64,000 nt of DNA from assembly GCA_000004985.1 (NCBI GenBank), contig GG738847.1. The stretch is one strand, 5' to 3'. A model generated the notes under the pieces. The model ran no database searches. It saw only the letters and a list, made by a program, of their open reading frames with translations, and was not told where the DNA came from. Position 1 is the first letter of the stretch. Every line of letters starts with the position of its first letter. Below are positions 1-64,000 of this stretch, piece by piece. The position numbers and the translations under genes were made by a program. The DNA is from Naegleria gruberi. Taxonomy: Eukaryota.

Positions 1-480
1 TCGTTCACTCCCTTAATAATTTCTGTTCTTGTTCCATTATTGTCACTAACAGTATTTGAAGATTCATAAGTACTATAGTTTGTGTAGAATCCACCAGTCT
101 TTAATCTGGCATCGCCAAGATGTTCTTGAGTTAAAATCTGACCATTATTATTAGATGATTCATAAGTACTATAACTTGTACTATATCCAGTCTTGATGGC
201 TCTGACATCACCATGATGTTCCTGAGAAGAATATTCCCCGGTATGAAGATTTCTGGAAGCATTAGTAACACCTCTATCATTGTTCATAGCATTTGGATAA
301 ACATCATAACCATTACCTGAAACAACCTCAGAGTGACCATTTTGAGAAAACACCTTTTCCACATTGACTTTACCATTGTCATTGACCCCTCTTATGGTTT
401 CAGTTCTCGTTTGTCCATTTTCATCAGTGTAAGTTCTTGTTGTTTCATAGGTACTATAGTTATTAGAATAGCCAGCATTC
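1..480 (-). repeat. Imperfect tandem repeats (period about 97 nt, at least 3 copies) inside the cytoplasmic-tail coding region of the gene above.
   Basis: Copies of 'gattcataagtactata(g/a)tt..ccagtct..ctggcatc.cca.gatgttc.tgag' start near 61, 158 and about 443. They encode repeated ..HLGDARLKTGG(F)Y(T)NYSTYESSN.. peptide units. Confidence 0.5.
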
Positions 481-3400
481 GAATTGGTTCTATTTTGAGC
501 AGCAGAAACAGCAACAAGTTCATGCTTTTCACGGCTTCCTTTAGAAGAGAATGGCGATTCAGTTCTTGAAGATTTGCTGCTTTGGTTTCTTGAACCATAC
601 GTATTAATCTTGTTTGTGTAATATTGGGCATTACTGTTTGAAACAGTTCTTGAGTACTCATTGAAATCTTCATTATGATAGTCATCCAATGTTGTTGACT
701 CTTGATTCATCTCATCAACTGTTTGGTGATATTCATACCCTCTGTTAGTTTCAGAGTGGGATTTCATAAATGGTACATGTTCATGTTGCTCACGAGCATA
801 ATTAATAGCTTGCCTACTTCCGTGAGAAGAGGAATAATGACTACCTTTAAAGCTACTACCTCTACTGTATTCTCTTTTTTCTTCTTCACTGTTACTTCTA
901 CTGGTGAGAGTACGATAGCTTCCTGTATCCTTAATATCAGCCATTGACCTCATATGTTCGTAATTGACAACAGAATGTCCTCCTTCTTTAGTCTCTGTTA
1001 TCATTTGTCTATTTTGCATTTCCTCGGTGCTGACAAAGGTACCACCCTCTTTCCTATAGGCATGAGCACTGGTTGTTTGTCTTGCCACTCCTTCCAACAT
1101 ATTTTGATTGCTTGCATATTGGCTATCAGACGAATTGGTTGTTGTATTGGTTGTGGTGGTTACAACTTTCTTACCTCCATTCTTCTCTAACATTTCAATA
1201 TCAGTGTCGACAGCTTTTGCCACCAACATGATTGTCCCGTCCTTCATTCTCTTACCAACGTACACTACCTTCTTTTTGACAACTACATCTTGTTGGTATT
1301 TCTTCTTGTAATAGCAGCAGCATACGGCCACACAAATGAATGTAATAGTAAAAACACAACAAACCAATAAGATACCACCTGCAACGCAAATAATGATAAT
1401 ATAGGAAACATAGGTGACGGTAGTTGTTTCCATCACGAAAACATTGGTCAAATGATTACATTTACATTTAACAAGTGAAGAATTCAAGGAGGTGTAAGTG
1501 CAATTTGTTGTGGAAAAAGTTGCCAAGCTTGCTGCAGAATCTTCAAAATTAGCACAGTAGAAAATTCTTGATTGAACTACATATGAAAATGATTGTTGAG
1601 TTAGGTCATGAACAATGTTGGTGGTATTCACTGGAATGATATATTCTATACCTTCCCCATTAAACGAGACAGGATTATCAGTAATGGCAAGAGAGACAAT
1701 TGGAGAAACGGCACTTGATAATTTGTAAGTAGATGGTAAGCTTGTCTTGAGAGGGGTGTTCAACTTCTTGTTGAGACCAATGATATCATCAGAAACAATT
1801 AAAGCATGGGCGAAAGGCTTTGTAATAATTGTTGTCTGAGGTGAGAAGAGAGAAGTAGAGATGGATGTAGATGATTCAACTTGTAAAAGAGTTGCTTGAT
1901 AATTGTATAGAGTACTCTTTCCAACAGTTGAATGGTAGAACGACCCTCTGACATATTCTGGATAATTTACATTGATTTCTCTTGCTCTCAAAAGAGAGAA
2001 TTTCTTCATAATTCTAAAGACCTTGATACCGTTAGAATAACCTCCTCCATTTCTATCATAAATATAATGATATACATTATTTAAACATTTGATCAAGAGA
2101 TTATAAAGTTCAATAGGTATTCCAAGATCTGAAACTAATAAGGCATCATCCATAAATTTGTCCAAAGTTGTTAAGGCTTGAGAAATTGTTATGTTACTGA
2201 GATATGGATAGTTTGTTATGAGAGAATCTATGGCAATAGATACCATGATGACATAATCTTGATCAACTACAACATTAGTTCCATTGAAAACTTGGAGCAT
2301 GCTTCTCAATAGCGTTGACTTATCCATTTGAATATTATCATATTCGGTCACATGAACATCACAATTGTTTCCTACATATCCATCGGCGCATTTACAAGCT
2401 CCAGATGTTGTTTGTATACCATTTGTACACTCCTTTGCAGTGGAGAGTAAATCGAGCCCATTAAGAGCAGAGTTGAGCAAAACAGAATCAATTTTTGAAG
2501 TTGCAGATGATTGATAGAAACTCTTTCCAAAAGCACCAGAAGTGAGATATGAATCACTTAAAGAATTAAAACCTTGTGACTTTTCTAATACAAGGGTGAC
2601 ATTTGAAGCTACTGCAGGTAAAGTTACAGTAATGTCCTTGTAAATTGTCGTTGTTGATTCAGTGGTAACATCAATAATATCAAAGAAAACGGTTACCTTA
2701 TTGGAAAGTGTTGGACCTGGCAATTTAGTAGAAAAGAAATTACCCTTATTGTAGAGAGAAACTTTTAAATTGGCTCTATCATCTATATAACCAAACCTAA
2801 AATCTATATTATTGATCGAGCTCTTACAATTCAAACAATAAAACTGAAATTGTGATTCCATAGCACTACCACTGGTTGGTGAAATGTCACAATTACACAC
2901 TTTTGGAGAGATGCCCACTTGGAAGTTGTAAGTTAGTTGGGTGGATTGACTGATTGTTCCGTCGTTAACCACTACTCGCAAAACATTAGAAGAACCTTCT
3001 GTTAACTTAGAAGAATCAACCTTTACAGTTTGAGATGACCCTGATTGAATTATTCCTGAGTATAAAGTAACGCCGTTCAAACTCCATGTTGAATTTGTCT
3101 TGTCAGAGAAAGATGTCACAAATATTTGTGAGACGAAATTCTTTCCTGGAGCTATTACTGACGATTTTGGTTCAATTGTAACAAAGTTTACAACTGGAGG
3201 AATTGTTTGAAAATAAATGGTTATGCCCTTGGTTATGCTTCTCATATCTGACTTTACAATTTGGAGAGAAATATCAACGGATCTTGGAATGATATCGAAT
3301 AAAGAAGTGGAAACTGTAAAGTAAGTCTTTTTGGTGTTGGAAATGGCACTTAGTAAGGTGAGAAGACGAGGAGAGGTATTATCTAAACAGGTCCAGGTCC

Positions 3401-5450
3401 ACGTCTCTGATGAGAGTGTGTTGAATATTGATTCTGGATCAGAATAGTCAACTTGAACTGTTGTGTAATCTGATTTAGCTTCATATTTCATCAAGTTCAA
3501 AATTAAATTAGGAGATTGAGTGTTGAGTGTAATGATACTTGATGTCTTTGTGCTTTGATCCAAAGCATAATATGCGGAAACTTTAAATGTATATGTATTA
3601 CTACCAAATGTTGTCAATTTTGGAATAAAAAGATCATTATATGAATCTACATTATATGCAACACTTGGTCCACTCAATTGAGACCATTCGACCACTATTG
3701 TATCACCATTAGCCCTACAGGATGAGTGCTCAACAAATTTGTTAATCAGTAATGGAAATTGATTTGAGTATTTAGTCAGAGTGTATTGATCCTTTGCAAT
3801 TGTTAAAATTGGCAATACTTTTGTTGATTTCACAAAAGTACTAGAGTAAACTATGATACTATCCTTACTGAGGTATTCACTTCTTACTTGAAGTCTCATC
3901 TTGTAACTTCCGGCAGCGAGAGAGGAATCCAAAGTAATAAAGGCGCTATTAGCAAATGATGTGGATACCACACTCAAAGATGATGAATCCACCACTGCCC
4001 AGTTGTAGGTTAATGCCTTTCCATCTACCGAATAACTTTGAGAACCGTCAACAAGAATGGTATCACAAGAACTGAAGGTATCTACTGCTGGAAGTCTTAT
4101 TGTTGCTATTGGTGTTGCAATAACTGCTGGTGGATTAATAACAAAACTCAAATATGTTATAGTATTAGAAGATGTGGAATTATCAAAAGCACCGGCATTA
4201 ATTCTCAAATTACTAACCCCAGATTGAAGAGAAAAATCAATTGATCCAAACTTGATGAGAAAACGATACGTAGACTTGTCCAAGTAAAAACATCTCACAC
4301 TCGCACTGGTTCCATAAAGATCTCCAGATAAATCAGATGGATGTAAAACTTTGGAGCATGAGAGTTCAGAACCAGTAAAAGATGAAGGGGAATGAAAGAC
4401 GAATGAAATTCCTCTAAAGTCATCAGTTATTGTAGCAGGACCCGCAGCAGATGTGGCACATTTCTCTCCGTAGTATCCATTTTTACATGTATTACATGAA
4501 GCTCCCGTCCAATAACCTTCATCAGCATTGGAGTAACAAACACATGAATCAGAGACATCACATTCTCCATGACTTGAACAAGTTGTTTCTTTTGAGCATG
4601 CAGTGATTTCTTTTGAGTTGTATCTCCTTGTTGTTCGTCGTGGAGTGAATGAAACACCTTTCAAGAGTATATTTCCACCTTGTCCAACAATATACACCTT
4701 ACCGTCAATCTGTGTACTGGTGATGGAGGAAAGTTCATCAGTGAAGAGTTTACCCTTGAATACGCCACCTCTTATTTCACTTGATTTTGCGACGAAAACC
4801 AGATTATCAATTGAAGCATGTCTTGAGAGTTGGACATCCAAATGGTCAATAATGAGTCTTCCTTCTTCACTATTTGGAAACTTAAGAACCACCTCCTCAC
4901 TCCCCTTTACCACCAGGGTTGGTGGATTCACTTCGTTTGTTTGTGCAGCAAACCATCCATTCTCAAAGCAATAAATATTGCCTCCCTCAACTTGTAAAAG
5001 TGGCAAGTTGGAATCTGATGATGAAAATGTAAAATCGCATGGAGTGTCCATATATTGAGAGTAGGTTTTCCTTGCTGATGAATAAAGTTGTGTGGAGAGC
5101 TGGTCTCCATAGTGGAAAGAACCTCCGTTTTCAGTTAAGAATTGATGAGGAGATAATAAGCCTATCGACGAAACACTTGCTCCACTCACTTTTAGCGAAC
5201 AAGTTGAATCAACATGAACAAAATTTTGACCATTAACAAAGACATATTCTGCTAATGGGTCTTCTACTTTTGATGAACAAAACTTGCCACCAAATCCTGA
5301 ATAACAAAGACAAGTATCTTGATATGTACAAAAACCATGTCCTGAACAGACCCTACTTTTTTCACTCGAGTCTATTCCATTACATGTATATGAAAAAACT
5401 AGTCCTAGATTTAATAATAATAATAATAAAACGGTCGCTAACTTTGCCAT
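1..5450 (-). CDS. Large type I transmembrane glycoprotein, 5'-complete and 3'-truncated by the window edge. It has a signal peptide, EGF-like Cys modules, a long repeat-rich ectodomain, one TM helix and a Tyr/Ser-rich repetitive cytoplasmic tail.
   Basis: ATG at 5450 (minus) gives MAKLATVLLLLLLNLGLVFSYTCNG..., a signal peptide. EGF-like modules read CSGHGFCTYQDTCLCYSGFGGKFC and CSSHGECDVSDSCVCYSN..CNTCKNGYYGEKC. I translated the frame by hand from 5450 to about 4560 and from about 130 to 1 with no stop; both ends share the same codon phase. A TM segment (..VSYIIIICVAGGILLVCCVFTITFICVAVCCCYYKKK) lies at about 1320-1440. The ORF has no stop inside the window, which explains its absence from the ORF track. 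Continuity across 1440-4560 was not fully verified. Confidence 0.6.
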   Translation of the reverse strand, partial: MAKLATVLLLLLLNLGLVFSYTCNGIDSSEKSRVCSGHGFCTYQDTCLCYSGFGGKFCSSKVEDPLAEYVFVNGQNFVHVDSTCSLKVSGASVSSIGLLSPHQFLTENGGSFHYGDQLSTQLYSSARKTYSQYMDTPCDFTFSSSDSNLPLLQVEGGNIYCFENGWFAAQTNEVNPPTLVVKGSEEVVLKFPNSEEGRLIIDHLDVQLSRHASIDNLVFVAKSSEIRGGVFKGKLFTDELSSITSTQIDGKVYIVGQGGNILLKGVSFTPRRTTRRYNSKEITACSKETTCSSHGECDVSDSCVCYSNADEGYWTGASCNTCKNGYYGEKCATSAAGPATITDDFRGISFVFHSPSSFTGSELSCSKVLHPSDLSGDLYGTSASVRCFYLDKSTYRFLIKFGSIDFSLQSGVSNLRINAGAFDNSTSSNTITYLSFVINPPAVIATPIATIRLPAVDTFSSCDTILVDGSQSYSVDGKALTYNWAVVDSSSLSVVSTSFANSAFITLDSSLAAGSYKMRLQVRSEYLSKDSIIVYSSTFVKSTKVLPILTIAKDQYTLTKYSNQFPLLINKFVEHSSCRANGDTIVVEWSQLSGPSVAYNVDSYNDLFIPKLTTFGSNTYTFKVSAYYALDQSTKTSSIITLNTQSPNLILNLMKYEAKSDYTTVQVDYSDPESIFNTLSSETWTWTCLDNTSPRLLTLLSAISNTKKTYFTVSTSLFDIIPRSVDISLQIVKSDMRSITKGITIYFQTIPPVVNFVTIEPKSSVIAPGKNFVSQIFVTSFSDKTNSTWSLNGVTLYSGIIQSGSSQTVKVDSSKLTEGSSNVLRVVVNDGTISQSTQLTYNFQVGISPKVCNCDISPTSGSAMESQFQFYCLNCKSSINNIDFRFGYIDDRANLKVSLYNKGNFFSTKLPGPTLSNKVTVFFDIIDVTTESTTTIYKDITVTLPAVASNVTLVLEKSQGFNSLSDSYLTSGAFGKSFYQSSATSKIDSVLLNSALNGLDLLSTAKECTNGIQTTSGACKCADGYVGNNCDVHVTEYDNIQMDKSTLLRSMLQVFNGTNVVVDQDYVIMVSIAIDSLITNYPYLSNITISQALTTLDKFMDDALLVSDLGIPIELYNLLIKCLNNVYHYIYDRNGGGYSNGIKVFRIMKKFSLLRAREINVNYPEYVRGSFYHSTVGKSTLYNYQATLLQVESSTSISTSLFSPQTTIITKPFAHALIVSDDIIGLNKKLNTPLKTSLPSTYKLSSAVSPIVSLAITDNPVSFNGEGIEYIIPVNTTNIVHDLTQQSFSYVVQSRIFYCANFEDSAASLATFSTTNCTYTSLNSSLVKCKCNHLTNVFVMETTTVTYVSYIIIICVAGGILLVCCVFTITFICVAVCCCYYKKKYQQDVVVKKKVVYVGKRMKDGTIMLVAKAVDTDIEMLEKNGGKKVVTTTTNTTTNSSDSQYASNQNMLEGVARQTTSAHAYRKEGGTFVSTEEMQNRQMITETKEGGHSVVNYEHMRSMADIKDTGSYRTLTSRSNSEEEKREYSRGSSFKGSHYSSSHGSRQAINYAREQHEHVPFMKSHSETNRGYEYHQTVDEMNQESTTLDDYHNEDFNEYSRTVSNSNAQYYTNKINTYGSRNQSSKSSRTESPFSSKGSREKHELVAVSAAQNRTNSNAGYSNNYSTYETTRTYTDENGQTRTETIRGVNDNGKVNVEKVFSQNGHSEVVSGNGYDVYPNAMNNDRGVTNASRNLHTGEYSSQEHHGDVRAIKTGYSTSYSTYESSNNNGQILTQEHLGDARLKTGGFYTNYSTYESSNTVSDNNGTRTEIIKGVN

Positions 5451-6858
5451 TAAGGCTGGCCAGCGCAAATTCCTTGTCATTTTTTTGTTTGCTGACCGTA
5501 ACAAACTAAGCTTTAAACTTTCACAAGACTTTGTGAACAAATTAAGGTGGAGCGTTTCCAAACGAGGCCTCTTCAGTTACTTCTGCACTCGATAACTTAG
5601 TTTCCTTCTCCGATCCCAATACTTCCTTAAGGGAATTGATGCCTTGTTAGATTTTCGGTTACTGATATTCTCGCTGTGTTTTTTTGCCGCAACAATCAAT
5701 TCATCACTTCCCTTAATTTTTTCCTCTTTGTAGTTTAACCAACGCCAATAATAATGTAAATAGGTTGTGTAATCATTGACTGAATAGGAAACTTGAGACA
5801 TTGGCTAAAAAACTTAATGAAATATATTTCATACCTCACCTAGAAATCAAGGCCTAAAAGCTAAGTTGACTTCTAATTAGAAGGCAGGAGTGATTTTTTT
5901 TTTTCTCTGGGGTTTTCTATTGAAAATCAAATTAGAAGTGGAAATAAATGGTAATCTTGCTCAAACTCAACATAACAAACTGGGAAATTCTTTAACTGGC
6001 ATTGATGAAAAAAGTTCTGATGAACTATTAAGTTTCCACCTTTCTTCAAGTCATTTCGGTATAGAATTCATTCTCTTTACTAAACTATTTTGAACAAACA
6101 CTTTATGGAAGTGCCGCTCAATAAAAAGTACCTCAATCATTACTAACAACAAACAAAATAACTTTTCCATCTTTGTTGATAACAATTACTAATAATATGA
6201 TCAATAAAACTGTTCCATCCTTAATACTTCAAAGGGTCAATATAAATTACCAAAGAAACCATTTTGTATTGATGCGGATCTTTTAACACTATTAACAGAT
6301 TTTATCTACCCTTTCCTATGCGCGTCATGGTTCAACATTGAGAAAAACTCATCACCAATAACGACAAATAAGAATTGACGATGCTTTTAAATACAAAAGT
6401 GGCTCCTCTAGCTGATTGTGTCTGCTTTCACCCAACAAGTCCAAGTTACTTGGCGTTTTTGTTTGCATCTCCCTGATGTACTTGTTGTTAACTTGCGTAG
6501 AATAATTAGAGAAAAAAAACAACGCAACTTTGCAGGTATTGAAGGTATAAATCACAACAACAAGCCTTTGAAAAATTAATTGATACTCTGCGGTTTGGAT
6601 TCAACCTCAAATACCAATCATACAACAATAGTACGAGAGTGTGTGAACGCATTGTTTAAACTTGTTTCAAGTATCTTCATAGTCACCGTTTAATTCTCTC
6701 TTCGAATATATTAGCATTTTGTGATCAAACAAGCCTTCCGAAATTTACCCTCTTTGATCATCACAACCACCACATTTTGTATACTACTGCTACCAATCGC
6801 TAATACTTCCATCAAATCTCCACACAATTGTAACATATAACTCTCCTAGGAATACACC

Positions 6859-9156
6859 ATGTTTTTCGAACCATCCCCACCAAACTTTTGCCTTCATAGA
6901 CATCCCTCCTCCTCTTCTTCATCTCCCAACCAAAATACACGTACAGCTTCTGCAGATCCAACATTGGAAGCTACTCGTTTGAGAAATCTCCTTGATAGTC
7001 AACAACACCTTTGTGTGGCATCATCACCTCTTTCAACTCTTAGATCCACAAGCCTCCAATCCAATTCATCACCAACAAATTTGTCAACCAGCCTACCGTC
7101 ACCCAACACAACTATCCAACAACCTCAAATAGATTCCGCCTTTTTCAATCACCTAAAAGACAACCTGAAAGTCATTAGGGACATTTTGATGGGAGATGAA
7201 GAGTTTTGTATGAAGACATTGTCGACCAATATTACCCTAGACGCCTCGTCATGCAATTTGTTCAAAGATTCACTCGATGGTGTGTTGAAATATTTGAACA
7301 ATTCCTTTTTTCAAAACCGCTCTAATTCCACAGCAATTGAACATTTAAATAGCCTAGTGGATGTTAAATCAACCTTGAAAGATAACCCTTGTAGTACAAC
7401 ATCCCAAGATCACATCTTCCAAAACAACTTTTTCCTTTTTTATAAGTTTTGCGTGAGAGCACTCTTTATCCAAAGTATCATTGAAAATCCAGAATTGTAT
7501 TCCAAATCTGGAGATGAATTGAGAAATAGACTCTCTATTGATGATTTGGCTGTTGCCATTGACTTTTTTGAAAATAGAGATTTCTACCATTCTAACTCTC
7601 CAAATGCCAACTCTAATTTTAACTTGTTTGGTTTGTGCCATCAAATTCCAACTCCTAATAATCCTCCTCAATTGATTAATTCTGATGAACCAACTCAAAA
7701 GAGAAAACTTTCTCAATTCTTATCTGATAATGAAGAATACTCACCATTATTGGAGTCTGTAGATTGTGAAGAATCCAAGATAAAGAGAAGAAAATACAAC
7801 ATTGCTGTACTTTCGAGCTTTAACATTGACAAGACTACAACAGAGATTAGAGACCTTTTCCATCCATGCTTGAGATCATTCTATGACCAAGTTAATGAAG
7901 GATTAAAAGCCTATCGGGAAGAAATGCTCTCTGAAAAGAATCAATCCAAGACTTCTATGGATGATGCCATTTTGGGTACAGAACTTGTTTGTAAATATAG
8001 AGCAAAGGAGTCATACTTCCATTTCCTTGAATCTGTCAAGAAGAATCCATACAATTATCATGCCTACTTCCAACTTTTAGAAGTATTTAGGTTAATGGAT
8101 AAGAATATTGAAACTATGAAATGGTTAAGAATTGGTATTGTGAGATGCGACGAAGAACTTAACTATTTAAATACCCTCTACGAAATTGCCAATAGTCCAT
8201 TGATGAACATGAAAAGTTCTCCAAGTGGAATTGAACTACTTTCCACTTTTACAACCCTCATCAAAAAGACAAAGGCTGTCAGAGAAGTATTCTTCGGTTG
8301 CCTCCACCACTTTACTCACAATCCAAGTCCTAACGAACACTTTTTCAGTGCCATAGAGAAAGATAGCCAATGCTTTTATGGACACTATTTTATTGGTATG
8401 CTAACTGGTTTTAACAAACTTTCGTCAAGGAATCAAATGGCTCCAATTCATTTCCTCGACAATTCTTTGAATGCCATCAAGGAATCACATGCTTTTGGGT
8501 TCAGAGGTATTATACCTGCTGCTGCATATTTTGATTCTTGTGATGTTGAAATGACATATGGTAATTCCATGCTTCAACCTTTTGTATATTACATGATTGG
8601 TCTTCTTAAATGGAGAGTCAATGACGTTAAGGCGACCATGCAAAACTTTAATAAGGCTCTAGAATGTAATGAGAATTTAATTCTAATTTACTTGAATAGA
8701 GTAACACTCTTCCAACAAACCAAGTACTTTGACAAGGCCCTAAAAGATAATAATGTTCTAATGAATATTATCTGGAAACATTCACCTCTAAGCGAAATTA
8801 GATCTGAACTTTCAATGGCCTACCTAAATCAAGCTCTTCTCCTTCTAGATATGAAAGAGAAAAATATTAACCTGGTCGTAGAGTCATTAGAAAAGTCTTT
8901 TGAGACTTATCCAATGAATATTTGCGCTCTTGACTGGTTGTGTGGTATTCAAACAAACAGACAATCACTATCTCTAGAGAAGTACGAAAAGTATGCTGAA
9001 CAAGTCTATGAGTACATGGAAAGATTAGAAAGAGACGAAATGATTCGATTCTGCAAACTCCAAGCTCACATGTACAGATTGTTCAGCAGTGACAAACTGG
9101 CCAAGTGGCAAAAAATGTTAAATAATTTCGGAAATATTAACTCACGAACACATTAG
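6859..9156 (+). CDS. Hypothetical protein, 765 aa, single exon. The N-terminus is low-complexity (S/T/N/P); the C-terminal two-thirds is globular and possibly helical-repeat-like. Function not recognised.
   Basis: Long ATG-initiated ORF (ATG at 6859). Codon usage matches neighbouring genes. The antisense ORF 7369..7716 is a shadow. Confidence 0.5.
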   Translation: MFFEPSPPNFCLHRHPSSSSSSPNQNTRTASADPTLEATRLRNLLDSQQHLCVASSPLSTLRSTSLQSNSSPTNLSTSLPSPNTTIQQPQIDSAFFNHLKDNLKVIRDILMGDEEFCMKTLSTNITLDASSCNLFKDSLDGVLKYLNNSFFQNRSNSTAIEHLNSLVDVKSTLKDNPCSTTSQDHIFQNNFFLFYKFCVRALFIQSIIENPELYSKSGDELRNRLSIDDLAVAIDFFENRDFYHSNSPNANSNFNLFGLCHQIPTPNNPPQLINSDEPTQKRKLSQFLSDNEEYSPLLESVDCEESKIKRRKYNIAVLSSFNIDKTTTEIRDLFHPCLRSFYDQVNEGLKAYREEMLSEKNQSKTSMDDAILGTELVCKYRAKESYFHFLESVKKNPYNYHAYFQLLEVFRLMDKNIETMKWLRIGIVRCDEELNYLNTLYEIANSPLMNMKSSPSGIELLSTFTTLIKKTKAVREVFFGCLHHFTHNPSPNEHFFSAIEKDSQCFYGHYFIGMLTGFNKLSSRNQMAPIHFLDNSLNAIKESHAFGFRGIIPAAAYFDSCDVEMTYGNSMLQPFVYYMIGLLKWRVNDVKATMQNFNKALECNENLILIYLNRVTLFQQTKYFDKALKDNNVLMNIIWKHSPLSEIRSELSMAYLNQALLLLDMKEKNINLVVESLEKSFETYPMNICALDWLCGIQTNRQSLSLEKYEKYAEQVYEYMERLERDEMIRFCKLQAHMYRLFSSDKLAKWQKMLNNFGNINSRTH

Positions 9157-9163
9157 TGTTAAT

Positions 9164-9169
9164 AATAAA
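9164..9169 (+). terminator. AATAAA poly(A) signal candidate, 8 nt after the stop of the 6859..9156 gene.
   Basis: The hexamer 'aataaa' lies directly downstream of TAG 9154-9156. The next gene's ATG is at 9245, so the spacer is about 88 bp. Confidence 0.3.
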
Positions 9170-9244
9170 CACAAAATATTGCACAAAGTTAATAGTTGCA
9201 ATATATAAATAATAATAGTTAATTTTTCCAAAGCCTTTTAAAAA

Positions 9245-12177
9245 ATGAAGTCAGCAACAATAACATCATCTTCGCTGTTGATGATGGCAACTTTGCTTTT
9301 CATAATAATATCAAGTGCAAGTGCCATCCTACAAAGTGAAGCCAATACATTTGATTGGATGAAGGAAAATGTAGGAAGAGTAAAATTGGTAGAATCTGGA
9401 TTTTCCAACAAGGCTCTTTCTGTTGTAGCCACAAACAAGGCTGTTTTGGCAGGTTTGAGTATTAGAACAGGCGAGTTAAGTATGTACAAAATTATTTATT
9501 GAATAGTAGAATCAACACACTTACTATGAAAATTGTTATTTAAAATAGTTTGGAGAAGAGTTTTTAATGATGATGAAAATATTGACAGATTATATTCAAT
9601 CGGGAATGATAAAATAGCATCTCTTTCATCTTCATCATCCAAGAGATATGTTAGAGTATGGAATGCTTTAGATGGTAGTCTTTTATATGATATTAATTCC
9701 CTCTCATCTTCATCAGATATTTTGTCTTTAGGAGAAAAGGTAATCATCTCTACAGGAAGTACCCTCCTTTTGAAGGATATCAAGACTGGAGCTGAAAAGT
9801 GGAAGGTATCCTCATCAAACGAAAGGTAAGTATACATTCCGGATAGTGTTAGTAATTTATTGTTAAAAGGGTTGTCTTTGCCAAGTTAGTTTTGCTCGAA
9901 AAGAATGTCAATGCTATTCAAGCTGAATTGAGTGCAGATAGTAATACTATTTCAAAACTTGTTGTAAAGGCTTTAAATACTGATAGTGGAGCTTTGACTG
10001 TGAAGAGTACCATTGATTTGTCATCTTTCTCTCTCACTGTTGAAAGTTTGAATGATTATACTGGTGAACAAGTTATTTTCAAAACAACAAACAAACTTAT
10101 TTATTTCAATGTGAATACTTCTGAATCTAAGGAGGAAGACATTTCTCAACCAGAAAAGATTTCATCATCCACAAATTTGGACGGAACTACTTATCATGCT
10201 TCTATTCAAGAACAAACAGCTACAACTATTAAGATCGTTGTTAAAAAAGCTAATGATGTTTTAGTACAATATGATGCTCCATTGGACATTAAAAAGCACG
10301 GAAAGGCTCAATCTATTTTCTTCCAATTATTCAAGAATTTGGAAAGTAATAACAATCAATTGATTCATAGATTTATTGTAGTTACTGAGGATGATTCTAT
10401 TATTGGATTTAAAGAAAATCAACAACTTTGGAAGAGAGAAGAATCACTTGCTTCTGTTGATGAAATTAAATTTGTTGAATTCCCAGTTCATCACACTGTT
10501 AAATCAGGTAATGGCGTTGCTAGTTTTGGAAACAGAATTTCAACTCAAATTGTTCAAGCTACTGACCTTATTCAAAAGGCTATTGATTATGTGAATGCAC
10601 TTTCTGGTAAGAAGAATAATGGCGAGGGTGGAGATGAAAGCCTCAGATTTGTTCAAGATAGACTTGGTTTCCAAAAGCTTGTAATTCTCAAATCCAAGAC
10701 TGGTAAGATTTTGGCTCTTCACACCTCTGATGGCCATCTTGTTTGGTCTCTCTTCATCAAGGGTGAACTTGAGAAACATATTGATACTTCTTCTACTCTT
10801 AAGATTAACCTATTCATTACCAAGGATCAAGTTCTTAAAGATGATATTAAGATTAGATCACAAGCTACCATCATTGTTTCTGACAATAAGAAGAGTGTTG
10901 CCATTGTTATTGATGCTTTGAATGGACAGGTTTTGACAGTCACTCCACTTCCTTATGTATACACTGATGCTGTTTTACTTCCAACTACAAGCGAAGATAG
11001 AGTTCATCCACTTCTTTTGGTGGATACTGAACTTAATGTTCATATCTTCCCAGAAACTAAAGAAATTATCCAAAATGTCAAGTCATTCCCACTCAATATT
11101 CATTTCCACACCAGGGATGCTGCTCAAGGAAAGCTTTCAGGATACATTTGGAATGTCAATCAAACCAAGTTGACTAACACTTGGTCAGTTTCTCTCAACT
11201 CTCCAATAGTTGCTTTCGCATCTCCACAAGCTCTCTTGAATGAGAATATCTATACTGGCATTATTGTAACTGCTTCTGGTAATGTATTGTACAAGTATCT
11301 TAATCCATCCATGTTTGCTGTTGCTACTATTGAAAAGGAAGCTACTGAATATCCAGTTTTGCGTGTTTATGTTATTGACGGTACTACAGGTGAAGTTCTC
11401 CACCAAATTCATAACGAAGATGCTGTTGGACCTGTTAATATGGTTTTGGATGAAAATACTCTTGTTTATCAATATACGAATGCTAAACAAATGAGACACG
11501 AGTTGACCACTGTTGAATTATTTAACAATGGTACTGATTTCCAAAAGAAAGGTTTCGGATCAATTTTAATGGAAAAGTTATTCGGAAGCAAAGAAGCTGG
11601 AGTTTTCACATCATTCGGATATAGTAAGCCAACTTCTAGAAAGAATACTTATATTTTACCATTCGGTGTAAGATCTATTGGCGTTACAAAGACCACTATT
11701 GGTGTCACCAACAAACAATTCATTTGTAAGTATATTTTACTCTGAGAAATCAATTATTAACAATAATTAATAGTGTCCCTTACTAATGACCAAATTTATT
11801 TGGTTGACAAGAAGATAATCGATGCAAGAAGACCAAGAAATCCAACTGCTGCATCAGATGAAATTGCCGAAGGTTTAATGCCATATAACCCATACATTCC
11901 ATTTGTTTCACTCAATGTTCCAACCTATAACAAACCAGTTAGCAGAGTTAAACACATTCAAACTAGTCCATCAATTCTTGAATCAACTACATTGATGGCC
12001 TCCTCTGGATTGGATGTCTTCTTCACTAGGTTGTCACCATCTAAAAAGTTTGACATTCTCAATGAAGATTTCAGTTATGCCATGTTGATCATTTCTACCT
12101 CTGCACTTTTCATTTCAGTTTTTGTTGCCAAATACTTAGCCAACAAGAAGGAGGTCCAATTGAAGTGGAGCATGTAA
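9245..12177 (+). CDS. EMC1: ER membrane protein complex subunit 1 (EMC1) homolog. Four exons: 9245..9479, 9549..9825, 9870..11725, 11774..12177, about 923 aa.
   Basis: The N-terminus has a signal peptide plus '..NTFDWMKENVGRVKLVESGFSNKALSVVATNKAVLAGLSIRTGEL|IWRRVF..'. This matches the human EMC1 opening ([42 protein letters not shown]). The C-terminal exon reads '..IDARRPRNPTAASDEIAEGLMPYNPYIPF..TRLSPSKKFDILNEDFSYAMLIISTSALFISVFVAKYLANKK', matching the EMC1 C-terminal TM region. Introns have GTATGT/GTAAGT donors and AG acceptors (69, 44, 48 nt). Splice phases were checked by hand. Confidence 0.7.
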
Positions 12178-12235
12178 AAACACGTATTGTCATTTCGAGT
12201 TGCAATTATATTAATCTATTTAAATATTAAAAAAA

Positions 12236-15200
12236 ATGTTTTTCAATTTCATGTATCCTTTTCTGAGGACATTCTCGGCTAAATCTTCTCTGAAATCACC
12301 TCAACATGTTACTCCTAATTGTAGTAGTGATGCTATCAAACAAGACCTTTCGGAGGAGGATACAATCGAACAATTAATTCGGAACAATATTGAAAACCAA
12401 ACAAAAATCTCTCCTCATACACAACCAATTTTAAACATCAAACAACACCATCACATCCATAGTAATGGCAGTAATAATGGAAATTTATTAATATTTTCGG
12501 ATTTTATTTCGACCTTTTTCAAATCGTTTATCAAGACTTTGATACCCTTGTTCATATCCAAGATTTGTCAACTCTTTCAGACTGTACTTGTAGGATCAAT
12601 ACTCTCATTGATTGATAGTAGAGCAAATAGTGTGTTGATGGATTTATTTAATTTTGATTTGAAACTTGGTGTTTATTGTTTATTACTTTTTGTAAATAGA
12701 ATTTTAATTGGAATTACATTGAGATGGCACTTTAATGTTCAGAGTGTATTTTCACATCAGGTCAGCTTTAATTTATACTCATTGGTATATGAGAGATGTA
12801 TGAAATGTACAATGAGAAGCTCAACTTTGAATTATTCATCAATTTCGAGTGAGATTACACAAATTGAGAGAACAGTTTCTCAAGCCCATAGCTTACTTTC
12901 ACACATATTTCATTTGGTTGGTGCCATGTTAATTATACACTTTCAATATCATAGCACCTTGCTTACAATAGTGTTCATAATAATTTGCATTTTAACAATA
13001 CCTATTAATTTATATTTGCAATCTAAAAATTCGCAATTTACCAACAAGAAGAATGAAAAATCCAATGAAAGGAATGGAACACTTGCTCATTTTCTCAATT
13101 GTTTCAAACAGGTCAAATCATTAGTTTGGGAATCTTACATTTTGGAACGGATTAAACGAATCAGAAGAAATGAATTGGATTATTTATTCAATTTATATTG
13201 GGTGGATAATATTATTAATTGCATCTGGTATATTTTACCATTCACCATTACTTTTATCATTTTATTGGTATCCAAAGTAATGAATCAACCTACGGACGAA
13301 AAGTCAATATTTACAATTTTGGTATTATTGGATGGTATTTCAGTTCCAATTTTCGAGCTTCCTAAATGTTTAAATCAAGTTATCTATGCCAAGCACTGTT
13401 TGGATAGATTGAATAATTTGTTTTCCAATCTTTGTAATAGGTTTGATTCTGAGAAAATTTCTCCAGCTGAATCTCTAGCTCAGAACAAGTTAATTGAAGT
13501 TCATACTGGAACTAAATTGAAAACTCAGGGAAAGACGCAGATCGTTTCACTAATTACAGAATTTATCATCAACTCGGGTGAATGGACTGCACTAAGAGGA
13601 AAGAGTGGTTCTGGAAAGACATCCTTCATTTTCTCAGTGTTAGACTCGTATCAACAACATGGTGATGGAATTATTCGAATGGCTAATGATTTAAAGATTA
13701 TCTACACACCACAAGATCCATTCATTGTGAATGGTACAATACTGGAAAATATTACTTTTGGATTACCTTTGGATGAGGAAATTTATAATAGAGTCCTCAA
13801 AGAATCCCAATTAGTTTTTGATTTGGATCAATGGTGTACTGTTCTAGGAGATGAGGAGGCAAATCAAAAAGTATGTGGCTACTTTGGTAACAATATTTCT
13901 GGTGGACAGAAAGTGAGAGTCAATCTGGCAAGAGGCCTCTACAAGTTCTACTATTCTAAAAAAACTGAACCCCAAGACTGTAAATACTTGCTGATTTTTG
14001 ATGAGATTTTCAATCCATTGGATCCTACTGTAACTACAGTGATTATGGAATCATTTAGGAGAAAATTGAAGAATTTGAGTGATACCTCTGTTCTATTTTC
14101 CATAAGTGACTCAAGATATGATTCCTATTTGGACAGAGTCTATGATATTGTCGAAGGAAACATTAGTGAGGGCATCTTGAATGCACACCATGAAGATCTC
14201 ACTGAAAGAGAATTTTCCTCTCCAAAAAAAGAGAAACGCTTTGTAAGAGTATCAAGTAATTTATCAGAATTATCTACTCAATCACAATCTGAAGATGGTA
14301 TACAAGAGAGAATGTTTTCACCATTTGAAATTGCCAAATTCTATCTCACCTCAAAAAGTAGTATTTACACACTTGGTCCAACGTTATTTTTTTTAATAGT
14401 TTCACAAATTTTCAAATCCTCTACCAATTCCCTGTTTGGATTTTTCAATGATTATCTATATTTATTTGTTTTACTTGGATGTTTGAGGGTGGTTGTGGAA
14501 TTATGCCTTGGATACTTTTGGGGAATTAAATGCTACAAAACCAGTAGCATGATTCACAATCATGCTCTCAATAAGGTTATGCACGTTCCACTGAGCTATT
14601 TTGTAAATTCGAGCTCTAATCATTCAGAAAAGAAAGATAGATATGGAGATGTTATTGAAAGATTTTCAACCAATATGAACACACTTGACAGATCGATACC
14701 ATGGCTTTTGAAGGAGGCTTCTCAGAAATGGTTAGAGTGTTTGGGTTCTCTCATCACATTGCTCTTGTACATTGCTGGGGCCAGTTTTTGGGTGGTTTTA
14801 TTTTCACTTATTATTACAATAGTAATTATTGTTGAGTCGAGAAGATATTATCATCTCTACTCGAAAACAAAAGATGAATTGTCCCTCATACTTTCTGATA
14901 AGAGAGCATTAATGTCTCAATTGTTTATGGAGTCCACTCATCCAACAGCTCTCATCATGATTCAGAGCTATAATCAAGTCGATTATTTTAATAGGAAATT
15001 CAGACAGTCAGTTTCCAGCACATTGAACGTATCATATGCCTTTAACACTTGCACTGATTGGATTGGTGTAAGATTGGAGTGTTTAATTTCTCTACTATTA
15101 TTCATACCATTCATGTATTTGGTACAAGCTGTTTGTGAGGATAGCTGTCAAGACGCGAACAAGCAGAACTTGCATTATGCAGGTATTTTGCTCACAACTT

Positions 15201-16105
15201 GTATTGAATTTTTCAATAGATTTTTATGGACACTTGTGGTTTCAACAAGAGTCGAATCTGAACTACCATTCATTGGTAAAATTATCAGCTATATTCATTT
15301 GAAAACAGAGGATGAGGAGCAACACAGTGAAAAAGTCATGCCCTCTTCAGCTACTTGTCAATCTTTGGAATTGGAATCTGTATCGTGTAAAAATATCCTG
15401 AATAGTGTCTCTTTCAGGATTAACCCATGTGAAATGACTGGTATTATTGGAAGAACTGGATCAGGGAAGAGTTTTGCACTCTCATGCATTCACAGATATT
15501 GGTATCCTATTGAGGGATCCATTTACCTTGATGGAAGAGATATTTTCAATTACGATACAGATACTTACAGAAATTGTGTTTCAATGATCCCTCAAGATAC
15601 AAGTTTCATGATTGGATCAACACTGAGGGAACATTTCGATGAGAATAATTATTTTACCGATAATGAAATATTGGAAGAGATTGAAAAATTCCAAATTGTC
15701 ACATCAAGTATCAATCTCAATAAGATAATTAATAAGGAAGAGGATTTGAAAATTGAAAAACCAATAATTTACGTTATCAGAGCTATTCTCCTTGTATCTA
15801 AACTTTCTCTCGAACATTCCAAGAGACCCAAGATTTTACTTTTAGATGAAATTACCTCAAACTTGGACAATCAAAACACACAAAATATTGTTGATAGTGT
15901 CAAGAGAATGAATAGAGAATATGGGTTAACAGTTGTGTGGGTAACACATCAATTGAGTTGTTTGAAAGCTTGTGATAATTTACTTTGTTTTGATTCTGGA
16001 AGAGTGATTGAAGAAGGAAAAGTGGAACAATTATTGAATAATCCAATATCGAATAGTTATTCCTTGTTCAGAATGAATAATTACAATACTAATAATACAA
16101 ATTAA
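12236..16105 (+). CDS. Full-size ABC transporter (TMD-NBD-TMD-NBD, 1289 aa), ABCB/ABCC-like. One ATP site is degenerate.
   Basis: NBD1 has Walker A LRGKSGSGKTS, signature NISGGQKVRVNLARGLY and Walker B LLIFDEIF. NBD2 has Walker A GRTGSGKSF, Walker B ILLLDEITSNLD and H-loop VVWVTHQL. The NBD2 signature is degenerate (LSLEH), and the NBD1 H-loop lacks His. Hydrophobic TMD regions precede each NBD. Confidence 0.75.
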   Translation: MFFNFMYPFLRTFSAKSSLKSPQHVTPNCSSDAIKQDLSEEDTIEQLIRNNIENQTKISPHTQPILNIKQHHHIHSNGSNNGNLLIFSDFISTFFKSFIKTLIPLFISKICQLFQTVLVGSILSLIDSRANSVLMDLFNFDLKLGVYCLLLFVNRILIGITLRWHFNVQSVFSHQVSFNLYSLVYERCMKCTMRSSTLNYSSISSEITQIERTVSQAHSLLSHIFHLVGAMLIIHFQYHSTLLTIVFIIICILTIPINLYLQSKNSQFTNKKNEKSNERNGTLAHFLNCFKQVKSLVWESYILERIKRIRRNELDYLFNLYWVDNIINCIWYILPFTITFIILLVSKVMNQPTDEKSIFTILVLLDGISVPIFELPKCLNQVIYAKHCLDRLNNLFSNLCNRFDSEKISPAESLAQNKLIEVHTGTKLKTQGKTQIVSLITEFIINSGEWTALRGKSGSGKTSFIFSVLDSYQQHGDGIIRMANDLKIIYTPQDPFIVNGTILENITFGLPLDEEIYNRVLKESQLVFDLDQWCTVLGDEEANQKVCGYFGNNISGGQKVRVNLARGLYKFYYSKKTEPQDCKYLLIFDEIFNPLDPTVTTVIMESFRRKLKNLSDTSVLFSISDSRYDSYLDRVYDIVEGNISEGILNAHHEDLTEREFSSPKKEKRFVRVSSNLSELSTQSQSEDGIQERMFSPFEIAKFYLTSKSSIYTLGPTLFFLIVSQIFKSSTNSLFGFFNDYLYLFVLLGCLRVVVELCLGYFWGIKCYKTSSMIHNHALNKVMHVPLSYFVNSSSNHSEKKDRYGDVIERFSTNMNTLDRSIPWLLKEASQKWLECLGSLITLLLYIAGASFWVVLFSLIITIVIIVESRRYYHLYSKTKDELSLILSDKRALMSQLFMESTHPTALIMIQSYNQVDYFNRKFRQSVSSTLNVSYAFNTCTDWIGVRLECLISLLLFIPFMYLVQAVCEDSCQDANKQNLHYAGILLTTCIEFFNRFLWTLVVSTRVESELPFIGKIISYIHLKTEDEEQHSEKVMPSSATCQSLELESVSCKNILNSVSFRINPCEMTGIIGRTGSGKSFALSCIHRYWYPIEGSIYLDGRDIFNYDTDTYRNCVSMIPQDTSFMIGSTLREHFDENNYFTDNEILEEIEKFQIVTSSINLNKIINKEEDLKIEKPIIYVIRAILLVSKLSLEHSKRPKILLLDEITSNLDNQNTQNIVDSVKRMNREYGLTVVWVTHQLSCLKACDNLLCFDSGRVIEEGKVEQLLNNPISNSYSLFRMNNYNTNNTN

Positions 16106-17079
16106 TCTGAGGAGGAATCACTTAAATCCGAATCATCTGAAATATCTGAGAAGGTTTCTTGCTTTTTTCTCGTGTGCTTGAGCTTAGTAGCAGAGGAATG
16201 ATTTAAGAGTTTTCTATTACCTTGATTATTACTGTTAGTTGATTTCTTTGACTTTCGGAAGAGTTTCAATCGAGTGATAAACTTTTGGGCCAATTTGGAG
16301 TTTTTCAATTTCATGCAATCTCTTGCTACAACAATTAACACAACAACAATGCAAAAACTCAATACGAAAACTGAAGTTGGATCGGAGAGGAATGTATAAT
16401 CATATTTTGTTGGATAGAGTTTTGAATTGACACAGTACCTTCTCGATTTTCTGTTATCCTTAGTTCGAGTGAAAATTGGTTTTGATTGAATGTAGGTGTA
16501 GTCATCGGGAGAAATTGGTGTATACTCAATTCCATCCTGGCATACCTGACACACTCCATGGATACATTGCAGACCATCAAATCCACACAGATTTTTCAGA
16601 CTAAGATAAGTGAAAGGATGCTCAATTTTGGTGCAAGTCTCTCCAACCAGAGGATGCAAGGAAAGAGGTTTACAGGTTCCATCCTCTGTGCAATAATCTC
16701 CAATGGGACATTGATAGTTATTCAGAAGGGATGCGTCTTGTGGATCTTCGCAAACTCGTCCTATAGCTGTCTGCTTACAAATGTTAATTTTATAATTACT
16801 GATAATGCTAGAGTACAAAAGAGTAGTTGGAATACATTCACCACACACAAAAGTGGTACTGTTTGGATAATAAAATACACTATTGATAGGACATCCCCTA
16901 TTGAAAGATGCCAGGTCATTCCTTAATGCAATACTTGACTCTATGATTCCATTACAAGATCCTGATTTTATTCCTCCACTATATATACATGATGATGATA
17001 AAACAAAACAATCATTATGAATCCACAGCACAACTATTGAAAGAAGAAAAACCAATGAACGATCAAGCCCAATGGACAT
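16102..17079 (-). CDS. Cysteine-rich type I membrane protein, 325 aa, with signal peptide, Cys-rich ectodomain, one TM helix and a basic/Ser-rich tail.
   Basis: ATG at 17079 (MSIGLDRSLVFLLSIVVLW...). There are many spaced Cys residues, a TM segment VFVLSFCIVVVLIVVA, then a KKSTNSNN..SDDSDLSDSSSD tail. Its stop codon overlaps the ABC gene's stop; the two genes are convergent. Confidence 0.5.
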   Translation of the reverse strand: MSIGLDRSLVFLLSIVVLWIHNDCFVLSSSCIYSGGIKSGSCNGIIESSIALRNDLASFNRGCPINSVFYYPNSTTFVCGECIPTTLLYSSIISNYKINICKQTAIGRVCEDPQDASLLNNYQCPIGDYCTEDGTCKPLSLHPLVGETCTKIEHPFTYLSLKNLCGFDGLQCIHGVCQVCQDGIEYTPISPDDYTYIQSKPIFTRTKDNRKSRRYCVNSKLYPTKYDYTFLSDPTSVFVLSFCIVVVLIVVARDCMKLKNSKLAQKFITRLKLFRKSKKSTNSNNQGNRKLLNHSSATKLKHTRKKQETFSDISDDSDLSDSSSD

Positions 17080-17154
17080 GTTTTTTTAAGGTAATTTCCT
17101 TTTATATTTTACAATTTATTTAGCTGGTAACTAGTTGTTATTATTACAAGAGTC

Positions 17155-19932
17155 TTATTCAGATATCTCTACCACTTCCTTAGGTGGAGATTTAGGATTA
17201 TCATCAGTGTTGTTGCTTAGAGGCTTTTTCAACTTTGCTTGTAGTTCCAGAATGTTTGAAAGTCTCGTCTCAATATCGTCACATGTTTCCTTTTGTTCAT
17301 GCAACATTTTAGCAATCTTTTTTAGATTGTTTGGATCTGATGGTGTAGAGTTGAGTGCATCGGCAGCATTTTCGAAAGCGACTGTTATAGCATGAATATT
17401 TGTTTTGGTTGACTTGATATGCTCGTCCGAATTTTCTACAAATTGTTTGAGTAAAGATAGCTCATCATTCACCTCCTTGAGCTTGGACTCATAGTCTCCT
17501 CTGACCTTTCTATTGTCCATCTCTGTATTTTTCTTCAGCTCTGCATTGACAACTTCCAACAAACTAGCTCTGTTGCTGAGTTCTTCATGCTGTTGTTGGA
17601 TCTTTTTGTAATCCTCAAGAGCCTTCTTCTCGCGTTCCAAGTCCTGTTGAGCACATAAAAGCTCATATTTGACGTCATCCATTTCCTTTGTAAAGGTGCT
17701 CTTGTCAGATAAAGCAAGACTTAGCTTTCTTTCTAGTTCTTTGTACAGATCAGCTCTTCTTTCAGGATCATTATCCTTATATAAATCAATCTCGTCATTT
17801 AAAATATCAATCCTAGCTTGCAAAGATCCAATAATATGATCCTTTTGCTCAAGGTGAGCATTACCTTGTTGGTATTTGCACTTGATTTCTTCGTATTTGT
17901 TGGAAAATTCAGTATTCAAGTCTGACAACTTTGCATTTTCTTCCATAAGAGTTTTGAGTTCCTTTTGAAGCTTATTGGCATTGTCTTTGTGTTGGTTGTT
18001 TGTGGCCTTGTATTTAGTGAGGAGTCTCTTGTATTTGTCAATTTGTTCGGCTTGGGAATTTTGAGTGTTTTCTAATGCTCTCTTGATTAAGAGATCATGA
18101 TTCTCTTGTTCCAGCATCTCTATTCTTTCAAATTGTTCCTTGATTATATTGTGAACTCTTTCCAAATCAATTTGAGATCCTTCTTTTTCTTCAGTCATTT
18201 GCTTTGCTTGTTTGTCAATAATTCTTTGGAGTTCCGTCTTTTCTTGATTCCAACCATTCTTCATTGCATCAATATTCTTCTTTTCTTCTCTTAATGAAGC
18301 GATTTCATCGTGTTCTCTATTAAATTTATCTTGAAGTTCCTCGTAAAGTTTTTGGAGAGCTTCCAATTTTTCATCTAGTTCTTGGGTTGTTCTATCCTTC
18401 ACTCGAATAGATTCCTCAAGTATTGTTACATTCTTTTCTAAATCAACTTCAATCCTATCCTTATGTTCAATTTCTCTTGAGGCTTGTTCGTATTTTTCTT
18501 TCCACAGGATGTTTTCTTGGCTTTCTTCAAGAGCTTTGATAAGGTTTATCTGCTCCTTTTCCAAACGATCAAACCTTTCTTTCCATAATTTAATATCATA
18601 TTCGAGTTTATCTGCAAGTTTTGTTTTTTCCTCAATGGATGATTCTAGTGTACAATTATGATCAGTCAAAGATTTGATTTGTGATTCCAACAATGAAAAA
18701 TGTTTCTTTTGACTATCAATTAACCTAGATCTGTCTGACTCGAGTTGTCTTACCAGTACAGTTAATTTGTGGTTTTCCTTTTCCAAGTCTGATTGAGACT
18801 CAGAAGTGGTACTCCTTTCAGAAATTACCTTAAGAGCCTCTGCTAGCTCTTCTCTATGTCTATCCTCTAATTGTTTTAATAGGATGTTTACTTCCTTTTC
18901 AACACTCTCCAAATTATCCTTATATTGCTTCTTGTTTTGTTCGATCTGCAAGAGCAAGGATTCAATTTCATTCTCTCTTGTCTTTTCTAAAATCAAGAAT
19001 TGATCATTGAAATTGATAAGCATAGCTCTCTTTTCTTCTAACATCTTGAGACATTTATCACATTCTTTCTTCTCCTGGTCTGTAGCTGCTGTTTTTGGTA
19101 ACTCCAAGGGTGGGATTTGTACTACTGCTGTTGATGATTGGGATGTATTCGAAGTAAAAGGGCTACTATTTGTTGTTGATGGTGTTGAGGGTGGTGTTGA
19201 CATTATTGCTGTGAATTCTTGTTGGCCAATATCTGTCTCCACCTCCTTATCTTTAACTTCCTTATTTTCAATGTGATGCTTTTGTTGGAGTGCCTTGTAT
19301 TTGGTCTGATATTCAGACACAAAGCTCTTCATTTGATTTGTATAATTTTGTTCAGTATCCTTATAGTATCTTTCCAATTCTTCAACAGATGAAATATATT
19401 TTGCCTTCATCTCATCAATAATGTGAATATATTGTTGGACTTGTTGTTTTGCAAAAGGGAGAGGAACATAAATTTCATCGTTCATCGTAACCACATTCTG
19501 AGTTCCTTCCAGCTCTATGAGTGGTTTTGTATTGGCAATATCCTGTAAACCTTTTGTTAAATCATCTGATGATGGTCTTGTTAGGGTTGATACACTTCTG
19601 GCACTTGAAGATCTTCGGGCAAAGCTTTTTCTTCTTGTTCTTCCCTCAGCAGGAGAGGAGGCTGAAGTTTTAGGTCCACTATTAATTAAAGCTTGTTTCC
19701 TCAAATCTTGTTCCTCACCAACACTTCTTGGGCTTATTTGAGGGCTTCCCGAGTGAAGAGGAGTTTCAAGATGAGTATTCTCACTATTAAAAGCATCTCT
19801 CAGAAAAGATGGTATTCTTGGTGAATTGAGAGGAGAGCTCTCTCCACCACCAGATAAATATTCTTCATCAGAGAGACCAGAACCACCTCCCTCAGAAGGT
19901 TGTCTAGCAAACCATGAACTGATAAAACTCAT
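17155..19932 (-). CDS. Long coiled-coil protein, 925 aa. The N-terminal region is Ser/Pro-rich, followed by about 700 aa of E/K/L/Q-rich heptad coiled coil.
   Basis: ATG at 19932 (MSFISSWFARQPSEGGGSG...). Composition and periodicity are typical of a golgin/hook/myosin-tail-like coiled coil. No enzymatic motif found. Confidence 0.6.
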   Translation of the reverse strand: MSFISSWFARQPSEGGGSGLSDEEYLSGGGESSPLNSPRIPSFLRDAFNSENTHLETPLHSGSPQISPRSVGEEQDLRKQALINSGPKTSASSPAEGRTRRKSFARRSSSARSVSTLTRPSSDDLTKGLQDIANTKPLIELEGTQNVVTMNDEIYVPLPFAKQQVQQYIHIIDEMKAKYISSVEELERYYKDTEQNYTNQMKSFVSEYQTKYKALQQKHHIENKEVKDKEVETDIGQQEFTAIMSTPPSTPSTTNSSPFTSNTSQSSTAVVQIPPLELPKTAATDQEKKECDKCLKMLEEKRAMLINFNDQFLILEKTRENEIESLLLQIEQNKKQYKDNLESVEKEVNILLKQLEDRHREELAEALKVISERSTTSESQSDLEKENHKLTVLVRQLESDRSRLIDSQKKHFSLLESQIKSLTDHNCTLESSIEEKTKLADKLEYDIKLWKERFDRLEKEQINLIKALEESQENILWKEKYEQASREIEHKDRIEVDLEKNVTILEESIRVKDRTTQELDEKLEALQKLYEELQDKFNREHDEIASLREEKKNIDAMKNGWNQEKTELQRIIDKQAKQMTEEKEGSQIDLERVHNIIKEQFERIEMLEQENHDLLIKRALENTQNSQAEQIDKYKRLLTKYKATNNQHKDNANKLQKELKTLMEENAKLSDLNTEFSNKYEEIKCKYQQGNAHLEQKDHIIGSLQARIDILNDEIDLYKDNDPERRADLYKELERKLSLALSDKSTFTKEMDDVKYELLCAQQDLEREKKALEDYKKIQQQHEELSNRASLLEVVNAELKKNTEMDNRKVRGDYESKLKEVNDELSLLKQFVENSDEHIKSTKTNIHAITVAFENAADALNSTPSDPNNLKKIAKMLHEQKETCDDIETRLSNILELQAKLKKPLSNNTDDNPKSPPKEVVEISE

Positions 19933-20263
19933 CTTTTCAACAGCTCCCGGGCAAGATATATTAAGCTGTAATCTTAATTTTTTGAAAAATGGGTGGGTAA
20001 TTTAAGAGTAATAATGATCACATATTTTGTACTGGATAGCCAGGACTACTACTGTAGCTGCAATAAAAGCATAAATGACCAGTCACTTTGAATGATGATA
20101 GTTGTAGTGGGCAATAATGTCGATCCATCAATTAATCCACAATGATGACAATTAGTATTGATTGAAGCTCATACCTTCATAGAGTTGAGATTATTGTTGT
20201 TAATCAATTCATATTATGTAATTCTAAAAAATTGAGCAAATATTACAAAAAGTTCCATAGAGT

Positions 20264-21524
20264 TTAATCTACATCATCATTTTCAATAAAATCAGCCTTC
20301 TGTTCCTCCAATTCTAATAATCTCATTTGTTCCTCAATCTCGCTCTGTGTGAGAGAAATATCATCGTCTATTTCATCTTCATTCTCATCGTGATGCACAT
20401 GAACATCATCATCGTCAATCTCAACTTCATAATCATCATCTTGATGTTCCTCTTCTTCCTCTTTGAGTTTTTCTAATTGCTTCTTTTGTTGTTCAATTTG
20501 GAAGTTACGTAAGATTTCTTCTTGTTCCGCATCTGCTTTTTGTTTTCTTTTAAGGTCTTCAGCTTCTTCTTCTTTTCTCTTCTTTTCCTCTTCCTCATAT
20601 GCTGCTTTAGAAAGAGCAATGGCTCTCTCCAATTCATCCTCCTCTCTATTTCTAAAACTATTATTATACATGAACATTGAAGGTGGTTCATACTCTTCTT
20701 CCTCCTCATCACATTTTTCCATTAATGCTTGTGCTTCCTTGTTTTCTGGTTGCTCTTTTAACACAATTGCCAAGTAGGTCTTTGCTCTTTGAAACTCTTT
20801 ATAAAAGTAGAAGCATTTAGCCATAATGTAGACAGATTTAGTATTTTGTAAAACTCTGTATGCATTCTAAATTTAGGTTAAATGTTTGATCAAAAATAAT
20901 CATCAAGGAATGCAATTAAATAATTAGTGTTGTCACTCCCTACTACTTACTTGGGCACATCTAAATGCTTCACCAACATTTCTCATTTCCAACATTACTA
21001 AAGCAGCATTGTTAAATGTATCACGAACCAGTTCTTCAGCTTGATGAAATTGCTCCCTATTTAAACGATTATTAATAATTTGAAATGTTATCTACTTACT
21101 TTGTAGCAGAGATATTTGTATACTTGTTCTCCTTTAAATTGAACCATACTTCTAGAACCTTGTTATAAAATGGAATAGCCTGAAAATTTCAAATGTCATT
21201 ATCTAAAACAGTTTTACTTTCACTTACATCTTCATAACTATTTTTTTTAAACATGGCATTACCGGCCTCCTTGTTCTCTCTTATTCTTGCGATTAACTCT
21301 TCAAAACTAGTTGATCATCACAAGTTTTCCGAATTTTGATCCAATTTATTCCATTAAAAAACAACTACAAACCTTGAAAATTGTACAACTGATTCTACAT
21401 TTTCATCGGCATCTAATTCGGTTCCGTCGTATTCTGGTTCCTTGTGTTGCTCAGCCTGTTGATCACTGGTGGCACCGTTTGGTGTTGAATTATTGTTGGT
21501 GGCTGAATCTTCGGTTGATGTCAT
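20264..21524 (-). CDS. TPR-repeat protein with a C-terminal UIM and an acidic coiled tail. Five exons on minus: about 21524..21373, 21306..21229, ~21158..~21080, ~21070..20951, 20866..20264.
   Basis: Exon peptides: MTSTEDSATNNNSTPNGATSDQQAEQHKEPEYDGTELDADENVESVVQFS | SFEELIARIRENKEAGNAMFKKK.. | AIPFYNKVLEVWFNLKENKYTNISATK | EQFHQAEELVRDTFNNAALVMLEMRNVGEAFRCAQ | NAYRVLQNTKSVYIMAKCFYFYKEFQRAKTYLAIVLKEQPENKEAQALMEKCDEEE.... The TPR consensus is present (GNAMFKK..Y..AI..Y..AL). The tail contains EDELERAIALSKAAYEEEE, a canonical UIM. All donors are GTAAGT/GTTTGT. The exon 2/3 junction has a 1-nt frame problem at a T9 run (see findings). Confidence 0.5.
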
Positions 21525-21815
21525 TTTTTTATAACAATCAAGTTCCACTGTGCATTCAACAAGCAGGTTAGTCTAGACCTTCTCTTCATCAAATAATAAG
21601 AATAGACTAATGTTCATCAAAAATGTTAGTTGAGTGTTGTTAGAATAGACAAGTGTTGGTGTAATTTTGATATTAGTATAAAGTTTCATCCCATCATCAG
21701 CATCAACATGAGAATAATCTATTAAATTTTTGAATATTGTGTGATGATGCAAATTTTAAAGTACAAAAAAATATTTGAATATTGACCCAACAACAAGCAA
21801 CAACAATACTTAACA

Positions 21816-24146
21816 ATGGGTTTTGATAAGAATACTACCGTGTGTGTTCGGAATTTAAGTCCTGAAGTTACTCAAAAGATAGGTTTGATTTTAAATTCAT
21901 CATTTTCTTACAGACAATGTTTACGATTTGGAAAAGTTCTTCCGATTGCGAGTAGGTGATGTAAAGAAAGTAGTACTTGTTACGGATAAACAAACAGAGA
22001 AGAGCAAGGGATTTGCATTTGTTGAATTGTACGTTTTTACTAATAGTTTTTGATGAATTAAATCTGTGGATAGTCCTATTGCAATTTTGGCAAGTGAATG
22101 TTTGAGCAAGTGTAATGGAGCTTCTTTGAATGAAAAGACAATTACTGTTAGACCATATACCGATAAGAAGGAATCTTTGGATAAAAAGAAATCAACCAAG
22201 GAAAAGAAGGAAAAGAAACCAAAAGAAAATGATGTCTTGAGCAAGGATGATCCATTCTATGTTAGTTCAAGTGACGATGAAGATGAAGAAGAAGAAGATA
22301 AACCAGATAAGAATGGAATTTTCCCTAACAGAGTTTTAGTGGTTGCCAGACTTGCAAAATCTATGAATTGGGATCAAGCTATGCAAGCTCTCCAAGAAAA
22401 GTTCAGTAAAATTGGTAAACTGAATAATATCAGAATGCCAAAACAGGGAAGGTTAGTAATTGAATTGTTAAAAATTATACTGAACTCTAATTTCTATTCA
22501 GTAATCACAAGGGATATGCTTTTATCGAATTTAGAAAGGCAAAACATGCCAAGAGAGCTTTGGATTGGGCCAAAAAGAATACAAAGATGAGTGTAGCTTG
22601 GAAAGTTGACCGTGATCAATATGTCAAAAAGAAGCAAGACGCTTTCCTTAAAAAGAAGGAAGAAGAATTCGATAAGGAACAAGAAAAATTCCAAAAACAC
22701 ATGAAAAAGTATACTGAAGGAGAAAAATCTGACGATGAAGAGGATGATGATATTGAGGAACCTGAGGAATATTTTGGAGAGAAGGAAAAGGAATCTAAGA
22801 GTAGTTTGGATGAATTATTTGATGGAGAGGAAAAGGAAGAATCCGATGATGAAAAGGATGATGCTGACGCAGATGAGGACAATCAAGATGATGATGTCGA
22901 AGAGGGTGATGAATCTGATGAGGAGGATCAAGATGATGACATGAGTGTTGGCGAAGAAGATGCTGATGAACAAATGGAAGATGCCGAAAAACCAGAAGGA
23001 GAAGAAGAATCTAAGGAAAAGAAGGAGCAAACAGCTGCTGACTTTAAAAAGACAGTTTTCGTCCAAAATTTACCATTCCAAGCTGGTGTAGATGAAATTA
23101 AGGCCATATTTGAAAAGCACTATGGTTTGGTTGCCTATGTTGCCATTGTTGCCAAGACTGATGGTTTATCAAGTGGTAAAGCTTTCGTCAAATTCAAGAG
23201 ATTCAAGGATGCCAAGAAATGTATCAGAGAAGCCGAAGGAAATCTCATTGAAAAACAACCAGAAAAGAAGAAGGCCTCTGAAAAGATTTCCAAAGAACCA
23301 GAAGAAGAAGAGGAAAGAAATGTTGGTGAAGTTCTTTTGGATGGTAGAAAGTTGCTCATTGCTAGAGCCATCTCTAAGCAATCATCCCAAGAAATTAACA
23401 AGAAGAAGGAAAAGAAGGACGATCCAAGAAATTTGAGATTGGCCAAAATTGGTTTCATTGCTGCCAACAGTCCAGAGGCTAAGGACATGCCAGCTGAACA
23501 CTTGAAGAAGATTCAAAAGAATTGGGCTGAAAAGAATACCAAGCTCAATAATCCAATCTACCACATTTCTCCAACCAGACTTGCTATTCAAAACTTGCCA
23601 AAATCATGGACTGACAAGGATTTGAAGAATCTCGTTTTGGATAAGATTAAATATGATGAAGCTTTGGGTAAAGGAAAGAAACCAAAATTGATTCAAGTCA
23701 AGATTGCTAAGGATAAGGATAGCAAGCAAAGCAAGGGATTCGGCTTTGTAGAATTTGAAAAACATGAAGCTGCTTTGTGTGCTCTCGAAAGACTTAACAA
23801 TAATCCAAAAATTCTCAATCCAAGAGTCAAAGATAATAAGGTTGCCTCAGCAGCTCGTCTCATTGTCGAATTTGCAGTTGAAAATACTATGAAATTGACC
23901 ATTCTCCGAAGGCATCAAACTAACTCTCACAGAGAGAAGGACGATTCTAACATGATATCAGAATTTATTAAGAATAGATACGATCAATCATCCTCATCTT
24001 CAGCTGGTCGTTCCAGACCACCATCACGTGGAGGTAATTACAATAGAAACAATGATAGAAATCAAAAGAGACAAAGAGGTGGTAATGATAACAAACGAAA
24101 ACGTCAAGATAATAATTTTAGAGGTGCAAAGAAGACCAAAAAATAA
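21816..24146 (+). CDS. Four-RRM nucleolar-type RNA-binding protein (Nop4/RBM28-like). Four exons: 21816..21882, 21914..22028, 22074..22451, 22502..24146, about 734 aa.
   Basis: RRM1 reads TVCVRNLSPEVTQK|DNVYDLEKFFRLRVGDVKKVVLVTDKQTEKSKGFAFVEF. RRM2 has the RNP1 motif KGYAFIEF. RRM3 reads TVFVQNLPFQAGVDEIKAIFEKHYG..GKAFVKF. RRM4 reads RLAIQNLPKSWTDKDL..SKGFGFVEF. Long acidic D/E linkers sit between the RRMs, and the C-tail is basic and R/G/N-rich. Donors are GTTTGA, GTACGT and GTTAGT. Confidence 0.65.
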
Positions 24147-24241
24147 AATTACTATTTAAAGAAGATACTTATTTGTGGGCAGAAAGAGATTTTCCTTGTT
24201 TTGAAAATTTGCTCAAACTGTAAAAAAAAGTTTGGTTTCAA

Positions 24242-25658
24242 ATGAGCACTCAACCAACATCAACATTACTTTCACCAAGTCTTTCAAATGATAACCTCCT
24301 TCTCGAACCATCTGAAACCTTGTGTGTAGTGACAGGAATCAATGGTTTCATTGCAAGACATTTGGCTTTCCAATTGTTATGTAAGGGATATCGTGTTGTT
24401 GGTACTATTCGACCACCTCCCAATGAAGAATCATTCCCAAGCACTGATGCCTACATTCTCTCCAAACTTCCCTACATTAATCATTGGTTACAAATCTTTG
24501 AAAATCAACTCTCCATTCAAGTAATTGACTTTACTCAGGATGAAAATGCCAAGACACTTGAGAAAATCTTTGAAGGTGCCTATTGTGTCTTTCACACTGC
24601 AAGTCCTGTCTTTTTCAACTCAGAACCACCATCTGAGGAGGAGGCAGAGGAAATGTACTACAAACCAGCAGTGAATGGAACAAGATTGGTATTGGAGGCT
24701 TGTGAAACAAGTAAAGTCACTCGAGTTGTATTAACCAGTAGTACTGCAACATTGTTCAATCCTTACAATCCTCCAAGGTATGTTATTTTCCTATTTAGTC
24801 AATCTCAAATTAACAAACTTGACAATGAATTTTACACATAATCATCATGATAAAATTGTGTTGATTAGAAGTGGCATTGTATCAGAATGTGATTGGAATC
24901 AATCTAGTAAACTAACAGATGCAATGGGTGCCTACAGAATTTCAAAAGTCAAAGCTGAAAGATTTGCCTGGGAATTTTGTAGATATTTAACTTCTTCACA
25001 CAAGATTCAATTGGTAACTGTTCTACCAACCTTTGTAATTGGACCTCCATTCCCCAACAAGGTATTCGATCAAGAAGAATCCAATCAAATTCTCTGCGAA
25101 AAGGTTGAGAAAATGATTCAAGATTTGACAAGCTCTGAAGAATCGATTGATGTTTTGAAGAAATCTGTTCTAACTTCTTCCATTCTTGAAATTTATAAGA
25201 TTCTCCTTCAAAATGAAGATACCTCCATTGTATTCAACTCTGATAATGTTGGAATTGTTGATGTAAGAGATGTTGCCAATTGTCACATTCTAGCAATGGA
25301 AAAAAGACAAGCCAAAGGAAACAGATTCATTTGTTGTCACTCCACAAGAAACTATGTTGAAACTTTCAATAGAATTGCACAAGTTTTCAGAGAAGACTTT
25401 CATGTTGAGAATGTTAACTTTCTTCCAATTTATGATTCCAACTCAACTGGTGAGTTTTCAATCCAAATGAAAAAGATTGATGGATCCAAAGCTGAGAAAA
25501 CTCTTGGATTGAAATATACTCCATTCGAAAGGACGATTAGAGACATGTGTCAATCATTTGCTGAATTGAAATTTGTAAACTCAAGACCTTCAAGAGAAGA
25601 TGAAAAAACCTCCCAAAGAGAAAGATATACAGTCATGACGGATACACTCTTTCCTTAG
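24242..25658 (+). CDS. NAD(P)-dependent epimerase/dehydratase or short-chain reductase (3beta-HSD/cinnamoyl-CoA-reductase-like). Two exons: 24242..24777, 24869..25658, about 441 aa.
   Basis: Rossmann motif VVTGINGFIARHLAFQLLCKGYRVVG near the N-terminus. Catalytic YxxxK is present (GAYRISKVKAE) in exon 2. The 91-nt intron has a GTATGT donor and a TTAG acceptor, with frame continuity (..NPYNPPR|SGIVSECDW..). Confidence 0.6.
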
Positions 25659-25759
25659 ATTTATATTATGCTCGTCATTACAATATACAATACTCCAAAT
25701 ATGTAAATAACATATTTTAATACTTTACAAAAATCAATCAATTTATTAAAATAAAAAAA

Positions 25760-26311
25760 ATGCCTGTTGATCTAATCGCCTCTCGCCTTCTCTCTGGTAT
25801 TTCCCTGCTCGGATTCCCATCATTTTCCAAAGGATTACTTGATCCTCCGATTGAATCACCCAAGAAGAACCCACAAGATCCATCAAACCCCAAAGTGAAA
25901 CTCTCCAAGCAATGGATGAAACTCTATGGATTGAAGGAGTTAGCCTTGGGTGTGGGTTGTATTGGATCATTTACATTCTATTCAACGCCTATTCATATTA
26001 AATTCCTTCTCCAGATTGGAGTACTTTTAGATGGAGCTGAATTGTGTTATGAATTGATGTATTTGTATTATTGGAGAGGAGTAATAAGTAGGAGGGTGAT
26101 GATTTGGTGGAGTGGAAAGGCTTTGTACTCATTGACGAGTGGCATGTTTTGGTCTGGAATATTGGCCTTGGCTAGTTTGTTTAAAAAGGATCAACCAAAG
26201 GCTTATCTCATGTTGGATGAGATTATGTTTCCTTCTTATATTGCTTTTTGGATGATGTTTTCATTTGTGGGAAATATAATTAATGGAAATAAGAGAGAAG
26301 CAATGAAATAA
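25760..26311 (+). CDS. Small multi-pass membrane protein, 183 aa, function unknown.
   Basis: ATG at 25760. There are 3-4 hydrophobic helices (e.g. LALGVGCIGSFTFY, VMIWWSGKALYSLTSGMFWSGILALASLF, IAFWMMFSFVG). It sits in a clean intergenic position between flanking genes. Confidence 0.4.
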   Translation: MPVDLIASRLLSGISLLGFPSFSKGLLDPPIESPKKNPQDPSNPKVKLSKQWMKLYGLKELALGVGCIGSFTFYSTPIHIKFLLQIGVLLDGAELCYELMYLYYWRGVISRRVMIWWSGKALYSLTSGMFWSGILALASLFKKDQPKAYLMLDEIMFPSYIAFWMMFSFVGNIINGNKREAMK

Positions 26312-26485
26312 GGAGGAAATTGTGGAGTGTGATGGATAAATGAATAGATTTGTTGACATTCAACTTGAGTTAATAAGACAAGATTGGAAATTGGAAATTG
26401 AACCCTTGACATAATACAAGAATTATAAACCCTAAAAGTAGAGAGAATCGTGCATTTTTAATGATTATATTTTATTATAAATTGA

Positions 26486-27631
26486 TTACCACCTAAAAAC
26501 GAAATATGCTAGGGATAATATGAAAATTGAAAGAAGAGCCTTTCTCACAAATGAATATCTATCATTTACATGATTTTCAGTGAGATTTATAGCTTCTTCC
26601 TTAATTGCTTGATGTTGTTTCAATAGGTCACTTTGATTTTCATACCTTTTCAATTGAACTTTCATTCCAAAGTGATCAGAATAGAATAGATAATCCTTTC
26701 TATTGATATTCCCGAATAGAATATTAAAGAGGGTGTACCAGAGTGGTGTATTTAAAGGTTCAGCACTTAAATGTTTGGAAGATTCATGAATTGGCTTGTT
26801 CGCAAAGAGTTTCATTGGTTGACAAGCTCCAAGAGTGTTTGAGTTTCGAATAAGAATTCTATCCAATCTCATTCTCCTCTTTTCCATTCCTAGATATTTA
26901 AATCTAATGAAACTGTTAATCAGTGGATCGAACGTATACCCCTTATCACTTCTGGTCTCTTTCCAAACATCTCTAAATCCAATTTCCTCAATGATTTCGT
27001 CTTCACTTTCGGCATGAAGATTTAAATCTCCCAAAATGATCACCTGATCCATTTCTTGAACATATGAATTGTTGGCAATTGATTTCAATTCGGTTTTTCT
27101 CTGTTCAACATTCTTTGCATAAGCAAGAGTATGAGCTGAAATCATGCACAATTTTTCAGTGCTGTCACATTCAAAGGTTGCCAAAACAAAATGCTTAGAA
27201 ATTGGATTTTCAATCAAATGAACAGCTATTGGGCAAACTTTAGATAAGATTAAATTGCCTTGAAATCCACTTCCCAAACTCTTATTGACAGAATCTGTCA
27301 CATCATCATTGACAATGTCAGTAAAGAAATAGTTCTTTGAAAAGAATTCAGAATCTTGTAATCTCTTCAAAAACCTTGGAGTCACTTCATTCAAAGCCAG
27401 TACATTAAAATTCTCCTCTTCCAACAACTTGACCGTGTGAACAAATCTTTCGTCATCTCTAATAATAATCGATCGAATAATTTTGTACTTTTCGTCCATA
27501 ATATTTAAAGAACCCAATTTGAATGAGTCATTTATGGAAAGCCCTTGATGTGATGTATCAAATTGTACAGTGATCCATTTTTTAGTATTTGAATCAAACT
27601 TGAAAGGTTTCACTTCTTTGATTTGCGTCAT
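26486..27631 (-). CDS. Endonuclease/exonuclease/phosphatase (EEP) family protein, TDP2-like (tyrosyl-DNA phosphodiesterase 2-like), 381 aa.
   Basis: Conserved EEP blocks follow TDP2 order: VLALNEV (LQEV), ISAHTLA (TSHLES), VIILGDLNL (AGDTNL), YTFDP (TWDT), RLDRILIR (RFDRIF) and YSDHFGM (SDHWGL). ATG at 27631. Confidence 0.6.
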   Translation of the reverse strand: MTQIKEVKPFKFDSNTKKWITVQFDTSHQGLSINDSFKLGSLNIMDEKYKIIRSIIIRDDERFVHTVKLLEEENFNVLALNEVTPRFLKRLQDSEFFSKNYFFTDIVNDDVTDSVNKSLGSGFQGNLILSKVCPIAVHLIENPISKHFVLATFECDSTEKLCMISAHTLAYAKNVEQRKTELKSIANNSYVQEMDQVIILGDLNLHAESEDEIIEEIGFRDVWKETRSDKGYTFDPLINSFIRFKYLGMEKRRMRLDRILIRNSNTLGACQPMKLFANKPIHESSKHLSAEPLNTPLWYTLFNILFGNINRKDYLFYSDHFGMKVQLKRYENQSDLLKQHQAIKEEAINLTENHVNDRYSFVRKALLSIFILSLAYFVFRW

Positions 27632-28177
27632 TTTTTTTGATTTTGTTATTGTAATCGAGTTCCAATTGAGTGAATTTATTTGGAATTGGAAAATCGTGCA
27701 ATTCTCCTTGTAGATGAAATTTCAATAATTTAAATTTGCATTTGTTGTACTATCAACATGTTTACAACATTTACATGGAACTCGATTGAATTTCAATTAT
27801 TCCGAATTGACTTGATTGAAATTGAACCATATTTTGATTGGATTAATATTTGTTGCAGATATGGTCTATAACTATTCAAAAATGTTTAACAGAGAAAGCT
27901 TTGCTTATTCATCCATATTGAGTTATTGTCAGGTGGTGGTGGAAGATAATGTGATTTTGTAAGTTTGATGAGCAATCAAGGATCGGATCAGAATGGAATA
28001 CGACTCACTTCAAGTATTATACAAAACATCCATGATTATGTTTTAATTATTACTAAAACACAAAGATGATGATTTTGAAAATACATAGAAAATAAAAAAG
28101 CAAAGATAACAAACAGGACCTCCCTTTTAAGATTTAATTTAAATAATTATATTTCAATTATATTAGTAAATTTATTG

Positions 28178-29035
28178 ATGATGATGATGAATTTCAATCA
28201 AAAGGATCAAAAACCGAGTAAACAAATAATTTCCACTCCCGAACTACTCAACAATTGGAGAAACTCACTTGATCAATGCTATGAACAAGCTAAATATGAT
28301 TTCTACACTTGTATGAATGAACATTTTCCCAATTCTTACAATATCTATAATAATAATACAAATGTAAATACAACAACCACCAATATTAACAATAATACCA
28401 GCAATACAATGAATAATAATAATACTATTAAAGGAATAAAACTATGGGAAAAAAAGAAGGAAATTAGAGAAGTGGAACAAGTGACCTCACTCTTTAGAAA
28501 TTCACCTCCCGAATCAAACTTTTACAAATGGCTTGGAGTTTCAGAGTTTGAATATTCGAATGGATCTATTGTGGAATTGTTTTCGTATATTACAAAGGAA
28601 AATGATATGGAACAGAGGAGAAAGTGGGATCCAGATTTGGAGGAATTGAAGAGTATTGCCATGTTGGATGAAAAGAATTGGAGAATTTGCTTTCAGGTTT
28701 ACAATACTAATACTAGATTTGTTTCGAATAGAGAATTTGTGATTCAGTATGATATTTATGAGGAATGTGAAAATGTAGCATGGTTGATATGTCAGTCAGT
28801 TTCTGATTTTCCAGAAATGGAGGATTCACAAGCTCCCTATCGAAGAGGAAATGTTAGAGGTTTTGTTCATTCAGTTGCTTGGAGAATTGAAAAGATAAAT
28901 AATGGAGAGAAATTCAAATTGAGTTTTTGTATTCACTCAGATCCAGGAGGTATGATTAGTTCAACCATTTACAATCTCGTCAGTGAGAAACAAGCCCTGA
29001 ATACCTATCGAATTATTAAGGCAATAAATTTGTAA
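28178..29035 (+). CDS. START (StAR-related lipid-transfer) domain protein, PCTP-like, about 285 aa, with an N/T-rich N-terminal low-complexity region.
   Basis: The C-terminal 200 aa follow the START/Bet v1 pattern (..RRKWDPDLEELKSIAML..REFVIQYDIYEE..RGFVHSVAWRIEKINNGEKFKLSFCIHSDPGGMISSTIYNLVSEKQALNTYRIIKA). The first ATG is at 28178; the track start at 28175 is a TTG. Confidence 0.55.
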   Translation: MMMMNFNQKDQKPSKQIISTPELLNNWRNSLDQCYEQAKYDFYTCMNEHFPNSYNIYNNNTNVNTTTTNINNNTSNTMNNNNTIKGIKLWEKKKEIREVEQVTSLFRNSPPESNFYKWLGVSEFEYSNGSIVELFSYITKENDMEQRRKWDPDLEELKSIAMLDEKNWRICFQVYNTNTRFVSNREFVIQYDIYEECENVAWLICQSVSDFPEMEDSQAPYRRGNVRGFVHSVAWRIEKINNGEKFKLSFCIHSDPGGMISSTIYNLVSEKQALNTYRIIKAINL

Positions 29036-29215
29036 TTTTGTTAAAGTGAACTGCTTTCTATTGAATTCAGTAGAACAGATCTATCAGTCTGTGCTTTTAG
29101 GTGAAGTGAGGTTGAGGTGGTAATTTTCTGCAATGTTGATCGATAGATTTCTTTTATCGATTTGTATCCCAAAAAGGAATTAAAAAAAATTAAAAAATTA
29201 TATAATTTATATTAT

Positions 29216-30864
29216 TTAGAAAAGTGGAATACCAGCTTCAGCATCACTTTCGACACCACATTCATCAGAACCTCTCAAAATCTTAAAGTAACCATTGTCT
29301 CCCCAAGTTGTTGACCAACTGTTCTTAATCTTCCAATATGGAGTACCATTTTCAACACCCCAACCAACCATCAAGACAGCATGATTGACAACTTCAAAGT
29401 GTGGAATCATTTCATCTTCAGAGAGACCTTGAGCCTTCAATTCTTCAGCAGTAACGTGCTTGTAAACACCGTGCTTGTAGTTTCTCAAATCTGGATAAAC
29501 TTCGAACCCAATAGCAAGTGGACCATTTTGATAAATTTCGTGCATCATGGACAATTCGTGAGAGTTACCATAATAACCACCAACAAAGTAATAGTTTGAA
29601 GAATGGAGACGTTGTTGTCTATTGACTGGACATTGATTGCTGCACTTTCCGAGATCGTGTCCTTGATATGGGTCACAACTTTCAACAGTAAGACCATAAT
29701 CCATAGCATATTTACCAACGAGGAATGGGAAACCACCATCACATCCTTGAGAATAAGCAGAACAATCAACAATGTCTTGTGGTGAGTAAACTGGGACTTG
29801 AGTAAGGTTGGAAGGAATTCTAACTCTACTGCCAAACATGTCACTTGAACTGAAAGCGTAGCAAGATCCGCATTGCTTTTTCCATATTTGGTAATTCAAT
29901 TAAATAAATGTCCATATTTGAATAAATAAATAAAAAATAAATAAAAAAAATAAATAAAAAATAATTAAAAAAAACATACCTCTTGATTTCTGACTGGGAC
30001 AACAAAGTCACGTCCATTAACATTAGTCCAATCGAATTCAGTTGGGAGAGAAGCTCTCAACTTTTCAGCATCTTGAGATTCGAATTGACCAGTCTTACCA
30101 TTGAAAAGGGTAACCTTATCAGCATTCATAGCTCTGAGCTTGGCTTGTTGCTTCTTCAAGTTTCTAGTCTTTTGATAACTTCTTCTGTATGAACCAGTAA
30201 TTCTCTTCAATTCAGCAAAGGTCATACCTTCGAATTGCTTGTGAGCAGTAGCCTTCCATGTGGATTGAGCCTTATTCAATGCTTGAATATATCTGTCATT
30301 GTTAACAAAGACGGTGGAGTGTTCAAAATCTCTCTTAATCTTTTCTTCAGCATGGTCAATGGAGTGAACAGTCTTAGCTTGGAAGCTTGATGACTTGAAT
30401 CCCTTGAAACAACCCCACTTCTTAGCTGGAATAGAGTTATCGTGATAAGTACCAACAAAGGTTTGGTCACAGTGAGAAGTAACAATGGTGTGATTGTTAA
30501 CATTAGCTTCAGTATAGTTGAAGAATGCAAAGTACTTCAATCCGTCAACTTTAATTTCCATACCTTGGTCATAAACCATAGTGAAATGACCACGGACAGT
30601 TGGTTTACCCATCAAGATGGCAATATTTGGTTCAGAGAGTTTAATAGTAACAGTGTCGAGCTTGGTTGTTGGCAATTGCTTCTTATCAATAGAACATTGA
30701 TTATAAATAACTTGGTTATCATAGTTTGGTTCGGTCTTGTAGAAAGTCCAGGTACCGTAAACATTTTCATACAAGCAGTGGACTGGAATGTCGGCCAAGG
30801 CTAATTGGCAAGCAACACCCAAGAAGAAAACTGCTGCGAGAATCTTGGCGAATTGTGATTTCAT
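29216..30864 (-). CDS. CTSC: Cathepsin C / dipeptidyl-peptidase I (papain-family C1). Two exons: 30864..29980 and 29875..29216, about 514 aa.
   Basis: There is a signal peptide plus an N-terminal exclusion domain (..DIPVHCLYENVYGTWTFY..). The pro-region is followed by RNQE|QCGSCYAFSSSD. The CGSCY(S/A)F active-site Cys motif is the cathepsin C variant. Catalytic His (NHAVLMVGWG) and Asn (IKNSWSTTWGDNGYF) are present. The 104-nt AT-rich intron has a GTATGT donor and AAAAG acceptor, in phase 0. Confidence 0.75.
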
Positions 30865-31155
30865 TTTTTTAAAGCTAAAAAAAAAATTTGAAAAAATCGG
30901 AGCGTTAATTTTGTAAACGGAGTTGGGACTGAGAAAATTTTTTATTAGATGTTTTTGATTGGCTCCGTTTTGAATGTTGATGTTTTGTGTAGTTTACATC
31001 TGAGGATGATGCATGATAGAGATGAACATTGTAAAGTTTGGTTCAAGTTGTTTGTGTGCCGCCATTGGTGTGTGAAATGTGTTGGTGGAAGAGATACTTG
31101 GATGGTTGCTACTGTCCAATGATAAATAATTAGTTTTAAACCAATTTCCATAGTT

Positions 31156-33636
31156 CTATTCTGTGAGGAATGGAAGAACCTTATCAATTTTTTGTCTACA
31201 CTCGGTCAGTAAATTGTGAATGGCTTCTGTGTGGAGGTAATTCTTTCGTGTGAATAGATTGAAACAATTATCAATTTGGTTCTTTCTCATGTACATGAGT
31301 GGGAAGGTTCGGGAGAGTGGTGAGTATTCTTTAACCAAGTCTGGATACACTTTGTTAATATCCTCTTCTTTCAATGTTCCATTCTCAATTTGTTGTTGAA
31401 CTACTTGTTGAATTTTTGCGTGGACAACATTCATTAAATTGCATGTAATCTTGTACAGGTTTCTATACTCGACGTAGAGATTGAAAAATTCTGGAACGTA
31501 ATGTTTCACCAATTTGAGATCAGTGGTCATTTCAGAAAGTGTAGACAAGTCGCCTCCACTATTTACAAGTTCTTGAACACTTTCAGAGAGGAAGGATTTC
31601 AAATTTCTAACCATTTCAATCATGTACATTTGATTATTTTCAGAGTCTACACTAGTTTCTTGAGTTTCTGAATCTCTGAAAAGTTCCAAATACGACATGC
31701 TATAATAAATACCAGTTTCAATCTTGACTCTTACAAAATCTTGATCACACAAAATAAATCCAGAATATCTTTCCGGATCCATTGTAGAAAAGTCATTGGC
31801 TAGCTCCATATATTTTTCAAAAACTTTAAATAATGGCAAGTTGACACAAATATCATCTGGTTTCTTTCTCCACATGTTTGCATTGAGAGGTCTCTTTTTT
31901 GGTTTGTATTTGGTCTGTTCTACAATATCAAAGTAAGGACCTTTTGGTATAATTTCAATAATTTCTGGATGTTTCCAATTGTATCTTTCTGCGTGTGGTT
32001 GAATGGATTCTTCCTTGAGTGTTTTCATATCTCTGCAACCATGAGCTATGAGCTCTCGAGAAGAGAAATTACTAGATGAATCTCCTTCACTTAAGAATGG
32101 AACAGAGGAAAGTGTGAACATGAAACATTTGGTGGTATCTTCTGGGAGTAAATATCCACCCTCTTCAAATACTTTCCAAAAATCTGTTTGTGTATCATTC
32201 TTATTCATAGTGGACGGATCACTTCTTCCATATAAATATTCCCAATCTTGAGATTGATTTGTACTAATTCTCCACTCATTGTCATGATAAAAGAGCATAC
32301 ACATGGTGCCAACATATTTCATTGTGACTTGAATGGATTGATTCTCTACAGGTTTGCTATTTGTTTTTAAAAGAATATTGTCACACGCATCAGAATCATA
32401 TTGGAAAAAGTACTTGTATGGATGGGCCACAAGTTTCATATTAGCCCTGTCTAGAGTATTGGTCCAATCGGATGGTGGATGCATTTCAACAATAGAGCCA
32501 TTCCAACATTCCTGAAGAGGAATTAAATCGTCCAATCTTTTGTGAACTTCTCTGTGAGTAATCATCTTGACCAACTTGGTTGAAATGAAAGATTCCTTCT
32601 TGATGAGGTCAATTATTGATTGGTCTTGAGGAATATGATAGGTTCCCTCAATGAGGGATATGGCCGTTGGCGAGGATTGCTGTTCTCCCAAAATGACTTG
32701 CTTTTCTTGTTGTTCTTTTTTAGATTCAAAGAGAGGTGAAACTACAATTGAAAAGTCTCGTGCTAACTCTGTAACTCCGTACCGTTTACAATATTCTAAA
32801 AAGGCAGTGGAGGGTATGGATTTCTCAATAATTTCATTCATAATTTCATTGGAGAATGTTTGTGAACTTTTGAATATTTCATAACATGCATCATTCAATT
32901 TAGATTTGAACAACTTATGTATTGGTCTAAACATTTCTTCATATTCTCTCCACAAGTTGAATTCTTTTGTCTTTTCAAAGAATAATTGGTGAAACTTTTT
33001 TGCATTTCTATACTTTACAATCTTCTTGTCCTTTGTGATGTGAATGGCATATTTCAAATAACGTATAGAATGGAGAAGGTTTTTCCTAGATCTCTTCAAA
33101 TCTCCATCATTGAATGATCTCTTAGCTGTAATCTTACACCACAAAGTGAGACCTCTCTGAATTTGTCTCAATCTAATATTCAATAGGGCCATCCAATACG
33201 TTCTAATCCATCTCATTAAATTTGATTCAAACCAAACAAATTGACCTCCATTTTCAAGCCACAATGGTAGAATGGATTTGTAATTGTGTTGCTCAATGAA
33301 AACATCCATCAGAAAATGTGAAACATCCATCACTACACAATCCATCTGATTCTCTCCACAACTCAACTCTAAAGTCATTCGAGAATCGGAAGGAAGTCTA
33401 TTATTCCTATTGATTCCCTCTCGTTCATCAGCCTTTCTATTGGTAATAATAATGAAATCATAATCACTTTTTGTTTGATCCGATTCACTAATATATGTAT
33501 TTTCAATTCCATACAAACGAGAGCCGAACAAATAGATGGCCTCTATATGAAAATTATCTCCTCCATTATATTCTATCAGAGTTTGCACTAGTGATTGTAC
33601 ATTCAACTCAAAAGAGGAGGAAGAAGATTGCGACAT
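31156..33636 (-). CDS. Polymerase-beta-superfamily nucleotidyltransferase-fold protein, 826 aa, family unresolved.
   Basis: The N-terminus has hG[GS]..D.D: IYLFGSRLYGIENTYISESDQTKSDYDFIIITN, followed by a helical region. The central and C-terminal two-thirds are not recognised; they contain MKYVGTMCMLFYHDNEWRIS. Single exon, ATG at 33636. Confidence 0.5.
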   Translation of the reverse strand: MSQSSSSSFELNVQSLVQTLIEYNGGDNFHIEAIYLFGSRLYGIENTYISESDQTKSDYDFIIITNRKADEREGINRNNRLPSDSRMTLELSCGENQMDCVVMDVSHFLMDVFIEQHNYKSILPLWLENGGQFVWFESNLMRWIRTYWMALLNIRLRQIQRGLTLWCKITAKRSFNDGDLKRSRKNLLHSIRYLKYAIHITKDKKIVKYRNAKKFHQLFFEKTKEFNLWREYEEMFRPIHKLFKSKLNDACYEIFKSSQTFSNEIMNEIIEKSIPSTAFLEYCKRYGVTELARDFSIVVSPLFESKKEQQEKQVILGEQQSSPTAISLIEGTYHIPQDQSIIDLIKKESFISTKLVKMITHREVHKRLDDLIPLQECWNGSIVEMHPPSDWTNTLDRANMKLVAHPYKYFFQYDSDACDNILLKTNSKPVENQSIQVTMKYVGTMCMLFYHDNEWRISTNQSQDWEYLYGRSDPSTMNKNDTQTDFWKVFEEGGYLLPEDTTKCFMFTLSSVPFLSEGDSSSNFSSRELIAHGCRDMKTLKEESIQPHAERYNWKHPEIIEIIPKGPYFDIVEQTKYKPKKRPLNANMWRKKPDDICVNLPLFKVFEKYMELANDFSTMDPERYSGFILCDQDFVRVKIETGIYYSMSYLELFRDSETQETSVDSENNQMYMIEMVRNLKSFLSESVQELVNSGGDLSTLSEMTTDLKLVKHYVPEFFNLYVEYRNLYKITCNLMNVVHAKIQQVVQQQIENGTLKEEDINKVYPDLVKEYSPLSRTFPLMYMRKNQIDNCFNLFTRKNYLHTEAIHNLLTECRQKIDKVLPFLTE

Positions 33637-34015
33637 TTTTTATAATTGGAAGATTTTGGTTCAGTTGTGTGGGTGCAATTTCAGAGTTTCATGTGCATGT
33701 GTATATATTTCTCTTGAGACTTTCACCATTTTCATATCATCTGTGCACTTTCTGATATTAATTAATTAGAAAATTCTTGTTAAGAGTGTTTAGTTTTATT
33801 GTTTTGTAATCAGTTTCACAAGATCAGTAATTTGATGGCTTTGGGCAGTGTGAAATTGTTTCTTGCACTTCTGATAATAAGTTCATTTTGTAATCTTTCA
33901 AGTGCTTTATCTTTCATCTACATTGATTGATTTGAATCAGCATTAAATAATTCTAAAACAAATATGATCATGTTTCATTATTGGGAAAGCTTCATCTCTT
34001 CAATACAGACTAAGT

Positions 34016-35699
34016 TCACGTATCATCAAAATAAACTTTGTAAAATGTTAGCAAACTCACATGGGTCACAAAATTTTCCTTTGAAACATTTCGTGAAAAG
34101 TGAAATCCAAATCCAGAAGCAGTATTTTTCATATGAAAGGAAAGGTTTGGTTTGCCAATCACATTCTTTGGATTTATCGTCGATGGTATTTGGATAAATA
34201 TTGAGCACTTGAGTTGTCTATCGTTTGGAACGCGTTCAATAATATTCCACTGTAAATTATCTGATTCCCTTTCTAATTTTCCAATGGTTTTCATTCCCTT
34301 CTTAATTCCTACAATATTTGTTAAAGGATTCAATAGTGGAATCTTGACATTGAGGTTGAATACTTTTTCTGATCTTTTAACACCAATTCCCATTAATATT
34401 TTGATAATTGAATATTCTACTGTTTGATTAACAACTCTGATATTAAAAAATAATTCTATGGGATTGATATCACGTTGTTTAAATGATCTAATGGTGTATG
34501 TTACGGATTCATTACGTATGTATGGTTCTGGCCAAATTGGAAACTTGTAGGTAGGAATTTTATACCTAGAAGGAGATATTTTGAAATTAGTTTCATTTCG
34601 TTTCACATAATTTCCATTCAATCCTTCTGTTCCTTCATGAATCTCAATAAAATTATTGAATTTCTCATTTAGAGATATCAAAATTTCCATTTTGGCAGAA
34701 CCTGAACAATCTGAGCTAAACGAGAAAGTACCTTCTAGTGTACAATTATTAAGATTCTTCACTATTGCTACTCTTTCTATAATATCGAGATGTAGATATG
34801 TAAATCTATGTTCTCTGATATGCCATAATAACGTTTGGGTGGATTTGGGTATATTTAACTCTTGAATTGGCTTTTCTCTCTTCAAAATAGAACTATCAAA
34901 AGGGTCAATCAAAAATTCTAGCATTTCACATGATTTTGATTCCTCTGACAGGTGTTTAAATTTTCTATGAATCAATTTTAGAGTTTCAAAAACCAAAAAG
35001 GTATTCACATTTCTTACACTTCTACAAAATATAACATCTGCATTAATTAGATGTTGGATTTACAAATAAATGCAACTTACAAGTAAGATTCCTCTTTTTC
35101 AACACAAAATAATTGAATTCTCCTTTTTGAAATATTGGTTTGAATTCGTAGAGAATCATTTCTTTACAAATTATATCCTTAATGGTTTCGACCAAATTAA
35201 AAGTTCTAAATGCCATTTCCAATTGTTTACAATCTTCCCACAAGTGAAAGAATTCAATTTCCACTTTTTTACCAATAATCACCAATCCAGAATATCCAAG
35301 AAAATCTGATGAAGAATCATGATGAGCTAATAATTGATTTATATTTTCCAAATCCTTTTGTGTATCATTATTAAATTTTGGCATTCTCTCAGCATGATTA
35401 GATATATTAGCAAATTGTTTGGAAACCAATTTTAATATTGGATCAATCAATTGATCATTAGAATGTTTCCTCCGCTGATAAATATTATTCAAATAAAACA
35501 TTACAAAGTGTTCCGAATTGATTACTGTGTACCAACTCTTACACACAAGGTATGGTTTGCAAATTTTCCAATCTGTTGCATGATTAGTGAACTGTAACAC
35601 GGTGGCAATCAAGAAATGATCCATTTTTTGATAATTGAATTCAGTTTTAAATAAGCTCATTCTTATAAATTTGTTTAACAATCTCCGAATTGTATACAT
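34016..35699 (-). CDS. Hypothetical protein, about 550 aa, two exons (~35699..35062, 35018..34016). The 5' end is uncertain.
   Basis: The two minus ORFs (35043..35702 and 34016..35008) join in frame through a 43-nt intron (gtaagttgcatttatttgtaaatccaacatctaattaatgcag). The joined peptide reads ..VLKKRNLT|YVIFCRSVRNVNTFLVFETLKL... The track 'M' codons are GTG/TTG; the first real ATG (MYTIRRLL) is at 35699. The open frame continues about 30 codons further upstream. No recognised domain. Confidence 0.45.
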
Positions 35700-36093
35700 C
35701 AATGGATGATGAATTAAATTCCTTCCAGAGTTGTTGTGTTCTTCAACATATTTTTTATCAAAGATTTGAAACTAGTTTTTTGATAAGAGGGAATTCTGTT
35801 CAATTAGAAAACAACCAAAAGATTCTAATTTAAAAAAAGGCCACATACCAAATCAACGCTTACCATCACCATAACAACAAAATAGATTCATGGAGGTTAC
35901 TTCCTCATAGGCTCCGATCATCACGTTAAAAGTAGTTTGAAACACGATTGGTCATTCATATTATTTAAAAAAACATCACCAAACGTGATCGTGAAAACAT
36001 CAAAAAGAATCGGAAGTGGTCATATTGAACAACATCTCTCTGATATTTCGATTACTGAAGTAATATTATTATTATTTAAAAAGAATAGAAAGA

Positions 36094-39000
36094 ATGGGAA
36101 ATTCACTAGCTAATGCCCTTCATCAAAAAGTTGTGCTAGAAGTATTGAAAAGATCTCCGATATGGGAATTGATTCATCCAATATCAGTGAATCAAATTAA
36201 GACTTCTCTACCAACACGTTTTGATGCTTCAGAAAACATTAATCCCAATAATTTTCATTATTACAAGATTGAGAATGTTACATTTAGAGTTGATGTATTG
36301 AATCGATTCTTGGCATGTTCTGTTAGGAATTTGGAAATAACTGAAGGATATATTGAGTACATTTCTATTAGAATACCACACATGTCTAATATGGTAAATA
36401 ATTTATCGAGTATTAGAGTGGCAGTATTTGGAGTTTTATTGAGTATTAAATGGGTGGATGAATTTACTGACTTGTCAAATTCCATGCTTCAATCATCTGT
36501 AATGTTACAATCAGTTTCGGATATGCTTACTTCTCAATGGTCTGATAGGAGTGATATTGGTGATGCTTCTCCAATGACAGAATTTGGTGAGGGAGAGGCT
36601 GTTTTATTCAGTGCAGTTGATGCTTTTATTTCCAAATTTTCAATCAATATTCAAAACGTGACAATTAATATTTCAATGCCTCAGAATCAAGTTATTAGTT
36701 TATTCATTCCTCAGGTGGTTTATTTTGATAATACCAATCACAGCTCTTCTAACAAGGTGTACAGTTATACTATGAATTTAAAGAATGGATTTATTATTCA
36801 ATCTGGAGACAAACCAATTACAACGGATATTGACATGAAGAACAATTTCATGTATGCCAATGGTATGATTTCTCTGACAGTTTCAGTTGATGTTCAAAAA
36901 TCAAAGATTAATCTATCAGTACAGTGTGACCAGGCGCATCTCGTTCTTTCACCTTCAAGAATTGAAATGATGCTGAGAATGTATGCCTTTATATTTGACA
37001 AGAAACAACACATCAAGAGAAAGCAGCAGTCAAAAATTAGAACAGAAGATGTTAAAACTGAAGAGAGATTCTATATGGATTTTAATTTTGAAGCTGGAAG
37101 GATACAGGGAATATTACTCTTCAAAGACCAACAGGATATTGATTGGAAATCAGAATTTGGAATGATTGAGCCTCAAAATATTACAGTTCCTCATGTTGTT
37201 TGTGTATTCAATGATATTGCAATGAGATACAAATCTGCCTTTGATGGCATTCTACACACTACAACATCAATTGATGTTGGCCAATTATTTATTGTGGATG
37301 AGCTTTCAAAAGTCAAAACCTCTGATGATACTGCTCTGCTACCACTCACACCAATAGAAAATGCCTTGATGGTTCACATTGGAGCTGTAATTGTGGATAT
37401 CAAATTGATCACTCTATTCAAAGAATCTATCAAATTGATCAGTAGAATTGTAAAGTTGCATCAATCTTTTGAGGAGAAGAATCCTCAAACTATAATTTAT
37501 CAGCCCTATCGAGATGAGAATGATGATGATCCAAACGATAATAAGGATCTCTCCACTATTATTCGAAAGACAGTTTCACCATTTGTAAATATTGAACTCA
37601 TAGAAATTGACATTCGATCAGAGGAGAGTAACACTGTACTATATGCTTCAATGTTTGGTCTTCAATCAGATAATAATTACAAGTTTGAGGTTACCTCTTC
37701 CAGTGTTCACCTTGCAGATGAAGATACAGATATACGAAGTGAAATCATCTCTCTCGCCGATATGAGCATTTCCTTGAGGGAGGACTCGGTAGAGATTGGA
37801 AACAAGAATACCAGAGCCTCAGGCTCTCTTAATCAATACCAATATCATATTTTAATGGGTATAACTAATGAGATTTTATCCATTCTCTCATCAAAAGATA
37901 TGGAACAACTTTCTAGCCCTTCACTCGAGGAGACAGACTCCTCTGAATTTTCAATACTATTTAATTTTAATGAATTGGAGGTGTTGCTCTCTGGTGAATT
38001 GTACAGTGTAATGCTTGCTTTGAGTTCTGTGAGTGGCCAATTCCAATTGGAAGGGAAGGATTCAAAGGCCATTGTCGATATTGGTAATTGTAAAGTTTCA
38101 GAAAGACTTGATGGAGTAGAGAATTGCATTATTAACAAATTCTCCAATCTTTTAAAGCCATTCACCAAACAAGATCAAGCAATCAAGGTAATCTTCCTTT
38201 CTAGCCCTTCAACAACCTTTGTAGATATTCAAACATGTGGACTTTGTATTGACTTTTCAATGGAAAATTTAAAGACCATTGAATTTTTAACAAGCTTTTT
38301 CAAAACCGAAGAGAGTGGTAGAGAAGAGTCCAATTCAATGGACCCTCCAAAAGCTATGAGTATTACTGTACAAAATGATCATACCATACTCAATTTCAAA
38401 TCACCAGATGCTTCCATTTACCTCTATCTCAATCATTTGAAAACGAAAATTTCTCAACAAAGTGATTGTAATTGTACTATATTGGCCTCCATTTATCCAA
38501 CCCTCTCGAGTGTGACTAAGAGAAATTTGATCAATATAGATTTGGAAACAGTGGAAGGATTTATTGGACCTCTCATAACTTCTTCAGATCTTTCTAAGCG
38601 AGCCACTGATAATAGTTCCATAGATTTTGGTTTTTCATCCATCATGAAAAAGAGCGGATTTTTCGAGTTATTATCAGTGGGTTGTGCAAACTTATTGATC
38701 AAAACCAAACCAGGTAGTTTTGAACTTGATAAGGTGAAACTCAGTAATTCTACTCTTCATTTCTACTTGTCCAAAACCACTTTGGCTACTCTGACAAGAA
38801 TAATATCCTCTTTGAATAAGCCAACCAGCTACAACAACTCTGGTAATTACATGATGGTTGAGGAGAGTGTAATGGAATCCATGTACTCAATTGCTTCATC
38901 TCAAGTTGATGATTACTTTATTGTTGATTCTGATGTGGAAAGTGTTGCAGACGATGATTATGAGGACTACAAGACAATGACCTTCTCTAAATTATTGCCC

Positions 39001-40272
39001 TACGTGATTGATGAAGACTATGTTGATAAGCAGAGCTCCAAGAAGAATCAATTCCTATCGAATGTCAATTCTACATTCGAGTTATTTGTTACTGATGATG
39101 TGAATATATATCTTCACTTGACAAATTCCAAAGATACAAGAAATGAAAAGATGAGTGTAATTTTATCTGGAACATCTTTGAGATATGTGGAATTAACCGA
39201 TGAAGATGAATCTACCAAAGTTACTAACATAAGTCTGAAACTGAAGGATTTAGTAGTTCATGATAGGTATAATTTAAATTCTGTTTGTAAATTCATTTCT
39301 AGGAAACATTCCACATACGATATCGATGAAGACTTTCTCTCAGTTGGCCTAAAAATCAATAAGGATATGGAACAACAAACACACATTGAATTGACTGTTC
39401 AAGTAGTTCCCATCAAATTGGATGTTCACGAGCATACAGTTGATTTCCTTATTGATTTATTCTCGCCACCTGAGGATGATTCCTTGAATACTCGATCCAC
39501 CACTTCTGTAGCCACAACAACAGCAAGTATAACCAGAGATGGTGACTCTGCCTTAACTATTTTCGATCGTGTTATTATCAATGATATTACTGTATTCCTG
39601 AACTATTATCCATCCATTAAATCTTCTCTGCCAAGAGTTAGTGATGCCTCCCTAACAATTACCAGTTTCAAAGTGCTGAGGGGAGACGAAGTATGTGGTG
39701 TTGATAATTTGGTTGCCCTCATTACCAATCACATCTTTAAACACTTTACAAATCCAACAGATATTTTCAAATTATTACTTGGTTTGAGAACGATCAAGTC
39801 AATTTATAACATTGTGGGAGGTGTTGGCGATTTGGTCTTTATTCCAATAAGAGAATTCAGAAAGGATGGTGCGATGATACGAGGAGTGAATATGGGAATT
39901 TGGAATTTCATGAAAACACTCTCACTCAATACGACCATGTTTGCTGCAGGAACAGTTGATGCTCTCCATATGATCTGCACCAAGGTAGATAATTACCTCA
40001 CCGAGGAAGAAGGTCAAATGTTATCCTCCATTGATAATTATCCTCAATTTTCAGAGACAGGAGTCGCAGAAGCAGCCCTCAATGAAGTTAAACAAGGTAT
40101 TGCAGTAATTTCTCTTCCAACATCATCGAGTTCTGCTGTCCGAGTGGTTGTTTCCCCACTCAGAGGTATCACAAGTGCACTATCAATCATCTTTAATCGT
40201 CTCGTTGACAATATTACCACAACAGAAGATGGTTCATCCTCATCCATGAATTCACAAGATCATTCTCATTAG
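36094..40272 (+). CDS. Chorein-N-family bridge-like lipid-transfer protein, Atg2-like (putative), 1392 aa, single exon.
   Basis: The N-terminus MGNSLANALHQKVVLEVLKRS...FRVDVLNRFLACSVRNLEITEGYIEYISIRIP resembles the chorein_N start of Atg2/VPS13. The body is long, beta-rich and low-complexity-free. The conserved C-terminal block (..IPIREFRKDGAMIRGVNMGIWNFMKTLSLNTTMFAAGTVDALHMI..) is compatible with the Atg2 C-terminal region. This is a by-eye assignment. Confidence 0.45.
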   Translation: MGNSLANALHQKVVLEVLKRSPIWELIHPISVNQIKTSLPTRFDASENINPNNFHYYKIENVTFRVDVLNRFLACSVRNLEITEGYIEYISIRIPHMSNMVNNLSSIRVAVFGVLLSIKWVDEFTDLSNSMLQSSVMLQSVSDMLTSQWSDRSDIGDASPMTEFGEGEAVLFSAVDAFISKFSINIQNVTINISMPQNQVISLFIPQVVYFDNTNHSSSNKVYSYTMNLKNGFIIQSGDKPITTDIDMKNNFMYANGMISLTVSVDVQKSKINLSVQCDQAHLVLSPSRIEMMLRMYAFIFDKKQHIKRKQQSKIRTEDVKTEERFYMDFNFEAGRIQGILLFKDQQDIDWKSEFGMIEPQNITVPHVVCVFNDIAMRYKSAFDGILHTTTSIDVGQLFIVDELSKVKTSDDTALLPLTPIENALMVHIGAVIVDIKLITLFKESIKLISRIVKLHQSFEEKNPQTIIYQPYRDENDDDPNDNKDLSTIIRKTVSPFVNIELIEIDIRSEESNTVLYASMFGLQSDNNYKFEVTSSSVHLADEDTDIRSEIISLADMSISLREDSVEIGNKNTRASGSLNQYQYHILMGITNEILSILSSKDMEQLSSPSLEETDSSEFSILFNFNELEVLLSGELYSVMLALSSVSGQFQLEGKDSKAIVDIGNCKVSERLDGVENCIINKFSNLLKPFTKQDQAIKVIFLSSPSTTFVDIQTCGLCIDFSMENLKTIEFLTSFFKTEESGREESNSMDPPKAMSITVQNDHTILNFKSPDASIYLYLNHLKTKISQQSDCNCTILASIYPTLSSVTKRNLINIDLETVEGFIGPLITSSDLSKRATDNSSIDFGFSSIMKKSGFFELLSVGCANLLIKTKPGSFELDKVKLSNSTLHFYLSKTTLATLTRIISSLNKPTSYNNSGNYMMVEESVMESMYSIASSQVDDYFIVDSDVESVADDDYEDYKTMTFSKLLPYVIDEDYVDKQSSKKNQFLSNVNSTFELFVTDDVNIYLHLTNSKDTRNEKMSVILSGTSLRYVELTDEDESTKVTNISLKLKDLVVHDRYNLNSVCKFISRKHSTYDIDEDFLSVGLKINKDMEQQTHIELTVQVVPIKLDVHEHTVDFLIDLFSPPEDDSLNTRSTTSVATTTASITRDGDSALTIFDRVIINDITVFLNYYPSIKSSLPRVSDASLTITSFKVLRGDEVCGVDNLVALITNHIFKHFTNPTDIFKLLLGLRTIKSIYNIVGGVGDLVFIPIREFRKDGAMIRGVNMGIWNFMKTLSLNTTMFAAGTVDALHMICTKVDNYLTEEEGQMLSSIDNYPQFSETGVAEAALNEVKQGIAVISLPTSSSSAVRVVVSPLRGITSALSIIFNRLVDNITTTEDGSSSSMNSQDHSH

Positions 40273-40416
40273 GAATGAAGGAATAAATTTTGTGACAATC
40301 ATTTTAGTAATTCTACATTACAATAATAGTAATTTATATTTCTAATTAATCCTTAAAGTCAATTAAATTAATTGTTAATATTATATTTAAATTATAAAAA
40401 TTTAATATTAAAAAAA

Positions 40417-41439
40417 ATGCAAACACCACTCAACATTAACGTAGTCAAATCGTTGGGTCTAGGAAAAGTCTATAAAGGACACTCTAAAGAAATAAATGGA
40501 ATGGATTTCTTTAGAGATGGAAAATCACTTTTATGTTCATCCGATGATGATAATATTACATGGTTTGATTGTACAACTCTTACTCCGAAGAGTGAACCTT
40601 CTAAAACAATACCCAGCAAAAAGTATGGATGTAGTCTAGTTAAATTTACACACTCTGAAGATGCTTGTATTCATGCTTCTAACAAGGAAGGATTAAATGA
40701 TGATATAAGATATTTAAATATACATAATGGAAATTTTCTCAGATACTTTAAAGGACATACAAAGAAGGTTGTCTCCTTGTCCATGTGTCCTATTGATGAT
40801 GGTTTTGCATCAACATCACTTGATAATACTTTACGATTGTGGGATTTGAGAAAATCATCGGAAACACACAAATGTGCATTTACAGGAAAACCTGTTACTG
40901 CCTATGATCCTAAAGGATTGGTACTGGCAGTTACTACACCGCCTGGTGTTATCAAATTATATGATGTCAGAAATTTGGACTCGCCATTTTCCACTTTTGC
41001 TCTCACTTTTCAAGAAACTCCAGATTATTCTTCCATGCTTTTTTCACCAGATGGAAATTATATTACAGTTGTTTCATCAGATTCTATATCGCTAATTGAT
41101 GCTTTCAATGGAAAGGAATTATTCAGAAAGACCAATGATGAAATTAGTGTCCTCTCAGAGGAAGATAAGGCATTCTATACGAAAAATAATTTCCCACTTC
41201 CCCAAAGTTCAGGAATTTCTCAAACTGGTGCTTCATTCTCACCAAATAGCGAATTTTTATTTGTTGGAACAGAAGATGGACGACTGCTCACAATTGAAAC
41301 TAGTTCAGGAAAATTCTGTCACTCATTCACAAACACAGATTTCAGACACAGCGGTGAAGTGAGTGCTTGTTTCAATCCACAATATTGTATGTTAGTGAGT
41401 GCTTGTCAAGCTGTTTGTTTCTGGGTTCCATCCATGTAA
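40417..41439 (+). CDS. WDR82: WD40-repeat protein WDR82/Swd2 (COMPASS / PP1-PNUTS subunit) homolog, 340 aa.
   Basis: The sequence is near-collinear with human WDR82: KVYKGHSKEINGMDFFRDGKSLLCSSDDDNITWFDC ([36 protein letters not shown]), ..DIRYLNIHNGNFLRYFKGHTKKVVSLSMCPIDD.. and ..NTLRLWDLRKS..KGLVLAV.. The true ATG is at 40417 (MQTPLN); the track start is upstream. Confidence 0.7.
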   Translation: MQTPLNINVVKSLGLGKVYKGHSKEINGMDFFRDGKSLLCSSDDDNITWFDCTTLTPKSEPSKTIPSKKYGCSLVKFTHSEDACIHASNKEGLNDDIRYLNIHNGNFLRYFKGHTKKVVSLSMCPIDDGFASTSLDNTLRLWDLRKSSETHKCAFTGKPVTAYDPKGLVLAVTTPPGVIKLYDVRNLDSPFSTFALTFQETPDYSSMLFSPDGNYITVVSSDSISLIDAFNGKELFRKTNDEISVLSEEDKAFYTKNNFPLPQSSGISQTGASFSPNSEFLFVGTEDGRLLTIETSSGKFCHSFTNTDFRHSGEVSACFNPQYCMLVSACQAVCFWVPSM

Positions 41440-41573
41440 TGTTGAGACTCTATAAAATTAAAATAATTTATTTTCTGAATTGCAATTCATCCAAAGCATG
41501 CATGTAAGCCCTTCCAGTGGAAATTCGAACAAATCAAAAAAAATTAAATACTTATTTTTAAAATTTAAAAAAA

Positions 41574-43098
41574 ATGTCGTTAAATAACGAAGTTTCGGAT
41601 CAAACACAAAATATTGTGAATACACTCGTGTTGGAGTATCTTCTCACGGTGGAGAATCAGGACGACCATAATGCACAATATCCTTCCCATCAGCACTTTA
41701 TAGAAAATATTCAGCAACATTATGATGATGGTCATATTCCGATTAGGGTGAGAATGTGTCTTCAACAATTTAAAAAAACCATGAAAGAAGTGGAGCAATC
41801 TAGGAATATTGATCCAGAAACATACAAGAGGAGAGTATTGAATAATATTGATGTAATCAGATCAATTTTATCGGAAGTACAAGAGGATGAATTTTCATCA
41901 ATATTTGTGGGAGCTTCCTTTGAAAAATCAGAATTTATTTATAAGATCACAAAGTGGGAAGATGATTTGAGAAAGAATATTGAAAATGGGGAAGATAGAG
42001 ATAAAGCAGCTGGTAAATTGTTAGATTATGTGAGAATATTGGCCAATTCATTGGTTGTTCCTCGAATTGTTTCCATTGTTTCAGATAGTTTAAATAATGA
42101 TATTCGTTCCATTGGAAGTTTCATGTCTGAGGCCATTAGTGAAATTCCTCAACAAGATGAGCCACCAACTCCTCCAAGAGAACAAGAAGAATTGAGACAA
42201 ACTCTCAATATTCTTACTCCCTTCTCAGAGGCAAAGAAACTCTCCTCACGTATTTCAGCAGTATCTAATGGATCATCAACTCCAGATATTCCACCTCCAG
42301 GACTCAACTCTACACAAACCATTATTTGTGATTCTGATGAAGAGAGTCAGCCATCTCAATTATTCTTGGAAAAACCAAACATTTTTAGATTAACAAACCC
42401 ATCCAAGAATGGACGTCATTCTGCCACAAGTTCTTCCAATGCTGCTGTTGTACCTTCTTTTACTGATTCTTCCACACACAGTAATAATGGTAGTATAACA
42501 CCAATAAGCGATGAAAATAATAACAATATATTCTCCGATGAAACTGTAATTGAGCAACAACCTCCTCCTCCAAAAAAGAAGAGAAAGATTGGAAATATTA
42601 AGCTTTCAAAGGGAGAACTTGTAGAAGCTGTCAAAAGTATAGCAAAGAAGGAAAAGAAAATTGGCATGTCATTCACATTCAAAACCAAGAAAGCATGGGA
42701 TTTTATTGAAAAGAGAGTTTATGGAGATGATGTTTCCATACTTGGTGATTCAATGCTAGAGGAAGATACCAGAGAACCAGCATTTTCTCCTGAAAGATGG
42801 AAGAGAAGAGTAAGTTATTGTAAATTGATATTTTTGAAATATTCAACATATATATTGACATATTTAAACAAATTAAAAGGATGGAAAAGCTGCCAGATAT
42901 TGGACCAAAGATGAATTAAAAGCTCTATGGGAAGGATTCCAAAATTATGGAAACGATTTTGAAGCAATTTATTACACTTATAAGGATCGATTCCACATGA
43001 CTAGACATCCAGGTTCTCTCGGCAAGAAATTCAATCGAACATTGAAACCTTTAATTGTTGATGATGAAATAGATTTTGATCAAATACCTGATGAGTGA
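41574..43098 (+). CDS. LisH-motif plus C-terminal SANT/Myb-like domain nuclear protein. Two exons: 41574..42819, 42880..43098, about 487 aa.
   Basis: An N-terminal LisH-like motif reads TQNIVNTLVLEYLLTV. The middle is S/T/P-rich with a KKKRK NLS. Exon 2 encodes DGKAARYWTKDELKALWEGFQNYGNDFEAIYYTYKDRFHMTRHPGSLGKKF, a SANT-like motif (W..E...L.....YG..F..I). The 60-nt intron has a GTAAGT donor and AAAAG acceptor, in phase 0. Confidence 0.5.
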
Positions 43099-43694
43099 GT
43101 GCTCTCACTTAATTGACTCAATTATAAGAATATCTATGCTTTCTGATTCCAATTGTTGTGCTGTAACAGATTTATTACTAGTACCATAAGAATCGAATAG
43201 ATCTAATTATTTGTTTAATAATCAATGTTGAGAAAGAATAAGAGAATTGTTGAAGGGACCACAGAGAAAAAGTCTTGAAACCCGCTTTTGCTCACCTTCC
43301 TCATTGTAAAGTAGGAACGTTTTTTCACCGCCAAACCTTTCGTCTTGCCTTTTCGAATAAACTGTACACACAACTCTACAGAAAAAAAATATCAAACCAC
43401 CAACCTCCTTTTTACTGTCAAACGTCATCACAACAACTACAGCTTCATCTACAGTCGCGTTACACAATTAGTATGTAAAATTTCTATTTAATATTAAACA
43501 AAAATCATTAATCCACTTTCGAATAATTATTTCTTTCATCATCCGAACAAAATGTCCATCACCAACGACTATGATTAATCAATATATCAAATTCATGTCT
43601 TCCTTCTTCCTCTCTATGGACAACAAACCACAACAACACTAACAACATCATTCACCATCATCAATCCGAAACTAGACTAAATTCCTTTGACAAT

Positions 43695-46600
43695 ATGCTA
43701 CCAACAGCAGCTGCTTCCCACAATAACTCTGGTGCAAGCAATAACTCCTCCTCCAACAACAATAATAACACAAATGGTTCCAATAGTCCCATGATTTCAT
43801 CATCATTACCCGTTCGTCACGTCCACAATGGTTTACCAGCTCGACATTTGACTATGGGTACTGGTGCTACTACTACTAACACTTCCACCACAACCAACAA
43901 CAACACCACCACAAGTAGTGCTACTGGTAGTGGTGGTAGTGGCAGCAGTGTCATTGGTGGTGGTAGTGGTAGTGGAACAATGAATCAATCCACAACAGCT
44001 GTTCCTCAATATCAACAATATTTCACAATGTTACAATCGATGGCTTCAAATTCTTCATCTTCTGCTGGACTTCCCAATTTACCATCTACAAGTTCAATAA
44101 TGGCCATGCATGGAATTCCATCCTCGAATAGTTCAATCATGAGAAAAACTTCATTTTCTGCAATTTTGGCTGGAAATGCTCCTAAAAGTGTGAATTTACA
44201 AACCTTGTCAAGTCAAATTGCAACTCCTCAATCAACAATTCAACCAAAGAAACATAATTCACCTCCTTCTTCGACTTCTACTGCCAATAATAATCAAATG
44301 TCACCTGCTTTGGGTGTCATTTCAACACAAAGTGCACAAAATAGTTCAGAATTAGTTGCTTCTGGAACTGTTCCTTCAAATTTATTGGAATCCGCATTGA
44401 ATAATGTTTCTAATAATGGTAGTGTTGGAATGGTTGGAATGGATCACCAAGATGTTTCAAATGGTTCAAATGGTGGAGTTTCCAATGCACTGAAACAAAT
44501 ACCAGAGAATATGAGACCTGTACCAGTTAGTAATTTAGAAAGTCAACAGGCCTCTCCTGCAGTTTCCACTCCAAAACCAAGAAAACCAAGAAAGAAGAAG
44601 GGAGAAGAAACTCCCTCCTCACTCAGCACTACACCAAATAGCAGCAGTGGAACAACTGATAGTACTACTGTCTCCTCTCCACAGACTGCCGATGAAGACA
44701 GTTCCCTTACACCCAACACTGAGAAATTATCCAAAGGAAGAAGCAAAACCTGCAAACGATGGACAGAAGAACAGAACAGACTCCTCAAGGAAGCAGTCAT
44801 TAAATATGGACCTAGAAATTGGAAAAAGATTGCTGGTGAAATTTGTGGAGGAATTTTCACAGCAGATCAATGTAACCAGCATTGGCATCGTGTTCTACAT
44901 GTAAGTTTTTTCTAAAAAGAAAGTTTTCAAATTTAATCTAATCATACATTGTAAACAACTTCATATAATTTACTTGTAATTTAATGCAATTTAAAACAGC
45001 CACGTATTATTAAGGGTGAATGGACTCCAGAAGAAGACAATCTCCTAATTGAAAAAGTTGAGGAATTTGGTGAATCAAGTTGGACCAAAGTTGCTGAATT
45101 TCTCGCTGGTAGAACCGATATTCAATGTAGACATCGTTACTTTCAAAAGAAGAAGGAGAATGATACTGGTAGAAGAAAGAGTGTTACTTCCATTTCCTCA
45201 CCATTCATGGGAGGATCTACAAGTTCACCAAGTTTGGGACAAAGCTCAGTTGCCTACGATCTCTCTCCAATGCTTGGCTCCTCTGTAGGTAACACTGCTG
45301 AATCTACTCAGGCCATTCTCAATAATGCACTCATGAGTGGTGTCAATTTCCCATCTCCATCGTTGGGTATTTCTCCAAGTTCAATCTTGACTGGTGGTTC
45401 AACAAATACCTCAAATTTTGTACATCAACATCGTGTAGTTCCTCCACTCTTTTCTGCTCCATCCACTGTTCCACTCCAGGAGAGATTGAAAGGAGATTCA
45501 GTTGTGTTGGGCTCATCGAGCACTCCAACAATGAGTTCATCTAGCTCACCATTCCTCTCATCAAATTTGAATGAAATTCCACCCTTCCCTGAGAGTAAAA
45601 AGAAGCAGAATCAATACTTTTATGTTGAAAAGAATGGATTGGACGAGAGTGATTTCACACCCCCATTAGCTACCAGTTCAACATCTCCAGTGTTGGCCAG
45701 TTCTGTAACCATAGATTCTACTCCATCGATGGACAAGAAGGAACATGTCAAATCAAGTTCCACCTCTAATATTAACGAAAATTTATTGTTGTGTGATGAA
45801 GAAGATTTGTCAACTCCAAATATTGAAAAGGATTTGGATTCAATTAAGAAGAAGACAACAACAGCAAGCAATACTCCACTCATGAAGAGTTCATCATCAA
45901 ATATGATGATTACCGATGATGATGACGACATGGATGAAGATGAAGAAGAAGCTCAATTGACCATTGATGAAATGGACACAGATAAGGCCAGTATTCCACA
46001 ATCCAAGCCATTATCACTACCTTCTCACCACCACGCCCAACACTCTGCTTCAACAAGTACTCCTGATGTAATGAAGAAGGAAATTCCAGAATCTCCACAG
46101 CTAATGAACTCTCCAGCCATTGTCGGCGCCTCTCCATCTGTAGCCAATGAAAAACCAAAGAAACGTTCCAGTGCATTGAATAGAATGAGAGCGAATATCA
46201 ATGTTTGGGTACCATTCAGTGAGAGTGAGGAAATTGTTTTGAGAAGAGAAATTTCCAAACAATTGAACCAACATTCAGGTTCTTCCTCCTCTGCTTCTTC
46301 AGCTAATACTCCAGTTTTGACAAGTGGCAATATACTTTCTACTGTTGATCCAAATGCTCCAAAACCAATTCAAGTCATTTCCTTCTCGAACCATAATGAG
46401 GATTTCTTAGATCGAATTGATTTTGTAACTATTCTAAGGGAGAATACTTCATCTTTCCATCCATTGAGAACTCCAGTTTCACTTAAAGTTCACTCTCAAG
46501 CTTTGAGACAAGAATTGGGAGATTCAGTTTTAATTGACGAAAATTTCAAAGGAGAAACACCTCGTTCACTCTATGAAAAGAGTAATTCGCATTCGTGGCT

Positions 46601-46949
46601 TGCATCCAGTAAGAATGCAAGAACTAGCAACAGTGGAACAAATGCAAGTGGAAGCACAAATGAAACAAAGCCAAGAAGAAGAAAGAATCATATTGATGCT
46701 AGTGGAGATAATCTTACAGGTAGCTCAGCATCATCTGGAAAACCACCAGTTCCTGGAAGAAAGAGAAAGCAAAATGTTCCAATTTCAAATTCACCTGCAA
46801 TGGCCATGCAAGCAAATAACAATGGTGCTGACTCATCTTCTGTTTTGGAACCTTCTCAGAAAAAGACTAAAGTTGACGAACCTCCACAAGCTGCCAATTC
46901 GACATTCCTTGTTTTATTACTGGGTAAAGGGAGGACCAAAAGAAACTAG
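43695..46949 (+). CDS. R2R3-type MYB transcription factor with long low-complexity flanks. Two exons: 43695..44900, 45000..46949, about 1051 aa. An extra 3' exon is possible (see findings).
   Basis: Myb repeat 1 (KRWTEEQNRLLKEAVIKYGPRNWKKIAGEICGGIFTADQCNQHWHRVLH) ends exon 1. Myb repeat 2 (PRIIKGEWTPEEDNLLIEKVEEFGESSWTKVAEFLAGRTDIQCRHRYFQKK) begins exon 2. The 99-nt intron has a GTAAGT donor and AAAACAG acceptor. The HRVLH|PRIIKG junction reproduces the canonical R2/R3 linker. Flanks are N/S/T/Q-rich. Confidence 0.7.
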
Positions 46950-47159
46950 ACAAATTCAACCATCCAAGATGTGTCTTCCTTTGGACACAACCTTATTTGG
47001 ATTAGTTGCAAAAATCAGAGAGGAATTATCACTCGATTATGATCCTCAATTGATTTGTGATTTTATGCCAGTGAGGAATTATGGTCAAACTTTACAGGAA
47101 TTAATGGAAGAGAATGAAATTAAGATTAATGAATTGTTGATTCAATATAAATAAATTGA

Positions 47160-50100
47160 TAAGTTAATTCTACCATTCAAATTAAGAAGAGAAATTGTAT
47201 TATTGCAAAGAAGTGTTCATAGTACTGGTGTTCAAGCCAGTCATTACTAGAGCAACGACCATCAAATCCTAAGGATTCTGAGATATTACATTTGTCACAA
47301 ATACTGTCATTACCTAGTAAAATTGAGTTGTGGAGATTAAAATAGAGGAGTCTTTTCTGATAATAATACAAGAGTTTCTCCAAGTGCCATTATCTAATTG
47401 GCCCAACTCAGTATGTAGTTTTTCTGGATCGCTGAGTTTCAATGATAGCCTTTCTAAGGTTGGAGACAGGTTTGTGATACACAAGAAGACCCATTCATTA
47501 TCTGTGGATTGAAGTAATATTTCAGATCTTTCATTGTAGTGGCAGCATTTTTCATCAGTTAATATGTAGTTTCACCCTTTTGAGCAAGTCGATGCGACTT
47601 TTTGGGTAATAGGAGAGGTAGAATTGACAAACCTACAGACACGTGGAAAGGATGAAAGCCAAGACACCTTGAGATTTATCACACTTAGATAACGGCTTTA
47701 GAGAGCCTGTTGTCACATCCAATTCTTTTCTTATTACTAAATAATGAATTTCCACAAAAACTATTATGAAAAGAAAACAATATTGATGATGGTTCAATAA
47801 TCGGATGATGATTTGTATTTTCCAACCTTCCATAGTAGTAAATTACTATTATTACTATCCATATTCACAACATGTTGAGGTTTGAAATTCTTGAAGTCTC
47901 TCTTTTCCTGTGTGGATTTGCAATTCTCCAAATACTAATTTCAAAAGCACCGAAAAGTTTTGAAACTTTCTAGGATGATACAATCATGATTTAAAACATG
48001 ATGTTGCCAATGATGTTCTTGTTGAATGTTATCCTTCATGATGAAAATATCTATTTAATAAATTGATGATGAAATTATTCATGGATGTAAAACATTTAAT
48101 CATTAATCAAAATATAATGTAATAATATATGGTGTGTTCATGATAATGATGGAGTTTTCTCCCAATTATAAACTGATGGTCATTCCGTATTGGTGCATTT
48201 TCCGATCATTTTTTTCTATTAAACTTTATTGTTAATTTATATTTTAATAATAATAATAATAATAGTAAACAAATGCTACATTCATATGAAGAGGCAAGTT
48301 ATAACCCAATCACATATAACAAACTTTCATTCAATTGAATAATGTTTTTTTAAAATGAAATTGCAACTATTTTGCATTTTCAAGATTGTTAATAACTTTC
48401 ATTAACTTTCGAATATATTGAATTAAGGTTGAATTAAAAGAGAATTATGATGAATTTAAATTTTATACAATGATCATATTGATTGTTGACTTTTGGTGCA
48501 GCATAACGAATTTGGAAAGAAATAGTTGCAGTATCGTGTCCTTTTTGAATGCATTTTTACCTTCCTCATTCTGCTTGTTGAATTCTGGATTAGTCTGATA
48601 TCGTCCATTTAATTAGAAAGGAAGGTGAAACTCTTAGCAAGCCCAAATATAAGTCATTCACTTATATCATTGATTGTACTTTGAAGTAGCAATAGATTTT
48701 ATACAATGATTCGAAAACGTTAAGAGTTTCAATTCGAATATTGTAAAAGTTGAAGCACTAATTATCAACATTCATGGTATGGTTCAATTATAGTTATTCC
48801 TCCTGAGATTCAAAAAAGTTTATCAATTCAATGATTGTAAACAAGCATTACTGCGAATTATTAGAAACATTTCTAATAATTTTCACGTTGTAAACTTGTG
48901 TGTTGACCATTTCACTCTTGAATATTACAAAACAGTCTAGCTGACCGGTAGGGAGGTTTAAATTCAAAAATGGTCGGTTTCCTCACATGGGAAGTGAAAT
49001 CTTTTGAATTCGAATGTCACCTCTGAATGCTAAACATTTTATACAATCAAATAATACTGTAAATTGTTTACAAAATATTGAATGATGGACAGTTGATATT
49101 ATTGTTGTGTTGATGGATCGAATATTGTGTTAGATTACGGTATGGCTAATGACCATTTCTTCTTGAAAAATATTCGAATCTCTCAAACATGTCCACTTTC
49201 AAATAGCCGTTCAATATTAAATATTCAATTATAATAATATTCAATTGTGCATGAACAGTATTGCCACTTCATTATGCTGTAGAATACACTTCATTAACAT
49301 TTTAATATTTCTTTCTTCCAAATGCAATGTATAGTATTTAACCGAAATAGCTCGCTCTCTATCCAACACAATCCAAGAAACAATGATGTTGGAACTGAAG
49401 GAGCACTTCTATCACTGACTCAACTCAATGAACTGTTCATTGCCAACCATACAAAGCATTCAGTGAAAAACAGTTCAAAAGAGAAAACGTGTTGATCTAA
49501 GATTAGATATCAAGTTTGAAAGTTTATAACACGTTTTTCACGTGTTTTTCATTGTTGGTGAGTGGTATGATATTTGATATTTGATTTTGAAATGAACTTG
49601 TTTTAATCACATCCACAGGGGATATTTAAAATGGATCTTTGTATGGAGGTAGAAGCGCTAAGAAGGGGTGATAAAATACCGTTTTGCAACATCCAATAAT
49701 TGTTATTTTGTAAAATGTCAAGTCAACTGGCAAAACACCTTTTCGGGTAGTGGTTAACAATTTGGATGATTTAATCACATTGTAATAACGTGCATAAAGA
49801 TCTCCTCCTTTACATGGCCAATTCAGAAATACCTCACCATTTCATTGATTAGAATAACCAACTCTTATTGAGATAAGAGCACATTCAACAATTGGACTAA
49901 TCTCTCTTACTCCTACTACCATCTCGATTAGTTGTTTTTGAATATTAATATCCAATATCCATAAGTTATAAATTTAACAATTGATTTCCAATGTAATAAT
50001 ATTAAACATCTGACCAAGTATACAGCAAGAGAATCACCCATCTCTCTTGATGTTACCATTTAACAATTTGATGTGATGATACCAAATTAATAATATTTAC

Positions 50101-51300
50101 AATTGTAATACTTGTTGTATTGAAACGAGCACATTATTTACGATACCGATCCAACCATTGATGTTAGAGTTGAATAAGGTCTTTGAACAAACACTTTTTG
50201 CTGTAATCAAACCCTTGGATCCAAATGGAAGAATGGAACAGTGGCAAAATAAGGAAGAGGGTCTCCTTAAACCTTTTCGCCGTTTTTTTTCGTGAATCTT
50301 TTTCGATCCCTTATTTGCGTGTTTTGTATGAAACTTACAGCCCCTTAATATCGAAGGTATTCATTCTCTCGAGTTGTATATCTCAAATATTTCCTCAAAA
50401 GAAACCGAGTGAGTGACAATATAGAGGTAAAATTGTTAAGTTCATTTCCAAAATATGTTATTCATGAAAACAATGAGAAATATTATTATTGAATAATCCA
50501 TTCAATAATATTTAATGTGAATATTGAGAAGTAATTTCCAACACGTTATTGTTGGAATAATCTATTCCTTAAAAAATTTGGAATATTGAGCAGGTGATGG
50601 CAAATGATCGCTTGCCTTTTATTCCAGATTCTTAACACATTTCCCTCATTGTGTTGTCATTCCCAGTAAGGGACTTTCTACTCTTTGGCATTGTATTGAC
50701 AAATTGACGTTTGGCCAATCGACAATCAAATACCAATATTCGCATTCGACACCTGCTTTGGTCAATTGATGGATGGCGGGAGAAGTCTATCACAAAATAT
50801 TTTGCTTTAAAGCAGCAATAGCAAGTCACATTATGGGATCAAAAAGACGCAACGTGAAGGTACTAAATTTTCTTGGTCGCACCGTATTGATCACACAATG
50901 ACGCACAAGCAAAAAACCATTATGAGAACGAGTTTAGCAAATGGAGGTTGTGCTGAAAAGTTTCGCGGGTCTTTACCACTGCCAATTTTCGACTTTAAAA
51001 AAACCACCAACACCAAACTCACTTCTCCATCCACCACATTTCTTTGTTGTGCACAACCGAATAATTATTGAGAGCTAACATCTACATTGATCATCATCTC
51101 TCTCTGTTCTAGTAGTACAATAAGAAAAATTTTGATTCTCTCCCTCAACAACTCTAGTCGACTCCACCTGATAGATTCAACAACGTGTATTGTCAAGTAC
51201 CCATCACGAAGTTTTTTCAATTCTATCAAACTAACACAACGGCCAACAACCATAGACGTCCATCATTGAGAGTTTTTATCAAACATCAATACCGATACTA
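47160..51300. other. ORF-poor intergenic interval of about 4.1 kb, the only long non-coding stretch in the window.
   Basis: No ORF of 60 aa or longer occurs in any frame between 47834 and 50224. The dispersed short repeat 'ttttatacaat(g/c)a' occurs at about 48461, 48696 and 49036. An inverted repeat aaaacgtgtt(49488)...aacacgtttt(49537) is followed by the CACGTG palindrome. A (TAA)n microsatellite lies at 48246..48262. Confidence 0.5.
48246..48262. repeat. (TAA)n microsatellite.
   Basis: The run taataataataataata lies in non-coding DNA. Confidence 0.6.
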
Positions 51301-51355
51301 GTATCTATTGAAAACGTACTATTCATTTTCCAATCATCTCTATAGAAAGAAAACA

Positions 51356-52774
51356 ATGACACACAATAATACTGTTGTACAATCAACAAGTACCACTACT
51401 ACTAATACTACTACTTCTAGTAATTCTAAACACTATGAAGGCGAATTAATTAATACAAGATCAAGAGCTTCTTCTAATGTAAGAAACTCTGAGCGATCAC
51501 GATCTGTTAGTAATGCAAGTGTGTCGAGCACTACAATTTCCTATCCAAATCAAACTAGTAATAATAATGAACACCAATACGAAGCTCCTGTATCATCATC
51601 AACCAATCTAACTCAACCTGAATCCCTCCACCACCACCAACAACAAACTGTATCACCACCATCTAGAGCATGCCAACCAACCCTTTCCAATACAACATCT
51701 TCTAACGTCCAACAACTTAATTTAATGCATCCTACTCCTCAACAACGATTGACGATAGAAAGACTCTTACAAATACCACCAGAATCAGTACAATCACGTA
51801 ATCCAAAACTCTATGATTTACTAGTACAATTAAGAAGACAATATATGTGGCAAGCTGTTACTACTCCAATAACAACAACAACAACAACAGCTGCTGTAGA
51901 CAAGTCATCCACTACTAATGCACATCCTTTAGAGAAGATGAAACAAGAAGATGCAATGGTCTTCTCTTCGCATATTGATGAAATTTGTGCTTGTGTCAAT
52001 CAGCTCTTAGAAGATTTAGATGTTGAGGAGTATGGTTTGGGACAAAACCTAGGCTATAAGGCTGTTTGGGTACAAGAAGAAGAATTAAAGGCAAAAGCTA
52101 AACGTGAAGTACTTGCAGTACCTGAAGATCAAATGCAAGACGAAGATTGCGAAGAAGAGTGCGAAGAGGAAGAATTTGAAGAAGAGGTTGAAGAATCTCT
52201 TGATCAAACTCCTCAACCTTCAGCATCCACTGCTCCAATTCTTTCCAACAATGATGATGGTTGTGATGAAGATGATTCTTGTCCATCATTGATGGAAGAT
52301 GAGGATGAAGAAGAAGAATCTTCTTGTGATGCTGAAGAAACAACACAAGCAACTGTCAATGCTCAATCACAAGATGGATCTAGTACCAAACTCCAAGAAT
52401 TCTTTAGACAGTTAGAAAATGTTGAACCAATTCCAAACGGTAAATTATCCTTTTTCCAAAACCACCATTTGGTAGTTGGAAAGTTTGACAAGAAGTTGCT
52501 CGTTGAGAACAATGTTCTGTCTTGTACTGTAATGAAGAAGAGTACCCTCAATGTTGTAGTTCATAGAAGATGTACTCGTCTGAAGAAGGACAATGACAGA
52601 TTCCCATTCGATGCAACTTCTGGAAACTATCATGACAGAAGAATACTCAAGAAACAATCTCTTGCAAAATCAGTTGTAAGATTTGCCAAAGTTAAGGTTG
52701 ATTTTGGACAGATTGTTGAAGAAGTTATTCGTAAATCAACCAGCCCTGTTTGTGACGAAAACGATAAAAAATAA
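51356..52774 (+). CDS. Hypothetical low-complexity protein, about 472 aa. It has T/S/N-rich tracts, an acidic D/E/C-rich block and a C-terminal globular region.
   Basis: The ORF spans 51308..52774. The first true ATG (MTHNNTVVQSTSTTTT...) is at 51356; the track start is a TTG. No recognised catalytic motif. Confidence 0.4.
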   Translation: MTHNNTVVQSTSTTTTNTTTSSNSKHYEGELINTRSRASSNVRNSERSRSVSNASVSSTTISYPNQTSNNNEHQYEAPVSSSTNLTQPESLHHHQQQTVSPPSRACQPTLSNTTSSNVQQLNLMHPTPQQRLTIERLLQIPPESVQSRNPKLYDLLVQLRRQYMWQAVTTPITTTTTTAAVDKSSTTNAHPLEKMKQEDAMVFSSHIDEICACVNQLLEDLDVEEYGLGQNLGYKAVWVQEEELKAKAKREVLAVPEDQMQDEDCEEECEEEEFEEEVEESLDQTPQPSASTAPILSNNDDGCDEDDSCPSLMEDEDEEEESSCDAEETTQATVNAQSQDGSSTKLQEFFRQLENVEPIPNGKLSFFQNHHLVVGKFDKKLLVENNVLSCTVMKKSTLNVVVHRRCTRLKKDNDRFPFDATSGNYHDRRILKKQSLAKSVVRFAKVKVDFGQIVEEVIRKSTSPVCDENDKK

Positions 52775-52938
52775 AAAAACCAAAAAAAATTAAATAATTA
52801 ATTGAATTTTTAGTTTTATTAAATTTGATAATACAAAAGTGGTTGATAATCTTTGCATTCTTTAATCGTTAATCAATTTAGATTGATTTGGCTTTCAATA
52901 TGTTTATTTCAAATAACATTTGAAGTTAATTAATGGAT

Positions 52939-55900
52939 TTACTGCATGTAACAACATGAAAAACAGCCAAAGTTTGATGTGTTACCATAGAGTCTATTTC
53001 TCTCAATGAAAGCTTGTGTCCTCTCAAACAGTTGAATGTATTCCTCTACCAGTGGAGCTGGATCGTTCGTGAGCTTGTAATTCAGATACCATTCAGAATA
53101 GCCAATAATATCTGAGCCGTGCATGGAAGATTTCATGCTAGAATTTGGATTTTTGGGAATTATCATTGCACTATTGTTTAGGATGAGTTCAAGTGCTTTC
53201 GAGGCATTGTCAAGAATATTTGGTAATAATGAACTATAACCAGTTTGCTTTTCAACTAGCTCACTCTTCATGAGAATCAACTTGAGAATTTTACAATCAA
53301 TCAAAACATTTGAATGATTAATTAGTAAATCACAAATTTCATATAAACTCTCAGGTCTGTCGATAAAATCTTTGACAAACACATGCGTAATTAAATTGAC
53401 ACCAATATTCAAATCTCTATCAATTTTTTGCAAGTTGAATTTCTTGTCTTGTTCTCTAAATCTTGTGCATAATAATTTGTAAATTTGCAAAATGTCAAGA
53501 GAGTAGACAGGTTTTGGTTCATTATTCCTAATTTCAATCTTGCTAATAATCTTGAGAAAATTGTCCTTATTTTTGAAACTTCCAGAGCTTCTAATGAGAT
53601 TCCTACCGGTACTAATTGATGATTTCCAAGCTTCCTCTATTGATTTGAATGAATTTTCATTCTCAAAGTCTGCTAGAGGGTCCATATTAAAGAAGGTAAA
53701 TAAACGATCAAGAATAATTGTTGGATTTTGAGTAAGTAGGAATTCTGCAAAGTGTTTGCTATGGAAACATCTGCTCACAAATTTTGGATCAATCTTGTTC
53801 ATTTTTTTAGCATAATCCAAGAAAGGTGCCATATTAATATTCTCAAGAAGGAAGAATAAAATCTCTTTTCTATTCATATCAATAGAAAACTTATCAATTA
53901 GGTAATCAAAGAATGAAAGAGCTACAGTATTTTCACCATTATTTTGAAAGCATGCCTTAATAATAGAAATATGAGGGTCAATAATACTTTCAGTTGTTGT
54001 AGATGTCAATTTCTTAAAATGAGAAGCTATTTGCTTATTATCAATTCCGTAATGAGTTTGCATAATATCAAAGAGCATATCTACAATATGTCTATAATCT
54101 CCTTCTTCCATTGCTGCAGAAGGTATTATCTTGTTGATCACGAAATGGAGAAAATCACTCTCAGCACTCTTGTGTTTGATTTTTCCTCTTCCATGGTCTA
54201 CCAGTTTGGTTAAACGAGGAGTGAGCTGCGTTTCATAATCGAAAAACTTTTCCTTTGCCTTCTCAAGTATGAGAACGAGAAGTTTGTTCTTACCAATACG
54301 GGCAAAGGAATCCATAAAGAGTGATAATACATCAAAACTAATTTCAGGATTCAATCTATCCACAACAAGTGTAAAGTATTTGGTAATTAGTTTGTCAGCT
54401 AAAAATTGAGCCTCAGTGCTATTTGAACATTTTGCAGTTTCTGAAGGCATGATTTTCCTCAACTCTCCATAAAACTCAGGATAATCAATGGGATTTGTAA
54501 TCAAGTTGGTCTTTAGTGCTTTAAGACCCATCAAGAATAGAGAAAAGAATTGAACTGAAATATGTTGGAATAACTCGGTCATGAATCGATTCTTTTCAGA
54601 GACTTCAAGCTTTCCAACAATAATACTCTTGGCAGAGGATAAAAATTTAGCCACAGGGGAATACAATTGAGGGAAGAAAAAGTAGGTCATTCTGGATATG
54701 CTATACTCCTTATCCACAAGACATTTAACCAATTGAACAGGTTGCAAAATTTTAAGTCCAATCTGAATTCTTGATCTTGTTTCATCTTTCACCAATTCTA
54801 AATAGATTTGCTTGGATGATAATTCCTCAACTTGTTCTTGTTTTGGAGGTTTGCTCTTCTTAACAGGTGCCTTTTTCATATCAAAGAGAGAGGCTGTTGA
54901 ATGGGCGTGTTTTCGAGGAGACATCAAGTTTGGAATAGCAGTGCTGGATGGAGGGCTAGTTGGATTTTGAAAACCAAATCCAACAAAGTTTGATAAGTCG
55001 TCAAATCTGGGAGATGTGAGTCTATCAGTAGAGCTGGATGTTCTTCTTCTGGTTTCCAAATTTTCAAACTGTTTAAAGTTGGCAATTGTTCCTCTTCTCA
55101 CATGAATAATTTCAGGTTCAGCTGTTGGTATAAAATTAATTGGCTTGGCTGTTGTCAACTCTTTTTGGAGGGCTTTTAAAAATTTGTATCTCTTGTTCAA
55201 TAATCTGTACTTGATGGATATACCTTCCTTCTTCTTTGGTTGGAGACCAGATTTTGGATGACTCTCACTAAAACCATAATATGCTCCAACAGTATCCCAA
55301 TAACTCTTGATAAGATTTTCTAAGTAATTCAAATACATGGCTCTCCAAACATTGTCATCATCAAGGAAAGAATGCCATGTTGAACAGACTTCTCTCAATA
55401 TAAAGAATTGATTTCCTCCTTTGCAGAATGAACAAATTAATAGGAGAGTATCTGCACAGAAAAGGGATTCGAGTTTCTTAATTGGTTCTTTTGGTGAGTT
55501 GTGCCTTGAACTGTTTGGTATTACTACAGTGGGTGTTGGTGGAGATAAAGTAAAGATATCATCTTGGGTCAAGTTGGCAGGTTGTGTCTGTAACTTTTTG
55601 TTGTGCTTTGGAGAGTTTAGGAATTCTGGTTTGTCTGGTAGGGATAATTTTCTTTTTGGAGCTTCTTCTTGTTTAATATTGTCAAAAATGGTTTTCTTCT
55701 CACCTCTGTGAGTTCTAGAACTCTTTGGACCTTCAAACAATGTTGGCACAATTTGTGAAAAATTCAAGAGGGAAACTTTTGGAGATTTTGTCTTGTCTTC
55801 TGAAAATGGTGAAGAGGGTGAAAAAACCATTGGTGAAGCATCAGAATATTGAGAGGTCATATCATTTGCAGAGCTATAAAATCTTTGTCTATTTGTTGCT

Positions 55901-57393
55901 AGAATATTCCTGAGGGATGAAATTTGTGGATTACTCGATTTACGAGGTGTTTCAGGAGATTTTTCAATGATTTTCAAGATTGGATTCTTTAAATCAATTT
56001 CGCTTGCATTGCTGACAAAACTATTCATACTACTGATACTCGTGTTGAAAGTGTCTGCAGATTGAGATTTTTCACTTAATAAGTGTGAGTATTGTTGGTT
56101 ATTTTCTAGCAACAGTAGAGGTGGACGATCAGTTGTAGCAACATGATCAGTGCTACTACTATTTACATTCTTTTTGTGCTTTGACCTCCAAGTTGAAATC
56201 TTATTCTGTATGGTAACAGAGAGTGAGAGTTTTCTCTTGTGTGGTGATTGATCAATATCTGCATTCATGAGAGATGTGGCTTCTGAAGGATTTCTATGAT
56301 GTGAAGGATTACTTCTTTCTTCTGAATCATTTGTAGTACTCTTCTTTTTTCGTTTCTGTGAAGAGTTAGAGTTGTTCGAATCGCTGGATTGTTTTCGTGG
56401 ACGAACAGGATCTGAATTCTTCTTTTTAGGACTTTGTTTAATACTACTTTTATCATTGCTATTATTACTATTATTACTAATCAGAGGTGCTGAGGAAGAA
56501 GGAGAGTTATCTTTTGAATGATTACTGCCAATAACTGATGATGAAGGTGTTGTTGGCTTGTTAGAAGAAGAAGGATTAATTGGAGAGTTGGGATTTGTTG
56601 CTTTAAGTCCTTTCAAAATATCTCCAATAGAAATCCTTGGTTGTTGTTGATTGGTCGATTCTTGAATTTTCACTTCATTATTATTATCACTATTCTTCCT
56701 ACTATTATTTTCATCCAATAACATTCCATTATTATTATCACTATTCTTCCTATTATTATTGTTCAATAATTTTCCGTGTTGTTGTTCCTCATCGTCCAAT
56801 AATATTTGATCATCATTTCTATTCGCCATCATCATTTCATCAAATTCCTTCTCATCCTCATGATTAATATCATTACCCGAAGGCATGTGATTCATCATCA
56901 TCATATTCATCATACCCGATGTTGAACAAGCCGACACCAAGGAAGTACTCAGTGTTGTTGTAGTTCCATTATTCTCAGTTTCAGACTCATCTTCAAACAT
57001 GATAATCGATGAGGGAGCTTCATGTGTCGATAGAGAGCCAACAGAGTCTCGTGTGGAGCAAAAATCTGCAGCACCAGCACCACTCTTTACATGCTGCTGA
57101 TTGCCGCCATTTTTGTTTACAGTTGTTGTAGTTAATATTGGCGGGTCTTCTTGTGATTTTGTTGTTGGTAATAATAAAAAAGCGTCGTCGTCATCTTGTT
57201 GCTCATTATTGGTGATGAAAAAAGATTTTTGATTTTGTTGTGGTGGATGATGAATATTGTTGTTATTATTTGATGGAAATTTACTCGTGTTATGGATGAT
57301 TGTAGTGGTGTTTGATTGCTGTTCTTCTTGTTGATTTATAATAGTATGTTGCAGTTGTTCGATATGAACGTTGGTAAGTTCGGGAGTGGTCAT
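52939..57393 (-). CDS. Large protein of 1484 aa with an internal F-box-like motif. The N-terminal half is low-complexity (N/S/Q-rich); the C-terminal half is alpha-helical and globular.
   Basis: ATG at 57393 (MTTPELTNVHIEQLQ...). The F-box-like segment reads DTLLLICSFCKGGNQFFILREVCSTWHSFLDDDNVWRAMY (L..I..f...........L..VC..W..l..d..LWr). The plus-strand ORFs inside this span are antisense shadows. Confidence 0.5.
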   Translation of the reverse strand: MTTPELTNVHIEQLQHTIINQQEEQQSNTTTIIHNTSKFPSNNNNNIHHPPQQNQKSFFITNNEQQDDDDAFLLLPTTKSQEDPPILTTTTVNKNGGNQQHVKSGAGAADFCSTRDSVGSLSTHEAPSSIIMFEDESETENNGTTTTLSTSLVSACSTSGMMNMMMMNHMPSGNDINHEDEKEFDEMMMANRNDDQILLDDEEQQHGKLLNNNNRKNSDNNNGMLLDENNSRKNSDNNNEVKIQESTNQQQPRISIGDILKGLKATNPNSPINPSSSNKPTTPSSSVIGSNHSKDNSPSSSAPLISNNSNNSNDKSSIKQSPKKKNSDPVRPRKQSSDSNNSNSSQKRKKKSTTNDSEERSNPSHHRNPSEATSLMNADIDQSPHKRKLSLSVTIQNKISTWRSKHKKNVNSSSTDHVATTDRPPLLLLENNQQYSHLLSEKSQSADTFNTSISSMNSFVSNASEIDLKNPILKIIEKSPETPRKSSNPQISSLRNILATNRQRFYSSANDMTSQYSDASPMVFSPSSPFSEDKTKSPKVSLLNFSQIVPTLFEGPKSSRTHRGEKKTIFDNIKQEEAPKRKLSLPDKPEFLNSPKHNKKLQTQPANLTQDDIFTLSPPTPTVVIPNSSRHNSPKEPIKKLESLFCADTLLLICSFCKGGNQFFILREVCSTWHSFLDDDNVWRAMYLNYLENLIKSYWDTVGAYYGFSESHPKSGLQPKKKEGISIKYRLLNKRYKFLKALQKELTTAKPINFIPTAEPEIIHVRRGTIANFKQFENLETRRRTSSSTDRLTSPRFDDLSNFVGFGFQNPTSPPSSTAIPNLMSPRKHAHSTASLFDMKKAPVKKSKPPKQEQVEELSSKQIYLELVKDETRSRIQIGLKILQPVQLVKCLVDKEYSISRMTYFFFPQLYSPVAKFLSSAKSIIVGKLEVSEKNRFMTELFQHISVQFFSLFLMGLKALKTNLITNPIDYPEFYGELRKIMPSETAKCSNSTEAQFLADKLITKYFTLVVDRLNPEISFDVLSLFMDSFARIGKNKLLVLILEKAKEKFFDYETQLTPRLTKLVDHGRGKIKHKSAESDFLHFVINKIIPSAAMEEGDYRHIVDMLFDIMQTHYGIDNKQIASHFKKLTSTTTESIIDPHISIIKACFQNNGENTVALSFFDYLIDKFSIDMNRKEILFFLLENINMAPFLDYAKKMNKIDPKFVSRCFHSKHFAEFLLTQNPTIILDRLFTFFNMDPLADFENENSFKSIEEAWKSSISTGRNLIRSSGSFKNKDNFLKIISKIEIRNNEPKPVYSLDILQIYKLLCTRFREQDKKFNLQKIDRDLNIGVNLITHVFVKDFIDRPESLYEICDLLINHSNVLIDCKILKLILMKSELVEKQTGYSSLLPNILDNASKALELILNNSAMIIPKNPNSSMKSSMHGSDIIGYSEWYLNYKLTNDPAPLVEEYIQLFERTQAFIERNRLYGNTSNFGCFSCCYMQ

Positions 57394-58030
57394 GTTTTAC
57401 AAGTTAGAGTTTCATACGGGTAGACTTTCGTGTTCTTTGATTCGAATGGAGTCAATGATTTTTTTTTTGACTTGTGGCGTGTGACTGTCACTGCTAAGCT
57501 ATCTAAAGAAGGCAAGAACCCACATAATGTGTGAATGAGAGTAAATCTTGACCGATTTGAGTGAATGGACCGCTTACAATATTGTAAGATATTAACTCGT
57601 AAAATTTTCCCTTTGAAAATAATGCGAATCAAATTAACATTTTTACAAATTTTTATACAATAACACTTTTGAATCGTTTGAGTTTCACAGATCAGTAAAT
57701 AGTATTCTGATTTGTTTAAACATGATTTACAACCCTTATTACAAAAAAATGAAACAACTGAAGATGATGATGTAGGATACGAACCAAAAATTAAAAGGCT
57801 AAAATCTGATCATCCAACCAATGTTAATATCACCATTAATTATTGTCATCAGTACTACCATATATTTAACCACACGATTGATATTTATAGATGGAGTAGA
57901 GAATCACTAGACAAATGCAATGCTCCGAAAAAAGCTTGCATATTTCGTTTGTGGCGGAATGATTTCATCCATTGACATATCATTATTGTGCCAAATAATC
58001 GAAGAAAATATAATCTCAATGTAATAATTA

Positions 58031-58585
58031 TTGGTAACCAGTGATGGATTAACTTTGCTTGGTAAGGAAACAAGCAATTATATTCTATCAACAGATGAAT
58101 GTTTCAAAAGTTATCACTATTACAAACAATCTAATAGATTGTTCTCTATCAAAGATAGCTCTATATTTGAGATCGATATTGAGATTGAAAAACACTCTGT
58201 GGTCAATCTTTTATCTAAAGATATTAGGGATGCTGTGGAAACATTAGGAGGAAAATCCAAAACATTTTCAAGCGTTCCAAAAGTTCCACTCTCTATTAAT
58301 TATTTCCAACAAAGAAATTATTAGTTTTATCATTCACATGATATTGATGCTTCAATAATTTTGAATGTAGCCCCTGGAATAGATAGTAGTTGTAAAAGAT
58401 TGAATGTTAATGATATTGGTGAGCCAACCATAAAAGATAAGCCATTTAAATTTGTGTTTACTTACCGAATAATTCAAGATACAGACCTAATATTGATTGG
58501 TAGCAATCTCACAAAGAAAAACTATGGTATGGAAGGGGTTTTGGGATTGTTTCATGTTCAAAAGTACGCATTTTATATTAGTTAA
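58031..58585 (+). CDS. Possible small two-exon gene (58031..58321, 58371..58585), unknown function. Weakly supported.
   Basis: ORFs 58031..58324 and 58361..58585 sit in an otherwise empty 1.2-kb spacer. They could join via a 49-nt intron with an atypical GTTTTA donor and TGTAG acceptor. No domain recognised. Confidence 0.2.
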
Positions 58586-58586
58586 T

Positions 58587-59645
58587 TTAATTCTTTGTAA
58601 AACTCTTCTTTACACTCTTTCTAATTTGTTTCCAAGTTCCCTTAATTCCACCATAACATTGAATATAATCAACCAAGGTCAATACAATAGTATACAATAC
58701 AAAGAAGATAATAATTGAAGCACAAACAGCTGAGCATACACTGACCACTTGATTTGCCTTTTGTTTGACACTAACTGCAAATAAGGCCCAAGAAAAGACA
58801 CTTGCAAATACGAAATCACGTTTCCAATGGAGAAAGATAATTCCCAAACAAACAATAACACCTTCCAAAATGCATGTCCAAATTACATTAGAAACTCCCC
58901 ACAATGATCTCTCATAAATATTCGATTCTGTGGTGGAAAAGTGAGTAGTGAGAGTAATGGCAATATTAATAGTGGTGGCAACACTAATCCAACCCATATA
59001 CAAACTAATCATTGGTTGAACAATCCAATATTCCCAGAAATTGCATTTTCTTGTCATGGTGAAAGAATTTACAAATTTAGCAAGAATTGAATTTCCTTGA
59101 ATGGTAGGTTTAGAATTTTCCTTTTTTGATGGTTCATAATAATGCACATTCACTCTCAAATACATTAAAATCAAACTAGCCAAAATTCCAAACATGAAAA
59201 CCAAACTCAACCACAACAATCCAATATTTCCACGTGCAGAATATTGCCAAGCAAACATCCACAAACAATTAAAAAGGAAATTGACAGGTAATAGGATTGA
59301 AATCTTTTCATTCAACAGTTCATTATTTCTTCCCATAATCAAGCTCTGAACAGTATTAATAACAATTACCAAGGCAATGAATGTATAAATTAATCCCCAA
59401 ATGGAAAATGCATAACCTGCAGGAGTGAGTGGAGTTTCATATTCATCAGAAACCTTTCCAGTTGGAATGTTATTCAAAATTCCAGCCGCTCCCAATGCAT
59501 TCACTATAATTACCAATATAAAACCAATGATATTGAGGGCAGGAATTAATCGGAGTTGAATCTTTTGAAATTTTGATGGAGATGGTGCAGAATTTGTGTT
59601 TGCTGATTCGTTCATCATTGGATCTTCATTTGTTTCTTCATACAT
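58587..59645 (-). CDS. Multi-pass membrane protein, 352 aa, with TspO/MBR-like signature blocks.
   Basis: ATG at 59645. There are at least 7 hydrophobic helices. TPAGYAFSIWGLIYTFIALVI matches the TspO 'P..W.F..vW..LY' block. EYWIVQPMISLYMGWISVATTINIAI matches the 'LL.PYL.W..fA..LN' block. Confidence 0.45.
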   Translation of the reverse strand: MYEETNEDPMMNESANTNSAPSPSKFQKIQLRLIPALNIIGFILVIIVNALGAAGILNNIPTGKVSDEYETPLTPAGYAFSIWGLIYTFIALVIVINTVQSLIMGRNNELLNEKISILLPVNFLFNCLWMFAWQYSARGNIGLLWLSLVFMFGILASLILMYLRVNVHYYEPSKKENSKPTIQGNSILAKFVNSFTMTRKCNFWEYWIVQPMISLYMGWISVATTINIAITLTTHFSTTESNIYERSLWGVSNVIWTCILEGVIVCLGIIFLHWKRDFVFASVFSWALFAVSVKQKANQVVSVCSAVCASIIIFFVLYTIVLTLVDYIQCYGGIKGTWKQIRKSVKKSFTKN

Positions 59646-59842
59646 TTTTGAATAGTAATAAAATAAATATTGTGATTATTGTTGATGCTTGTTGTATTGT
59701 TTTTTTATGTTGTTTTTCAAAAATCTAGGGTTAAATCTGAAAAGTTGAGATTCAAGTATGGATAATTGTCGTAGAATTGCGTACTTGAGGCGCGCTTTAC
59801 AATCGAAGATAAAATATTATATCAATGATGAATTGAAGTTGT

Positions 59843-61063
59843 TTATTCGTTTTGATGAGAATGTGTTATTAAGGAATGGTTTCGTATTTGAAGTAGATAC
59901 CAATGTAGTAATTTGAGCTTTGTCAATATTCTACTAATTGCATAATTCCAATTCTCTGTCGATTTGTTCATCATTGGAAAATTGAGACATTTGAGAATGA
60001 CTTTCAAAGTCTTGTCCTCCAGGAAGAATGTCGAATGTTCTGAAATAAATAACTTTTCTGGTGCATGTGTTTCCAAGTGATTACACAAATCGTAGAGAAT
60101 TCTAGTGAAATATTTGACTCCCTCATTGAAATTGGATGTATTGTTTCCATTCAGGAATAAATCAAAGGTTTTTCCTTCATAGTAAATTTGAGTGAATTCT
60201 CCTAAGAATATTAAGTTTGCTTTGCTATCTGAATTGTAATGATTCAATGGAGGTGGAAGATTTTGGATATCCTTAATGAGAGAAAAGAGCATTTGACAGC
60301 ATCTAGTCCAACCATGATTGCTGTCATGTATTATTTGTGAATCAGAACGATTTCTGTCAATACTCAAAATATAGCCATCAATTGTACTTTTCGAGTAATC
60401 AATGAGACAGAAACTTGGACTTATTGAACCCCTATTCATTAATAGCAATCTCTCTTCTTTCAATACTTTGTCAATTTCTATATCCATTAAAAGCTCATTA
60501 TTCTCCTTCCAATAAAATTCCTCCTCTAATTGACAGATTTTTACAAATTCTGCATCAAGATTTGGCTGCTGATTTTTCTGTAGTTTTTCTATAGATAATT
60601 GAAGAGTCTTTTCCTCTTCCAATAATTCCATATATTCCAATTCCAATTTTTCAATAAGATTTCTCTCATCCCCATCCTTACCTTCTTCCACTTTCTTCTC
60701 ATATATCTGAATTGATTTCTCCAAAAATTTAATTTCATTCCCAAAAACGTTAAACACTTCTTCCAAACATTTCCAACACGTCACTTTAAAATCTTTACAA
60801 ATTCTCCCTTCACCAATCATTTTCTCAAAATATTGCACAATCAATTCATCATCATCATTATCAATTTGATCCATTAAAATTAATTTCCAATTAATTTTAG
60901 ATTCAAATTCTTCATCATTTTCTTCATTTTCTTTGCTGGGAAGAGGAAAAATTAGTAAATTACAAGAAAGACAATGTAGAGGTGCATTCGGATCATTTTC
61001 TTGTGGTTGGTGGTGCTGTTCTGATGAGTGGCTGTATAATTGTGAAGAGGTGAGGTTTGCCAT
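59843..61063 (-). CDS. Beclin-1/Atg6/Vps30-like coiled-coil protein, about 406 aa.
   Basis: The true ATG (MANLTSSQLYSHSSEQ) is at 61063; the track start at 61096 is GTG. Two CxxC pairs (HCLSCN and CWKCLEEV) match the Beclin zinc-binding pairs. A central coiled coil reads IEKLELEYMELLEEEKTLQLSIEKLQ... The C-terminal BARA-like block ..NHGWTRCCQMLFSLIKD.. / ..STENWNYAISRILTKLKLLHWYLLQ aligns to Beclin ..[25 protein letters not shown]. Confidence 0.5.
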   Translation of the reverse strand: MANLTSSQLYSHSSEQHHQPQENDPNAPLHCLSCNLLIFPLPSKENEENDEEFESKINWKLILMDQIDNDDDELIVQYFEKMIGEGRICKDFKVTCWKCLEEVFNVFGNEIKFLEKSIQIYEKKVEEGKDGDERNLIEKLELEYMELLEEEKTLQLSIEKLQKNQQPNLDAEFVKICQLEEEFYWKENNELLMDIEIDKVLKEERLLLMNRGSISPSFCLIDYSKSTIDGYILSIDRNRSDSQIIHDSNHGWTRCCQMLFSLIKDIQNLPPPLNHYNSDSKANLIFLGEFTQIYYEGKTFDLFLNGNNTSNFNEGVKYFTRILYDLCNHLETHAPEKLFISEHSTFFLEDKTLKVILKCLNFPMMNKSTENWNYAISRILTKLKLLHWYLLQIRNHSLITHSHQNE

Positions 61064-61516
61064 TTTTTTTTTGAAAATTCCTAATATTGGAATCACGTTT
61101 TGTTGTAAACTTGAAACTCTTTTTCACGTTTTGGATTTATTGAAGATTGAAATTGTTCTCAATCTTTTTTAATCTAATAATTTTATTGTAATGTTTAGTC
61201 AACCCGACTAGAGTCGGAAATCAAACTGAAATATCTTTATCTCCAAGCACATGGAATCCAAACTAAATTTACAACAACTATTCAATACAGTAAATAGTAG
61301 TGTGTGTTTTTGACTTTACTTTTTCCAAACATTCTTAAAAAGTTAACCTTCCAAATCCTCTTCTCCAAAATTATCATCATCACCAAACTCCAACCAACAC
61401 CAAACAACACAATCAGCAAACACCATCAAACAATCAACGTTATTAATTTTTGCTTTGTGTTTGTGTGCTGAGATTTTCAATTCATTCGTGCTTGGACCTC
61501 ACAAGCTTAAAAAAAA

Positions 61517-64000
61517 ATGTCCACTCGCAAAAGTTGTAAAAGAGAATCATCATCTCTGATAATGATGATGATGGTGCTGATGGTGGTAGTGTTCATGTCA
61601 TGCTCGGTGTTGTTGGTTGAGGGACAAACGTGTGCAGCCAATAAGAAGTATCCGAATAGTTATACTCATTGTGTGGGATTGACTTGTGGAGGAACAACAC
61701 CAATGATCTTTGTTAATAATCCAACATCACCAACCAGATCGGTTAGGAGAGAATTATCTCATCATCATCTTTAACTAGTAGTAGTAGTAGCACTTCAGAA
61801 GAAATTGTATTGAGAGGAGATTTGCCTCTCACTGTTGGTTGTACATGTGATCCACTGGTTGATATTGGTGCTCGTTTTACTCAGTGTGATAATTCAACAA
61901 ATACTAAATCAGCCTTCTACTTTTACAAACCACCTGCTGTATGTACAGGATATGAATTACCAACTCCAATCAGTGGTCTTCCATGTGATTTGGTTTGTGA
62001 GGAAGGCACTCGTTTGGATGTTAACTCAAAGAAGTGTTTACATTGTGAGCCTGGTAGTTATGCCCACAGTGGTGAATTGTCCATGATTAGTTGGACTTCT
62101 ACTGGTCTCGATCTTGATACCAATACTGGTATGTTTTTAATAATTTAATATTTAATCTAATTCTCTCTCTATTAATTCATTCATTCTGATCCTCGATCCT
62201 CTATCAAATCCTACGATTGTTATTATCTGATCTTACATTATTATTAATTAATATTTACAGAATCACCTGTTTTCCCACCACAAATGCGTTCCTATTGCAG
62301 TAATTATGCTTGGAGTTCAGCATGTTCACCTTGGCAACCAAGAGGTGATTATGTTGACAGTGGTAATAATAGAGGAAAAAACTTTGCAAAGAATTACCTT
62401 GAATTTTATGTTGAAATTTCACAACTTGCTGTTGATAGTGGAAATGCTAGTGTTTCTTTTGAATATCAAGTTGATGCTGAACAATTTTATGACTTTTTCT
62501 TTTTCGGAATTGATAGTACTCAAGATTTCCTCATGAGAGCAGATCAACAACTTACTTGGAAGAAGCAAACATTTAAATTCAATAAGGCTGGTTTCCACAC
62601 CTTGATTTGGGCCTATATTAAGGACAGTTCAAAGGATGAAGGTGAAGATAGAGCCAAGGTTAGAAATATTGTTATCAATGGTTCTGTTGATAAGGAAGTT
62701 GTTCTCAGATGTGAACTTTGTCCTAAGGGATCTGCTTCTGATGGTACTGTTCCATGTCAAAAGTGTCAACCAGGTACCTATGCTGATGAAGAAGGTTTGG
62801 ATCAATGTAAGCCATGTGCTCCTGGAAAGACTTCTTTCTCTGGATCTACAGATTGTTTCTTGGCTGATATTCCTTGTACTTCAGCTGATTATTCATACAG
62901 ATATGGATCCACTTGTGAAAATGATTTGAGAACTATGGAATATTTCTGGGTTTCACCAATCATTTGTAATGCATCCAATCCAGATAGCGCTCCATTACCA
63001 GCATTATCTAATACTAAATGCTCTGAAACACTCAAATGTCCACTCGGTATGAAAAAGTCCATTCAAGGAAATATTCAATCCTGTGTTTATTGTGAACCTG
63101 GTTCATTCAATGATCATGATAATCGTAATAATAATGAAACTGAAACTGATACTCAACTCAGATCAATTCAACATGCTGAAACTGAATGTGAAGCTTGTCA
63201 AACCAATGAAGCTTCCAAATATAAGGTTGTTCATATTTATGATGTTGTAGCTGGAATTTCATCACCATATGTTTCCAGTTGTACTGGTGAATGTATGTCT
63301 GCTATTGGTTGGAGAGATCTTGGTGCTGTTGGTTTGGATTCGGGTACTAGTAATGGTAAATCAGTTGCCAAAGTCTTGTTCCAAAACATGCCAACTGTAA
63401 GTATGGAAGAAGATGTTACTCCATATTTCAGTACCAGATTGTTCCTTTCATGCCCAGCTAACAGTGGAAATAGAGTTGACTTTTTAATTGATGGTGTTGT
63501 AAGAAAGTCAGTCTTTTGTGGAGGATGCATTCCATTCGAACAAGATGAAAATGAAATTGAGGAAGATTGGATGACTGTCGATGTTCCATTAACCCTTACT
63601 GAACGTAAGAAGCTTCCATTGACCTTTGAAGTTTACTTTGTTTCTGTTAATCCTGTTTCTACTGTTAATGATACTTACAATTGTGATCGTGCTGTTATTT
63701 CAAAGGTTTCACTCTATGGTGTTGCCAATCAAGGAGGTGCTGTAGTTTGTAAGACATGTGCAGGTGGTAAATATCCATTGTTGGATGAATGTAAGGATTG
63801 TGCTGCTGGTTCTTATTCACCTCCTGGTAGTGCCAGTTGTGGTATTTGTAATGCTAATCAATTCAGTTATAATGCTAGTGATCGTTGTTATGATTGTGGT
63901 GAAGGACAAACTAGTGCTAAGGGAAGTCAAGCTTGTTCATGGAAAGGCCAAGTTTGTGAAAATACTCATAATGTTGGTGGTGCTGACAAGACATTCAATA
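61517..64000 (+). CDS. Secreted or type I Cys-repeat protein, ELAPOR/EIG121 (KIAA1324)-like, 5'-complete and 3'-truncated by the window end. Exons: 61517..61741, 61798..62128, 62261..>64000.
   Basis: Signal peptide reads MSTRKSCKRESSSLIMMMMVLMVVVFMSCSVLLVEG. There are repeated C-x2-C-x-PG-x-Y/F-(A/S) modules (CELCPKGSASDGTVPCQKCQPGTYADEEGLDQCKPCAPGKTSF; CVYCEPGSFND; CKTCAGGKYPLLDECKDCAAGSYSPPGSASCGICNANQFSY..). Blocks FEYQVDAEQFYDFFFFGID and WVSPIICN parallel ELAPOR. Introns of 56 and 132 nt have GTTAGG/GTATGT donors, with phases checked. The last exon is absent from the ORF track because it has no stop in the window. Confidence 0.5.

Follow-up and report, generated by a model that had tools for sequence, protein, structure and literature searches.

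The genome of Naegleria gruberi encodes a protein of 826 amino acids that begins like a nucleotidyltransferase (NTase), and the question raised by this locus is what the remainder of the protein is and what its parts could do together. The gene is a complete single-exon coding sequence at positions 31156-33636 of the window (the whole 64,000-nucleotide stretch of contig GG738847.1 that was analyzed) on the minus strand, as are all coordinates given below. The reading frame, noted originally as coding for 826 amino acids, is single and uninterrupted, with an ATG start, 826 codons, and a stop, and its product matches the deposited protein NAEGRDRAFT_78112 (EFC49833.1 / XP_002682577.1 / D2V132) at 100% identity over 100% of its length. 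Orthologs with full-length, intact reading frames and 39-51% identity are present in N. lovaniensis, N. fowleri, and Willaertia, and in both base composition and gene neighbors the locus resembles the rest of the Naegleria chromosomes. The phylogenetic profile across Amoebozoa proposed with the original prediction presupposed the wrong host group, as N. gruberi is a heterolobosean. A literature search found no mention of NAEGRDRAFT_78112 by name, and the protein is absent from the seven Rnl1-family members of N. gruberi listed by Unciuleac & Shuman 2015 (PMC4408790).

The N-terminal motif that drew attention to the protein is real. Residues 37-64 (FGSRLYGIENTYISESDQTKSDYDFIII) form an NTase motif, and residues 28-75 match the Pfam Polbeta family PF18765 at E 2.9e-4, a score under Pfam's own threshold. 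The Pol-beta superfamily core, delimited by the Polbeta match, an hhalign comparison with T4 NrdC.11, and the secondary structure of the model, comprises residues 1-135 (33232-33636), with beta-strands at residues 31-37, 59-65, 86-93, and 96-104 in the AlphaFold model and, behind them, the RlaP-typical helix FLMDVFIEQHNYKSILPLWL. Translation and the family alignment place the catalytic signature G38-S39 ... D58-x-D60 in GSRLYGIENTYISESDQTKSDYD (33457-33525), and these four residues are invariant in all relatives that have the region. The third carboxylate is D99 (33340-33342), which hhalign aligns with the Asp of the 'IDH' of T4 NrdC.11; this position is D or E in 26 of 47 relatives and N in 14. 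As judged from sequence, the catalytic set of G38, S39, D58, D60, and D99 is complete in the query, and the original call of a Pol-beta-type NTase at the N-terminus is correct. The core is followed by a helical domain at residues 136-272 (32821-33231), modeled at pLDDT >90 for helices 139-272, which holds the most conserved basic residues of the family: K172, R173, the invariant K185, N186, H189, and R192. As had also been noted, neither a PAP-associated domain nor an OAS- or cGAS-like (Mab21) helical lobe follows the core, and membership among the TUTases, PAPs, cGAS, and OAS was rejected on that ground.

The closest described counterpart of this two-domain arrangement is RlaP, a family reportedly defined by Burroughs and Aravind in 2016. 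The query alone does not match the RlaP family PF10127 in a Pfam search, even at E<=10. A profile of 47 family members aligns with T4 NrdC.11, which Pfam confirms as an RlaP, at 94% probability and E 9.5e-8 over 83 columns that include the FLMDVFIEQHNYKSILPLWL helix, and the consensus of the family reaches 43.3 bits with PF10127 (threshold 23) over HMM positions 18-222 of 249, thereby covering both the core and the helical domain. Individual relatives match PF10127 at E<=0.01 in three cases out of 47, and P0147 lies over the threshold at 28.2 bits. The same profile finds MNT-type NTases in the PDB at E 9e-5, but among the Pfam models compared with the family consensus only that of RlaP spans both domains. 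Residues 1-272 are most likely an RlaP-like Pol-beta nucleotidyltransferase. Bacterial RlaP likewise consists of an NTase and a helical domain, has a basic cleft, and adds one or two NMPs to RNA 3′-OH ends, with a preference for damaged RNA; this NMP-adding activity is known only for the Pseudomonas enzyme (PMC12776372). Its predicted role is to replace lost nucleotides ahead of ligation (PMC7824862).

The remaining residues were described originally as about 700 amino acids matching no recognizable family. That description holds for single-sequence searches: with the query alone, the sub-threshold Polbeta match was the sole meaningful result from Pfam, NCBIfam, PDB phmmer, PHROGs, and PADLOC, and the RNA_lig_T4_1 family PF09511 was not matched in Pfam. 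It fails for profile and structure searches. A profile built from four orthologs retrieved 540 representatives at E<=1e-3, among which stand-alone matches of ∼360 amino acids belong to PF09511, over threshold, at E 1e-17 to 1e-20. In the PDB, the 47-member profile matched T4 RNA ligase 1 (T4 Rnl1) at E 1e-12, its consensus matched all 227 positions of PF09511 at 78.2 bits (threshold 28.3), and eight of the 47 relatives match PF09511 at E<=0.01. An AlphaFold2 model of the query (pLDDT 86.7, pTM 0.88) retrieved T4 Rnl1 with Foldseek at E 4e-7 and also gave full-length matches at E 1e-17 to proteins of Yasminevirus and Terrestrivirus. AlphaFold run on the four orthologs alone gave a model with pLDDT 44.5, which was unusable, and a protein search with the 47-sequence alignment recovered the same four proteins only. 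The four-ortholog profile had no matches in the PDB and, with hhalign, detected neither T4 NrdC.11 nor T4 Rnl1; for this reason, and because the query itself lies under the Pfam thresholds, both the RlaP and the Rnl1 assignments rest on intermediate sequences and predicted structure. PDB matches to Cgi121 (E 0.45, weak) and an NCBIfam sigma-factor match (E 0.099) were dismissed as noise.

Residues ∼278-826 therefore represent a known fold, that of a complete RNA ligase of the T4 Rnl1/Trl1 type, with the same domain order of N-terminal subdomain, adenylyltransferase core, and helical C-terminal domain. The candidate novel NTase architecture, of a TUTase-like, cGAS/Mab21-like, or different type, finds no support, because confident assignments to well-known families were obtained. 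The N-terminal subdomain (residues 278-430; 32347-32805), recognized from per-domain conservation and in a MAFFT alignment that includes T4 Rnl1 and stand-alone ligases of the Rnl1 family, carries FLEYCKRYG, E376-C-W-N379-G, and Y407-K-Y409-F-F, and is interrupted at ∼304-350 by an insert of low conservation. The core of the ligase type, that is, of the covalent nucleotidyltransferases (residues 431-650; 31687-32346), has degenerate motifs: K440-Y-V-G443 (I), F-M-F-T508 (III), L-I-A-H-G-C-R-D (IIIa), S625-G626-F (IV), and K638-I-E640 (V). The C-terminal domain (residues 651-826; 31159-31686) is all-helical, with helices at pLDDT 88-98, and is collinear in the MAFFT alignment with the C-terminal domains of T4 Rnl1 and the stand-alone ligases; the alignment of the 47-member profile to the PDB entry of T4 Rnl1 reaches T4 residue 305.

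Two clade-specific inserts distinguish this module from T4 Rnl1 and the Trl1 ligase domain of fungal and plant tRNA ligases. Between motifs IIIa and IV lies a Lys/Arg-rich loop, KYKPKKRPLNANMWRKKP (residues 563-603; 31828-31950 by translation), which in the MAFFT alignment is limited to the Naegleria/Willaertia clade and P0005, falls below pLDDT 50 at residues 586-597, and looks like a bipartite nuclear localization signal (NLS) or an RNA-contact loop. Right behind motif V, an acidic block, DSETQETSVDSENN (residues 655-668; 31633-31674), identified from the translation and ortholog conservation, is the best-conserved stretch of the protein, with 70% of columns 651-670 invariant among the four orthologs vs 24-38% in the other domains.

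The active site of the ligase-like module differs from that of T4 Rnl1 and Trl1 in most of its catalytic positions. At ten such positions the T4 Rnl1 control reads R-K-K-D-G-E-E-G-K-K and the query reads N-Y-K-V-G-T-S-G-K-E, with six of the ten substituted. In the MAFFT alignment N379 and Y409 replace R54 and K75 of T4 Rnl1. In motif I, K440 and G443 are kept and the Asp of KxDG, the equivalent of D101, is Val or Leu; the absence of KxDG stated in the original prediction is literally correct, but it does not exclude a ligase, as the motif is a degenerate motif I within a ligase fold. The Glu residues of motifs III (E159) and IV (E227) are T508 and S625, and Glu (E640) takes the place of the second Lys of motif V (K242). 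In T4 Rnl1, K99 is the lysine that becomes adenylylated, and substitutions at E159 and E227 abolish most of the activity (PMC6035275). Because six catalytic residues are lost, the module is most likely unable to self-adenylylate or to seal RNA, and because K440, the two structural glycines G443 and G626, and K638 are all retained and invariant in the orthologs, some residual or altered nucleotidyl-transfer chemistry may persist. Conservation of the module has not lapsed with its catalytic residues, as 30-36% of columns are invariant among orthologs in the ligase-like core vs 30% in the NTase core.

The same combination of modules recurs outside Naegleria. RlaP and its partner ligase are physically linked in both settings, as operon neighbors for RlaP (Pseudomonas PfRlaP/PaRlaP and phage T4 NrdC.11) and as an in-frame fusion to an Rnl1-type module, a single polypeptide, in the query. 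The query further resembles RlaP in its N-terminal Pol-beta core with GS and three Asp residues and in its helical domain with conserved basic residues behind that core, and departs from it in being eukaryotic and nuclear-encoded, with a catalytically degenerate partner ligase. Fusions of NTase and ligase, or of exonuclease, NTase, and ligase, in bacteria and giant viruses share the RlaP-like and Rnl1-like architecture, as found with the four-ortholog profile and by Foldseek matches over the full length; they include Yasminevirus A0A5K0U7I7, Terrestrivirus A0A3G4ZN96, and P0168, from the Polyangiaceae metagenome-assembled genome JAXLYQ010000032. One NTase-ligase fusion is located in a bacterial operon, and P0065 and P0124 carry an additional N-terminal DEDDh exonuclease (RNase_T). 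Unlike the query, fusions P0017, P0058, P0065, P0066, P0075, P0124, P0126, and P0143 have all canonical ligase residues. Bacteria, and probably giant viruses too, have relatives whose ligase is intact, and every nuclear amoebal copy inspected has a degenerate site. Overall, the canonical catalytic set is found in 81 of 88 stand-alone ligase matches vs 5 of 39 fusions, and the nearest relatives beyond the ortholog group, P0008-P0016, have lost even the motif I lysine (L, C, N, M, R, and N in its place). A conserved ligase half from which the catalytic residues are gone is shared by a sizable clade of no fewer than 30 clusters (50% identity), which may constitute a new class of pseudo-enzyme RNA-end readers. 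The m3G-cap-binding domain of Snurportin-1 is only a distant relative in fold, is kin to capping enzymes rather than to Rnl1, and lacks a fused Pol-beta NTase.

These observations can be read in several ways. We consider it fairly probable that the protein combines an RlaP-like enzyme adding nucleotides to RNA 3′ ends with a pseudo-ligase module that binds or selects RNA. A bifunctional repair enzyme, in which the NTase would restore 3′ nucleotides and the ligase would act through a non-canonical K440/K638 site, could draw on the invariance in the four orthologs of the motif I Lys and Gly, the motif IV Gly, and one motif V Lys, on purifying selection across the ligase-like domain, and on sister fusions with canonical residues; yet the equivalents of R54, K75, D101, E159, E227, and K242 are all substituted together, substitutions of the two Glu residues largely inactivate T4 Rnl1 (PMC6035275), and the missing motif I Lys of P0008-P0016 points to relaxed catalytic constraint across the clade, so that an active ligase appears unlikely. 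It is also quite improbable that the NTase modifies a protein or small molecule, in the manner of MNT antitoxins or aminoglycoside nucleotidyltransferases, with the ligase part as a mere scaffold: matches of that type span the generic NTase core only, whereas the RlaP model extends through the helical domain, and both the covalent fusion to an RNA ligase and the bacterial exonuclease-NTase-ligase versions favor an RNA substrate.

Two further readings carry very little weight with us. Helical domains behind minimal NTases are distantly HEPN-like (KNTase C-domain, HEPN), and in the query clade R184-K-N-L-L-H189 fits the Rx4-6H pattern of HEPN RNases, which would imply an enzyme of the cut-and-tail or cut-and-bind kind; membership was judged by a conserved Rx4-6H in a four-helix bundle and was rejected, and such a nuclease is very improbable. 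Equally hard to credit is a decaying, now functionless remnant of a repair gene acquired horizontally from a giant virus or bacterium. Relatives in Klosneuvirus-type giant viruses and bacteria and the degenerate ligase site are what a remnant would be expected to show, but full-length reading frames persist in the three Naegleria species and in Willaertia, every domain contains invariant blocks, the catalytic residues of the NTase are complete, and composition and neighbors are typical of the Naegleria chromosome.

In the preferred reading, that of an RNA-tailing enzyme joined to a pseudo-ligase, the NTase core and helical domain of the first module (residues 1-272) would form a predicted basic cleft and, by analogy with the characterized bacterial RlaP, would add one or a few nucleotides to RNA 3′-OH ends. 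The second module (residues ∼278-826), putatively ligase-dead, would bind RNA ends or tRNA and target the NTase to them. We infer the RNA substrate from bacterial RlaP alone, a protein with little sequence identity to the query. A more speculative extension, possible although we lean against it, is that the free-living amoebae Naegleria, Willaertia, and Balamuthia domesticated a bacterial or giant-virus RlaP and Rnl1 fusion, which then multiplied into a family of paralogs whose dead ligase became an RNA-end reader, steering 3′-nucleotide addition to specific broken or processed RNAs, for example cleaved tRNA anticodon loops. Such a protein might act in the nucleus, by way of the NLS-like basic loop, or in conflict between amoebae and their viruses.

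The protein thus represents a known RNA-repair pairing in a new form, with neither a new fold nor new chemistry. Its assignment provides a function-level annotation for a 'hypothetical protein' that Naegleria species, the pathogen N. fowleri among them, have conserved, and takes the RNA ligase relatives of the genus beyond the published census. In bacteria, giant viruses, and amoebae, the partnership of RlaP and ligase, familiar from phages and bacterial operons, is also realized within one polypeptide. As the biochemistry of RlaP is recent, a natural eukaryotic fusion, probably ligase-dead, offers a clean system for studying tailing without sealing, and the domestication scenario, if true, would amount to pseudo-ligase-guided RNA tailing, previously undescribed in eukaryotes.

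The gene is a single uninterrupted open reading frame (ORF) of 826 codons on the minus strand of the window (31156..33636 in the ORF listing), and its product has the same sequence, end to end, as Naegleria gruberi NAEGRDRAFT_78112 (EFC49833.1, XP_002682577.1, UniProt D2V132), a database entry annotated solely as hypothetical. The source organism is therefore a heterolobosean, not the amoebozoan assumed in the original prediction, whose motif FGSRLYG...SDYDFIII was found in the translation at residues 37-64. GC content is uniform in the window (about 34%) and the neighbours are ordinary eukaryotic genes encoding a START-domain protein, cathepsin C, ATG2, an RRM protein, a WD40 protein, and an EEP phosphatase; the gene thus occupies a normal chromosomal context. 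Downstream, the cathepsin C (dipeptidyl peptidase I) gene (29216-30864, minus strand) is split over two ORFs, encoding the exclusion domain (29965-30864, minus strand) and the papain-family protease (29216-29899, minus strand), apparently parted by a short intron near 29900-29964. For two upstream ORFs on the minus strand, 34016-35008 (330 aa) and 35043-35702 (219 aa), Pfam gave no match at E≤0.001; they may be exons of a single uncharacterised gene.

Searched as a single sequence, the protein passes neither the RlaP nor the RNA_lig_T4_1 threshold of Pfam; residues 28-75 match Polbeta under threshold (E 2.9e-4), and no further meaningful match was found in any other library searched. A word-indexed search returned only three other proteins, from N. 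lovaniensis (51% identity), a cluster including N. fowleri FDP41_008033/CAG4710306 (49%), and Willaertia magna (39%). The N. fowleri orthologue is deposited at three lengths, 1348 aa (P0170, FDP41_008033), 896 aa (P0171), and 912 aa (P0003), and the longest model is probably a merge with the adjoining gene. The four-orthologue profile matched 540 proteins at E≤1e-3 and 120 at E≤1e-10 among 1.84 billion representatives, and these were split into two kinds by the local domain table. In about 100 proteins, typically of ~360 aa, the match is limited to profile positions ~410-660; these are PF09511 RNA_lig_T4_1 members (E 1e-17 to 1e-20, above threshold). About 45 others, 500-950 aa, match both the N-terminal region and 410-660 and therefore have the architecture of the query. 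T4 NrdC.11 and T4 Rnl1 were not detected directly with this profile, and the RlaP and Rnl1 assignments were made via intermediate sequences and predicted structure.

RlaP takes its name from its linkage to RNA ligases in operons. The Pseudomonas enzyme, in which a nucleotidyltransferase (NTase) domain and a helical domain together form a basic cleft, puts one or two NMPs on RNA 3′-OH ends, with a preference for damaged RNA (PMC12776372), and RlaP is thought to replace nucleotides taken off by ribotoxins, ahead of ligation (PMC7824862). The N-terminal-half consensus of a 47-sequence alignment of relatives sharing the query's architecture matches PF10127 RlaP (43.3 bits, E 4.6e-11, threshold 23) at HMM positions 18-222 of 249, spanning the NTase core and the helical domain after it; Polbeta and NTP_transf_2 match the core only. 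In hhalign, the alignment matches phage T4 NrdC.11, itself a PF10127 protein (E 4.6e-12), with 94% probability (E 9.5e-8), taking in the helix after the third carboxylate. Residues G38, S39, D58, and D60 are invariant in all relatives having the region, and position 99, D in the query, is acidic (D/E) in 26 of the 47 relatives and N in 14. One relative, P0147 (618 aa), carries a tandem pair of NTase modules without a ligase, the second above the RlaP threshold at 28.2 bits.

The C-terminal two-thirds, for which no family had been recognised by eye, have an Rnl1-type fold. Against the PDB, the 47-sequence profile matches T4 RNA ligase 1 (2c5u, 9do4, 5tt6; E ~1e-12, T4 residues 50-305), and its C-terminal-half consensus matches all 227 positions of PF09511 (78.2 bits, E 1e-21). 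AlphaFold2 gave a confident model with this alignment (pLDDT 86.7, pTM 0.88), compared with pLDDT 44.5 from four sequences only. When aligned with T4 Rnl1 and stand-alone ligases in MAFFT, the query is collinear with them from the start of the ligase (query ~278, FLEYCKRYG...) through the helical C-domain to the C-terminus.

The ligase active site is degenerate. Catalytic columns validated on T4 Rnl1, where R54-K75-K99-D101-G102-E159-E227-G228-K240-K242 were recovered, read N379-Y409-K440-V442-G443-T508-S625-G626-K638-E640 in the query, which keeps the adenylylated lysine, both glycines, and one motif V lysine, with the six other positions substituted. In T4 Rnl1, K99 accepts the AMP, and mutation of E159 or E227 leaves the enzyme largely inactive (PMC6035275). 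As a control, the full canonical set was found in 81 of 88 stand-alone ligase matches versus 5 of 39 fusions, that is, relatives with both regions. The nearest relatives outside the orthologue group are without even the motif I lysine, and the site is degenerate in every copy inspected that was assigned to the nuclear genome of an amoeba (N. gruberi 74811, 50276, and 68423; Willaertia KAL9647841; Balamuthia KAL6056841 and KAL6062794). Residual ligase activity is improbable. Despite this degeneration, the ligase-like core matches the NTase core in its conservation among orthologues (30-36% versus 30% invariant columns), which suggests that it is maintained for a role other than classical ligation; that the gene is a decaying remnant is very improbable.

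The query thus unites, in one covalent chain, an intact RlaP-like NTase and a conserved module of Rnl1 type that lacks most of its catalytic residues. In T4 Rnl1, the core recognises 5′-phosphate ends and the C-domain confers tRNA specificity, and for this reason the ligase-derived module would be expected to bind RNA and give specificity, without sealing, while the NTase would add nucleotide(s) to the 3′-OH of an RNA. An NTase substrate other than RNA is slightly less probable still than residual ligation. In the helical domain, R184-x4-H189 resembles a HEPN RNase motif, but most relatives have Lys in place of the Arg, making this reading very remote. In the same domain, K185 does not vary and R192 hardly does. 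The proposed role may be refined by two clade-specific inserts. A Lys/Arg-rich loop between ligase motifs IIIa and IV, KYKPKKRPLNANMWRKKP (31828-31950, minus strand; residues 563-603), is predicted to be disordered and is confined to the Naegleria/Willaertia clade and the homologue P0005; it fits a bipartite nuclear localisation signal and could equally be an RNA-contact loop. Just after motif V, the acidic block DSETQETSVDSENN (31633-31674, minus strand; residues 655-668) is the protein's most conserved stretch, almost invariant (70% invariant columns in 651-670), and contains CK2-like S-x-x-E/D sites; neither T4 Rnl1 nor the stand-alone ligases have it.

Fully canonical ligases occur in eight fusions (P0017, P0058, P0065, P0066, P0075, P0124, P0126, and P0143), and P0065 and P0124 have an extra N-terminal RNase_T exonuclease. 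In bacteria, a DEDDh RNase_T exonuclease, an RlaP-like NTase, and a canonical Rnl1 ligase occur fused to one another (contig L002, 8001-10598; L009, a Polyangiaceae MAG, 3001-5651), which places trimming, refilling, and sealing within one polypeptide. The P0124 cluster includes P0168, whose contig looks bacterial and which has a full-length relative in the Polyangiaceae MAG (43% identity). On bacterial metagenome contig L006 (5087-9404), the ligase-active-type fusion P0163 stands in an apparent operon, with a RimK-like ATP-grasp gene upstream and a phosphodiesterase-family gene downstream, stop and start codons overlapping at both; together these genes may form an RNA-repair cassette not yet characterised. 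The contig of P0075 is ORFan-rich and virus-like, and the ligase region of the protein (residues 455-650) has a relative at 36% identity on an IMG/VR viral contig. In a Foldseek comparison with viral models, proteins of Yasminevirus and Terrestrivirus matched over the full length (E ~1e-17); they bear nuclease-type names (endonuclease V, exonuclease). The nearest non-heterolobosean relatives, P0005 and P0006, are on eukaryote-like metagenome contigs.

Unlike Rnl1, the query fails that family's defining catalytic motifs; it is predicted to be a divergent relative of both families and a catalytic member of RlaP only, working like RlaP tethered to an Rnl1 scaffold. The RlaP-ligase partnership is already known; we know of no description of a one-polypeptide form with a conserved, inactivated ligase that is expanded in amoebae. 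At least four N. gruberi paralogues, among them NAEGRDRAFT_74811, _50276, and _68423, combine RlaP with a degenerate Rnl1 in this way. Unciuleac and Shuman list seven Rnl1-family ligases for the organism, and neither NAEGRDRAFT_78112 nor any of these paralogues is among them (PMC4408790); the RNA-repair-like gene set of N. gruberi is therefore larger than previously counted.

Follow-up and report, generated by a model that had tools for sequence, protein, structure and literature searches.

A 4.2-kb non-coding spacer in Naegleria gruberi as a possible extended 5′ regulatory region of an orphan heterolobosean gene

Why does a compact genome carry more than 4 kb of non-coding DNA in front of one gene? 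In Naegleria, coding sequence makes up 57.8% of the genome and genes average about 1.7 kb in length (PMC9928731, Table 1). In the 64-kb stretch of N. gruberi DNA analysed here (contig GG738847.1; hereafter the window), gap lengths were taken from a gene map of stop-to-stop ORFs (open reading frames) of at least 150 amino acids. The largest gap was a non-coding spacer at 47155–51355, which measured 4.2 kb (47154 to 51302/51356), approximately three times the next-longest spacer, whereas the remaining gaps were all 1.27 kb or shorter (5576–6850, 20866–22057, 57396–58587 and 61123–62248). The unusually long (~4 kb) ORF-free interval described in a first-pass annotation of this DNA was therefore borne out. 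The left edge of the spacer is the stop codon (47152–47154) of an intron-containing Myb DNA-binding-domain gene on the + strand (43695–47154; identified from ORFs and by Pfam Myb_DNA-binding, E 7.6e-09), whose 3′ UTR presumably occupies the first part of the spacer. On the right lies a + strand gene of 472 amino acids (51356–52774), which is 100% identical to N. gruberi NAEGRDRAFT_78116 (hereafter 78116). This identity showed that the dictyostelid setting assumed in the first-pass annotation was wrong, and thus that dictyostelid repeat libraries are irrelevant to the locus.

The orphan 78116 family is confined to heteroloboseans, with only nine relatives among 1.84 billion representatives, and its C-terminal region is highly conserved (alignment A1). 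The protein gave no Pfam match and the A1 profile no PDB match, five distant relatives scanned against Pfam returned a single sub-threshold match (MCM_C, 17 bits compared with a cut-off of 27), and the AlphaFold model (pLDDT 40) was unusable. A metagenome scan for relatives of the gene found none. In the published literature we found no paper on 78116, and no work on the intergenic architecture or non-coding RNAs of Naegleria that is relevant to the locus.

Does the spacer hold coding sequence of its own? ORF listing bore out the earlier statement that there is no ORF of at least 60 amino acids between 47834 and 50224. By our own calculation, such an absence is the expectation for non-coding DNA of 32% GC; with stops at ~7.6% of codons, the 85–87 amino acids reached by the longest fragments without a stop are near expectation. 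The hexamer coding score in the spacer reached a maximum of 0.33, with 7 of 800 windows above 0.15, compared with a mean of 0.475 and a 5th percentile of 0.229 for the in-frame coding reference. A six-frame Pfam scan of the spacer with stops masked gave no family at E values up to 1, and 3006 amino acids of concatenated stop-free fragments had no match among 5.8 billion protein clusters, a collection that draws on NCBI N. gruberi protein records among its sources. Comparison of six-frame fragments with the syntenic loci of other heteroloboseans (L001–L004) by tblastn in both directions gave noise only. The spacer thus shows neither the ORF and hexamer signal nor the homology of a protein-coding gene.

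In each of the three Naegleria species compared, no spacer of the locus is longer than the one upstream of 78116, which measures 4.2 kb in N. gruberi, 2.5 kb in N. lovaniensis (L001) and 2.45 kb in a second Naegleria (L002/L003). The other spacers are 24–771 bp plus one of 1.7 kb in L001, and 120–280 bp in L002. The upstream neighbour of the orthologue is a different gene in each species, and the genes between ATG2 and 78116 are entirely replaced from one species to the next, which marks the region as evolutionarily fluid. In the three Naegleria species the long spacer has stayed with the gene despite these changed neighbours, but it has not done so in Willaertia magna, where the counterpart is only ~0.86 kb; the long spacer is therefore not universal in the family. 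Between the L001 and L002 spacers we detected four collinear conserved non-coding blocks of 110–260 nt, 68–82% identical and carrying indels that break any reading frame, and the remaining spacers of these two loci were almost unalignable. The blocks resemble the conserved non-coding elements that flank genes in that all four are located in the long spacer preceding the orthologue. They are unlike such elements in that their conservation was seen in a comparison of two species only, and in that nhmmer with five sister-species conserved blocks found no match in N. gruberi across the whole 64-kb window. Searching with the N. gruberi interval against L001–L004 (blastn, word size 7) returned only noise and, in Willaertia, AT-rich matches of low complexity, and exact-protein look-ups with four window genes revealed no close N. 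gruberi strain on record. The synteny comparison proposed in the first-pass annotation thus established an outsized spacer common to three Naegleria species, and no N. gruberi sequence match to the sister blocks.

The turnover of genes and the absence of a recognisable match to the syntenic counterparts in other Naegleria would suit neutral filler, that is, unconstrained DNA left behind by an ancient insertion or by a gene or mobile element that has decayed until unrecognisable, with its repeats and palindromes arising by chance or replication slippage. The N. gruberi spacer is also 1.7 kb longer than those of the other species, and its composition, like that of ordinary spacer DNA (GC 0.320, compared with 0.29–0.35 for the other spacers of the window), fits neutral DNA too. 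We nevertheless regard this origin as unlikely. No relic of a protein domain, homologue, LTR or TIR was found, and in a genome with 57.8% coding sequence (PMC9928731) we would expect kilobase-scale neutral DNA to be lost, yet the spacer is outsized in three species. A decayed mobile element in particular, one of the options raised earlier, found no support. The "dispersed repeats" of the first-pass annotation were overstated, as a blastn comparison of the interval with its own sequence and with the remainder of the 64 kb gave only matches of 13–27 nt. None of these was paired at the boundaries as terminal direct or inverted repeats, the interval has no second copy within the 64-kb window, and its tandem repeats are trivial. 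Although a few-kilobase ORF-free stretch with some short repeats is what a decayed element may look like, the spacer has no reverse transcriptase, integrase or transposase traces, no terminal repeats, no window copies and no protein homologue, and the LTR, DIRS and TRE families that had been named are dictyostelid.

Could the spacer belong functionally to the gene that it precedes? Abutting the start codon of 78116 on the + strand is a G-poor stretch (G 0.12, C 0.25) of 412 nt (50944–51355) that is free of ATG. In the interval, ATGs are 48 nt apart on average and the second-longest ATG-free gap is 177 nt, and a run of 412 nt had a P of about 0.009–0.012 in simulations. Depletion of upstream AUGs next to the start codon is common to the orthologues, which have 711 (L002), 671 (L001) and 250 (Willaertia) ATG-free nucleotides, and the L001 and L002 stretches include a perfectly conserved 29-nt element. 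Sequence statistics and the pattern in the orthologues suggest that 50944–51355 is a long 5′ untranslated leader, with transcription starting near 50.95–51.0 kb.

In our judgement the chances are slightly better than even that the spacer comprises an extended 5′ regulatory region and a long leader of 78116. Among the options in the first-pass annotation had been that of long 5′ regulatory DNA serving the gene at 51356, and with the ATG-free leader, the retention of the spacer with the gene and the conserved blocks of the sister species it is the option that fits best. In such an arrangement the last ~0.4 kb (50944–51355) would be an untranslated leader kept clear of upstream AUGs, and the remaining ~3.3–3.8 kb, minus the 3′ UTR of the Myb gene, would be promoter and upstream control DNA. 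This DNA carries short elements in clusters, namely hairpins at 50478–50674, an ACGT-core repeat at 49461–49554, a palindrome at 48856–48881 and three copies of ATTTTATACAAT at 48460–49049. We infer that these are sites for sequence-specific, partly dimeric DNA-binding proteins, through which they would act in cis on 78116 transcription. The orphan gene itself is probably tightly regulated.

The spacer contains four perfect inverted repeats with arms of at least 10 nt, compared with 0.77 expected (P = 0.004) and with one in 6.1 kb of control spacers; two of the four overlap and are therefore not independent. This excess over both simulations and control spacers argues against neutral filler. 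A perfect 26-nt palindrome at 48856–48881, AATTATTAGAAA-CA-TTTCTAATAATT, with 12-nt arms and a 2-nt spacer, is by its sequence a candidate site for a dimeric binding protein, and when the interval was simulated with Markov models, 7% of the copies held an arm of at least 12 nt. The 10-nt inverted repeat followed by CACGTG that had been noted earlier is real, with arms at 49484–49493 (AAAACGTGTT) and 49528–49537 (AACACGTTTT) separated by a 34-nt spacer, and CACGTG at 49539–49544. The emphasis placed on CACGTG was unjustified, since its four occurrences in the window are at chance level (3.3 expected). The arms are enclosed by a two-tier imperfect inverted repeat (49461–49554) containing three AACACGT(T/G) sites, one of them the CACGTG, and of the five AACACGTK sites present in the 64 kb, the interval holds four. 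As a hairpin, this repeat had fold z-scores of −2.1 (+ strand) and −2.95 (− strand).

The lowest fold z-scores came from a cluster of hairpins and palindromes on the + strand (50478–50674), ~270–470 nt upstream of the putative leader, where two sliding windows (−4.71 and −4.32) were the lowest of 204, and control spacers never fell below −3.34. The cluster consists of a palindrome with 11-nt arms (50484–50510), an 8-bp stem (50536–50557), an interrupted hairpin of roughly 20 bp (about 50575–50630) and a 7-bp stem (about 50632–50657); a bacterial promoter and terminator scan, irrelevant to a eukaryote, served as a hairpin list only. The segment 50490–50700 (+) folds to −54.9 kcal/mol (z −4.15 compared with shuffles). 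The position of the strongest fold signal just upstream of the putative leader counts towards the regulatory reading. Folding of the cluster is better on the + strand, where its stems include G-U pairs, and this would be as fitting for an RNA element as for DNA sites.

This folding bears on another explanation, that the interval is an unannotated non-coding RNA locus from which a long RNA or several small RNAs arise. In one version of it, a plus-strand transcript would contain structured segments at 48915–49034 and 50490–50700. Fold-stable windows are indeed commoner in the spacer than in control spacers (mean z −0.45 compared with −0.09; 10.3% compared with 4.9% below −2), and the conserved non-coding blocks of the sister species could be RNA genes; in palindromic AT-rich DNA, however, fold z-scores cannot tell RNA structure from DNA palindromes. 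The covariance scan suggested earlier gave no Rfam 15 family at gathering score anywhere in the window. At a permissive threshold the best match was SNORD108 (20.6 bits compared with a gathering score of 46, E = 2), and the sister-species spacers produced chance-level noise only. No tRNA was found. A scan for C/D-box snoRNAs (C box RUGAUGA and D box CUGA 55–140 nt apart, a terminal stem and box enrichment) counted 6 RTGATGA compared with 6.2 expected by length, and its sole candidate had only a 4-bp stem. The lncRNA locus offered as an option in the first-pass annotation thus gains no support from the Rfam search, and one segment of the interval is strongly structured. Overall we consider a non-coding RNA locus, in either version, unlikely.

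The other version of an RNA locus involves a recurrent motif, whose three copies, ATTTTATACAAT(G/C)A, lie on the + strand at 48460–48473, 48696–48709 and 49036–49049, spaced by 236 and 340 nt. The first-pass annotation had reported this threefold recurrence, which we confirmed, with two of its coordinates off by 1. The exact core common to the copies is the 12-mer ATTTTATACAAT, the motif can also be written (A)TCATTGTATAAAAT, and copies 1 and 2 agree at 17 of 18 nt. TTTTATACAATSA occurs exactly three times in 64 kb (48461, 48697 and 49037), always on the + strand, compared with 0.03 expected. Any 12-mer occurred at least three times in 0.2–1.1% of Markov copies of the interval (p about 0.002–0.01), which speaks against neutral filler, and unbiased k-mer enrichment at k=8–10 lay within simulation and was not significant, as neutral filler would have it. 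Given the scan of 64 kb, the statistics of the motif are post hoc and modest, and thus suggestive rather than compelling. Read on the minus strand the motif is T(C/G)ATTGTATAAAAT, which holds a TATAAAA box, a sequence otherwise rare upstream of genes in the window, so that the three copies might be promoters of minus-strand transcripts. A fourth copy, TTTTATACAAT, likewise intergenic, lies at 57651, 264 nt upstream of a minus-strand gene and in sense orientation. Against such promoters, the regions downstream of the three copies are not similar to one another and have no consistent terminator. Rather unlikely too is a stronger proposal: a multi-kilobase modular control domain, or a non-coding RNA locus with three ATTGTATAAAAT promoters, governing this heterolobosean-specific orphan gene and having, in other Naegleria species, a counterpart that bears conserved non-coding blocks.

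The spacer is also the sole multi-kilobase gene-free stretch in 64 kb, with a 300-nt GC trough of 0.22 at 48055–48354 and enriched palindromes, as might be seen at a chromosomal maintenance element (a centromere or replication origin) sited in a gene-free AT-rich island. We know of no Naegleria centromere mapped so far. This explanation is very improbable, as the overall GC content of 0.32 is that of other spacers and satellite or tandem repeats are lacking, and in the other two species the syntenic spacers have a higher GC content than the DNA around them (0.41 compared with 0.38). With a size of 2.5–4 kb, discrete conserved blocks and a leader-like segment, the spacer resembles gene-proximal DNA.

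The 4.2-kb spacer is unusual in length for a compact genome and ordinary in kind. It otherwise reads as a long intergenic region like others, with no sign of a mobile-element relic or of a novel type of element. Long upstream regions are a feature of highly regulated genes in compact genomes, and those of the Candida albicans master regulators WOR1 and EFG1 extend over several kilobases. The Naegleria spacer is like them in being an outlier ORF-free spacer tied to one gene, in its retention across species, in its clustered short elements and in its long putative 5′ leader. In contrast with WOR1 and EFG1, 78116 is an orphan without a recognisable DNA-binding or regulatory domain, and sequence conservation in the spacer was detected between the sister species and not within the N. 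gruberi lineage.

Heterolobosea are a deeply branching lineage whose promoters are thought to be compact and simple, and to our knowledge gene regulation in Naegleria is almost unexplored. If true, the control-domain or non-coding RNA reading would be, as far as we know, the first hint in this lineage of a cis-regulation that is complex, acts over long range and involves conserved non-coding elements. An upstream domain of 2.5–4 kb with an AUG-free leader of 0.4–0.7 kb, kept across species, makes a good entry point to Naegleria regulation, and could help in finding promoters, enhancers and translational control elements. The putative leader itself, of 412 nt in N. gruberi and 671–711 nt in the Naegleria orthologues if transcription starts where we infer, is like known long 5′ UTRs depleted of AUG. 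It is not a unique feature of 78116, as at least one other gene of the window, at 6859, is also preceded by a long ATG-free run, of 380 nt.

In a rough gene map built from stop-to-stop ORFs of at least 150 aa, long ORFs crowd both strands of the window, and a gap of 4.2 kb separates the stop of a gene with a Pfam match to the Myb domain (47154) from a start codon at 51356. All of the remaining gaps in the 64-kb window are 1.27 kb or shorter, and the unusually long spacer in a gene-dense region described in the first-pass annotation is thus borne out. The ORF at 51356–52771 (+) was identical over its full length (100%) to the N. gruberi hypothetical protein NAEGRDRAFT_78116 (hereafter 78116), so the dictyostelid framing of that annotation was wrong. 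GC content is 31–40% per kb in the window and 0.320 in the interval, inside the range of the other spacers (0.29–0.35). The reported lack of any ORF of 60 aa or longer between 47834 and 50224 is correct, and is the same as expected of random 32%-GC DNA. Coding sequence is reported to make up 57.8% and repeats 5.1% of the N. gruberi genome, whose genes average 1,677 bp (PMC9928731, Table 1); these values imply that non-coding DNA averages ~1 kb per gene, and the 4.2 kb spacer is therefore an outlier rather than an anomaly of kind.

The interval is non-coding. Coding potential was absent under an in-frame hexamer model trained on the long ORFs of the window: coding windows score 0.475±0.17, the top window of the interval scored 0.33 and just 7 of 800 exceeded 0.15. 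Translation in six frames with stops masked returned zero Pfam families at E up to 1, and a 3006-aa query concatenating all stop-free fragments of at least 33 aa had no match among 5.8 billion protein clusters. As this collection draws on NCBI, the source of the matched 78116 record, no protein that it records, including any TE protein, maps to the interval. Translated comparisons with syntenic loci from the other species, in both directions, gave noise only, and thus no pseudogene remnant is visible. The decayed mobile-element relic proposed earlier is left without support by the negative Pfam and protein-cluster searches, and blastn of the interval against itself and the window gave 13–27-nt matches only, which makes the dispersed repeats noted before an overstatement; tandem repeats were trivial. 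A short ORF from an ATG at 50834–50860 (MGSKRRNVK), which falls in the top hexamer window, ends at GTACTAA resembling a 5′ splice site; as an upstream coding exon it had no homologue and no support from the orthologues.

Orthologues of 78116 were found in N. lovaniensis (L001), another Naegleria (L002/L003; ENA and Logan assemblies) and Willaertia magna. The order of ATG2, the 78116 orthologue and a large F-box-like gene is conserved across species, although the genes interspersed among them are completely different from species to species. Between ATG2 and 78116 (window 40372–47154, L001 2222–6955 and L002 2435–6806), N. gruberi carries a WD40-like gene, a 446-aa gene and the Myb gene, and N. 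lovaniensis and L002 carry others; the genes separating 78116 from the F-box gene in other species are missing in N. gruberi. The spacer upstream of the orthologue is the longest of its locus both in L001 (~2.5 kb, 6955 to 9490) and in L002 (2.45 kb, 6806 to 9255, against 120–280 bp for the remaining L002 spacers). A long spacer is thus linked to 78116 across three Naegleria species; in Willaertia it is just ~0.86 kb. L001 7332–9423 and L002 7013–9158 have in common four collinear blocks of 110–260 nt with 68–82% identity, marked as non-coding by 1-nt indels and the lack of any ORF; spacers elsewhere in these loci are barely alignable. Neither blastn nor nhmmer detected the blocks in N. gruberi, which is unsurprising because the orthologous proteins are themselves only ~58% identical over their aligned part. 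This absence of detectable conservation, together with the composition of the interval, would fit neutral filler or a relic decayed past recognition, but a spacer kept beside 78116 despite the compact genome argues against such an origin, which we consider unlikely.

A leader signature lies directly upstream of 78116. The 412 nt adjoining its start codon (50944–51355) contain no ATG; elsewhere in the interval one occurs every 48 nt, and the second-longest ATG-free run is 177 nt. The stretch is G-poor (G 0.12, C 0.25), and the chance of it lacking ATG is ~0.01, both when calculated from the base composition of the stretch and when it is treated as the longest such run of the whole interval. ATG-free stretches of 671 nt (L001) and 711 nt (L002) precede the orthologues and hold a perfectly conserved 29-nt element, ACGAAGGAATCTAGCTCATCAACAGTGGT, ~300 nt upstream of the ATG; this element is part of one of the four conserved blocks. 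We read 50944–51355 as a long 5′ leader probably selected against upstream AUGs, which would place the transcription start near 50.95–51.0 kb.

The triplet reported in the first-pass annotation is present: TTTTATACAATSA, with the exact shared 12-mer core ATTTTATACAAT, has exactly three copies in the window, at 48461, 48697 and 49037, each on the + strand, compared with 0.03 expected. Any 12-mer was present at least three times in merely 0.2–1.1% of Markov copies of the interval; an unbiased 8–10-mer enrichment test was unremarkable, and the motif had been chosen post hoc. On the minus strand the motif reads (A)TCATTGTATAAAAT and includes a TATAAAA box, a type otherwise rare upstream of the genes of the window. 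Of 23 gene starts checked, only 7 have a sense-orientation TATA[AT]A[AT] in the 600 nt preceding them. A fourth exact window copy of TTTTATACAAT lies in another spacer (57651–57661); read on the minus strand as TTATTGTATAAAAA, it is in sense orientation to the F-box-like gene on that strand and precedes the gene start (57393) by 264 nt.

The 10-nt inverted repeat noted earlier is real (arms 49484–49493 and 49528–49537, spacer 34 nt). CACGTG does follow just after it, but is not enriched (four in the window compared with 3.3 expected). Four of the five AACACGTK sites of the window are in the interval, three of them inside the inverted repeat at 49461–49554. Counting perfect inverted repeats with arms of at least 10 nt and spacers of up to 60 nt, we found four in the interval, two of which overlap, compared with 0.77 expected [P(≥4)=0.004] and with one in 6.1 kb of control spacers. 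One is a perfect 26-nt palindrome at 48856–48881, AATTATTAGAAA-CA-TTTCTAATAATT, the longest in the interval and control spacers. In a 120-nt sliding-window fold scan, the interval had a mean z of −0.45 (minimum −4.71), compared with −0.09 (minimum −3.34) for the controls. The outlier was a cluster of four hairpins and palindromes at 50478–50674, 270–470 nt upstream of the inferred leader; the segment 50490–50700 folds to −54.9 kcal/mol (z −4.15).

This fold signal and the TATA within the triple motif might point to an unannotated ncRNA locus, yet no family matched and no consistent gene-like unit emerged, making this reading improbable. The covariance (Rfam) scan proposed earlier matched no family at gathering score anywhere in the window, and a tRNA search of the interval found none. 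The sole permissive Rfam match in the interval was SNORD108 (48033–48087, E=2), and C-box motif counts were at expectation; the match stems from a patch rich in ATGATG/TGATGA strings (47780–48180). A centromere or origin is very improbable.

Among the options raised earlier, the 5′ regulatory region is the best supported, and with modest confidence we regard the interval as the 5′ non-coding domain of 78116. It would comprise an AUG-free leader of roughly 0.4 kb next to the gene and, further upstream, several kb of control DNA with clustered, partly palindromic, putative protein-binding sites; the first few hundred bases of the interval presumably belong to the Myb gene as its 3′ UTR. We infer from sequence that the N. 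gruberi elements may be functional and act on transcription. The feature itself is real and its location correct, and it is best classed as a long regulatory spacer upstream of a gene, together with its long leader.

78116 belongs to a very small orphan family: a search of 1.84 billion representative proteins yielded just nine relatives, all placeable ones being heterolobosean. The C-terminal ~125 residues are highly conserved (84% identity of the N. gruberi to the N. lovaniensis protein), and the N-terminal half is divergent and of low complexity. Pfam and PDB searches gave no match and the AlphaFold model is unusable (pLDDT 40); the function of 78116 therefore provides no argument for complex regulation. 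In N. lovaniensis the orthologue is annotated as two genes, of 147 aa (L001 9490–9933) and 423 aa (10001–11272), probably through an unrecognised intron, frameshift or assembly error, since in L002 a single unbroken 623-aa ORF (9255–11126) spans both pieces.
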